Part shown: one piece after another, positions 1-64,000 of the stretch
How the letters are laid out: the number at the start of each line of letters is the position of its first letter
Position numbering within the stretch: position 1 is the first letter of the stretch
Assembly: GCA_951406725.2 (NCBI GenBank)
Contig: OX597818.1
Coordinates: forward strand, 31,992,001 to 32,056,000
Direction of reading: 5' to 3'
Source: Octopus vulgaris
Taxonomy: Eukaryota
DNA: 64,000 bases
The notes under the pieces: generated by a model
Seen by the model: only the letters and a program-made list of their open reading frames with translations
The model's database searches: none
What the model was told of the DNA's origin: nothing
Translations under genes and position numbers: made by a program

Positions 1-6
1 ATATAC

Positions 7-88
<82 letters not shown>

Positions 89-307
89 GTGTTTGTGTGT
101 CTGTGCTTGCCCCTCTCCTCCAATATCGCTTCACAACCGATGCAAGTGTGTTTACGTCCCCGTAACTTAGCAGTTCGGCGAAAAAAAGACCGATAGAATA
201 AGTACAAGGCTTACAAAGAATAAGTCCTGGGGTCGATTTGCTCGACTAAATGCGGTGCTCCAGCATGGCCACAGTCAAATGGCTGAAACGAGTAAAAGAG
301 TAAGAGA
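1..307 (+). mobile_element. SINE family A, 3' half (cut by window edge), including internal (TA)n(TG)n tract
   Basis: Matches the 3' half of full copies at 3705-4117 and 10606-11016, ending gcggtgctccagcatggcc..gactgaaac..(aaagagt)n. Confidence 0.85.
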
Positions 308-431
308 ATATTCTATCATAATGTTAATAAAATTTTAATGTCAAAATAAGAAAGGCTCTAAACAGCAGAGGGCGAGAGAGATAAAAAGGAAAGAGATGAA
401 GAGAGAAAAAAGAGGAAAGGCTATTTATATG

Positions 432-1358
432 TATTTCTTTACTACTCACAAGGGGCTAAACATAGAAAGGGCAAATAAGGACAGACAAACGGATTAAGTC
501 GATTATATCGACCCCAGTGCGTAACTGGTACTTATTTAATCGACACCGAAAGAATGAAAGGCGAAGTCGACCTCGGCGGAATTTGAACTCAGAACGTAAC
601 GGCAGACGAAATATCTATTTCATTACTACCCGCAGGGGGCTACACAGAGAGGGGACCAACAAGGACAGAACGTAACGGCAGACGAAATACCTATTTCTTT
701 ATTACCCACAAGGGGGCTAAACACAGAGGGGACAAACAACGACAGACATAGGTATTAAGTCGATTACATCGACCCCAGTGCGTAACTGGTACTTAATTTA
801 TCGACCCCGAACGGATGAAAGGCAAAGTCGACCTCGGCGGGATTTGAACTCACAACGTAATGGCAGACGAATTACGTTGTGAGTTCAAATCCCGCCGAGA
901 TACCTATTTCTATTTCTTTATTACCCACAAGGGCTAAACATAGAGAGGACAAACAAGGACAGACATAGGTATTAAGTCGATTCCATCGACCCCAGTGCGT
1001 AACTGGTACTTAATTTATCGACCCCGAACGGATGAAAGGCAAAGTCGACCTGGCGGGATTTGAACTCACAACGTAATGGCAGACGAATTACGTAGTGAGT
1101 TCAAAACCCGCCGAGATACCTATTTCTATTTAATTATTACCCACAAGGGGCTAAACATAGAGAGGACAAACAAGGACAGACATAGGTATTAAGTCGATTC
1201 CATCGACCCCAGTGCGTAACTGGTACTTAATTTATCGACCCCGAAAGGATGAAAGGCAAAGTCGACCTCGGCGGAATTTGAACTCATAACGTAACGCAGA
1301 CGAAATACCGCTACGCATTTCGCCCGGCGCGCTAACGTTTCTGCCAGCTCGCCGCCCT
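432..1358 (-). mobile_element. SINE family B tandem multimer (one full head plus about 4 partial units), single TSD-flanked insertion
   Basis: Repeated units ctatttctttactacccacaagggg...gaactcagaacgtaacggcagacgaaatac; flanking direct repeat gaaaggctat(t/a)tatatg at 415-431 and 1359-1375. Confidence 0.85.
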
Positions 1359-1914
1359 GAAAGGCTATATATATGAACTTCATAAATGGATACACTTTTT
1401 TCTTTACATGTGTATATCTTACGTTTGCCTATCTTTCTCCTCTCTCTTCCTCTTTGTCTTTCCTCCCACCTCTATTTCCTCAAGCACAAAAAATATATAC
1501 AGCAATCACGTCACATACGGCCACAAAATTTTACGGTAATTAATCTCATTTCTGGCGTTTTGTTTTTATTTTCATCTCATTTCATTTCTCTACGCATTCG
1601 TTTTATTTAACCATCTCCACACAACCCACTCCTGAACTGTTGACAGATTTCTGTTTGAACTGTGTCTTCGCTGCTAACGAACCAACCCTGTTGACAGAGC
1701 AGTATCGGCAACGAATTTAATGTTTGTTTGGAGGACACACGAACTTCGTCCAGTGAGAAAAATCTGTAAGTGATCACATTGGGTGCTAGAAATAGCAGCT
1801 TGATTTCATCAAATCATAATTTACTGAATTTAAAACGGGGTGAAAAAGATATATTGGACATGCCAGACGAAATGGGAATCGCAGGTACTTAGATTAGATA
1901 TGTTTAACATTAAA

Positions 1915-2298
1915 TCTCTTTATATATAAACGGCAGTTTGTCTGTGTGCGTGTCTGTGTGTCTGTTAGGTTGTACCCTCACCCTGACCACGGCTTTCAAC
2001 CGATTCTGATGAAACTTGACACACACATAGCCCAATGTCATAATTCAAAACTAACGCAGCGAAAATTTTGAAAAGTTCCCCCAGTTCTGAAAAAGATCGA
2101 TAAATTCGACATGGGGTCGACAATCAGAAACACAAACGACAGACTGTCTAGGGGACGGAACTCGACCTTTTCAACTCTCAAAAAAAACTTACCATCATTT
2201 TTTTCCCATTTTTTTGCTATTTTTTGGCTATAACTCTCTAAAAATGCTTTATAGTTATTTCCCTTACAAACCCGAGCAACGCCGGGCGATACTGCTAG
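1915..2298 (+). mobile_element. Non-autonomous Helitron-type element
   Basis: 5' TC start (a^tctctttatatataaaa), subterminal GC hairpin cccgagcaacgccggg, 3' CTAG, inserted between host A and T with no TSD. Confidence 0.8.
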
Positions 2299-2495
2299 TC
2301 AACAATATTTCTCGAAACCATGAGTGTCTATTGTTTATTTTCCTTTAAAATGTTTACGCATTCAGAAATTAAAATATTATATTATTCGAATTTGCAGTTG
2401 ATTTTTAAAATCAATAGTAATTTGGAAAGTTGGAACAAGCATTCTGCATTTTCAATAAACTGCTGGTTTTGGTCCAAATTTTGAAAGTATTGTTA

Positions 2496-3487
2496 TTCTT
2501 ATTATTTTGTTGTGACTGTTATTTTTGTTGTTATTATTGTGAGCTGACAGAATCGCTATCAGGCCGGGCAAAATGCCTATTTCTTTACTACCCACAAGGG
2601 GCTAAACAATGAGAGGACAAACAAGGACAGACAAACGTTAATCCGTTAAGTCGATTATATCAACCCCAGTGCGTAACTGGTACTTAATTTATCGACCCCG
2701 AAAGGATAAAAGGCAAAGTCGACCTTGGCGGAATTTGAACTCAGAACGTAATGGCAGACGAAATACGGCTACGCATTTCGCCCGGCGTGCTAACGTGTCT
2801 GCCAGCTCGCTGCCGGGCGAAATGCCGTTAAGCATTTCGCCCGTCTTCTTGTTATAAGTTCAAATTACGCCGTGGTCGATAAATTAAGTACCAGGAAAAT
2901 TCTGGTGTCGATGTAATAGATTAGTCCTCTCCCTCAAAATTTCAGGCCTTGTCCTTATAGTAGAAAGGGTTATTGTGACTTAGCCGGTGTACGACTCTGT
3001 TTGATCAAAAGATATATGGTCAAAGGCATTGTGGCGTGGCCATCTAATTCTTTTATTTGAGGCTTAACGTATCGCCCCGATATATGCTATTCTTTCCGAG
3101 GCAGTAAATCGTCATTTGAATGTGATTGTTGTGCAGGTCGATATGTTAAGCGGGGCGATACGGAAAGGCTCAAATAAAAGAATTAGATGGCTACGGCCAG
3201 AATACCTTTGACCATATATCTTTTGATCAAACAGAGCGGAACTGAGGCTAAGCTACAATGACCCTTTCTACTATAAGCACAAGGCCTGAAATTTTGAGGG
3301 AGAGGACTAGTCGATTATATAAACTCCAGAGTTTCACTGGTACTTAATTTATCGACCACAGCGTAGTTTGAACTCAGAACGTGAAGATGGGCGAAATGCT
3401 TAGCGGCATTTCGTCCGGCTTGCTAACGTTTCTGTCAGCTCACAATGATAACAATAAAAATAACAGCCACGACAACAACAATAAGAA
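2496..3487. repeat. Long imperfect inverted repeat (arms 2496-3079 minus the inserted SINE, and 3151-3487; ~71 bp spacer)
   Basis: tttgatcaaaagatatatggtcaaagg vs cctttgaccatatatcttttgatcaaa; ccctcaaaatttcaggccttg vs caaggcctgaaattttgaggg. Confidence 0.85.
2578..2814 (-). mobile_element. SINE family B monomer inserted into another SINE B-type copy
   Basis: Family B sequence; TSD gccgggc(a/g)aaatgcc at 2563-2577 and 2812-2826. Confidence 0.85.
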
Positions 3488-3704
3488 GACTGACAACACT
3501 GAGTGCGATTGTAGTGCAGGTCGCGCCTCTGTTTAGAAGCTCCTTTTCAATATGGTAAAATGGTGGAGGGTGGCTAGTTGGTAATATCAGTAAAGCACCG
3601 GGAATATATCTTGCGGTTAACGCCGAAACTAAATTCCATCTCCTTTTCGTGACTTTGAGAAAATAATCACCAGTGGTAATTATTTTGATAAAATAATTAC
3701 CATA

Positions 3705-4117
3705 GCGCAGGAGTGGCTGTGTGGTAAGTAGCTTGTTTACCAACCGCATGGTTCCGGGTTCAGTCCCACTGCGTGGCACCTTGGGCAAGTGACTTCAACT
3801 ATAGCCTCGGGCCGACCAATGCCTTGTGAGTGGATTTGGTAGACGGAAACTGAAAGAAGCCCGTCGTATATATGTATATATATGTATATGTATGTGTGTG
3901 TTTGTGTGTCTGTGTTTGTCCCCCTAGCATTGCTTGACAACCGATGCTGGTGTGTTTACGTCCCCGTTACTTAGCGGTTCGGCAAAAGAGACCGATAGAA
4001 TAAGTACTGGGCTTACAAAGAATAAGTCCCGGGGTCGTTTGCTCGACTAAAGGCGGTGCTCCAGCATGGCCGCAGTCAAATGACTGAAACAAGTAAAAGA
4101 GTAAAAGAGTAAAAGAG
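3705..4117 (+). mobile_element. SINE family A, full length (tRNA-like head, internal microsatellite, LINE-like tail)
   Basis: Head with A/B-box-like tggctgtgtgg and gggttcagtccc, CORE-like accttgggcaagt, internal (TA)(TG), tail ending (aaagagt)n; more than 10 copies in window. Confidence 0.9.
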
Positions 4118-5062
4118 TGGAATATCGAGCTCCATCAAATCATCTTTATGTTAGTCACATTGTGTGGCCTTGTGCTTCTGTTATATCAAATTTTCTTCCT
4201 GGTTTCGCTTTTCCACATTTACTAAGTATATTTTAGAAAACATCTTAACTTCCTGATAACAATACATGTCTTCACTTCAAAACATGAAACAAACGGAAGA
4301 CAAAGAATGACAACGAGGCTGGTAAAGATAGGTTTTGAATTTCCGAATTCAATGTGTGTGGGCTAGCATCACTAACTTTGGCTTCCAACAAATACATTGA
4401 AATCGTTTTTGGTTCTGTTCTGTCAACATTGTTAGGGTTCACGATTTAAGAATTGCACTACATTTACTACCATCAGCACTAAATACAAATTATTAATATA
4501 ATTACTAATAATAGGATATTCTTCTTATCTCGAAATGAATTTTTCTAATATTATCTTTGTATAAGATTTTATGTTATCCTAGCTTATTATGGCTGTTGTA
4601 GTTGTATTCCTTGTTTGTTGTAGTGGTGCTATTATATTTGTTCTTGATGTTGGTATGGGTGATGTGATTGATATTGTTATTGAGTTTCAGACTTGGCGTA
4701 TCCATTATTCTTTGTCAGTATGTGTGTGTATACATATGTATATATATATGCACTACGCTTTTGTTTGTCAGTATGTATGTATATATTTAGTTATATATTC
4801 ACACATACAAAACACACACACACACATGCAGAGAGTTGGAGAAGGGAGACGGAAGAATGAAGAAAATTTTATGTCCATCAAGAATTCCATATATACAGCG
4901 CTACATTCAGAGAACATTTCTTGTATTTATATAACCTTATATCTATATTACCACACACGTATACAGACATGCAAAAATGTGTAAACTTCTTACAGGCCAA
5001 GCAAGCGGCTCAGTTTCGAATTTTCGTTGAAGCCAATTCTCCTCACCTATTCATTGACATTA

Positions 5063-5370
5063 TGGAGGCGCAATGGCCTAGTGATTAGGGCAGCGGCCTC
5101 TCGATCGGAGGATCGAGGTTTCAATTCCCAGACCGGGCGTTGTGTGTATTTATTGAGCAAAATCACCTAAAGCTCCACGAGGCTCCGGCAGGGGGTTGTG
5201 GCGACCCCTGTTGTACTCTTCCGCGCCAACTTTCTCTCACTCTTTCTTCCTGTTTCTTGAGTAACGCTGCGATGGACTGGCGTCCCGTCTAGCTGGCGGA
5301 ACACATACGCCACAGAAACCGGGAAACTGGTCCCATGAGCCTGGCTAGGCTTGAAAAGGGCGCATAAAAA
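5063..5370 (+). mobile_element. tRNA-derived SINE (head type 1 + tail type Y)
   Basis: Head ggaggcgcaatggcctagtg..ggtttcaattccc shared with the 31505-31875 copy; tail ctgcgatggactggcgtcccgtc..gaaaccgggaaac shared with the 16358-16558 copy. Confidence 0.75.
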
Positions 5371-5529
5371 ATAAAAAATAATTCAATGACACTGCAAAAG
5401 TTCTTGATTAAAGTTTCAATATCTCAACATCTGAATGTCTAAAAATTTTTTTATAGATATCCGAATGTACAATCTTGTGAAAACTCCGTAAGTTTATACA
5501 TATGAATGAAGTTTTGTTTGTAAGTGTAT

Positions 5530-5918
5530 GCTGTGGTAAGTAGCTTGCTTTCCAATCACATGGTTCCGGGTTCAGTCTCACTGCGTGGCACTTTGGGCAA
5601 GAGTCTTCTACTATAGCCTCGGGCCGACCAAAGCCTTGTAAGTTAATTTAGTAGACGGAAACTGAAAGAAACCCATCGTATATATATATATATATATGTA
5701 TATGTTTGTGTGTGTCTATGTTTGTCCCCCCACCAATGTCGTTTGACAACCGATGCTGGTGTGTTTACGTCCCCGTAATCTAGCGGTTCGGGAAAAGAGA
5801 CCGATAGAATAAGTACTAGGCTTACAAAGAATAAGTCCTGGGGTCGATTTGCTCGACTAAAGGCGGTGCTCCAGCATGGCCGCAGCCAAATGACTGAAAC
5901 AAGTGAAAGAATAAAAGA
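5530..5918 (+). mobile_element. SINE family A
   Basis: Near-full match to 3705-4117. Confidence 0.9.
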
Positions 5919-5978
5919 ATGTATATATATATATGTTTGTATGTATATACACATATATGTTTTTGTTTTAATGTACGC

Positions 5979-6020
<42 letters not shown>

Positions 6021-6029
6021 GTTTGCACG

Positions 6030-6067
<38 letters not shown>

Positions 6068-6467
6068 CGTATATATAGACACACATATATACACAAATTC
6101 ATGCATACATATATCCATACGCATACACAGACGCACACAAACTCTCTCACACACACATACACACTCATACTCACAAATATATGTATGTATGTATATATGT
6201 ATGTATGTATATATGCATGTATGTTTGTATGTATTTATGTATGTATGCATGTATATTTAAGTGTGTAACATTGACATGACGCACAATTTCGTATAAACAT
6301 TTAAAACACTCACGTTAAGTTAGACCTCGAAGGAATGTTACTACAACTTTCTGTAGTTTCTATATCAAACTTCAATCATTATAAAATGATATTTTCCCCA
6401 GTAGATGGTAGTATTTTGGACCTATCAGAGATACCTGCAAATTCAGTTTAACTTAACTAACAGTTGT

Positions 6468-6790
6468 GAAGGCGCGTGGCTTAGTGGTTAGGGCATTCGG
6501 CTCACGATTGTAAGATCGTGAGTTCGATTCCAAGCGACGCGTTGTGTCCTTGAGCAAGACACTTTATTTCATGTTGCTCCAGTCCACTCAGCTGGCAAAA
6601 ATGAGTTGTACCTGTATTTCAAAGGGCCGGCATTGTCACACTGTGTGTCACGCTGAATCTCCCTGAGAACTACGTTAAGGGTACACGTGTCTGTGGAGTG
6701 CTCAGCCACTTGCACGTTAATTTCACGAGCAGGCTGTTCTGTTGATCGTATCAGCTGGGACCCTCGTTGTCGTAACCGACGGAGTGCTCC
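6468..6790 (+). mobile_element. tRNA-derived SINE (head type 2 + tail type X)
   Basis: Head tggcttagtggttag..gagttcgattcc and core gtgtccttgagcaagacacttt; tail gtgtctgtggagtgctcagccac..gtaaccgacggagtgc shared with 31505-31875. Confidence 0.8.
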
Positions 6791-7005
6791 TTATATAACT
6801 AACAGTTGCAAGTATACGCTCGAAGTTGTGTTCTTCCTCCAATCGTCAATTGCATACTGAGTAGCTGTCCTTTCAACAAGTTTTACCTTTTTCTTTCCAC
6901 CTTCATTTTCCTCTTCAAGCGGCGTTTAACAAAGTAGATGTGAGCTTAGCTCAGTGCTTTCAATACAGCCCTTCACCCATTTTATTTCGTCATAGCCATT
7001 AGATA

Positions 7006-7797
7006 CAGGATCTTTTCTATTTGGCTGCGCTTTTTGCAATTTTAAAATTGAGCGAAAATTTTAAAATTTGGTGTATTGATGTCATTTTTCACGCTGAATC
7101 TCACACGCTTAAAAAAATTTTTTTTTTTTTAAAGTTACAGAAGTTTGAAATTTGATAATTTTTACCCAGTCAGAAAACAGGATTTGGAAGCTGCCATTTT
7201 GTGCGTAACTGCACGTTTTGTTAACATTGTGACAATAGCAAGTGTTTTAATATCAAACTGTAAACAAATGAAATATTGGCGGAATTCGGCTTTATCTATG
7301 CCATATAATTCTACATAACTTATTTTTTATGGTTTTGGAAATTTCAGAAAATTTTTGCAAATTTGTATTCTACACACGGAAATTCATACAATTATGCAAA
7401 AAAAAAAATTAGTGCATGATTTAAGGCCTATTTAGCTGATATTTTCAGCATATGAAGTAATCGTGGATCACCTCATACCTTATGTATTTCAAGTATTTAA
7501 TAAGCGAAAAATGACCATGTGGTTGGACAGGACAGCAACTGATACGTAAGCGGCTTGGTAACAGCTTGGCTTGTTACTATGGAAAGAGGCACCTATATGT
7601 CTGTGGCTTTCGATTGGCTAACGTTACTAACAATTTGCAAAGTTTATAATTTACTAACTCTTTATTTATTGATTTATGGTGAAAATGAATTTCATATCAA
7701 TAATTACCATACAAAAGTACATCAATACACTAAATATGAAGTCAATTAGAACAAAATTGAAGAGATTGAAAAGTTGCAACCAAACAAAAAAGATCTG
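7006..7797. mobile_element. Non-autonomous DNA transposon (MITE-like) with imperfect TIRs
   Basis: Left caggatcttttctatttggctgcgctttt vs reverse complement of right cagatcttttttgtttggttgcaactttt; also tttggtgtattgat / atcaatacactaaa; TA at or near both ends; no ORF. Confidence 0.6.
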
Positions 7798-8049
7798 ATA
7801 CAAGAATTTCCCTGCCATTTCTTATTAACGAAAGGAATGGTAGGAATAATTACACGAAAGAGTCGTCCGCTTCCCGTGTTTGTTTTACAGGCATCAGCTG
7901 GAATAAAGGTAGTTTTACAAGTCAATAACGTTTAAATTATGAACAAGTGCAAAGAAAAGTTTCAAAGCTCCGTTCACATCTTGGACAAGCCAACTTGTTC
8001 TTTCTGATATCAAGTGCATTTTCATCAGGCTAGAATAAAAATTGTGAGA

Positions 8050-8054
<5 letters not shown>

Positions 8055-8126
<72 letters not shown>

Positions 8127-8320
8127 ACACGCACACACACACACACACACAGACACACACGGGATCCTTCACAGCTTCCGTCTACCAAATTCACTGACAA
8201 GACATTGGCCGACCCGGGTTTGTAGTAGAAAACGCTTGCTATATGTACGGTGCAATGGGATTGAAACCGAAACCACTTGGCTGCAAAGCAATCTTCTTAA
8301 CCACATTGCCATGTCTGCAC
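8055..8320 (-). mobile_element. Degraded SINE family A 5' half with (CA)n
   Basis: cttccgtctaccaaattcact..gggattgaaaccgaaaccac resembles the family A head on the minus strand. Confidence 0.6.
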
Positions 8321-9396
8321 CTCATGTATAATATGAATTTCTCCTAATGATCCTAATCAGTGTTGTTAAATCCATATTTTTAGCAGTACCATTTCTAATT
8401 CTTCAAGTAGTTGTTTTTCTTGCTACTCGTTCAGACCAACTCTTACTGAGTCGACCCATAATCGAAGAAGTTCCAGTCAGTCATCCCCAGAGGTTCTTTA
8501 TCTAATCTATGGCTGCAATATACAATGTCCTTCGCGTTTTAAAAACAGCAGGGTAGGATTTGAGTGAGATTTGTCTGCTACTTTCAGCATGTCAAAAGAC
8601 CATGAAGAGGTTTCCTCGTACAAATCGAAAACAGGTCACGAATTCATCTTGACAGATAGACGATGCCGAATTGGCCACTTAACAACTGTGTATATATTTA
8701 TTGAAAGAAAACAACGACGAAAGACAAAAGAGTGTACAGCTATGTAAACTACTTAAATAGCTACTGAAATAGCTGTTAACAAGTGGTAAGTAGTTTTAAA
8801 CGCTTCTAATTAAAGAGGAAAGAAATACGTATTTTGTCTTCGGGGAAAAGAAAAGAGAAGCTAAGAAAGAGACGATAGGTAGGACAGAGGGAGAAGGAAA
8901 AGAAAAGAAAGAGAACATAAGAAATGACAGAAGCTTTAAAAAAAAAAAAAAAGAGGAAATGTAAGAAAGAAAGAAAGAAACTGCAGCTAACAGAGAAGTC
9001 ATTAGAATAGTTTTCCTTGTTCGTTTACAAATAGGAAATGTGTGTTTAAGAGCGGTAAAACCGTCCAGACATTTTTAATTAAATGGTATGTGCGAAGAAC
9101 GCTAGCAAATTTAGTTAAAACGAATCGACGACATTGCTATTGTCTGAAAGAAACAGGCAGAGAGGCAGATCATTGAAATAAACTACACGAAACATCTAGA
9201 TGCCATCAGCCAGGTTATTTATCACCATTAAATTACTTCTCCGGTGACAAAATTACTACACGAGTTTGGCAGTAACAACGGAAGCGTCGAACATTTTTGC
9301 CATTCGGTATTTAGTTACGTCCCTTTCCGTTCTTAAGTTCTGTCGGTATCGATGAAATGAACAGAAGTATGTAATCGATATCTGACTCTATAACCG

Positions 9397-9457
<61 letters not shown>

Positions 9458-9618
9458 TATGTTTGACTTTTGCTTTATATTTGTACAAGTTGGCTCCAAG
9501 TCTCACCCAGAGACCTCAAGAGACAACAGGGTTGGAAGTTCATGTTGTTGTTATGCCTAGTGTGCCATATATATATTTTTTGGGGGGTGTTGTACTAATG
9601 AATGTCTAAAAAAAAATA

Positions 9619-9654
<36 letters not shown>

Positions 9655-9760
9655 CATTATTATTATTATTATATGTTTAATATTTGCTTTGTATTTGTAC
9701 GAGTTGGCTCCAAATAATCTCACCCAAAGACCTCAACATAATCTGCAAAACATGAAATCC
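9397..9760 (-). mobile_element. Two short 3'-UTR fragments of an RLE-type LINE embedded in (ATT)n
   Basis: ctatgtttgacttttgcttt..gttggctccaagtctcacccagagacctcaag is nearly identical to 15188-15300; (ATT)n tracts at 9397-9456 and 9620-9670. Confidence 0.75.
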
Positions 9761-9961
9761 GAGTGTCATGGCCTTTATAGAACTCAGACACAGCGCAGCA
9801 ATATACACCGACAGAGCTTCTACGTGGACGATCGGTTCACCAAAAATAGTTTCCGCTTCATACTCATATCACAACAGCCATCTTAAAAGGGTGAACTGGA
9901 TAATGTGATACTAATCGACGTGAACATATGTAAAGCAAAGGATGGTCACGGCTAAAGTACC

Positions 9962-10372
9962 TATTTCTTTACTACCCACAAGGGGCTAAACACAGAGAGG
10001 ACAAACAAGGACAGACAAACGGATTAAGTCGATTATATCGATCCCAGTGCGTAACTGGTACTTATTTAATCGACCCCGAAAGGATGAAAGGCAAAGTCGA
10101 CCTCGGCGGAATTTGAACTCAGAACGTAACGGCCGACGAAATACCTATTTCTTTATTAACCACAAGGGGCTAAGCACAGAGGGGACAAACATGGACAGAC
10201 ATAGGTATTAAGTCGATTACATCGACCCCAGTGCGTAACTGGTACTTAATTTATCGACCTCGAAAGGATGAAAGGCAAAGTCGACGTCGACGGAATTTAA
10301 ACTCAGAACGTAACGGCCGACGAAATACCGCTAAGCATTTCGCCCGACGTGCTAACGTTTCTGCCAGCTCGC
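9962..10372 (-). mobile_element. SINE family B dimer with 13-bp TSD
   Basis: Two tandem units joined at gacgaaatacctatttc; cggctaaagtacc at 9949-9961 and 10373-10385. Confidence 0.85.
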
Positions 10373-10605
10373 CGGCTAAAGTACCATTAATAATAAATCT
10401 GCTCGATCAGGGCTGTTTTGGGGACTAAACGACAATAGCGCAGTACCCACAGTACAATATGGTCATGAGACGAAACACCAGAATCAATGAAATAACAGTA
10501 ACGAAGCAAAAATTATGTGTTATTCAAATTCTATTTTACATTACCAGAATATAAAGTTGCGTACATCCCAGAAACATCGAACAGAAAATCTCATAAAATT
10601 AATGA

Positions 10606-11016
10606 AGGAGTGGATGTGTGGTAAGTAGCTTGCTTACCAACCACATGGTTCCGGGTTCAGTCCCACTGCGTGGCACCTTGGGCAAGTGTCTTCTACTATA
10701 GCCTCGGGCCGACCAAAGCCTTGTGAGTGGATTTGGTAGACGGAAACTGAAAGAAGCCTATCGTATATATGTATGTATATATATATATATGTATGTGTGT
10801 GTATGTTTGTGTGTCTGTGTTTGTCCCCCTAGCATTGCTTGACAACCGATGCTGGTGTGATTACGTCCCCGTAACTTAGCGGTTCGGCAAAATGGACCGA
10901 TAGAATAAGTACTGGGCTTACAAAGAATAAGTCCCGGGGTCGATTTGCTCGACTAATGGCGGTGTTCCAGCATGGCCGCAGTCAAATGACTGAAACAAGT
11001 AAAAGAGTAAAGAGTA
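10606..11016 (+). mobile_element. SINE family A
   Basis: Full match to family A. Confidence 0.9.
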
Positions 11017-11021
11017 AGCGT

Positions 11022-11222
11022 ATAATAATGGTTTCAAATTTTGGCACAAGGCTAGCAATTTTGGGGAGTGGGTAAGTCAATTACATCGATTCCAGTGCTC
11101 AACAAGAACTAGTTGTAAAGTCCCCGAAAGGATTGAAAGGCAAAGTCAACCTCGGTGGAATTTTATCTCAGAACGTAAAATCTTTTGTCTGGGGCGTGCT
11201 AACGATCTTCCAGTTCACCACC
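11022..11222 (-). mobile_element. SINE family B variant with alternative tail (B2)
   Basis: Family B body plus tail ccccaaaattgctagccttgtgccaaaatttgaaaccattatta; same tail at 63400-63440 and similar at 50770-50810. Confidence 0.7.
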
Positions 11223-11291
11223 CTGTATGATGATGATGATGATAATGATGATGATGATGATGATGATAGAACCCGTGCTAAGATATTCTTA

Positions 11292-11406
<115 letters not shown>

Positions 11407-11426
11407 CATACATATATACATATATA

Positions 11427-11587
11427 TATCAATAAATGTAATATGTGACAATTATTCGGTAGCCAAAATAAAACTCTGAGTTTTATCTTGGCTACTGAAT
11501 AATTGTCACTTATTACATTTATTGATAAATTCTCTACTTACATAATATCGAGGTCTCTTTCTTTCTTTTGTTATATTACCGTTTTTA

Positions 11588-11590
<3 letters not shown>
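11427..11590. mobile_element. Fold-back (palindromic) short element in (TA)n, related to 53640-53850
   Basis: ~100-bp near-perfect palindrome 11427-11527 centred on aaaactc-t-gagtttt; shares atgtgacaattattcggtagcca and ttacataatatcgag with 53640-53850. Confidence 0.75.
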
Positions 11591-11627
<37 letters not shown>

Positions 11628-11632
<5 letters not shown>

Positions 11633-11835
11633 GTGACCTCGTGTGTACCGTTGGCGATTTTTTCCCTCTGTTTTCCCTTCTCTGGATCTTTCCTTCTCCT
11701 ATGTTTCCGACGAAGAGCTCCGCTCGAAACGTTAAACCTTCCTCCTTTCCTTCTTTCCTGAGCGTCCAATAATACTATATTTGTTCCACGTCCTCGCGTT
11801 GTTGTGTTTTTTTTTGTGCATTCTTGTTTGGATTA

Positions 11836-11840
<5 letters not shown>
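11628..11840 (+). mobile_element. ~210-bp hammerhead-bearing element inserted in (TA)n (Penelope-like pLTR or retrozyme-like)
   Basis: Near-identical copy at 56308-56516, 5' fragment at 44122-44165; (TA)n on both sides; contains HHR motif. Confidence 0.75.
11703..11737 (+). ncRNA. Minimal type I hammerhead ribozyme motif (variant core CCGACGA)
   Basis: gttt-CCGACGA-a-gagc(tcc)gctc-GAAA-cg-TT-aaac: stems I and II pair, stem III region is the palindrome AACGTT. Confidence 0.65.
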
Positions 11841-11903
<63 letters not shown>

Positions 11904-12583
11904 TATACACACTCACACTTGCTAGTAGACATAGACACATGCGAAGGTTGAACAGAAATTAGTGTATTAGGTAAAAAGTAACATGGTCGTTCGAACTGCA
12001 TATGTCAATAGAGAGATTCTCAGTTTTCGTTATACCGTTTCTCACACAGACGAATCAGGTAAGCCCGAGGTTTTAACAAAGACGCTGTGGCGGCTTCACC
12101 ATGGAATAGAACCTTGAACCATGTCTCTGTAGAGCTTGTAATCCACATGCCCATGTACGTGTATGCTGACAGGCATACATAAATAAATGAACACACACAC
12201 ACACACGCAGAGAGGCTCACATGTATGTACGAGGTCTTTGGAAGCAGAGAGATTAATATTTCAGTATGGACATTGCCATTATATTGAGGTAACTATAAAC
12301 TATATAACTCGCACTACAAAATGCATCACTTTTATGGCTGTCACAAACTCTCCGTATATTCCTTGGGATTCTTTGTTCCAAATTCGTTCAAAGTTGTTAT
12401 ATAAGAATTCATTTTGTTGTAAAAATTGACGAGAATTGTGCAGCATGCAGTGTGCATTGTGCAGCTAACCATGAACAACCTATTTCCAGCGCACATTCCT
12501 TGGTACATTAATATTGCTTCATCCTTATTCTCGTTTCAAATCAATGCATATAGTGCGTATGTGTATATGCGTACATGTGTGTG

Positions 12584-12619
<36 letters not shown>

Positions 12620-12625
<6 letters not shown>

Positions 12626-12948
12626 TCAGTGCTTAGAGCGTTGAGCTTACGATCGTGAGGTTGTGAGTTCGAATCCCGGATCGGGCAGCGTGTTGCGTTC
12701 TTGAGCAAGACACTTTATTTCACGTTGCTCCAGTTCACTCAGCTGTAGAAATGAGTTACGACGTCACAGGTATCCAGCTGTATCGGCTGTTGCCTTTCCC
12801 TTGGATAACACTTGTGGCCTGTAAAGGGGAGGCCAGTATGCATGGGCGACTGCTGGTCTTCCATAAACAACCATGGCCGGACTTGCGCCTGGTGGGGGGT
12901 AACTTTCTAGGTGCAATTCCACGATCAGTTATGACCGAAGGGGGTCTT
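12620..12948 (+). mobile_element. tRNA-derived SINE (head type 2 + tail type Z)
   Basis: tggctcagtgcttag..gagttcgaatccc, core ttcttgagcaagacactttatttcacgttgctccag shared with 6468-6790; different tail. Confidence 0.75.
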
Positions 12949-12961
12949 AGCATATATATAT

Positions 12962-13025
<64 letters not shown>

Positions 13026-13050
13026 TTACATATGTTTGAACGTACGTAAT

Positions 13051-13712
13051 ATACAAGGTGTAGCAGGGAAGACGGACGTTTTTGAAAAAGTCATAAACTC
13101 ATTAATTTTAGCTGCAAACAAAATTTATTGATATCAAATTTTGAATAAGCATTTGTCAAAATCAAGTGTGGAAAACAACCTCCATCATCAGGTGTCCGTT
13201 TTCATTGATGAATTTCTGAAGGCGTTCTTGGAAGTTGGCTTCCGCTCTCTCCAGAATCGTTCCGTCGATTTGGGGGAAATCCACGCCAACAGCTTTCTTC
13301 AAATCGTCCAGTGTACGAGTCTTATGCGCATACACACGTGCTTTGAGGTTTCCCCACAAGAAATAATCACACGTGGACAAATCAGGGGAACCCAGGGAGC
13401 GGAAAAACGTTAGCAAACCTGGAAATGAGGCCGTCACAGAAAAGAGAGCGAAGAACGTCGTAATTCAGGCACAAAAAAGTTTATCATTTCGATGCAACGC
13501 TCGAAGTTCACAATAACATTATTTCCATTACTATCTACGAAAAAGTACGGGTGGAAACGTAAGATTGTGTTGCAGGTGGGAACAGCCTGATTTCGGTGAA
13601 TGTTGAAGTGGTACCGAAGTACATGCTGAACTGCTATGACAGACTGGTTATTCTTCACATGACTGGTCGTTAGCAAGCATATGATGCTCTATCGTCCAAA
13701 ACGCGATGGCTT
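13051..13712 (-). mobile_element. Tc1/mariner-superfamily transposase remnant (internally deleted, frameshifted)
   Basis: SPDLSTCDYFLWGNLKARVY motif of DDE/D transposase C-terminus; N-terminal HFNIHRNQAVPT-like segment; terminus tacaaggtgt. Confidence 0.8.
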
Positions 13713-13739
13713 CACCTAAAAAAAAAAAAAAATGCTAAA

Positions 13740-13894
13740 GAGTGGCTGTGTGGTAAGTAGCTTGCTAACCAGCCACATGGTTCCGGGTTCAGTCCCACTG
13801 CGTGGCATCTTGGGCAAGTGTCTTCTGCTATAGCCCCGGGCCGACCAATGCCTTGTGAGTGGATTTGGTAGACGGAAACTGAAAGAAGCCTGTC

Positions 13895-13962
<68 letters not shown>

Positions 13963-14160
13963 CTGTGTTTGTTCCCCTAGCATTGCTTGACAACCGATGC
14001 TGGTGTGTTTACGTCCCCGTCACCTAGCGGTTCGGCAAAAAGAGACCGATAGAATAAGTACTGGGCTTACAAAAAGAATAAGTCCTGGGGTCGAGTTGCT
14101 CGACTAAAGGCGGTGCTCCAGCATGGCCGCAGTCAAATGACTGAAACAAGTAAAAGAGTA
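13740..14160 (+). mobile_element. SINE family A
   Basis: Full match to family A. Confidence 0.9.
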
Positions 14161-14358
14161 TACCACAGACGTATGGTACCTGTCAGACATATGTCCCTTC
14201 TGTTGGAGCTGAGTAACTGGCATTTCAAAAACGTTCATCCTCTCTGTCACACTCTGTACATACACACGAATACCACACACACATATATAAATAAAAATAC
14301 TCAAAAACGCATTTGTATATATGTTTGTGCGTGTGTGTTTGCATGTGACTATGACGTT

Positions 14359-14398
<40 letters not shown>

Positions 14399-14920
14399 AA
14401 GAGAAAATTTTAAAGCTTTTCAATGTAATATTAAAAATAAGACTAGACAGAAGAATATTCCACACATATATTTTCTGAGGCAAACTGAAATAAGCTCGAA
14501 TCCAGTATAGGTTGTGCGGACGTTTCAAGTTCATTCGTTAACTGATCGTCTATCTCATTCAACCCTGTTTAGGCGAGGAAGTAATCCATCTGCTGAATTT
14601 CATATCGCTCTGTAGCTGGAGGAAAATATTCCGGGTACTTTACTTGTCCTTCAAATATTGCAATCGCTTGACTCAGATCCAATAATCATTAGCAGCCAAT
14701 TTATATTTTATTTTTACTTTTATTTTATTATTATTTTTATCATTTTTATCATTACTTAATAATTATCTGTTTCTCTAATTTCTATTTATATATCCTTTGT
14801 GGTATCCCTTAATATTGTAGTGTCTCCCTTTTTTCGATGTAAACCCTACGTGTTTTTTGTGTTATATCTCATCCTATGATATTGTCCTCCATGCCTTGTG
14901 CCCTTTTAATGAATAAAAAA

Positions 14921-14989
14921 CTCAATGGTTTAGAGCACCGCGACGCGTAATCACGGAGGTGTGAGTTCGAGTCTCATAGCCAGCCGCCA
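14921..14989 (+). pseudogene. Degenerate tRNA-like sequence (tRNA pseudogene or orphan SINE head)
   Basis: D-arm-like ctcaatggtttagag, stem ccgcga/tcacgg, T-arm gtgagttcgagtctcat; 5' acceptor strand missing. Confidence 0.45.
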
Positions 14990-15107
14990 ACACTTTTTTC
15001 TTCAAAATAGTGGTGGCTTATCCTGTTCACGCTATATTATTAGCATTATCCTACGTTTGAGAATCACTTCTTTAACTTTCTAAGACATCTCAACGCTTCT
15101 AAATTTA

Positions 15108-15187
<80 letters not shown>

Positions 15188-15188
<1 letters not shown>

Positions 15189-15770
15189 TATGTTTGACTT
15201 TTGCTTTATGTCTGTACAAGTTGGCTCCAAGTCTCACCCAGAGACCTCAAGAGACAACAGGTTGGAAGTTCACGTTGTTGTTATGCCTAGTGTGCCATAT
15301 ATTTGGGGGGTTTTTTGGTGTTGTACTAGTGAGTGTCTAATACATAAATTAAAAAAAAAAAGTTTGTTTTAAACCTTGGGATTACATAGAGAGTATTTTG
15401 CGTAGGATATGAGCAGTTCCTATGAGCACTATCTTTTGAATTTTTGCCATTTTGGGGTTTTCTGGTATCTGAGTTAGGTAGCAATCAGCCCCTTTCGCTA
15501 TCATTCCCAGGGCACCTATGATAACAGGTATTGTTTTAGTCTTCAGGTTCCACATTTTGCTGATTTCTATTTCAAGATCTTTATATTTGCTCAGTTTTTG
15601 GTAGGTCTTGACAGATACGTTTATATCGATTGGGACAGTCATATCAATGAAGAGGCATGTTCTTTGTCTGAAGTCTTTCAATATGATGTCTGGCCTATTT
15701 GCATCTATCTTTCTGTCAGTTTGAATGGTGAAGTTCCAGAGGAGTGAGATGTGGTCATTTTCAAGCACTT
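15188..15770 (-). mobile_element. 5'-truncated RLE-endonuclease non-LTR retrotransposon (R4/Dong-like) inserted in (TAA)n
   Basis: ORF 15382-15768 with LWNFTIQTDRKIDANRPDI..IDMTVP..KYKDL..PVIIGALG (PD..D-type restriction-like endonuclease); (ATT)n on both sides (15105-15187, 15770-15830). Confidence 0.85.
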
Positions 15771-15775
15771 ATTAA

Positions 15776-15830
<55 letters not shown>

Positions 15831-16357
15831 TTAATCTAATATTGTATTGTTCTCTGTCTTCACGAGAGCAAATGTATATTTCTTTAATCTTCTATACACG
15901 ATAGAGAATATGTTATCAAAATGATAAAATGTGCAACTGACCAAAAAGTTTGAAGATGCATGTGAATGGAGTTTTTAAATAAAAGGATTATTATATAGTT
16001 TCATAAGTAGCCACTTCCTCACTTGAATCCAAGGCTCATTCAAAGGAATCCATCCAGTTGTGAACACTTTGAATCAGATCTCAGGTTTAGTGATCGCTCA
16101 CTATTCTGATATACCCCTTCCAACTGTAGTAGTTTTTACATCGATCAGCCAGAGGTTTGCTAGAAATAGCAGTAAAATCTTTCTTGAATTCAACACGCCG
16201 TCTTAAAAAAAAGAGTACAATGGATAAATTGGTCCCATATTTCCCTGCATGTAGAAGAATGTATGGATGGTCGTGACAGGAATACCTTTCGTCTTAGGCT
16301 TACTCGATCAAGGTTAACCTAAAAAATTACCTTCTCGAATTATGCCGACAAAAAATG

Positions 16358-16558
16358 ACAGGTTTCCCGGTTTCATGGCGCATATATTCCCCATCTGGAC
16401 AGAATGCTGCTCTATCGCAGGATTTCTCATTTTTTCCAGCTGAGTGGACTGGAGCAACGTGAAATGAAGTGTTTTGCTCAAGAATACAACGCGTCGCCCG
16501 GTCCGGGAATCGAAACCTTAAATTTACGATCAAGAGTCTAACTATTAAGCCACGTGCA
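16358..16558 (-). mobile_element. tRNA-derived SINE (head type 2 + tail type Y), degraded
   Basis: Reverse complement has ttcttgagcaaaacacttcatttcacgttgctccagtccactcagctg followed by ctgcgatagagc..gaaaccgggaaac. Confidence 0.7.
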
Positions 16559-17464
16559 TACGAGAATTTTAGTATCATAGTTTTCTTTTCCCTTCCGCTC
16601 AATCAGGCTTCAATGCCCTGCAAACTTTATGGGTGACATCCTTCTTCTTTGAATAAGATGTAAAAATAGAACTTCAGTGTAGAAGTGTGAAATTTGTTCG
16701 TGTATATTTTACATCATTAGCGAGGTGTATTCGCTTCAATTAAAAAGTGAGTAATTTCCTTGCAGAAACCTGTTGATTAAGTATGATCGTACGAACACAC
16801 TTGTGAGCATGCGCATACATCCCGCTCACATTTTCATACATAACCTTATATGTATGTATACACATGTATATCTATACCACCATGGTATAGAAATGCATAG
16901 GCTGTGTGTGTAGCGGTGAAGGGGTAGATTAATGAAGTAAGGTGTTCATGAAGAAATTGCCAAAAGAGAATTTTATCAAATGTCATTACTTAATTTTAGA
17001 AATACACAAAGCCAAAAATCTTTTTAAATCACTATAAAAATATCAGAAATATTAATTACAGTTCAACTGTTTTTATTTTTATTTTTTCCTTTCAACAGGT
17101 TTGTAGCAGTGCAAGTAGAAACCCACTTACTGAACGAGGGGTTCACAGATTAACGATTTAATTTTCTATTAGCATGGCGCCCATTTACCTAAGCTTGACT
17201 ATATAAGTGTCATATCAGAGTGAAAATATCAAAAATATTAATTAGAGTTCTGCTGTTTACTCTTTAACAGTTTTCAGTAACACCAGTATAAATCCATTTT
17301 CCTATCGAGGTGTGTTCACAAATTAACAACTTTATTTTCTATTAAACCAAAGCGCATTTTACCTCAGCATGACTTCGGAAAAGTATGTGTTATTAGATGA
17401 CTTATGCCTTCCACCATAAAATGGAGATTCGTCTTGCTGAAAATTGCACTGTGGCTGGTTACTA

Positions 17465-17817
17465 CATTCATTCATTTCTATCTGCTTAGTCGAAGTCGAC
17501 TCTCGGTTACTCGTTGGATCAGTGTACTCCAGTCAGTTCTATCCTGGGCCGGTTCCTTCAGACTGGCCATGTCCATTCCGGTATCACTCCTGATGGTGTC
17601 AAGCCAGCGGGTTCTTGGTCTGCCTCTTCCTCTCTTGCCACTGACCATTCCGAGCATGATGTCCTTCTCCAGGGATTCTCTCTGCATAATATGACCGAAA
17701 TATGCCAATCTACGCTTGGTGATCCCAGCTTCTAGCGACATTTTCGGCCTAATCTGCTTAAGAACTTCTCCATTGGTGAGTCTCGCTGTCCATGGAATCC
17801 GCAAAAGTCTTCTCCAA
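17465..17817 (-). mobile_element. RTE-clade LINE 3' end with (TGAA)n tail
   Basis: RIPWTARLTN..LAYFGHIMQRESLEKDIMLG..GKRGRGRPRTRWLD, typical RTE C-terminus. Confidence 0.85.
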
Positions 17818-18102
17818 CTATAGATTTATATAAGCATGCGATTTTATACTTGAAATGAAAATAAATGAACGAATAAATAAATAAATCTAGAAAGATTGTG
17901 CTATGATATAGTTTACATGTACTTCCTTAACGAAAATGAAAAGAAGAAAGTTGACTTCTAGCAAGATGATTATCTCCCTTGCAATAGGATGTACACTCAG
18001 CCAATGAAAGAAGAGCTAGATGTATATATTAGCTCTCACTAGTAGGGCTTAAACTTGAAAATTTATTTCTATTGAAGGTAAACAGGAATGTAACTGTAGT
18101 GT

Positions 18103-18540
18103 TCATCATCACCCTAGTCAGGTGTCGCACTATGCGATGCTGTGGTCATCACGATGTCTTGCCACCTTCTCCTGTCCTCTACCCCATGGGCAGCTGAGAA
18201 TAAAGACAATCCTGTGGCTGCGATGTCTTTCAGCCAAGAAGTGGGTGGTCTGCCTTTTTTACGTCTGCCATTCACCTTGCCAGTTATGATCGTTCGCTCC
18301 AGTCCATCCCGACGCATGACGTGGCCAAAGAACCGTAGCTGCCGTTTCATGATGTTTCGCCGAAGCGTCATCTCGCAACCGAGCTTTTCTAGTACCCAGT
18401 TGTTCGTCCTTCTCTCCGTTCATGACGCTCTAAGGATTCTGCGGTAGCACCACATTTCAAAAGCGCTCACTCTTTTCTCGTCTGCCTTCAACATTGTCCA
18501 CGACTCGCAGCCGTACGTTGCAATAGAGAAAGCGGCAGCT
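18103..18540 (-). mobile_element. RTE-clade LINE 3' end, copy 1
   Basis: YGCESWT..AFEMWCYRRIL..LRFFGHVMRRDGLE..GRRKKGRP; (GAT)n tail. Confidence 0.85.
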
Positions 18541-18667
18541 ACTAGAAGGATTACGATAATGAGAAGGGAGCCTTTGGTGTGAGCGAGGCTGGTGAAGAAA
18601 TGTGAGGCCTTGATCGTAGATTTCCTGGATCAGAGTTGACATAAGGCTGACTACCACTACCAACAGC

Positions 18668-19065
18668 TCATCATCATCCTAGTGATGTGTCGCACTATGC
18701 GATGCTGTGGTCATCACGATGTCTTGCCACCTTCTCCTGTCCTCTACCCCATGGGCAGCTGAGAATAAAGACAATCCTGTGGCTGCGATGTCTTTCAGCC
18801 AAGAAGTGGGTGATCTGCCTTTTTTACGTCTGCCATTCACCTTGCCAGTTATGATCGTTCGCCCAAGTCCATCCCGACGCATGACGTGGCCAAAGAACCG
18901 TAGCTGCCGTTTCATGATGTTTCGCCGAAGCGTCATCTCGCAACCGAGCTTTTCTAGTACCCAGTTGTTCGTCCTTCTCTCCGTTCATGACACTCTAAGG
19001 ATTCTGCGGTAGCATCACATTTCAAAAGCGCTCACTCTTTTCTCGTCTGCCTTCAACATTGTCCA
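18668..19065 (-). mobile_element. RTE-clade LINE 3' end, copy 2 (near-identical tandem copy)
   Basis: Only a few substitutions versus 18103-18500; offset 565 bp. Confidence 0.85.
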
Positions 19066-19517
19066 ACATTATCCTACTGCTAAAATAATAGCAAAACAGA
19101 ACAAGAGTACAAACCAGTCTAAAATTACGCACACCTGTATTATGACCGAGTCTAGAACATTTATCCCCATGGACAATAACCCATCCCTCTCCCAACCAAG
19201 GACAATTACTCCTCAGGACAACAACCCCCTAGGACAATTATCGGCTAAGACAATTACCACTAAGCAGTTAACTGCCGGTGTGTACTGTATTTTCCCTGTG
19301 TATAAGCCATTATTTTTCACATGTGAAAATTAGTGTGCGGCTTAGAGAAAGGTCCCCTAATGTGTATATATTTTTATATAAGTTTCAGGAGGAAAATAAT
19401 TTATGTATGGAGATCAAATGAATCCACTGACTTTTTCAGAGAAAATGTCGGTCGGTGAACAACGTGAAAGATTACCGCTACAGTATATATAAAGATTACT
19501 ACTACAGTATATTATGA

Positions 19518-19720
19518 AGGCGGCGAGCTGGCAGAAACGTTAGCACGCCGGGCGAAATGCGTTGCCGTATTTGCCGAGTTCAAATTCCGCCGAGGTCGAC
19601 TTTGCCTTTCATCCTTCCGGGGTCGATAAATTAAGTACCAGTTACGCACTGGGGTCGATATAATCGACTTAATCCGTTTGTCTCCTCTGTGTTTAGCCCC
19701 TTGTGGGCAGTAAAGAAATA
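19518..19720 (+). mobile_element. SINE family B monomer
   Basis: ggcggcgagctggcagaaacgttagc...tttagccccttgtgggcagtaaagaaat. Confidence 0.85.
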
Positions 19721-20354
19721 TATATTGGTGCCCGGAAGAAAACAAAGCATATTTGATTTGTTTTACCTTCATGTTTTTGATAATGTTATTATTAATCTAA
19801 TAAAGACTTTAATATTGACGAAATGTGTTTGTTGTTGATTATAGTTAGACAAAATCATAACAATAACAATACATCTCATAGGGTGGCACTAGAAATTTTA
19901 ATCAAATGCTGGTCCTTGCCACCCAAACATTTGGAAGTTTTAAAAATATATCAAAAGAGAGCAAGCATTACAAGTACTTATAACCCAATCCTTGATGGGT
20001 TTAGCTAAACAGCCATCTAGAAATAAATATTTAGATGCTTCAGCTTCTGTTAATGCCGTAGTTAGCAATTATGAAAACATAAATGTCATACAATATTTGC
20101 GTGGAATCGTGTATAATTTACACATTTAGATGATGATTTAAAACTTCTTAATAATTTCGAAAGGGGGTAGTTAATCAAGATTATGACCATCTTTTCCTTT
20201 TATCTTTTTTATCTATTCAAGTCACTAGACTGCAGCCATATTGAGGTAGCCACCCTGCAAATATTGCTTGGTAATCGAGCTATCACGTAGAGGCCACGTC
20301 GTGTGTATGCATGTGTATCTCCCTGTATATATAACATATACTCATATATAAACA

Positions 20355-20427
<73 letters not shown>

Positions 20428-20487
20428 ATATATATATATATATATATATAAATATATGTGTGTGTGTGTGTGTGTGTTTCTGTATAA

Positions 20488-20555
<68 letters not shown>

Positions 20556-20724
20556 CACACACAAACACACAAATATATATATATATATATATATAACTAT
20601 ATGTATGCGCGCGTGAGTCATCTAAGAGACCGTAAGTCTGGGAGAAGATGCACTCGTATAACTCACACTGGAGTGGGTTTATTATCCGAATTTTATATTG
20701 TTGAATATCCATCACGACTGATCT

Positions 20725-20804
20725 TACCAATCGGTTTCGCGTAAAGAATACAATGGAGTGTTTGGTAACGATCCAATTATATAACTCTACACTCATCAGA
20801 GATA
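20725..20804 (-). ncRNA. Type I hammerhead ribozyme motif
   Basis: Minus strand: CTGATGA-gtgtagag...ctttacgc-GAAA-ccga-TT-ggta; stem I imperfect. Confidence 0.65.
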
Positions 20805-20866
20805 GCCGATATGGAAGGGAATATGGCCACTGCTCTCTATTATCGGAGGTGGATTAGCACAACCGG

Positions 20867-20945
20867 TACTCTGATGAGCGTAGAGTTATATAAGTGCATT
20901 GTTACCTAACACTCCGTTGTATTCTTTACGCGAAACCGATTAGTA
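20867..20945 (+). ncRNA. Type I hammerhead ribozyme motif with intact catalytic core
   Basis: tact-CTGATGA-gcgtagag...ctttacgc-GAAA-ccga-TT-agta: stem I tact/agta, 8-bp stem II, minimal stem III. Confidence 0.75.
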
Positions 20946-21009
20946 AGACCAGCCGTGATGGATAGTTAATACTGTAAAAATCGGATAATATATATATATA
21001 TATATGTGT

Positions 21010-21340
21010 GTGTTCAGATGAATATATTACTTAAGTTGGGGCACCAGAATTTAGTATGGTATTATCCATACAATTTAAAATAAGATGATTATAATCAAAA
21101 TAAGCGACAAGGATATCCAGAGGTAATGCAGTACGATCGTTTCATAAGACTCCATTTAATTGAACAATGCAAACATTACAATCAATTTAAAATGAAGAGC
21201 AATCTTCAGCTGCACAAAAAACATAGAATTTAATGAAATTTAAAGGACACATTAGTATAATTTTATACAAAATCCCCAAGAGGTCGCATGAAACGATCGT
21301 ACTGCATTACCTCTTGATATCCTTGTTGCTTATTTTGTTC
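21010..21340. mobile_element. Second HHR-bearing element with short inverted terminal segment, between (TA)n tracts
   Basis: 21096-21145 is the reverse complement of 21288-21337 (atgaaacgatcgtactgcattacctc..gatatccttg). Confidence 0.65.
21127..21214 (-). ncRNA. Type I hammerhead ribozyme motif
   Basis: Minus strand: tgcag-CTGAAGA-[long stem II ctcttcattttaaattga/tcaattaaatggag]-GAAA-cgatcg-TA-ctgca; stem III is the palindrome ACGATCGT. Confidence 0.7.
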
Positions 21341-21624
21341 ATATATATATATATATACGCACATGCACTACAAGCTATTCTTCAAACAAGCGCAGCTTCT
21401 CTATATCTTGCTGGAGAAGTTAGAAACTCTACTCGAAAAATTGAAGAAACATGTGATTATTCTAGTATCTGAGATCCCAGATGCACCAGCATGATGGCAA
21501 AGAGCGCCAACTAAGGATAGTAGTATCGAGCGCCATCTTTCTCAAAAGATAAAAGAGAACAAAGCAAAATAATGAAAACATCAAAAGGAGAGCTGTATTA
21601 GCAATAACATAGGTGGTATCACAC

Positions 21625-22361
21625 GAGGAAGGTGTGCAGCGTGCGATCGTCGCATTGACAATGTCAGAAAGTTGAGCGAGAAATCTGTATCAATTGTTTC
21701 CAAATGCTTGGCGATGTCTGCTCAAAGGCCTACGCAAAGTATTCAAAAAGTTTTCCATTGTTCTCGACACAATCAAGATGATGGGCAAGTGAAATCCGAT
21801 TGTCTTTTTGGTCAGTTGAAAGCAGTTTTGGCACAAAGTTGGTAGACACACGTTTCATACCCAAATCTTCAGTGATAATGGACTGAACTGAACCATAATA
21901 AATCTGCACATCCTCTGATAAGTCACGGGTGGTGATTCGACGATTTCCTCTCACAGCTGTACACACATCTGCGATGCTATTCTTAGTTCTGCTGCTTACC
22001 GGGTCTCTCAGAACGTTCGTCAATATCGTCCTTTCTTCGACCATCTTGGAAACGTCTGAACCACTCGTACACTTGTGTGCGGCTCGTACACTCCTCTCCG
22101 TACACTTTCTGTGACTTTGTGAAAGCCTCTGAGCCGGTATCGCTATGACTGCTTTCTCTGTCATAGTCAATGCGTTGATCCCACGCTACACACCTTCCTT
22201 CCAAGCGGTGTTGTAAACAGCGGAAGTGAGCTAGAACGTTAAAACTTAGTCCATATGCACAAAAGAGATCCAAGGTCAATCTCTGCCGAGCAGCTTTACT
22301 CTGCATGCTTTAGCTTCGTTACCATGGAAACAGTTCGGATACTTTTTGATCAGACCTTGTA
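21625..22361 (-). mobile_element. Non-autonomous mariner derivative with long inverted arms (one end truncated)
   Basis: KVYGEECTSRTQVYEWFRRF HTH and NRRIT.R.LSEDVQI motifs; homologous to 44214-45113; terminus gatcagaccttg-ta. Confidence 0.8.
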
Positions 22362-23059
22362 TTTATAGATCCATAGATTTTAGTCTATCAATACACACAC
22401 AAACACACACACACATACGCACGCACACACAAACACATGCAACAGGTACGTACCGTCAGTAATTACTCAGGTAGGTAGTTGGGGACATTCATGTAGTAAA
22501 ACACACAAAAAATAAGCATGACTGAGTTTGTGGCAGATCTATTTCTACGTCTATAGCACGTAAAGAAAACGTTACTATAGGAATGCACTACAGCAGTACT
22601 ATGCGTAGCTTAAATACTGATATTTAAAGGCAGGGATGAATTATGCCTACCTAATCTAAAAAAAATAAAGTATTTTGCATTTTATGCATAGTAATCAGAG
22701 TAACCTTCATAATTTTATTGAATTTGGGGCATATTTTGCCATATAAGTAAAATGTTACTATCGATGTATTTTATTCAAAGTAGGCACTGCCTACCTAGGC
22801 GGCACGCACTGCCTACCTAGGCGGCACGCACTCACGCACGCATACACACACATTGACACAATATGTTTACAATACATATTTACCTATATAACAGATATTA
22901 CAACTGCAATAAAATGAATTTGATAGTAAGAGAAAAAGACAAATAAACAAACAAAAAATGAGAACGCTACTCCATTTCCTTTCTTCGACCCCTAAAAATA
23001 TAAGGCTGTAGGGAGTGGTGTGAGGAAAATATTTGGTGGTGGCAATGGGGTAAATGCAT

Positions 23060-24570
<1,511 letters not shown>

Positions 24571-24927
24571 TCTCTCTCTCTCTCCCTATAGACACACATG
24601 CATATACGTAAATATCTTCAAGTGGTTGGATAGATAACATCACGCTGTGCACCAGTTTTGGAACCAATACAAATACGTTCGCTGTGAAATATAGTGTGAT
24701 TGCACAGTTTTGACAGAAATGCCCAAATAAGCAATGTTATGGATTTCTTATTGTCTTCATAATGCTCAAAGTGGGAATTGCCGAAGAAACCTTTGAAGCC
24801 TATCAATTGCTATCTTTGGAAATACTTGATTGAATCTGCTTCCTCTGATACCCATGAAATATGGAAGTGCCCTTCTTCTCCGCCTTCTGTCTCTTAAAGC
24901 CACAACTTACATTGTCGATGCCTCTAG

Positions 24928-24950
24928 TGCTGCTGCTGCTGCTGCTGCTG

Positions 24951-25030
<80 letters not shown>
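24928..25030. repeat. (CTG)n(CTA)n trinucleotide microsatellite
   Basis: Seen directly. Confidence 0.95.
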
Positions 25031-25367
25031 TACCGTTACTGCAACTTGGAATTTCGAGAGGAATTCTGTTAGTCGATGCATTTGTTTCTTTCAAGCGCTG
25101 TTTACCTGTCTAAGAACGCTCGCCTTCAATAAATGGCAAAATATTTTCTGAGAGCTCAGGAATTTCCTGGGCCCAGGTACAATGTATTGGCACTAATACT
25201 TCTACTAGTACCAGTTGTATACTGTTTGCTTGTTTCTCTTGGCTGTGTTCCGTATGAAAAAAATTTCCATCGCTTTTCACCCTAAGTCTTTAATATTTGC
25301 TATCTGATTAAGGCGGTATTTATTCTGTCTTTAAGTTCTGAATTCAAATTCCGCCGAGGTCAACATA

Positions 25368-26035
25368 TTCCCCTCTCAGATTCACACACATATTGCAGCG
25401 ATTCTTCAGTTTTTTTTTAAGCCCTGTAAAAGAAATCGGAGTGTTGGTCTTCCAACCAGGCCATTCACGATAACCTTAAAACCAAGAACTTTTCAGCACC
25501 TTCTCATGGACGACGTTTTGACTATTTGGTATTAGTTTCAGTCCCCAATGAAGAATCTTATAAACAGACAAAATTCTGAAACCAGGTTTCTATTCTTGAC
25601 CGTCGTTTATGCAGGTACGATCGTATGAAATATGAAACATTTTAAAAGCTTTTATATGGCTGCACCACCTGCTAAGAAAATGAACCATATCTCACCTAGA
25701 TCATAACCGACTGATTTTATTAAATGACATTTTAGCTATTTGCTTTAGAGTTGATTGTGTCTTAGTAAACGACGTAATGGTCACAGATGGAATGCCCATG
25801 ATCATAGGTATCCTCAAATTGTATTACATTGAGTGTAGACAACTACAAGAACGAATGTATATTTGTGAGTGTGTGTGTGAGTGTGTAAAATAAAATCTGC
25901 AGATAAGTTTCTAGGTTTAAGGGTGTCGCGAAAGGCCTTGTTGGAAGCCTAACCTTCAGAGTGTTTTTTTACAGGGCTTAGAAAAACTGAAAAACCGCTG
26001 CAATATGTGTGAGAATATGAGAGGAATATAATTAA
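25368..26035. mobile_element. Two oppositely oriented mariner 3'-end remnants (25368-25592 minus; 25898-26035 plus)
   Basis: cagggcttagaaaaactgaaaaaccgctgcaatatgtgtgagaatatgagagg translates to GLEKLKNRCNMCENMRG, like the mariner C-terminus; third copy at 43862-44045. Confidence 0.6.
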
Positions 26036-26804
26036 TTGATCCTCCTGTATCTTCGTTTACTCAAAGTCAGAAAATCTTCAGTACACCATTGTATTCTTCA
26101 TATAGCATTTCTTTAGCTTTAGAAACAACATTTAAAGTTTGACTACATTTTCTGTGAAAGCAAATATTTCCGTATTTCATTAAAAGCATCGGTTAATCTA
26201 CGTTTCTTTAGTGGTTTCATGTTATTACTTATGAGATAGACATGACTGAATTTGCTTTCATAGGAAGCTATATTCAATGTTTTGCTTTGCTGTTGTTTTT
26301 TTTCTCAAAAAAAAAAACTAAAAGAAAATGATTCGAAGTCTCTTATTTATATAACGAGACGTTATGTTGCTTATGATTTCATGAGCAAATCATTAATAGT
26401 TGAAATGTATTCATCTAAGTTTTGAAAAAATATTTCCTGATTTATTAACCCATGCTCTTTCAAATCAAACTCAAGATCAAATGCAAAGCAGCGCCAAACA
26501 ATATATAAAACTGAGAAATTTAAAGTCTTGCTCATTATAGCTAAATAAAGATTCTTCCTATTATTTATCTTCCTATTATAATTGACTTAAATTTCAGTTT
26601 TAGCTCCATATCGTTATTTTCCTAGTCATTAATGATGTAAAATTTTTAGAAGGCAGACAAATAACTGCGATTATTGGCTTAATTATTTAGCGAAAATAAT
26701 TCAATTATTTATTTCTTACAACAATTTAACGATTTACCTCTGAAAACAAATATTTCTGAAATATACAGAGTATATTCTCATAGTTTATTTAAATTTGTTT
26801 TGAT

Positions 26805-26965
26805 TACTCTTTTATTCTTTTACTCTTTTACTTGATTCAGCCATTTGACTGCGACCATGCTGGAGCACCGCCTTTAGTCGAGCAAATCGACCCCAGGATT
26901 TATTCTTTGGAAGCCTAGTACTTATTCTATCGGTCACTTTTGCCGAACCGCTAAGTTACGGGGAC
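26805..26965 (-). mobile_element. SINE family A, 5'-truncated
   Basis: 3' tail and body match. Confidence 0.85.
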
Positions 26966-27198
26966 CCCGTTACATCAAAAGTGACGGCTAATTGTTGTAT
27001 TTTATATATAAAAAGTGTACAAAAAGGTGAAAAACAATCAAACAATGCTTCAACTGTGTGTGTGTGTGTGTGTTTGTGTGTTTGTGTGTGTGCATATGTA
27101 TACATTTATATGTATGAGTAGCACAATCTGTAGCGAATGCAGTTTTCTATACTTTGTCACAGTCCACTTTCTTCCTTTTTAAGCGTGTCTGTTTTTTA

Positions 27199-27440
27199 CC
27201 TACTATATATGAGGGAAATTCTGTCTGTGGGTGTGTTTGTGGAGTTGTTAACTAACCCCTCCTACATAGTTTTATTGATTTTGATGAAATTTGACACGTG
27301 AGTAGAACTCATGGCTGGAAACCCCATGGCATACTCAGATTGTTGAAAATATTAACAATAGGGCTCCTGGAAGGGATCCTTATATACATCTAATATATTT
27401 TATTTTAAAAACCAAGGGAAATAACCCATTCATTTTCTTA
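27199..27440 (+). mobile_element. Degraded Helitron-type 5' portion
   Basis: ctactatatat start, tctgtctgtg, gattttgatgaaatttgacac similar to 1915-2030; 3' end not found. Confidence 0.4.
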
Positions 27441-29127
27441 AATTATTTAGTAAAAATGAAATTGAGTATGCTTATTTCTTAGTATTTGAACATTTAGAGT
27501 TATTTTCGCAATTTATCCAGTAACAACCATTAAACAACTAAATAGTATTTTCCTAAAAAATAGATCCACATATTTCGGTTAGTGACCTATTCACGAATAT
27601 ACCAACACTAGCGCCCCTGAGGGTAATATTCTCTAGGAATGAACAAAAGCCCTTTTCAGAGTAATTTACTTTGAATTGTTATTATCTCATATCTGATTTG
27701 TCTATTATTACATACCATGCTTCACGATTTTAATATACATACCTTATTAGTATTTCCTACTATGTTCTATATAGTCTGTAGCTCCGGAAAAGGCTTTAGT
27801 CTTTTCCGGGGTTACTTTATTTTTCACGTTATTACATAACTGACTTCACAATTGGTGTATTCAGAACTTATTGAGAATTCCTAAAAGATTACATTTGGTA
27901 ATTTTTTTTTTTATCTAATCAGAGTAGAAATGATAACGCCTTATAATTAACAGAGTTTCCTGGAATGGTGATAAAATGGAAACCACTATTGGTAGTCTGA
28001 AACCGAAGACCTGATTCTCCTGTTTGCATAGAATGGATTCCGCCCAAAATACCTAATAACAGATTAGGGTTTTAAACTGTGCGACGATAAACTTTCTGGA
28101 CACATCATGAGTCATGAGTTAAAATCAGTTGATCTTTGCTGGCAGGACAGAACAATAAGCCAGCCCTATGAGCTTCAAATCACATAGGTTGGTAATTTCG
28201 AAACAAGTTGCTTCTGCTCACTTTTTATTTATTAACTGTTAAGAGTTCCCACTCACGGAATCAGAATGCGTGAAACAGGTGTAGCGAACTTGGACATTTG
28301 ACATGCTAGAATCCTATCATATGCCACTGCCTGTAAATGCTCAAACAGGGCTGATTGTGCATCTGTTCAAACATAACTGATCTGGGTGTGAACAATAACA
28401 CAATCACAATTTACTGAGAGTTAAGAAATGACGAGAAGTATCATATTTGAAACTGAGAAACTTCAGCTGCAAAAACTTCGAGCGGATTTCATATTGTCTG
28501 GCTCCTCCAAATTGTCGCTAGCACTGCATATGTGTCTGCCTAATAGCACCCACGTGAATAGTATTTCTATTCATACAACGTCACCATGCAGTATCAAAAT
28601 ATATTAATACAGAAAACGAGTAACGAATTAAGTAATTCAATGAATTAAACTAAAAAAAACACATGCCGTTACGGTCTGCTTCATATTCCTCTCAAGTAAC
28701 CGTTGTGTGTTTGTATATGTGTATATATGCACTTACGTAAGTAGTATGTATGCACACATACACACACAATATATGTGTGTGTCTGTGTTTGTGTGTGTGT
28801 GTACGCAAGGATAATAGCAGTATGTAAAATATAAGCCACTTATAGTAAGTATCAATGTCAAGAAATCAACCAAGTAAGAATAAGTTTGATTAATAATGTA
28901 ATATATATTTGAACATATGTAACTAGATATCTGCCGGAAATTTTTCCTACATTTTCTGAATAAATTATTATAATTTCTAAACGTTACGAATGGGTTTATG
29001 AAGAAGTTTTACTTTCTTTTTACAATATACTTCAATAGAAAATATAACAAGTCTAAGAATATATGAATGTTTGTAGATGTTTATACACACACAAACTCAC
29101 ACACCGCACATATACACATATATATAC

Positions 29128-29194
<67 letters not shown>

Positions 29195-29428
29195 ATGTGA
29201 GTTATTTTCTGAGTATGCATTGTCTGGAGACTTTTATTTGCAGTTGAAGAAATAGCCAAATTTTTGGCTGCTATTTCTGAAAAGTTCGGTGTGTGGTAAA
29301 GTGAATTTTTTCACTTTACCATATTTTTATAAATTAATACTTCAAATATACCGTAAATGGTCTTTACATACCGAATACTGCTTGGTCGAATTTATTAACA
29401 ATTAATTAATTCTACCCCCTTTTTTGAT

Positions 29429-29462
<34 letters not shown>

Positions 29463-29700
29463 GTTCATACATGCATTTATATGTACTAGCGTATGAATAT
29501 ATATATTTCTGTAATTTGGTTGCTTCATTTTGCCGAAGAAACACACAATGGTTGTATTTCACTTAAACTAATTAGATATTTAAGTTATTTTGTCATTTCT
29601 ATCAGTGTAACTACTCCTCTATTTCTTCCATCTTGATGCATCTAGTTATCTTTTTCGTATCTATTAATTCTTCTTCGATACAGTTAACCTCCTATTTCTT

Positions 29701-29929
29701 ATTTCTTTACTGCCCACGAGGGGCTACACATAGAGGGGACAAACAAGAAAAGACAGACGGATTAAGTTGATTACATCGAACCCAGTACGTAACTGGTACT
29801 TATTTAATCGACCCCGAAAGGATAAAAGGTAAAGTCGACCTAGGCGCAATTTGAACTTAGAACGTAGCGGCAGACGAAATACCGCTATGCATTTCACCCG
29901 GCAGCCACCTTTAGTTAGAAATAGGAGTG
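29701..29929 (-). mobile_element. SINE family B monomer with TSD
   Basis: Family B sequence; aacctcctatttct at 29687-29700 and 29930-29943. Confidence 0.8.
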
Positions 29930-30044
29930 AACCTCCTATTTCTGCAGGGATACATCTGTTTCTTAACACAAATAGTGATTGTTTTAATTAATATATAAAT
30001 ACAATATGAAATAATAAACACAAGCAACATATTACAAAATATTA

Positions 30045-30436
30045 CTGCCATTTGACTGCGGCCATGCTGGAGCACCGCCTTTAGTCGAGCAAATTGACCC
30101 CAGGACTTATTCTTTGTAAGCCTGGTACTTATTCTGTCGGTGTCTTTTGCCGAACCGCTAAGTTACGGGGAAGTAAACACACCACCATCGGTTGTCAAGC
30201 GATGTTGGGAGTGACAAACACAGACACGAACACACACACACACACACACACATACATATATACATATATATACGATGGGGTTCTTTCAACTTCCGTCTAC
30301 CAAATCCACTCACAAGGCTTTGTCCGGCCCGAGGCTATAGTAGAAGACACTTACCCAAGTTTCCACACTGTAGGAATGAACCCGGAACCATGTGGTTGGT
30401 AAGCAAGCTATTTGCTACGCAGCCACTCCTGCGCCT
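30045..30436 (-). mobile_element. SINE family A
   Basis: Reverse-complement match to family A. Confidence 0.9.
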
Positions 30437-31504
30437 ATATTATAATGTATTATTAAATTAGTATTCGAGAAAGTAAGATTTGAATCTACTCCCCAAAATA
30501 CTTCAACTTAAATATCCAAACTTGATTGGGTTTCATAACTGATCCCTTTCAAAAACGATTTCTTCTTTTATATACTTCTCAAAACACATATTTTATTTTT
30601 AATTCTCTCCAGGATTCCGGAGTAAATATGCATTACTCGCATGAAACTCTTCGGGTTATTTATGAAATTTCAATTGTATTACCTTAAGAAGATTGGTAAA
30701 CATTAAAAGAGTTTTATTTTTTATTGCATGAAATATTGTTTTGTAATTCATGTACATTTAAAATAATAAACATTTATATTATTATATAGCATTGTATTAT
30801 ATTATATTATATTATATTATATTAATGCATTTGTGTATGTTAGTTAAATATATTTAATAAAATATAATATTCCACATTTTGTATAACATTTTTTGGTTAT
30901 AAATTATCACAGTGATACCAATTTACAATATTCGAATTTAATTAAATTATATAAATTTCATGTTTTTACATAATAAATTTGATATATACTTTTAAGATCA
31001 CAGTCGATAGGGGAAATCTGCTTGCAAAAGGAAATATTATGTATGAAAAACATCAAGTGAAAGATTTTGTGGATATTTTTTGGAATAAACTATCAAACAT
31101 GTTACGACGATAATATTGACAGACTGGCCGAACTAAATGGATTCCAATACAAATAAGCTAAATGAAAAATTGTTTGTCGATTCTTCATAGCAAGCCTTAT
31201 ACTTAATCTTATTGTGTATTATACCATCTGTATTCTTTATAAGTATAAAAAGGAATCCCTTAAAATATATATTTGGTTGACTTTTTTTCGTTTCAGAATA
31301 ATATCTCTCATACTTGAAATTCAAACTGGTTGTATAAAATATCCACGTATTCTATGGTCACTGTATAGGAAATTTGATTCATGCTATATAAGACAAAAAA
31401 TTGGTCGGAAAAGACTGAAAAACGGAGACTGAGCGACCAGTTGTGTGAAACATAGTATGGGATGCATATATATGCTTGTGTGTACACACGATGTTATTGT
31501 GCTT

Positions 31505-31875
31505 TGGAAGCACTCCGTCGGTTACGACGATGAGGGTTCCGGTTGATCCGAATCAACGGAACAGCCTGCTCGTGAAATTAACGTGTAAGTGGCTGAGCAC
31601 TCCACAGACACGTGCACTCGGGGATATTCAGTGTGACACAGAGAGTGACAAGGCCGGCCGCTTGAAATACAGGTACAACAGAAACAGGAAGTAAGAGTGA
31701 GAGAAAGTTGTGGTGAAAGAGTACAGCAGGGATCACCACCATCCCCTGCCGGAGCGTCGTGGAGCTTTTAGGTGTTTTCGCTCAATAAACACTCACAACG
31801 CCCGGTCTGGGAATCGAAACCGCGATCCTATGACCGCGAGTCCGCTGCCCTAACCACTGGGCCATTGCGCCTCCA
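31505..31875 (-). mobile_element. tRNA-derived SINE (head type 1 + tail type X)
   Basis: Head matches 5063-5255, tail matches 6606-6790. Confidence 0.8.
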
Positions 31876-32333
31876 CTATTGTGCTTAGCAGGTAATGGAA
31901 TGTCGTAGTATGCACAGCCGCTATCTAAGTACATTTTTTTTTTTACATAAAACCGCGCATGAAATAACAGTTACAAATATTTTCTGAACAGCCATATAGG
32001 AGAATAATAAGAACATTCAATCCGTTGCACGTTTTGGTGGTTGTATATGTGTATAGAAGAGAGAATAAGGAACAGACAGATAAACAAACGTAGCGGCAAC
32101 TAGCTTAAAAGTAACATTAAGCACGACAGAAACATTTCTATCTTAACCCCTTAATGGATCAATTATTTTGACATGGCGTTTCATTTCAGAGCATATTTTT
32201 TTAATTTTTTTAATTATATACACTGTATTAATTACAAAAAAAGTTTATCTTGTTTCTTTTATTTTTTATTATAGAAATTAAAATGTACTTTTACTCATTT
32301 GGATTTAAACGAGTTAACTCGGACATTGAAAAA

Positions 32334-32686
32334 ATACATATATCTTAACTATCTTCGATTTTTTATAAGATGCATTGCTTTTAAATCAAAAGAATTTTTT
32401 TTTTTTAAACGAGATAGACAGTTTATTTAGAATGATAATTTTTAAAACAAGGAGTTACACACAAAGTTATCTTGCAGACATCACACATGTATCTACTTTC
32501 GCTTCGAATCTTGTTTCCTTTAGCGTCTCTCTTCTCTGCGCATTTTGCAGAGATAACTTTGTGAGTAACTCCTTGTTTTAAAAATCATCATTCTAAATAA
32601 ACTGCCTATCTCATTAAAAAAAAAATTCCTTTGATTTAAAAGCAATGAATCTTATAAAAAATCGAAGATGGTTAAGTTATATGTAT
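32334..32686. repeat. AT-rich inverted repeat, ~143-bp arms, ~65-bp spacer
   Basis: tttttaaaacaaggagttacacacaaagttatc vs gataactttgtgagtaactccttgttttaaaaa; tcttcgattttttataagat vs atcttataaaaaatcgaaga. Confidence 0.85.
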
Positions 32687-32729
32687 GAGCACTGTATATA
32701 ACAATTTTTTGCATATATATATGTATATA

Positions 32730-32830
32730 CTAGCAGTATAACCCGGCTTTGCCCGGAATTACGTTAGGATTAAGTTAGGATTATTAAGTTAATCAAGTTC
32801 TTTATTTCAAACAACTTAGTAATAAATATA
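32730..32830 (-). mobile_element. Helitron-type 3' terminus
   Basis: Minus strand ccgggcaaagccgggttatactgCTAG-t, matching the end at 2271-2299. Confidence 0.6.
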
Positions 32831-33289
32831 TATATATATATATGGGTATCACACACATACACACATGTACGTACACCTATTGCATACATGTTTTTTGTAC
32901 ACATACATGTTCATGGGTGTGTCTATGTGTTGCCCGTATATCAACAAAACACTTTTTTCCTCGATGGAAAAAAAACAACAAAAGTCTTAACAAAACCTCA
33001 CTCGTCACTAGAAGTGGACTTAATTCCTGTTTGCAAACAATGGTGATTTCATCGATTTGAAAATTGTTAAAAGTTTTGGTTGAAAATTTATTTTTACTGC
33101 TATTCGCCGGTGCCTCTGGTAAGGATAAGTTGACGAAAGTACAACTAGGATCATGACGAATGTCCTCCTAAAATTGGAGCGACATGCGTGCAAATTTGTG
33201 GACGTGCATAAATTACATTTATGTACACACACACACACACACATCCTTCCTTTTATATATATATATATATATACATACATATATATATG

Positions 33290-33454
33290 TATACACACAT
33301 ACATACATACATATATCATACATACATACATAAATTCATACATACATACATACATACATACATACATACAAACATACATACATACATACATACATACATA
33401 CATACATACATACATACATACATACATACATACATACATACATACATACATACA

Positions 33455-33485
<31 letters not shown>

Positions 33486-34697
33486 CTATGTGGAGCAAAG
33501 TATCGCTGAACTTGAGTTCGTGGGGAGAGAAAGCAAATTTTTAATTCATACACTACAAATGATGACGATATCTGAGACTATAAAAATCTGCAACACCATC
33601 TTAAGATTTAAATGATGATAAACAAAACAAAATTATTTCCTTCACAACCTTGCTACCAAGCAGGTGGCCGGTCAAAATTAATTCTAAATTAAAAAGAGAA
33701 AGATAAGCTACATACATACATACATACATACATACATGCACACATAAATACATACATACATGCATACATACATGCATGCATGCATGCATACATACATACA
33801 TACATGCATGCATACATACATACATACATACATACATTCATACATGTATGCATACATACATACATGCATGCATGCATACATACATACATGCATACATACA
33901 TACATACATACATGCATGCATGCATACATACATACATATATGCATACATACATACATGCATACAGGCATACATGGATACATACATACATACAAACATATA
34001 TACATACATACATACATACATACATACATACATACATACATACATACATACATACATACATACATAGACACAAAGAAGGGAGAACAGGCAATAAGGCAAT
34101 AAGGGTTTGCTCTGTTTCTGATCAACAAAGAAGATATGAATTTGTCTTCAACCAATTTTATCTTGCCTGTTCCTTAACCATCAAATGGAAAATCTGCTCA
34201 GCAAACTAAAAAAAAGAAAATCAAAAATACTATGAAACCAACTCTAATCAGTCAAAAATATAAGCCTACCTACAAACAAATTTCAAATACCTAAATACCT
34301 AGATACCATTTCACTTTGAAAGTAAGCTGAACAGTGCAAGGGTCACGAAAACAGATGTTACATACGTCACACACTAGTACAAAATTGTTCATGTTGACGA
34401 GATTATGTCTCTGTTTCGAGAAGATATTTATTTAAGAGAAGATAATCCCAGCTATTATTAGGAAAATTCTTGAACTATGCATAAATTCTATCTATGTATA
34501 TGATCACAGAGAGGCAAGCTCACAGAATACGCACTCACTCAGAGTGAGGGAGACAAATAAACAGTGTTATGAAACAAAAAGACATGTAATTAAGCGAGTT
34601 GATACTAATGTCTAACAGTATACATACAGTTTAAACTCGAAGAAAAATATTTTAAATAAGTGTAATATCTTACAATCTTCAAATGTATCTAAAATAA

Positions 34698-34793
<96 letters not shown>

Positions 34794-35984
34794 ACACACA
34801 CACACACAAAGTTCCTTTCAGTTCCATTTACCAGATTCACTCACTCAAGATGTTAGGCAGCGAGACTTAACCAGGAACTACGTGTTCGGAAGGCAAACTA
34901 CTAACCACACAGACACGCCTACCTCCATCCATCCATACAAACATACATACATAAATACATACATGCATACATACATACATACATACATACATACATACAT
35001 ACATACATACATACATACATACATACATACATACATACATGCATGCATACATACATACATACATACATACATGCATGCATGCATGCATACATACATACAT
35101 AAATACATACATGCATGCATACATACATACATACATACATACATACATACATGCATGCATACAAACATACATACATACATGCATGCATACATACATACAT
35201 ACATGCATGCATACATACATGAATGCATACATACATACATACATAAATACATACATGCATACATGCATACATACATACATGCATGCATGCATACATATAT
35301 ACATACATGCATACATACATACATACATACATACATACATGCATACATACATACATGCATACATGCATACATACATACATGCATGCATGCATACATATAT
35401 ACATACATGCATACATACATCCATCCATACAAACATACATACATAAATACATACATGCATACATACATACATACATACATACATACATGAATGCATACAT
35501 AGATACATACATACATGCATGCATACATACATACATACATACATGCATGCATACATACATACATACATACATACATACATGCATGCATGCATGCATACAT
35601 ACATACATAAATACATACATGCATGCATACATACATACATACATACATACATACATACATACATACATGCATGCATACAAACATACATACATACATGCAT
35701 GCATACATACATACATACATGCATGCATACATACATGAATGCATACATACATACATACATAAATACATACATGCATACATGCATACATACATACATGCAT
35801 GCATGCATACATATATACATACATGCATACATACATACATACATACATACATGCATACATACATACATGCATACATGCATACATACATACATACATGCAT
35901 GCATACATACATACATACACACACATACATACATACCTACCTACCTACCTACATTCATACATACATACATACATACATTCATGT

Positions 35985-36020
<36 letters not shown>
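33290..36020. repeat. Large (TACA)n/(TGCA)n microsatellite fields plus (CA)n at 34680-34810
   Basis: Tracts at 33290-33485, 33708-34066 and 34925-35980. Confidence 0.95.
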
Positions 36021-36025
<5 letters not shown>

Positions 36026-36644
36026 TTTATAAGGTGGCGAGCCTTACGGCATTTCGTCCGTCTTTATGTTATGAGTTCAATTTCCACAAGGTCGTCTTTG
36101 CATTTTATCCTCTTGGGGTCGATATATTCAGTACCACTTAAGCACTGGGGGTCAATGTAATCGACTAGCACCTTCCCTGCGGAATTTGAACACAGAATAT
36201 AAAGACGGACGAATTTTTTTTTTTTTTTTGCCCGGTGTGCTAACGATGCTGTCAACTCGCTGGTTTTATCATACTAATTAAAATCAAACAAGCAATAATG
36301 ATGTGTTTTGTAATCTACAATGTACTACTCGTGTGTAAATTTAAATGCTTTTAGTATTTTTTATTCATTGTGGTGGCTGTTTTGTCAGTGGGATATGTGA
36401 ATAACTAACAGAAGTACTCTTCCTAAGGGAGAAAGCTATCCCGTAGATTTCCTCTTATAAAGCTTCCTGTAATTGCCGTTGGTGATGGCTGCACTTTTAA
36501 GAGAATGACAAATAACAAGTTTTGAAACTATATTTAGTAAAACTAAAGATAAATTAATTAATAACCATATTGACGATGAAGTTTATGATAACCAAGCTAA
36601 CAATATTCAATGATGCATTTTTCTATGCTTCCTCCATTCATGTT

Positions 36645-37047
36645 ACTCTTCTACTCTTTTACTTGTTTCAGTCATTTGACTGGCCATGCTGGAGCACTGC
36701 CTTTAGTCGAGCAAATCGCCCCCAGGACTTATTGTTTGTCAGCCTAGTACTTATTCTATCGGTCTCTTTTGCAGAACCGCTAGGTTACGGGCACGTAAAC
36801 ACACCAGCATCGGTTGTCAAGCGATGTTGGCGGGACAAACACAGACACACAAACATATATACACACATACATACACACATATATATATATATGTACATAT
36901 ATACGATGGGCTTCTTTCAGTTTCCGTCTACCAAATCCACTAACAAGGCTTTGGTTGGCCCGAGGCTTTAGTAGAAGATACTTGCACAGGGTGCCACGCA
37001 GTGGGACTGAACCCGGGACCATGTGGCTGGTAAACAAGCTACTTACC
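36645..37047 (-). mobile_element. SINE family A
   Basis: Reverse-complement match to family A. Confidence 0.9.
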
Positions 37048-37204
37048 ACACAGCCACTCATGCGCCTGTCAGCAATAATAATATAAGAGGAATATAAGAA
37101 AATTCTTTAAATATCGCAAAAAGGGAATATGGAGGAGTAATAGAAAGGAAGCGGAACAAGAGTTTATAAGACCTACAGAGAATTGAAGATAAGTTTAATG
37201 TTGG

Positions 37205-37364
37205 AAGTGTGGTAAGTAGCTTGCTTACGAGCCACATGGTTCCGTGTTCAGTCCCACTGCATGGCACCTTGGGCAAGTGTCTTCTACTATAGCCTCGGGC
37301 CGACCAAAGCCTTGTGAGTGGATTTGGTAGACGGAAACTGAGAGAAGCCCGTCGTATATACGTA

Positions 37365-37433
<69 letters not shown>

Positions 37434-37643
37434 ATGTGTGTGTGTGTGTGTGTGTTTGTTTGTCCTCCCAACATCGCTTGACAACTGATACCGGTGTGTT
37501 TACGTCCCCGTAACTTAGCGGTTCGGCAAAAGAGACCGATAGAATAAGTACTAGGCTTACAAACAATAAGTCCTGGGGTCAATTTGCTCGACTAAAGGCA
37601 GTGCTCCAGCATGGCCGCAGTCAACCGACTGAAACAAATAACA
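37205..37643 (+). mobile_element. SINE family A
   Basis: Match to family A; head-to-head with 36645-37047. Confidence 0.9.
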
Positions 37644-38779
37644 GAGTGAAAGTGTAAAAGAGAACTTCAGCTCAGCCTTGATTGAGCAAACCTTTGATTT
37701 AAGGCAATCCGTCCATACCCGTCACTTCATTCTCCTAACTAGAGTGCACCCAGGGTAACATTATCGAAACTGTCATCTATTGCACTAGGGAGTGATTTAA
37801 GAGAGAAGTGATTGTTATTTTTACCCAATCAAGCGACCGCGTATAGGCTCCATAGTTAAGAGAAGTAATTGGACAAGAGAATGAAAAACAGGAGTAAGAC
37901 TAGCAACTAGATCGAAGAAATAGAAGGAGAGAGAAAGTGACAGAGAATGACGCACGAATGGTTATGTAATTTGCGGACAGCATATAATCATCTTAGTGTT
38001 GATTGCACAAAATGTCATTTACGTAACAGTTGTATGCCTGCCTTTGAGAGCGTGAAGAATATGAATGACCGTGTTTCGTCTACGTGAGAATATCTGATGC
38101 ACGTTCACACACATCTGTCTCTCCCTATATATAAATATATAGAGAGAGACACAGAAAGAAATTGATGAAATGGAGATAGACAGGAAAGAGAAAAATTTCG
38201 TAACACATCTAAAATAAATTCGGAAGTTATTAATAAACCTTCTGAAAAAAGATACATGTCCTACAACCAAAGGAACCATACATGCTTTCTTAGGCAGACA
38301 GCTATAGAAGAAGACTAAAAGATTAATGACTTATATATGATTAATTAATTCGTATACTTTGTGATAAGTAACGTTCAATAACTTACGGTTCAATAATTTC
38401 AATAATAACATCTCAAAATGATTGATTCTGGATAGTGAGTGATATGTAATTAGGTTAACTGGCAGAGCATGTGTGGTTCTGATTGAATCAAAATTAATTG
38501 TAATTTCTCATAGTAGAAACTGTGATCCTTTCTGATGCTGAACTTTGCGTGTATCTTTCTCATGCTTACATTTTCATAAGACTTCGACAGATAGACATTA
38601 TTATAGGTATGTATATGTACATATACATCATATACATATTAAGTATAATTATGTATGCAAGTATGTATCTATGTATACCCCCCCCCCCACATATACATAT
38701 GTATATATGCATTTGTATATGTATATATATACATATATATGTGTGTGTATATATATCTGCATGCATACATACTATCATA

Positions 38780-38930
38780 TATATTTACATTTGACGGATA
38801 TTTGCCCTCATCTTGTTTGTTGTTAACACAACGTTTCGGCTGATGTACTCTCCAGCCTTCATCAAGTGCTCTGGGGGGAATTTTGAACCTGGGTTCTCAT
38901 TCCTAAGGTATTTTCCGATGTTATTAATAT
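38780..38930 (-). mobile_element. Short HHR-bearing element adjacent to TA-rich tract (Penelope-like pLTR remnant)
   Basis: Higher-complexity island next to TA repeats, containing the HHR motif below. Confidence 0.6.
38826..38869 (-). ncRNA. Minimal type I hammerhead motif (C3 position mutated)
   Basis: Minus strand: gcac-TTGATGA-a-ggctg(gagagtacat)cagcc-GAAA-cg-TT-gtgt. Confidence 0.65.
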
Positions 38931-39169
38931 CTGTCGAAGTCTTGTTATGTGCTGCACGGAATTTTGTCAGTGAACAGGTCACGGTCTCAAAGCGACGAAA
39001 ATAATTTGGCAAATGTGTGTGAGTGTGTGTATGTGTGTGTTTGCGTGCGTGCGTGTGTGTTTGTATGTGTATATGTTTCCTTGTGCGCGTGCTTTACTAA
39101 ATAAGTACACATCTGTATATAGATATATATGCGTGTATATTTGTGTGCGTATGTACGTACGTATGTCAT

Positions 39170-39390
39170 TGTTCAGTTTTATTTTAAGATTTCTTACCAA
39201 TAAAAAAGAGCCAATTTCTAACCTAGATCCAAGGCTCCTTCACTGGAATTTGAACATCAACAACAGGGTATTTTTGTATGTTTGTATGTATGTATGTATG
39301 TATGTAATTATTCAGTTTTATTTCAAGATTTCTTGCCAATAGAGAAAGCTCCTTCATTGGAATTTCTACATCAACAATAGGGTATTTTAG
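39170..39390. repeat. Local tandem duplication of an unclassified repeat, each unit followed by (TATG)n
   Basis: ttcagttttattt.aagatttctt.ccaata and gctccttca.tggaattt..acatcaacaa.agggtatttt occur twice. Confidence 0.55.
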
Positions 39391-40824
39391 TTTGCATGTA
39401 TGTGTATGTGCAGATTTGTATGATTTGTGTTATGTATGTCTTCTGATGCATATAATTGCATATCTAGACAAGTTCATATTTAATTAAATTATAAACTTCT
39501 GTAAAGTTTTACAGATTTCTACAGTTCCAGTGAGGAAATGGATTAGTAGTCTTCGAATTAGCTTCTCCTTTCTGGTTTTGAGAAGCCTCATTCCTCAAGA
39601 TTGGTATTGAGGCAGTTTGTTACATATCCCAATCTTAGTCTTAAAAAGTCTTGGGGTTCTAACTGCAGTATATATGTATGTATATATGTATGTTTACTAA
39701 TAGGAACTATGGCAAGTCGAAACGATGTTCAATTGGTCAAGAATTTTGGAGTATCACAAGGTCACGTGTCTGTTGAATGTTTTTATATGACATCAACATC
39801 GAGATAATGCGGGAGGATGAGGGAAGAGCAGATTTAGAGACAGAAAAACAAAAAGAAAATTGCTTGTGTCTGTGGTTAAGTGTGCGTATGTCTGTGTGTG
39901 TGTACATGAAAGCGAAAGAGAAGAAAATAAAAGGGAGTCCACGAACAAAGAAATAAGTTCTTCAAAAATGTCTAAATGCCGCTTAGAAAGGACAGAAACT
40001 GCTTGGTATTAGACTAAGGCTGTTTTTTTTTTCATCGTTTTAGTGCCAGGGGATCATGAAATTCTGTTTGCATGTCTACGAGCGTGCGTACGTGCGTACG
40101 TGCACGCATGCATGTGTGTGTGTGTGTGTGTGTGTGTATGCGAGAGAGAGAGAGAAAGAGAGATAGAGACAGACAGACAGACAGACAGACAGATAGATAG
40201 ATAGACAGACAGAGGGTTGTGTCCGTTTCTATCTGTGCTTCCTTGTGTTTGTATGTGTATATGTTAGCATGTATATATGTTAGTATGTGTATATGTTTGT
40301 ATGTGTATATGTTAGTATGTATATATGTTAGTATGTGTATATGTTAGTATGTGACCATTTCTAATTTCAGAGGAGGAACGAACGTCTACGCCAATATCTG
40401 ACCTTAACCAATCAAATGACATTTCCGGTGTCTTGCTTTCATTATCAGCTTCGCGCCGCCATATCTACACCCTTGTAACTTTTGATGGAAACCAGACAAA
40501 TTTGATACTAGTTGTGTCTTTGTCTGCCCCTTTACCTCCGCCTGTACCCGTCTGTGGCCTGTCCAGTAGCTGGACTTTCTGTATGTTACTCCCAATCTTT
40601 TAACCCCCGTCACTCTCTGTTCTGTTGTCCCTTCTTTCAAGAATTCTTATTCTCTTTTCTCTTCTCTTCGTCTGTTTCATGTCTAAATGTTTGTCGCCAA
40701 TTGTGATATATTTTCTCTTTTTCTTCTTAATTCCAGTTCTGCTGCGCGCGTCTGTACACACACTCAAATTCACAGTTTCATGGTCTGTCCGTCTCTTATC
40801 TGTCTGTCTGTTTGTCTGTCTCTC

Positions 40825-40872
<48 letters not shown>

Positions 40873-41153
40873 GATAAGAGACGGACAGACCATGAAACTG
40901 GGAATGTGTGCATGTGTGCATGAGTGTGAGTGTATATATGTTTATATTTGTGTACATACTCACACATACATACACGTATGTATATGGCAGTCATCAAATA
41001 CAAGATGTGTACGAAATTGTTGTCCTTTGAAACGCTTTGCTAACTTTCTGCCGATTAAAGATAAAAAATATATACATACACTGAGAGATCAAGTTCTATT
41101 TAATATGTTCATTTCACTATATATGTGTGCGTATGCATTTATGTATATGAACG

Positions 41154-41244
<91 letters not shown>

Positions 41245-41269
41245 TTATATATATATATATATCTATATA

Positions 41270-43148
41270 TGAACTCAAATGCTCCCATGAAAAAGAGAGG
41301 GCAGAAAGGATTGTCAAAAATATTACGACAAACTCTAACTATAGATATACAAAAGAATCTTCTTCAGTACGGTACAAAATAGAGCCACTACTGGAAGAAA
41401 ATGGTTCACCGACTGCTGACCCCCAGAGGATCAATGAAATTCTGAATGTGCAATACAGGAATTCTTTCACCTCTCCACTGGGACACTTTCAAGTAGTTAT
41501 GCTTAATGAGTTCTTTAGCCCCATAGATCTACACAACAAAATGGTAATTATTGACTGCACCAGCATAGAGGAAACTGATGTGATATCAGTCATTGACAAA
41601 ATGAGTTCAAACCCAGCAACAGGCCCTGATAGATTTCCAGCAATCCTCCTAAAGAAATGCCAAGGGGTTCTAGCAAGACCATTTCAGATTCTCTTCCAGA
41701 GCTTCCTCACAACAAGGATACCTCCCAAAAAGTTAAAGGAAGGCATTATATACCCTATTCATAAAGTAGCAGAGAAGATGCTAACTTCCTATATCAGCAA
41801 AGTCATGGAGCCCATTGTCAGGAAGAAAGTAATTGCCTTCCTTGATAATAATGATTTGCTTCCTGACACACAGCATGGCTTTCGCTCAGGCAACCTGCCT
41901 TACACAGCTTTTGCAATACTATGACTGGGTGTTGAAACAATTAATGAATCGCTCAAATGTAGATGTGATATATCTCAACTTTAGACTCGGCATAACTGGA
42001 AAAATCGGAGAGTTGTTGCATGACTTCTTAAAAGACAGAAGCCAGGCTGTAGCAGCCAAAGGAAACCTATCCACGGAGATATTAATAGAAAGTGGAGTAC
42101 CTCAGGGAACTGTATTGGGGCCACTGCTGTTCATGGTGGCGCTTTCAGACATGCTATATGTTACACAAATAGCTACACTTATTATGCCGACGACACAAAA
42201 GTAGTACAAGTAGTCAGAACCTTCTGATGCAAATCTTCTACAGAAATGGGCTGAGGGCAACATGCAATTTAATGCAGGTAAACTCTAAGCCGTCCGCTAT
42301 TAGCTAATTGGTGGTCAGAATTCAGAACAACGATACTTTGGACCAAAAAGAGCGGCAATCCTAGAGACACATACGGTGAGTGATCTTGGGATTGATATGA
42401 GCAACGATGCCTCATTTCACATGCATGTCACCAAGATGGAGGCAGTGTGCAGGCGAATGACCGGGTGGATTCTGGGAACCTTCAGAAGAAGGGACCAGGA
42501 AACTATGCTGATCCTATGGAAGACATTTGTCCTCAGCCATCTGGACTACTGCTCTCAACTGTGGTCACCCTTACACCGTTGGCTTAATAGCAGTACTTGA
42601 AGTGGTTCAGCGATACTACACTTGGAAGATTGCATCAATGAAACAGCTGAGCTGCGGGGAGAGACTGAAAGAGCTACGAATCCACACCCTGGAGCGAAGA
42701 CGGGAGATGTATGCAGTTATATATGTAGGGAATATACTGCGGGGGTGGGGGGCTGGCACTAAGCTTTGGAATTGAGAGTCATACCAGACCTCGAAATGGA
42801 TGTCACTGTACTGTTCCAAAAGTCTCTGCTGTCTCATCTAAGGCGAGGAACATGTACTGCAATAGCTTGGGATTCAAAGGCCCACATCTATTTAATTCCT
42901 TGCCAAAACATCTGAGGGATTTCCATGGAGTGGGAGTAGATGTTTTCAAGAAACAACTTGACCTCTTGCTATCCAAGATCCCAGATGGACCAATATCAAG
43001 ATAGGAAACTCAAAAGAGAGCAACGGTATCGAACTACCTCTTCCACCAAAGGTCAATCTCGTAGAATTGGACAATTAACACGTGATTACACGGGCGGTGC
43101 CCCAGCATGGCCGCAGCCACAGGGCTGAAACATATAAAAGATAAAAGA
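41270..43148 (+). mobile_element. 5'-truncated decayed LINE (CR1/L2-group reverse transcriptase) with intact 3' end
   Basis: Frameshifted ORFs with ATGPDRFPAILLK, QHGFRSG, GVPQGTVLGPLLF, YADD (tatgccgacgac ~42183), SHLDYCSQLWSP, LERRRE; 3' tail at 43093-43148. Confidence 0.85.
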
Positions 43149-43861
43149 ATATATATGAAATTTATTAGTGAGAGATTATCCACCCGGGCAAAATATTTTG
43201 TAAGCTCTTTGTTGGTACACCAGGATGGCATTATTGTTTAGATTAGTAAATAATTCCCCGTATTCTTGTGGCATGGATGGAAGTCCATCACCATTCTATA
43301 TTGTAAATCCACGGTTGCGTTCCAGTTATAGGCAAGACATGAATAAAGGTCATTGGCCATTATGTATGCCTTGTATTGTATGTATATGCGAGCGCACGCG
43401 CACACACACACACACACACACACATAATCACAATTTAGATTAGTTGAAATGTTTGTCACATATCGCAACTGCTAAAGGCAAGGACACTACAGTTACCGTG
43501 GGGAAAAATCTCTTATAGTAAAAAGGTGTGAAAACACCCCGTTCGTTCAGTGTCGCCCTCTCTCGGGAATCTCAGACATCGATGTTTCGAGTTTACACAT
43601 ATGCTTTCGGTGCGAAGGCTTTTTTTTTTTATATACGGCGCCGTTTTTACAATCCTGTAAATAATAATAATGGTTTTTTTTTTATATAAGCCTAATGCTT
43701 ATGGCGATCGCCGTGCAATGATTAAGGAAAATTGTCTAATACGCGCGGGAATCGCCATAAGCTTTAGGCTTATATAAAAAGCCATTATTATATACTTACA
43801 TATATTGCAAGATTCTTGATGTGAATTCGTGAGTTGAGACAGATATTGTTGTAATATACGA

Positions 43862-44045
43862 GCTGAAAATTTACTGGCTTTAAGGTTACTGCGAAAGTCT
43901 GATTGGAAGACTAACATTCCGAGTTCTTTTAGGGATTAGAAAAACTGAAGAAACTCTGCAAAACGTGTGTGAATTTGAGAGAGGAATATACTGAATAAAT
44001 TCATAATCAACTGATCTTCCTCTATTTTCTTTTACCCAAAGCTTT
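43862..44045 (+). mobile_element. Mariner 3'-end remnant
   Basis: gtgtgtgaatttgagagaggaatatactgaataa resembles the CVNLRGEYVE* C-terminus; homologous to 25898-26035. Confidence 0.6.
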
Positions 44046-44058
44046 TCATTACCTCTCG

Positions 44059-44109
<51 letters not shown>

Positions 44110-44213
44110 GTTTGTGTGTGTGTGTGACCGCGTGTGTATCGTTGGCGATTTTCTTTCTCCGTCTTGAATAATAGCAGATCAGTCAAGTGCCTTGTTTTAA
44201 ATGCTATCTGGTA

Positions 44214-45113
44214 TACGGAGTATCTGAGGTATATAAGTATCCGGACTGTTGCACTAGTAACAAAGCTAAAGCACGCAGAGTAAGGCCGCTTGGCAAAGAT
44301 TGACCTTAGATACTGCTGTGCATGTGCATTAAGTTTTAACGTTCCAGCTCACTTCCGCTGTTTACACCAGTGCTTGGAATGAAGATGTGTTGCGTGTGAT
44401 CGTTGCATTGACCATGGCAGAGAAAGTTTTCATGTCGATACCGGCTCAGACGCCAACGCAAAGTTGCAGAAAGTGTATGGAGAAGAGTGTATGAGCCGCA
44501 CACAAGTGTACGAGTGGTTCAGACATTTCCGAGATTGCCGAAAAAATGATGATATTGACGAACGTACTCGGACACCCGCAACCAGCAGAACTGAGAATAG
44601 CATCACAGATATGTGTACAACTGTGAGAGGAAATCGTCGAATCACCATTCGTGAGTTGTCAGAGGATGTGCAGATTAGTTACCGTTCAGTTCAGTCCATT
44701 ATCACTGAAGATTTGTGAGCGAGACGCGTGTCTGCCAAGTTTGTGCCAAAACTACTTCAAGGTAACCAAAAAGACACTTGGGTTTCAGTTGCACAAGATT
44801 TCCTTGAATGTGTTGAGAACGATGAAATTTTTTGAAAACTTTGCGTAGGCCTCTGAACAGGTATCGTCATGCTTTTGACAAAATTTGATGCAGATTCTCA
44901 GCTCAACTTTCTGTCATTGTCAATGCGACGATCACACGCCACGCACCTTCCTTCCAAGCACTGTTGTATACAGAGGAAGTGAGTTAGAACGTTAAAACTT
45001 AGTGCACATGCACAGCAGTGTTCATTGTCAATCTGTGCCAAGCGGCTTTCCCTATCGTGCTTTAGCTTCGTTACTATGGCAACAGTTCGGATATTTATTG
45101 ATCAGAGCACGTA
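44214..45113 (+). mobile_element. ~900-bp non-autonomous mariner derivative with ~200-280 bp inverted arms
   Basis: 44236-44428 is the reverse complement of 44904-45096; centre encodes KVYGEECMSRTQVYEWFRHF and RRITIRELSEDVQIS HTH motifs; TA at ends. Confidence 0.85.
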
Positions 45114-45336
45114 CTTTATCGTGTATAGTTACAGCAGCACAATGTTAGGGCTATGTTTGTTGCAGTGGAAATTATATTTATTTATGTAACACAAAGAACT
45201 TTTATTTTCTTCGATATGTAAACATCATTGTTATACCAGAGGATAAAATTTATACATTGAAGTAGATGGATTATTTTCACTAGCACCAATGTCAAACCCA
45301 TTTTCCACATACTCATTTCATACAGTTGCAATATAT

Positions 45337-45567
45337 ATTTCTTTACTACCCACAAGGGGCTAAACACAGAGGGGACAAACAAGGACAGACAAACGGATTA
45401 AGTCGATTATATCGACCCCGGTGTGTAACTGGTACTTAATTTATCGATCCCGAAAGGATGAAAGGCAAAGTCGACCTCGGCGGAACTTGAACTCAGATCG
45501 TAACAGCAGACGAAATACGGCTACGCATTTCGCCCGGCGTGCTAATGTTTCTGCCAGCTCGCCGCCT
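45337..45567 (-). mobile_element. SINE family B monomer with TSD
   Basis: atacagtt(g/a)caatata at 45320-45335 and 45571-45586. Confidence 0.85.
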
Positions 45568-46651
45568 TTAATACAGTTACAATATATTTTAGCAAAAATT
45601 CTGTTGATGTTGCTTAGCTCCAGCATGGACTTGATTAAAGGCATTCAAGTCTCGGTCATTCAGTAGTGTGCTTTCAGATATTTATGGCTGTATTGTGCAA
45701 TATGTTACATAGGATGGTGATGGTGGTGTTGGTGGGAGATATTCGAGTACAGAAGATATGACAGAGATTTCTTGCAGCTCCATTGTCAACCACGAAGCTC
45801 CTTGTAAACATATTCATGTATGCGCATGTATGAAGCACACGAATTACAGAAATATCCGTGGGTGAATATATTGTAGATATACGCAGACGTACATTCTATT
45901 TTCTGAAGTTATGTTTCCATGTCTGACCAATTACATACCCGTGTTCGTATCCATATAAATGTATACATCAGTAGAATTGTGTGCATGAGTGCGAGCGTGA
46001 GTTTGTATGTGTTCGTGTGAGTGTGCGTGAGTATGTAATAAGAGTATGTGTGTGTGTGTGTGTGTTGCTTGCATGATCGTATGCTCTTCATTCGTTCATA
46101 ATAAAAGTGCTATTTACAGTTAAAAGAGAAGCTGGGATGATTACGAATTACTAGAGACTATGTAAATAGGTGGAAGGATTTTCACTCAGAAATCGTATAA
46201 TTTAGTCTATTGGAAAGTAATTTTTAGCTGAAATCGTAATCTAAATGTCGAAACTGCCATTTCTTGAATAATTCCTTGATTCACGTATAGAATCCGATTA
46301 TCAGGTCGTGTACAAGGATTTGAATAGGAGGTAGATAATAGGATATATTCTGTAGAAATCTTCAATAGTTTTGTTAAAACATCGGATAACCTGGTGAAGC
46401 TACGCTCTTCGGGGAAATTTTCCGCTTGGTAACATGTCACTGGGAATTGCATACTTAGAAGAAGCGTTAAAAACGTAATAACGCTTAATAGACGAGATTT
46501 GTTCAGCGTTCAGTAAACTAATTCGTGAAGACCTGAAATTTCAACGGAAGTGACGCCATTTTTATTAATCTCTAAGATAAGTAGTAATTCTATGATGTTC
46601 CAGTCTCTAACTAAATGTTTTATATGTAATTTAAAGCGGTGTCGTTGCTGC

Positions 46652-46768
46652 CATCCTCCTCCTCCTCCTCCTTCTTCTTCTTCTTCTTCTTCTTCTTCTT
46701 CTTCTTCTTCTTCTTCTTCTTCTTCTTCTTCTTCTTCTTCTTCTTCTTCTTTTTCTTCTTCTTCTTCT

Positions 46769-46814
<46 letters not shown>

Positions 46815-46848
46815 GCTACTGCTACTGCTGCTGCTGCTGCTGCTGCCG

Positions 46849-46888
<40 letters not shown>

Positions 46889-46890
46889 CA

Positions 46891-46921
<31 letters not shown>

Positions 46922-46922
46922 C

Positions 46923-46956
<34 letters not shown>

Positions 46957-46958
46957 TC

Positions 46959-46994
<36 letters not shown>

Positions 46995-47007
46995 GGTGCT
47001 GCTGCCG

Positions 47008-47045
<38 letters not shown>

Positions 47046-47114
47046 GCCACCACCACCACCACTACTACTACTACTACAACTACCACCACCACCACCACCA
47101 CCACCACCACCACC

Positions 47115-47186
<72 letters not shown>

Positions 47187-47187
47187 G
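46652..47187. repeat. Compound in-phase trinucleotide array (CCT/CTT/CTA/CTG/CCA)n
   Basis: Seen directly; ~535 bp with the triplet register kept. Confidence 0.95.
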
Positions 47188-47189
47188 GA

Positions 47190-47409
47190 GTGCTGGATTG
47201 ACGGAACCATTAAATCGCCATAAAGAATGCTTTGCGGCATTCGTTTCGTCTCTTTATGTTCTAGGTTGACATTTCGTTGAGGTGAACTTCGCTTTTCATC
47301 TTTTAGAATTCGATAAAAATAAAGTACCAGCTCTGCACTGGGTCGATGTACTGTGTCTCAAAAGTACTTGCTTTGTGCCTAAATCGTAAACCATTATTAT
47401 TATTATTAC

Positions 47410-47445
<36 letters not shown>

Positions 47446-47502
47446 TATTAATATTACTATTATTATTATTATTACTATTATTATTATTATTATTATTATT
47501 AC

Positions 47503-47565
<63 letters not shown>
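47190..47565 (+). mobile_element. Degraded SINE B2 with long (ATT)n tail
   Basis: gcggcattcgtttcgtctctttatgttct..gataaaaataaagtaccag..tttgtgcctaaatcgtaaaccatt then (ATT)n at 47392-47565. Confidence 0.65.
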
Positions 47566-49409
47566 TTCATAGTCTCAGGTTAATTTCTAATACTTCATTC
47601 GTCGGTACACTTCCGTGTACCTGAAGTCCATGCAGTATTGTGTTTCCAAGTTTTTTTTTTTTTTTGGTTTTGCGAGAGTGAAGACTCTTCCTGTTACTGC
47701 ATTGTATCAGTTTGGTTTGTTATGGAGTTTGGCTCGAGTCTTTTGTTGTATTAGTATTTGCATTGTGTCATGCGTATAATGCGACTTGCCGTCGTTCTGT
47801 TGGATATCTATCCCGTAGAGTACATGTTGAGGGTAGTCTATTCTATTAGATGTGTATTGAACAGAATGTGTCCTGGGTTTGTGGATTGTTTTATTTAGAT
47901 TAACCCCTAGCTCTACTGATTGCTCAGATGAGGTTTCGCAATGTTCATGAGAATGAACTCACCATTACTATCAACGACTGACGTGTTGTACATTCTGAAG
48001 ACATCGCTATTCGGGAAGAAACCTTTAAATGCAATTCCACAAAGATTACAATATCGAATCTACAGCTCTACTGAAAAGAAAAAAGAAAATGTATTAGCTT
48101 TGCAGAATGGCTCGTTTTCCACTGACATCTTGTAAGAAAGCAGCAGAAGAAAGTTAAAGGATCAAATTGAGTTCATAATAAGATATGCCAATTTAATTGA
48201 CAGATTGGGAATGCGGTGAGATTTGACTCAATGCCAAGTAGATTGTGGTTATTTGATTGATCTGCTGGCTAGATTTTATTGACCTTTGCTCTGGCGGGGT
48301 CTGTTTCTCTGAACTTGCAACTAGCCGCCACCATGTCCAGCGTTCCGACCATCTGACAGATGTTAGCCATATCGTTAGATCATACAAAGTAAAAAAGCAA
48401 AACAAAAGCAAAATACTATGTACAGTGGTGTTGCGTGTATATGCACTTATGTTTACACAGACACACACACACACACACACAAACACACGCACACATATAC
48501 ATACACACACGCACTCACGCACACACACATATATATACATGCACACACACATATACATACATGCACGCACACATATACATACATGCACACACACATATAT
48601 ATACATACATATATATATATTATATATATTTATACACATATATATGTATATATACACACAAATATATATATATATATTCACAAACATGCATTATATAAAT
48701 ACATATACATATATATGTGTGTATCTGTATGTATGTGTATATACAAACATACATACATACATATATATATATAATATATGAGTGTGCGTATAAATATAAC
48801 ATATACATATATAAATATATATATATATGTGTGTGTGTGCATATATATATATATATATACGTACACACATATATATGCATGCATGTATGCTTAGATGTGT
48901 GTGTGTCAGTGTATGTGTGCGCGTGCTAGTGTATATGTGTATATATGGATTAAAAATGGAGGGTAGGGTGTACACACAGATACAATAAAGTGAAGAATAA
49001 CGAAAATAATACTGATAGACAAAACTGATACAGACTGATAGAAATAGAAAAATAGAATAATTTGACAAGCAATGACTTGAGTTTGAAGATATTTCTCAGT
49101 TTGGGAATACAAATTGTGTAGATTATTTTGTGTATGGAACCGTAAGGTGGTGAGCTTGACGGAATATATAACGAGCAAAGCAAAAAAAAAATAAAATAAT
49201 AGAAAATAAAAAAAAACACGGAAGTTCTTTTTCGGCGGTTCTTTCGTTTTTGAATTCTGAATTCAAATTCCGGTGCGGTCGATTTTGATTTTCATCCGTT
49301 CGTGATCAATGAAATAAGCAGCTTGGGTCGATGTAATTTAAGTCCTTCGACTAGTGTAATAAGGGTTATTACTATGGAAATCTAAATACATTTGTGTGTC
49401 TGTATCCGT

Positions 49410-49548
49410 ATATGCTTGCTAACCAACCACATTGTTCTGGGTTCATCCCCACTGCGTCGCATCTAGGGCACGTGTCTTCTACTATAGCCTCGGGCCGACC
49501 AAAAATTTGTGAGTGGATATGGTAGACGGAAACTGAAAGAAGCTCCTC

Positions 49549-49608
<60 letters not shown>

Positions 49609-49835
49609 GTATGTATGTATGTATATGTTTCTGTGTCTGTGTTTGTCCCCCACTATCGCTTGACAACCAGTGTTTGTGTGCTTACGTCCCCGTAACCCAG
49701 CAGTTCGGAAAAAAAGACCGATAGAATAAGTACTAGGCTTACAAGGAATAAGTCCTGGGGTCGATTTGTTCGACTAAAGGCTGTGCCCCAGCACAGCCGC
49801 AATCAAATGACTGAAACAAATAAGGGAATAAAAGA
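49410..49835 (+). mobile_element. SINE family A
   Basis: Match to family A, slightly 5'-truncated. Confidence 0.85.
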
Positions 49836-50839
49836 ATATATATACATGTATGCTTGTGTATTTCTTTTAGATTTTTTATAGCCTCTCTATGAATCCTAAA
49901 TTTTCATAGATCATTGCATTGTATCTCAACGATACTTTTTAAAATCTTTCTAATGCGATGTACACTTTCACACATCTATTGGGATGCTATATAATTTGAA
50001 GTCACCTGTGACTTAACGTGTCAGTAAAACAAAAGGCTAAGTTAGTTGTCATGTCACGTATCACTTCCACCAATAATGTCGCTGTCTGTAGATTTAGTTC
50101 TTTCCGCGCATAAGAAAATGGTCCAGGTTTTCTGATATCAACCTCGATGCCACTTGGCTAGCAAGTGTATTTTTCTATGGGTTTTTTTTTTATCTTTGAA
50201 TACTGAACTTTACTTTTCTAAGCTCAATTAAAGTTTATGAACTTTAACCTTTCGTGTTTACTCCCTAAATTCATCGAAATTTCGGATGCCGCTTGATGTC
50301 AAATTTCTTATTTACAGCAACACTTTTACTGCCATTTAGATTTATCTGAATTCTGAATTGTGGAGTAGAAAGAAGTAACCTTCTCTTTATGTGTCTTGAA
50401 ATTTCTTCACTGTGCTTTCTGTTTTCTTATATCGGCGAAATAGTGTCGGATGTAATTCTGTTCTTTCCCTACATATTTAGTACTGAATACTTCATTTACA
50501 GAAGCTATAAAGCAGTAATCCTGTACTGAGGTCGACAGCATCACCTAATGCCCTCGCTTCAAAACTGCTGGCAGTCTAAGCTCGGAAACCATCGACATCA
50601 CCATTTGGCGACGAGTGAGCAGAATCGTTAGCAGGCTGCAGGAAAATCTTTAGTAGCTTATTGTCTGTCTTTACGTTCTGAGTTCAAATTTCGCCGAGGT
50701 CTACTTAGTCTTTCAGCCTTTCGGGGGCCGGTAAAAATAGGCACCAGTCGATGTTATCGACTAAGCTCCTCCCTCAAAACTGATGGCTTTGCACCGAGAT
50801 TTCAAATCATATTTACCTTAGCAATGCTGATTGCGCAGG

Positions 50840-51453
50840 AAGGCGGTGAGCTGACCGAAACGTTAGCACGCCGGGTGAAATTCTTAGCGGTATTTCGTCT
50901 GCCACTACGTTCTGAGTTCAAATTCCACCGAGGTCGACTTTGCCTTTCATCCTTTCGGGGTCGATTAAATAAGTACCAGTTATGCACTGGGGTCGTTATA
51001 ATCGACTTAATCCGTTTGTCTGTCCTTGTTTGTCCCTTCTGTGTTTAGCCTCTTGAGGGTAGTGAAGAAATAGGTATTTCGTCTGCCGCTACGTTCTGAG
51101 TTCAAATTCCCCCGAGGTCGACTTTGCATTTCATCTTTTCGGGGTCGATTAAATAAGTACCAGTTACGCACTGGAGTCGATATAATCGACTTAATCCGTT
51201 TTTCTGTCCTTGTTTGTCCCCTCTGTGCATGGCCCCTTGTGGGCAATAAAGAAATAAGAAATATTAGCACGCCGGGCGAAATGCTTAGCGATATTTCGTC
51301 TGTCTTTACGTTCTGAGTTCAAATTCCGCCGAGGTCGACTTTACCTCTCATCCTTTCGTCGTCGATAAATTAAGTACGAGTTGCGTACTGGGTCGATCTC
51401 ATCGACTGGCCCCCTTCTCAAAAATTTCGGGCTTTGTACCTAGAGTAGAAAAG
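50840..51453 (+). mobile_element. SINE family B trimer (B + B + B2 tail) with 17-bp TSD
   Basis: aat(g/a)ctgattgcgcagg at 50823-50839 and 51454-51470; three tandem units. A separate older B2 copy lies at 50607-50810. Confidence 0.85.
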
Positions 51454-52129
51454 AATACTGATTGCGCAGGTAAGGTTTCACTGTTTCTGAAATATTTCTG
51501 TTTATTCATTTATTTTTTCTTTCTTCAAGATTCTTATCTTCAACGAATGTATCTGCCTTATGACAGTGAAACTTTCTCTAAGCTGTTAACAAGTGCTCTG
51601 ACTCGTTAACTTCTTTCTGAATATATTTTGTGATTCTGGCTTTCAATGTTAATCCCATTTAATCGAAAGTTAATACTTCATTCTTAAGCAATAATTGAAT
51701 ACTACTAATACTACTCCTACATTTTCTATTTACTGCGAATACCTCAAATAATTATCAGCAATTTTTCACTCACTACAGTTTTAATAGAGCAAGAGGTAAA
51801 TTTACAAAAGCTAAAAAGTACGATGCGATTTCAATAATTACTTGAAGTCGTTTAATATTTCCTTTCTCCAATGTCCTTATAAATGAAGAAGTTAAGACAA
51901 CTTCTTTATAAAGCCTGAGTGTTTTTCAATTCTTCCCTTTAAATTCGAGATCCAAACACATGTTAGTTTATTTTTATACTCCTCTTCGACGTCAATTATT
52001 TTATTATCTTTTGCACTTCAGTATCACTATACATGTTTTCTTCACGTTTTCTCGTATCAAAGCACATGCTTGTATATTATAACATATATTCGTATATCAT
52101 ATTACATATTTGGAATACCGTATCCCTAT

Positions 52130-53070
52130 CTGTCACTTAAACCATCGAAAAATAATCTAAGAGTCACAATGCACAAAGCACTCCATCTTGAAAATAGTAC
52201 CAACGGATTCTACTTACCAAGAAAGGAAGATGTGTTTTCTAAAATTAGAAAACACTGTTAATACTGCGATAGTTGGTCCGAAAATCGATGTTGCGAAGAG
52301 TAAAGAAAGAATACTATCGGCAGCCAAAGATACCCAAAAGGTGACCGAAACAGTAGGAGAATTCAAAGAGAGAAAGAAGAACAACAAAACAAACAAACGG
52401 AAAGAAATGGAACCACATGGCCAATTGGTGCAACAAATGGAAAATGGTGGAACTGAAGTCCGCTGGCACTGGTTGACGGACGCGAACTTGAAATGAGAAA
52501 CAGAGACGATAATTATAGCCACTCAGGAATAAGACCATAGAACAAATCTCATAACGACAAAGATCGATAGACAGCATGTGTAAAAGCTGCAGGAGAGGAG
52601 ACGAGAGTTTCCATCATATTTTGAATGAGTGCAGCATTCTAGCACAATAAGAGTATAATCACTTAAATGACTGTGTAGAGGAAAGAGTGCATTGGGATGT
52701 TAAGCAGATGTTTGGCTCCAAAACAACAGAAAAGTGGTATCAAAACGAACCAGAAACCTTGATAGAAAGATGAGAATTGCAAGATCTTGGGGAACTTCGC
52801 CATAAAGACTGACCATACTTCTAAGGCAAGAACCCCAGACATGATTGTAGAAGGCAAAATAAAGAAACAATGCAAGATCAGGAATTTTGCAATTCCCTCC
52901 AGTAGCAGAGTCGATGCCACAGAAATAGAAAAGATTTAAAAATACCAAGATCTAGCAAGAGAGTTGAGAAGACTGTGAAAGACCAAGACAACGGTTATTC
53001 CTGTAATAATTCGTGCACTTGGCACAAGACCCACAACGCTAGCTAAAAGAATGGAAGAGATTACAAGTGA
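52130..53070 (+). mobile_element. Decayed RLE-type non-LTR retrotransposon C-terminal region
   Basis: Remnants of HGQ..., ETETIIIA, EKWYQNEPETLIE, ARTPDMIV, DFAIP, EKYQDLAREL, VIPVII.ALG; many stops and frameshifts. Confidence 0.7.
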
Positions 53071-53250
53071 AATTTTGCATTATCGACCATATTTGTATAA
53101 AACTTTCTGTAGTGTATGTTAGGACACGGAGGCTAATATAAATGTACTCTAACATTATTGAAATCATTATTATTAATAAAGAAATCATCAACATCATTTC
53201 CATTATCCTCTAAGTTCTCCTCCTCCTCCTCCTCCTCCTCCTCCTCCTCC

Positions 53251-53282
<32 letters not shown>

Positions 53283-53449
53283 GTCATCAAAACGAGCAGC
53301 AGCAGTGTTGTTGCTGCTGCTTGTTTGGATGGTGGTAGGGATAATGGGGCGGACAATTTCTGTTATAGCCATGATGCAGTACACAAATTCTGCAAACACA
53401 GAAGGTATGTATGCATGCATGTATGTATGTATGTATGTATGTATGTATG

Positions 53450-53480
<31 letters not shown>

Positions 53481-53521
53481 GTATGATCATATATATATAT
53501 ATATATATATGTGTGTGTAAA

Positions 53522-53637
53522 TATTGGCCTGCTCGCTTAGCCAATGGGGTGGTTTCATTTGAAGGCTAAAACAATGTGAAGCACATTGTGACCGGCGATG
53601 TGTGGTAACATCTGATAGTCTGGTCGGTCACGGTGAT
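53522..53637 (+). mobile_element. Unclassified ~115-bp interspersed repeat in TA-rich context
   Basis: Second copy at 55857-55975 (tattggcctgctcgcttagcca..catctgatag.ctggtcg). Confidence 0.65.
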
Positions 53638-53639
53638 AT

Positions 53640-53850
53640 ATGTAAATATAATATGTGACAATTATTAGGTAGCCATGATGAAACTCCGAGTTCCGGATGT
53701 CGGGGCGGAAACCCACGTAGCTATTTCTTCGGTTATCGGGCCGATAACCGAAGAGATGGCTACCGAATAATTGTCACATATTTACAGATAAATTCCTCTA
53801 TTTACATAATATCGAGAGTTCTTTCAATCTTTTGTTGTCTTACCATTTCT
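53640..53850. mobile_element. Fold-back element with atypical hammerhead-like motif (53669-53724)
   Basis: gtagc-CATGATGA-aa-ctccga..tcgggg-cg-GAAA-cccacg-TA-gctat; inverted arms atatgtgacaattatt.ggtagccat / atggctaccgaataattgtcacatat; related to 11427-11590. Confidence 0.55.
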
Positions 53851-53968
53851 ATTTATGCATATGTATATGCATATGTATATACATACATATACATATATAT
53901 ATACATATATATACATAGATATATATACATATATATATATATACATACATACACACACACACACACGC

Positions 53969-54016
<48 letters not shown>

Positions 54017-54543
54017 GTATGTATAATATATCTTAGAAAGAAAATCATTTGATGGCGCCTCATTTTCGCTGTAATTGTCACATTTTTTCCAACCTTGTAT
54101 AGTAATCTCCAGAAATTTAATAATGAGGAGCCAATGTGCTTAATAACAATATTGGTTTCTCCTGAGTTTCTAGAACAGAGGGTGTGTAATCTTCTAAATC
54201 AGCTGAGTTGTTTTACTGGTGCTGATTTCAAAGACTCCAATACGGTCGGCAAATAGCATTTGAACTCAAAACACATAGAGAGAGTTAGCAATTAAATACG
54301 GTGTCAGGCAGCGTTCAGATTACTCAGTGCACTTTGTTCCATGCCTCTTCCACCATCTTTAAATCCCCTCCTCCACTTCATCTACCTTCTCTTCCTCCCC
54401 CTCATCATCATCATTATCGTCATCGTCATTGTCATCATCATTGTTATTATTATCATCATCATCGTCGTCACCGTGAATTTCATCGTCATCATCATCATCA
54501 TCATCATCATCGATACAATCATTAAAGTACTAACAAAAGCTTC

Positions 54544-54598
<55 letters not shown>

Positions 54599-55513
54599 AA
54601 CTACTACTACTACTACTTGTTGCAATGCTGGTCGTGCTAGTGCAGGATATTGTTGTTGTGGTTGATGTTGTAGTTACTGGAGGAGGATTAAGTGGAGGAA
54701 AAGGAAGAGGAAGAGGCAGAGAATTAAAAGTGAAACATGTGACGAAGAGGACAGAGTGTCTCTTTCTTCGCCTCTTTTGGAAGAGGCTTAATGAGAAAGA
54801 ATAAAAAGAGAACGAAAGAAATTAGAAACAATGAACGACTGAACCAAAGTGTCTCACAAAAATGAAATTTGACGATAATTACAATCGCAACCTGTTGGAA
54901 ACATTTCTCTCGCAGGCACTAAACTCGATTTTAATATATTGACAACGATAAAGTGTCGTCAGAAAGTCTGCGTGAAGCACTTGTGAAATTTTGTTAGCGA
55001 CAAAAATTGCTTAATTTCAATTTTCAATACACACACACTCACACACATGTATGTATGTATGTATGTATGTATGTATGTATGTATGTATGTATGTATGCAT
55101 GTATAGGTGAGCACAAGTGTGTACGTACGTCGCTGCGAATGTTCTATTCTACTCTGTTGCGTTTTTGTTCCTCCACACAAGCCAGCTAAATTTAATTGGT
55201 CCTTACTCGAAAGACACCTGTTGTTATGTCCTGTTATTATTTTTATTGTATTTGTGTAACATTGTTCGTTTTTTCTGTCCTTGTTTTTGTATACATTCGC
55301 TCTTTTCTTCCAAGGAATCTAATGCTCTTAGCTTAGTTCTTCCTTGAGGCTGGCCAGATTGGAGCAATCACGAGTATAATCAGACGAAATTGCTAAGATA
55401 ATCTGGTACTCGACTGAGGAAAGAAAACTTCGAATGATCCGTCCTTTGTTTCTTGGTATCGTCCATCTGGATGATTTGTTGTCTCATTTTTGTATTTCAT
55501 ATATATATATATA

Positions 55514-55737
55514 TAACGGGAAAGTTTACGAAAATAAACAAAAGGAGAAGGCAGATGGAGTACAAACAAACAAATGTATTAGTATAGCGCTCAGGAATAG
55601 AAATAGAAACAGACTTTTACGTTTCGAGCCTACGCTCTTCGACAGAAAGATAGACAGAAAAAAACAAGGAGAGAAAAAACGAGAGAAAAAACAAAGAGAG
55701 AAAAAAATGCGTGTAGAAGCTAACGATCTACCATGGC

Positions 55738-55738
<1 letters not shown>
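55514..55738 (-). mobile_element. ~225-bp HHR-bearing element inserted in (TA)n, distant relative of 11628-11840
   Basis: (TA)n on both sides; shares HHR layout and downstream ttcctgagcg..taatac..tttgtt..aacttt. Confidence 0.7.
55614..55649 (-). ncRNA. Minimal type I hammerhead motif (one core substitution)
   Basis: Minus strand: cttt-CTGTCGA-a-gagc(gtag)gctc-GAAA-cg-TA-aaag. Confidence 0.65.
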
Positions 55739-55776
<38 letters not shown>

Positions 55777-55825
55777 CATATATACGTACATATATATATG
55801 TATATATATATGTATGTGAGTGTGT

Positions 55826-55856
<31 letters not shown>

Positions 55857-55862
<6 letters not shown>

Positions 55863-56031
55863 CCTGCTCGCTTAGCCAGCGGGGTGGCGTCATTTGAAGG
55901 CTAAAACAATACGAAGTACATTGTGACCAGCGATGTGTAGCAACATCTGATAGCCTGGTCGATGACGGTGATCACAGTGACGGTGATCACAGTGACGGTG
56001 ATCACAGTGACGGTGATCACAGTGACGGTGA
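55857..56031 (+). mobile_element. Second copy of the 115-bp repeat with a 15-bp terminal minisatellite (tgacggtgatcacag)x4.6
   Basis: Matches 53522-53637; tandem units at 55963-56031. Confidence 0.7.
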
Positions 56032-56051
56032 TATATATATATATATATATA

Positions 56052-56260
56052 CTCTTTTACTTGTTTCAGTCATTTGATGTGGCCATGCTGGAGCATCGCC
56101 TTTAGTCGAGCAAATCGATCCCAGAACTTAATCTTTGTAAGCCTAGTACTTATTCTATCGGTCTCTTCTACTGAACTACTGGGTTACAGGGATGTAAACA
56201 CACCAGCATCGGTTGACAAGCGATGTTGGGTGTGACAAACACAGAGACACAAACGCATAC
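56052..56260 (-). mobile_element. SINE family A 3' half
   Basis: Tail and body match up to the internal microsatellite. Confidence 0.85.
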
Positions 56261-56307
56261 ATATATATATACATACATACATACATACATATATATATAT
56301 ATATATT

Positions 56308-56511
56308 CAAAATGTGACCGCGTGTGTACCGTTGTTGATTTTTTTCCTCTGTCTTCCCTTCTCTGGATCTTTCCTTCTATGTTTCCGACAAAGCGCTCCG
56401 CTCGAAACGTTAAATCCTCCTTCTTTCCTTCTTTCCTGAGCGTCCAATAATACAATATTTGTTCCACGTCCTCGCGTTGTTGTATTTTTTTGTGCTTTCT
56501 TGTTTGGATTA

Positions 56512-56516
<5 letters not shown>
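56308..56516 (+). mobile_element. Second copy of the 210-bp HHR-bearing (TA)n element; HHR at 56381-56415 degenerate
   Basis: Near-identical to 11628-11840; core reads CCGACAA and stem II has a mismatch. Confidence 0.75.
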
Positions 56517-56570
<54 letters not shown>

Positions 56571-57222
56571 CATGTGTGCGCGTGTGTGTGTGTGTGTGGT
56601 ATTTCTTTGTGTATGCTTTTATGAATATTTTGTCTTTATATTCTCGAGTATGTTTTGCGGTCTAATCATTACCAAATATAAATAAGAAAGGATCTTACAA
56701 CATTGTCTCTTATATTTTTTATCCAAAATTTTGCTTTTACTCCCAATTCGTTTCTCTCGATTTATCTCTCGGTCCTTTTCTGTCTCTTTTCAACCCTTTT
56801 CCCCTTAGCTCTGTATCCTTCACATGCCATATCGCCTCTTTTTATGCACACACCAATTGTCACAACCTCCTTTTGAAATACTCACATATATAAACACACA
56901 AACGAACAAATAACACATTTTATACTTTAATAACATATAACGCTGCAATTTTCACACCTTCTGGCGTTGCTGCATTACTCATCTAAATGCATATAAGCTC
57001 TTTGGAAACTGGATGTGTATCTAATGAAAACAACATACGTGCATACATACATACATAAATATATATATATATATACACAGGTATATATTTTTACACTTAT
57101 ATGTACAAATATCTCCATGCATTTATATATATGCATACATATATATATATATATTTATATAATATAAATAATTTATACATACATACATACACACACATAT
57201 ATATATATGTATATATATATAT

Positions 57223-57271
<49 letters not shown>

Positions 57272-57419
57272 GCATATAAATACAGTGTACATTTAAATGC
57301 ATGAGGTATCCATCATTAGGACTCCTTGCATGCTAGAGAGAACAGTTAAATACCCAACCACTTATAGGAAAAAAATTTCGAAGGAAATGAAAAATAAAAA
57401 AAACATTTACCATCTAACT

Positions 57420-57490
57420 CCTGGACCAATGGTTTCAGACTTTTTCTTAGCAAATAAAACAATTTGCTAGGTGAAGTTTCCTTCAGCAGG
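57420..57490 (-). ncRNA. Type I hammerhead ribozyme motif, GUC cleavage triplet
   Basis: Minus strand: cctg-CTGAAGG-aaactt..tagcaaat..atttgcta..aagtct-GAAA-ccattgg-TC-cagg. Confidence 0.7.
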
Positions 57491-57839
57491 TGCACCTTAG
57501 ATTAAATATATATACACGAGGGAATACAGTATATGCACCGTGCTTATACATTCTAATTTTTCAAATCTACCACGCAAGCGCTGCTCCTTCTCGGCAGTAA
57601 ATAAAAATGCCGGCTTTTCAATTCGAAAATTATCCAGAAAAAAATTATCAATAGTTAATAATATCGAAGGGTAATCAGAAATATTAGAAATTTACATTAC
57701 CAGTGGCCTAGCGTGTAAAAATTTAGTCAATAGACTATATATTATTCATATAAATACAGTGTACATTTAAGCACACAAGCGACATCCATCAGGACATATA
57801 CTGGATTGTCTCCTGTATATATATTCAATCTAAGGTGTA

Positions 57840-57912
57840 CCTGTTGAAGAAGACTTTGCCTAGCAAATTATTTTTTATTTACTTAAAAAAAGTCTGAAAC
57901 CATTGGTCCAGG
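57840..57912 (+). ncRNA. Type I hammerhead ribozyme motif, GUC cleavage triplet
   Basis: cctg-TTGAAGA-agacttt...aaagtct-GAAA-ccattgg-TC-cagg; consensus with the other copy restores CTGAAGA. Confidence 0.7.
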
Positions 57913-58344
57913 AGTTAGATGGTAAATGTTTTTATTTTTCATTCCCTTCGAAATTTTGTCCCCAATTGTGGTTTGGAATTTAACTGTTCTCTCTAGCGTG
58001 CAAGGAGTCCTAACGATGGCTGCCACTCATGTGCCTAAATGTACACGGTATTTATATGAATAATATATAGTCTATTGACTAAATTTTTACACGCTAGGCC
58101 ACTGGTAATGGAAATTTCCAATATTTCTGATTACCCTTTGATGTTATTAATTATATCTATGCATATATACATACATATATCTTCATACTTACATATATAT
58201 GTATATATGCATATATATATATATATACATATATACATGCACATATATATACATACATATATATATATGCATATATATATCTATATAATTTATATTATAC
58301 GATTGAACGCCACGCATCCATTTCTAAATAAGTTTATCTAAGTG

Positions 58345-60230
<1,886 letters not shown>

Positions 60231-60463
60231 GAAGAATGAGAGAAGTGGGGGGTTGGGAGACAATTGAGAGAGTGAGAGTGTTGAATTTGGAGAGAGGATT
60301 GTTAAAATCTCGAACGAATATGTTTCCTTTTCTTGAGTATCGCAGTTCAATACTCGCCTGAAAGCAATGACGATATCAGCATATAAAACACTACAACACA
60401 ATGAATGAATTTAAATGTATTGAAAAGAAAAGTAAGCTTTATGTCTCTCCATATTTATTTCAG

Positions 60464-60705
60464 TTACTTTGCTGTATACCGTATAAATAATACATTTGAT
60501 TTTTCCGGCGCCATTAAGATTTCATTGTAAGTTTCTATGAAATAGTTGTCGAGAAACTCGCTGGCATAGCTAGCTGCACGGTTAACGCGTTTGCATTGCG
60601 ACTCAGTGGATTCGAATTCTTTACTATAGCGCAGTAGTTTGGGTCCGAGAATTCTAAATACATCTTTGAGAATTCTAAATACATCTGCCTTGTGAGTGAA
60701 ATCTG
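60464..60705. other. Candidate exon (strand unresolved)
   Basis: Non-repetitive island. Plus strand has acceptor tatttatttcag| and donor CTG|GTAAGC but no open frame; minus strand has acceptor cttaccag| (60702), donor aaa|gtaact (60468) and an open frame. Confidence 0.25.
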
Positions 60706-61344
60706 GTAAGCACGAAGATACAAGAAACCCAGAGTATGTTTCTTGTAGTGTGTGTACCGATGATGTATATTGGCGAAGGCTGTAAACATCGATGAGAAAA
60801 AAACAACGAAAATTCAATTCGTTTTGAACATCGCTCCTTGTGACAACATGTCCTGCTGCGACAGACTAGCACGGTGGAATTTAAAAGTGGGTCCTTTCAG
60901 CTGTTATTTCTAGCATGTCATGTAACCCCATAGAAAATATTCCGTGACTCATGCGTCTGTAGGTTGATAATTGTACTAAAAATGCGTGTAAGGAAGGGTA
61001 TTTCAGCTGATTTTCATTTGAGATGTGGGGGACTCAGAGAAGTGGTTTGGAGTGAAATACTGTAGATATATTAAGAAAAGAAAAAAAAAGGACAGACACA
61101 TGGGGACAGTAGACAGCTTGCTGTCGATGGCTTTGTTGAAGTCAACAGCAATAACGTTGTTTTCATTGAAATTCTCAAGTGCAAGATACTAATTGTGTGA
61201 GACATACATATGAAAGCAGATCTCTGATTAATTTCGTTCTATGAGAATCTTACTGATGGCCACATGGACGGGAAGAATCTCAGACTGATAAATTAAGATA
61301 AAAAAAAAACAGCTTTCCCTTGTTTCCTTTTTCCTTCCAAACTG

Positions 61345-61860
61345 TAGCTGCTGCTGCTGTTTCTTCTTCTTCTTCTTCTTCTTCTTCTTCTTCTTCTTCT
61401 TCTTCTTCTTCTTCTTCTTCTTCTTCTTCTTCTTCTTCTTCTTTTTTCTTCATCTTCTTCTTCTTCTTCTTCATTTTCTTCTTCTTCTTCTTTTTCTTCT
61501 TCTTCTTCTTCTTCTTCTTCTTCTTCTTTTTTCTTCATCTTCTTCTTCTTCTTCATTTTCTTCTTTTTCTTTTTCTTCTTCTTTTCTTCTTCTTCTTCAT
61601 TTTCTTCATCTTCTTCTTTTTCTTCTTCTTCTTCTTCTTCTTCTTCTTCTTCTTCTTCTTCTCCTCCACCTTCTTCTTCTTCTTCTTCTTCTTCTCCTCC
61701 TCCACCTTCTTCTTCTTCTTCTTCTTCTTCTTCTTCTTCTCCTTCTTCTCCTCCTCCTCCTCATCATCATCATCATGACCATCACGACGACGACCACCTT
61801 CACCACCGTCACCACCACCACCACCACAACCATTATTATCAGTAGTACTAGTAGTAGTGT

Positions 61861-61892
<32 letters not shown>

Positions 61893-61915
61893 GTAGTAGT
61901 AGTGGTAGTAGTAGT
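61345..61915. repeat. Compound trinucleotide array (CTG/CTT/CCT/CAT/CAC/AGT)n
   Basis: Seen directly. Confidence 0.95.
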
Positions 61916-62419
61916 CTCAGCAGCTGCATTATTATTATAATGAAGGCGGCGAGGTGGTCGAATCATTAGTGCTTCTGTGACAAATTACTTAGAGGTATTT
62001 CTTCGAACCCTTTATGGTGTGACAGGTATATACGACTTCAACATGTAAAGGATGTAAAATAAAACTAGCATTGGCAAGATATGAATTCAGAAAGCAAAGG
62101 AGTATCAAGAACAATCCCTTCAATTCGCTGCTCATTTTTCTGTTTAAGTAATAATAATAGTTTCTAAGACGGTGAAACCTTTTATAAGTTTGAAATCGAT
62201 CGGTCGATTAAATCGAATTCAGTATTTCATTGGTATACATTTTATCGCTGCGCGGAGAAATGAAAGGCAAAAATCAACACCGAAGAGATATAAACATTTG
62301 TATCTTTGGCGTTGAGGCATTCATTATGACCATATATTTTTCATATCTGAAAACCCAAACTTTTATCATTGATTGTTAAATATTCTTGGCAAAAATGTTT
62401 CTTATTTTCTTTAGAGGTT

Positions 62420-62924
<505 letters not shown>

Positions 62925-63069
62925 TAGTATTTTGTAGATTTTATGTTTAACCGAAATGTTTCTATTTCACAGAGCAAAAAAGGAAATATATATAAGCAAA
63001 GCTTCTAGTTTATATTGATATGGCAAAAGCAATCTAAATTAAAATCTTACAACTTCAGTACAAATTTTA

Positions 63070-63590
63070 CTCAGGATGAAAGACAAAGTCGACCTCGGAG
63101 GGATTTGAACTTAGAACATAAACACGGACAAAATTTTTTCGCTGTGATAACGCTTCTGCCAACACATCACCTTCATAATAATATGGATCTCAAAATTTGG
63201 CTCAAGGCCAGCAATTGTCAGGGGAGCGGTTAAGTCGATAACATTGACCGCAGGATTCAACTGGTACTTATTTTATCGACCCTCAAAGGATCAAAGGCAA
63301 ATTCGATCCTACGGAATTTGAACTCAGACGCTAAGAATTTGTACTTAGAACTTAACGCTAGAGGAAATGCCACATTTTGCCGCCTTCAGTAATAGTAATA
63401 ATAATGGTTTCAAATTTTGGCACAAGACCAGTAATTTGGGGGCAAGGGATAAGTCGATTATATTGACCTAGTATCGACCCCGAAAGGATAAAAAGCAAAG
63501 TCGACCTCGGTGGAAATTGAACTTAGAATATATAGACAGACGAGCGGCCGCTAAACATTTTTCCCGGTGTGGTAACGATCCTCCAGTTAG
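63070..63590 (-). mobile_element. Cluster of about three degraded SINE B/B2 copies
   Basis: Repeated caaagtcgacctcgg..gaatttgaact and caaattttggcacaag motifs. Confidence 0.7.
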
Positions 63591-63634
63591 TAGCAGAAAT
63601 GGGTAGAGAAATATATGTGACTGAGCAGAGATTA

Positions 63635-63955
63635 GTAGATCAAGCTAATGCTATGAGAAGAAAGCGGATGACAGAATTGGAGATATAAGAGATCACAAGG
63701 GAACTGGAAAAGAAAGACTAGGCACTAGGAAAGACACACACAGTATCAGGGCTATCAAGAGTAATATGAAGGAAATTGGAATAGATTGCTCAGTAGAACT
63801 GTTACAAGAGTTTTACCTCCTCGACACGGCCAGAATAATCAGGAAAGTATTAGATAGATGAAAAGAACGAATAGCATGGCACCGCAGGCTGCAGGTAGTA
63901 AGCCCGATACGCATGCAAGACTCATGGAGCTCCAACAAAGCCTGGGATAAATAGA

Positions 63956-63990
<35 letters not shown>
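63635..63990 (+). mobile_element. Decayed RLE-type LINE 3' end followed by (TAA)n
   Basis: VELLQEFYLLDTARIIRKVLDR* resembles the C-terminus of the 15382-15768 ORF (IQKIVLIGTAHILRKIL); (TAA)n at 63957-63990. Confidence 0.6.
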
Positions 63991-63992
<2 letters not shown>

Positions 63993-64000
63993 TGATGACC

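What the first reader, a model, noticed from the sequence alone, without database searches (positions are those of the whole stretch)
57273..58152. ~474-nt HHR unit present as a circularly permuted 1.1-mer plus an inverted partial copy
Seen: the minus strand reads end-of-A, B, X, A (24-bp direct repeat 474 bp apart at 57273 and 57747) and is joined to a plus-strand A-B copy. Each A has a hammerhead with a GUC triplet, 4-bp stem I (cctg/cagg) and stem III cca/tgg. The two copies carry different single core mutations (CTGAAGG vs TTGAAGA), so their consensus is canonical CTGAAGA. Inference: a greater-than-unit-length permuted copy is what reverse transcription of a circular or tandem RNA would produce. 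This predicts a ~474-nt self-cleaved monomer or circRNA (retrozyme-like); the inverted segment is typical of PLE insertions.
Basis: partly seen in the sequence, partly recalled or inferred. Interest (0 to 1): 0.85.

Follow-up and report, generated by a model that had tools for sequence, protein, structure and literature searches.

The report
Aged two-armed hammerhead retroelement insertion
This is an old, mutated copy of a many-copy non-coding repeat that carries a predicted self-cutting RNA motif and sits as two back-to-back arms, the pattern known from Penelope-type jumping genes, whose enzyme likely pasted it in; it is a new member of a known kind.

Summary
Observation confirmed. A 523-nt minus-strand arm (1.10 units of 474 nt) is joined head-to-head to a 360-nt plus-strand arm, between (TA)n-rich flanks. 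Each arm holds a type I hammerhead with a long stem II and a short, near-palindromic stem III. Contigs from four DNA runs (three organism labels) show a many-copy family with a cyclically closed unit. Its majority core is CUGAAGA: the left arm's G9 is nearly private to this locus, while the right arm's U3 is a common family variant. Other copies also have head-to-head junctions, and an unrelated hammerhead element at 20680-20990 repeats the geometry. This is the published Penelope-like-element footprint (partial tandem, inverted 5'-truncated copy, tail), so a PLE-mobilised non-LTR retrozyme is the best reading. A circle is not required: one uncleaved 1.5-mer transcript holds both arms, and the unit does not fold unusually as a ring. 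Randomly permuted ends are not supported, but 3' ends of other copies could not be mapped. New details: a candidate 75-nt retained intron 13 nt after the cut site, and arm starts clustered just past one full turn, which hints at a ring. Expression and cleavage are untested. Interest 0.3.

The parts
57261..57272 (.). Left (TA)n flank; resembles the first 12 nt of B, so a possible priming microhomology that makes the left end ambiguous
   Evidence: BLAST 57261-57296 vs 57736-57771, 34 of 36 with one gap
57273..57795 (-). Long arm, 523 nt = 1.10 units: end of A, B, X, A
57747..57795 (-). Short 5'-truncated upstream copy of the end of A (partial tandem, pLTR-like); its first 24 bp on the + strand repeat 57273-57296 exactly
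57651..57746 (-). Segment B, left copy
   Evidence: 91 of 96 identical to 58059-58154
57536..57650 (-). Segment X, single in this locus, present in the family and contiguous with B and A; non-coding
   Evidence: contigs span B-X-A, e.g. 57379-57663 and 57506-57710 (table 8); no Pfam hit for the 61-aa frame
57273..57535 (-). Segment A, left copy
   Evidence: 227 matches, 33 mismatches, 3 gaps against the right copy
57412..57502 (-). Type I hammerhead, left copy: core CTGAAGG 57486-57480, GAAA 57436-57433, GUC 57426-57424; predicted cut between 57424 and 57423; damaged at position 9 and in stem II
   Evidence: relaxed descriptor; family majority letters (table 3)
57333..57410 (-). Candidate spliceosomal intron, left copy (78 nt; the family majority lacks 3 nt here); splicing untested
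   Evidence: GTAAAT donor, TTTAAC branch-like motif, pyrimidine tract, TAG; pattern in 22 of 2000 shuffles
57795..58154 (+). Short arm, 360 nt: A (57795-58058) plus B (58059-58154) as a 96-nt tail
57816..57823 (+). TATA-like run just ahead of the hammerhead; weak in so TA-rich a genome, untested
   Evidence: seen in the sequence
57828..57920 (+). Type I hammerhead, right copy: outer helix 57828-33/57915-20, stem I 57840-43/57909-12, core TTGAAGA 57844-50, stem II 57851-95, GAAA 57896-99, GUC 57906-08; predicted cut after 57908
   Evidence: strict descriptor, 0 hits in 12 shuffles; constrained fold -13.8 vs MFE -17.0 kcal/mol
57922..57996 (+). Candidate spliceosomal intron, right copy (75 nt), starting 13 nt after the predicted cut; splicing untested
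58155..58260 (.). Right TA-rich microsatellite flank

Best explanation
The locus is an aged, two-armed copy of a many-copy, non-coding 474-nt hammerhead repeat, likely pasted into a (TA)n tract by the RT/endonuclease of a Penelope-like element, likely from an uncleaved longer-than-unit transcript. Shown: two head-to-head arms, both running through an intact cut site; a cyclically closed unit; a family majority core CUGAAGA; similar junctions in other copies. Inferred steps: (1) a tandem or partial-tandem source copy is transcribed, and the candidate intron is kept; (2) the PLE protein nicks both strands of a TA-rich target, and each 3' end primes a cDNA at a preferred internal site, here 150-162 and about 246 nt past the cut site, which leaves a tail on one arm only; (3) both cDNAs stop early and are joined at their 5'-truncation points (57795); (4) the arms then decayed by a few percent each. 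The family ribozyme, with its weak stem III, would cut mainly as a dimer in tandem RNA and could release a monomer or circle of about 470 nt. This locus has just one hammerhead per strand and a broken left core, so it is probably dead. I put the class (PLE-mobilised retrozyme) at about 0.85 and the whole statement, including a linear template, at 0.5.
For: Geometry matches the published PLE layout: partial tandem, adjacent inverted 5'-truncated copy, tail at one end, microsatellite bias (PMC8557442; PMC3846280). Hammerhead pairs 100-700 bp apart on opposite strands, with helix II of 7-8 bp, are reported for PLEs (PMC4209133); the cores here are 358 bp apart. A PLE protein nicks and extends both strands, starts at two fixed internal RNA sites and uses uncleaved RNA (PMC11167929). 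Family data: 1396-3083 contigs per run; of 15 joints shown (52 in all), 7 change strand, and 5 of these are demonstrably head-to-head, at single-locus depth. An unrelated element at 20680-20990 has the same two-armed layout, with the short arm ending in (TA)n and the other running about 75 nt further. The candidate 75-nt intron matches the size of the retained 75-bp intron in the Penelope pLTR. At 14 of 16 positions where the left A differs from the family majority, the right A has the majority letter, as independent decay predicts. The unit's circular fold is unremarkable: z -1.8, 3 of 60 shuffles as good, paired fraction 0.61 equal to shuffles.
Against: No PLE ORF was linked to the family: no GIY-YIG hit among 109 window frames, and the one RT remnant (41833-42201) was not classified. 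The 84-96-nt tail is longer than the published 30-40 bp. 3' ends of other copies could not be mapped: table 6 is empty, and all 24 loose ends shown (of 1012) resemble family sequence. No reliable target-site duplication. The long arm stops 48-60 nt past one full turn, and 5 of 6 other junctions have an arm start in the same 49-nt window; a ring explains this more naturally than a linear RNA. The arms differ by 12.7% in A but 5.2% in B. The intron pattern was written after seeing the sequence. The first pair of stem II is A-U, or G-C flanked by two extra bases, whereas G10.1-C11.1 is described as highly conserved.
Confidence: 0.5

Rival explanations
1. Same class and enzyme, but the template is the re-closed circular monomer of about 470 nt. 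RT primes at a preferred site, goes once round and stalls shortly after meeting its own RNA-DNA hybrid, giving the 1.1-mer; a second primer makes the short arm.
For: The long arm ends 48-60 nt past one full turn. In other copies arm starts lie at monomer positions 106-145 in 5 of 6 joints, or 4 of 5 if two are one locus; a uniform model gives about 0.05 per joint. Both arms cross an intact cut site. Mussel, coral and axolotl retrozymes make circles (PMC7229834). Earlier AI notes on other families of this genome say the same (unchecked, not independent evidence).
Against: The windows were chosen after seeing the data, detection favours the best-matching segment, and 37 joints are hidden. The lengths of the other arms are unknown, so twin priming on a linear RNA also fits them. 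The unit is not highly self-paired. A real intron kept in DNA copies points to unspliced precursor. Hammerhead cleavage was dispensable for PLE insertion in vitro.
Confidence: 0.33
2. One reading: a circle or multimer copied from arbitrary points, so that copies are freely permuted.
For: The unit is cyclically closed, and loose ends behind 57791 continue as A in 14-26 contigs in 3 of 4 runs, so there is no single fixed 5' end. The two outer ends of this locus differ by 84-96 nt.
Against: Junction positions cluster. The left end sits on the unit's TA run, matching the target, and the second element's short arm ends the same way. Fixed internal starts are shown for a PLE in vitro.
Confidence: 0.07
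3. Two separate insertions, or a local inversion or duplication of one copy, brought together by chance.
For: The arms differ by 12.7% in A, and only the right arm has the common U3 variant. The junction has just 1 nt of microhomology.
Against: Head-to-head junctions recur in other copies and in an unrelated element in the same window. Both arms have drifted from the family majority at their own sites. The family occurs only once in 64 kb, so two chance neighbours are unlikely.
Confidence: 0.07
4. The hammerhead is a chance pattern in an ordinary AT-rich repeat.
For: No Rfam match; MFE folds do not single out the hammerhead.
Against: Strict descriptor 0 hits in 12 shuffles. The family majority restores the core and stem II pairing (79-95% of depth at 57478). 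No variant is listed at 57419-57445, although 59 of 99 rows are hidden.
Confidence: 0.03

Closest known systems
Metazoan non-LTR retrozymes (PMC7229834: passages and sections 14, 17 read; bioRxiv 10.64898/2026.07.22.740005: parts 1-3 of 5 read)
   Same: Non-coding unit with one type I hammerhead, GC 32% (published under 45%), many copies, cyclically closed unit, proposed PLE mobilisation. Molluscan precedent: mussel, 350-390 bp.
   Different: Unit of 474 nt is above the 170-400 nt given for invertebrate circles, though within the 51-972 bp range of Li et al. This locus has no two full units in tandem, so it fails Li's 'active' definition. It is not highly self-paired. An inverted arm is not mentioned in PMC7229834 ('inverted': 0 occurrences). 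It carries a candidate intron. Circles are not shown.
EN+ Penelope-like element insertions and pLTRs (PMC8557442 and PMC3846280: passages; PMC4209133 and PMC11167929: parts 1-2 of 4 each)
   Same: Partial tandem, head-to-head inverted 5'-truncated copy, one-sided tail, TA-rich target, hammerhead with long helix II and short palindromic helix III, opposite-strand hammerhead pairs, retained intron of about 75 nt near the hammerhead.
   Different: No ORF, RT or GIY-YIG in the unit. The tail is 84-96 nt rather than 30-40. The intron lies downstream of the cut site, whereas in D. virilis it ends at the 5' side of helix I. Stem I has an outer helix, unlike minimal PLE hammerheads. No parent PLE was identified.
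Non-autonomous Chlamys elements such as MRC1 (PMC8557442, passage)
   Same: Non-coding PLE derivatives that form pLTRs and head-to-tail copies.
   Different: Algal, and most Chlamys elements lack canonical hammerheads.

Membership tests
Type I hammerhead ribozyme | Core CUGAnGA, GAAA and NUH in type I order | tested here: met
   Family majority CUGAAGA, GAAA, GUC; each arm here has one core change
Type I hammerhead ribozyme | Stems I, II and III can form | tested here: met
   Strict descriptor met by the right copy; constrained fold 3.2 kcal/mol above MFE; stem III only 3 bp
Type I hammerhead ribozyme | Covariation of the stems | not tested
   No alignable set of full copies was available
Type I hammerhead ribozyme | Self-cleavage | not testable with these tools
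   Bench assay needed
Non-LTR retrozyme | Non-coding unit with one type I hammerhead, low GC | tested here: met
   Stops in all three sense frames of both arms, GC 0.32; no Pfam hit for the longest X frame
Non-LTR retrozyme | Multi-copy in the genome | tested here: met
   1396-3083 contigs per run in 4 of 4 runs; copy number itself not measured
Non-LTR retrozyme | Head-to-tail tandems with two or more hammerheads | tested here: inconclusive
   Not in this locus (1.10 units); the unit is cyclically closed in the family, but no listed contig spans a whole unit
Non-LTR retrozyme | Expressed as linear and circular monomers | not tested
   No RNA data were examined
Non-LTR retrozyme | Highly self-paired circle | tested here: inconclusive
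   z -1.8, paired fraction equal to shuffles, but measured on an aged copy
PLE-type insertion | Partial tandem plus inverted 5'-truncated copy, head-to-head | tested here: met
   recurs in other copies and at 20680-20990
PLE-type insertion | One-sided tail of 30-40 bp, fixed 3' ends | tested here: inconclusive
   One-sided extension present but 84-96 nt long; other copies' 3' ends not mappable
PLE-type insertion | Microsatellite or AT-rich target | tested here: met
   Both flanks are TA-rich, but such tracts are very common in this window
PLE-type insertion | Short target-site duplication | tested here: inconclusive
   The candidate 10-mer occurs 5 times on the + strand, 4 of them in the right flank
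Autonomous PLE | RT plus GIY-YIG ORF | tested here: not met

The most novel reading that the evidence does not exclude
The family is an intron-bearing retrozyme: a miniature Penelope promoter-ribozyme-intron cassette whose unspliced RNA is cut, closed into a ring of about 470 nt and copied by a PLE enzyme from both nicked strands. The RT stalls just after one full turn, so the clustered arm starts are a genomic record of circle-templated retrotransposition, a step proposed for retrozymes (PMC4209133, PMC7229834) and not shown in the papers I read. Splicing would give a second circle of about 400 nt that never returns to the genome.
Probability: 0.17. Interest if true: 0.62.

Novelty: new member of a known kind. 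Interest (0 to 1): 0.3.

Why it matters
As one aged copy it matters little: retrozymes and the PLE footprint are both published, and this scan already holds many notes on younger two-armed hammerhead families in the same genome. Its use is as one more data point that links retrozymes to PLE machinery by insertion anatomy rather than by sequence likeness alone. Two details could make an open question testable, namely whether the template is a ring or an uncleaved precursor: the stop just past one turn, and a candidate intron that gives a spliced versus unspliced marker. I found no paper describing cephalopod retrozymes or an intron in a non-LTR retrozyme (searches; open-licence library only). 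The supplement of the O. vulgaris repeat paper (PMC13282606) was listed but not opened, and curated repeat libraries may already hold this family.

Tried and rejected
No whole genome is held for this window, so genome-wide end mapping was not possible. Exact-pattern scans found 0 loci: metagenome contigs twice, viral contigs, prokaryote genomes. The run search listed 24 runs, 20 holding part of the stretch, from 11 studies and 5 organism labels, with a top share of 0.48; no RNA holder listed. That blank is no evidence either way, and RNA was not examined. Rfam gave nothing relevant. MFE z-scores were uninformative. The target-site duplication was rejected as uninformative. Summed contig depth falls about 50-fold from the A/B junction (57724-57761) to X (57591-57647) in all four runs, the shape expected from preferred 3' ends with 5' truncation; the tool states that contig depth cannot rank parts, so I do not count it. 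Standard L1-style twin priming does not fit this locus: the arms overlap by about 144 nt or leave a 212-nt gap. A same-template test on the three end-of-A copies was inconclusive: they are 84-87% alike, but several differences look like CpG decay. One strand-changing joint (57445/57830) was dropped because it maps into the inverted arm included in the laid stretch. Coding potential was rejected (107 of 120 filtered frames plus 2 others were scanned). Look-ups of earlier findings by sequence and by seven words gave nothing, and the one 'relative' is unrelated. The host taxon was not tested: 'octopus' comes from earlier AI notes and from my own recall of such microsatellite-rich DNA.

Full report
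Setting. The window is AT-rich, microsatellite-dense, animal-type DNA full of dispersed repeats. It holds mariner and RT remnants but no convincing host-gene frame among the 109 frames scanned. No whole genome is held. Earlier AI notes call the genome octopus; I did not test that.

Observation. Self-BLAST confirms the layout. A minus-strand arm runs 57795 to 57273 (523 nt): a 49-nt end of A, then B (57746-57651), X (57650-57536) and A (57535-57273). It is joined head-to-head, sharing one base at 57795, to a plus-strand arm of A (57795-58058) and B (58059-58154). The exact 24-bp direct repeat at 57273 and 57747 fixes the unit at 474 nt. The A copies differ at 33 of 260 aligned positions with 3 gaps, and the B copies at 5 of 96. 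Both outer ends merge into TA-rich flanks. The left flank resembles the first 12 nt of B (34 of 36 with one gap), so that end is ambiguous. A 10-nt candidate target-site duplication is too common locally to count.

Hammerhead. Each A holds a type I motif: a 4-bp stem I extended by a 6-bp outer helix across a 6x2 loop, the core, a long stem II (7 bp plus an outer hairpin), GAAA, a 3-bp near-palindromic stem III and GUC. My strict descriptor finds two sites in 64 kb (plus 57844, minus 20799) and none in 12 block shuffles. The left copy passes only a relaxed version, with 5 window hits and 0.58 per shuffle. Thermodynamic folding and Rfam give no support; the constrained fold lies 3.2 kcal/mol above the MFE. 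A weak palindromic stem III is typical of metazoan hammerheads that cut as dimers (PMC4209133), so a tandem RNA would be needed for efficient cleavage (inference).

Family evidence. Twenty of 24 listed runs, from 11 studies and 5 organism labels, hold part of the stretch. I laid four of them (X1, X2, X4, X8; kind DNA by guess or unlabelled) on the long arm at 80% likeness. This gave 3083, 2459, 2786 and 1396 contigs, with all 30 bins covered. Contigs link B to X to A, and loose ends behind 57791 continue as A, so the unit is cyclically closed; no listed contig spans a whole unit. At core position 9 the family reads A in 98.3-99.6% of depth. The remainder (64, 14, 51, 3) is about one locus' depth per run, which suggests this insertion is present in all four runs (inference). 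The stem II mismatch is repaired in 79-95%. The right arm's U3 is a family variant at 4-46%. At 14 of 16 shown positions where the left A departs from the majority, the right A has the majority letter (40 of 99 variant rows were shown). Both arms are decayed copies.

Junctions. Of 52 joints, 15 were shown and 7 of those change strand. I dropped one that maps into the inverted arm. Five of the remaining six have one arm starting at 57752-57791 and the other at 57551-57641. The side lengths force a head-to-head orientation, as in this locus (57795/57535). On the monomer, counted from the cut site, those starts are 106-145 and 256-346, against 102 and 362 here. A uniform model gives about 0.05 per joint. 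However, the windows are post hoc, detection favours the best-matching segment, and two joints may be one locus. 3' ends of other copies could not be read. An unrelated hammerhead element at 20680-20990, with perfect cores at plus 20871 and minus 20799, repeats the geometry, including a short arm ending in (TA)n and a longer arm with about 75 nt more.

Extra anatomy. Thirteen bases after the cut site a GTAAAT donor opens a 75-nt (right) or 78-nt (left) stretch ending in a branch-like motif, a pyrimidine tract and TAG. A pattern written after seeing it hits 22 of 2000 unit shuffles and 2 of 270 window tiles; I did not check which tiles. Penelope's pLTR holds a retained 75-bp intron (PMC8557442). 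No ORF follows the junction in either arm. As a circle the unit folds at z -1.8, with the same paired fraction as shuffles.

Mechanism. Both arms cross an intact GUC site, so a cleaved linear monomer cannot be the template without a template jump; it was uncleaved or re-closed. One transcript from a cut site to position 246 of the next unit (about 720 nt) contains both arms, so a ring is not required. The layout is the published PLE footprint: partial tandem, inverted 5'-truncated copy, one-sided tail and microsatellite bias, with opposite-strand hammerhead pairs already noted. A purified PLE protein nicks and extends both strands, starts at two fixed internal RNA sites and uses uncleaved RNA. 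I therefore infer two primed cDNAs, starting near positions 150-162 and 246, joined at their truncation points. The main sign in favour of a ring is that the long arm stops just past one turn, as a stall at its own hybrid would give. I put the class at about 0.85, a linear template at 0.5 and a ring at 0.33.

Comparison and novelty. It works like, and probably is, a PLE-mobilised non-LTR retrozyme. The tandem, expression and cleavage criteria are open, and it is not an autonomous PLE. Earlier notes on this genome describe many younger two-armed families of 356-535 nt with fixed start points. They agree with my reading, but they are unchecked AI notes and none was matched to this family by sequence. 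Papers seen: bioRxiv 10.64898/2026.07.22.740005, parts 1-3 of 5; PMC11167929 and PMC4209133, parts 1-2 of 4; PMC7229834, passages and sections 14 and 17; PMC8557442, PMC3846280 and PMC13282606, passages. No supplement was opened; those may hold related consensus sequences. Verdict: real, well explained, a new member of a known kind; interest 0.3.

Noticed in passing
window 20600-20990: Second, sequence-unrelated two-armed hammerhead element with perfect CUGAUGA cores on both strands (plus 20871, minus 20799), long stem II, GUA triplet and (TA)n flanks; better preserved in the core than the finding itself.
   Followed up: partly
window 426-1356, 2571-2814, 9955-10377, 19510-19735, 29691-29902, 45330-45573, 50840-51407: Dispersed family of partial tandems with a period of about 184-217 bp. 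No CUGAnGA or UUGAnGA core in the two copies scanned (380-1420, 2450-3520); a permuted or scrambled ribozyme was not tested.
   Followed up: partly
window 2812-3419, 32334-32686, 43656-43800, 21090-21343, 25365-26029: Several further self-inverted or inverted-arm repeats (77-93% identity); may be more head-to-head insertions or MITEs.
   Followed up: no
window 21626-22344 and 44233-45119: Two related mariner remnants (HTH_48 above Pfam cut-off); the second has inverted arms.
   Followed up: no
window 41833-42201 (frames from 40604): Degenerate reverse transcriptase fragment (RVT_1, E 3e-4, below cut-off); clade not determined.
   Followed up: no
window 1-311, 3700-4120, 5520-5940, 10600-11017, 13740-14160, 36640-37660, 49414-49840, 56050-56306, 62418-62930: Very abundant SINE-like repeat of about 410 bp, with an inverted pair at 36643-37657.
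   Followed up: no
window 18103-18500 and 18668-19065: Recent 398-bp direct duplication, 98% identical, 565 bp apart.
   Followed up: no
window 57417-57418: The family is polymorphic (13-34% of depth) just 3' of stem I, at the edge of the internal loop, while the neighbouring core and stem III show no listed variant.
   Followed up: no
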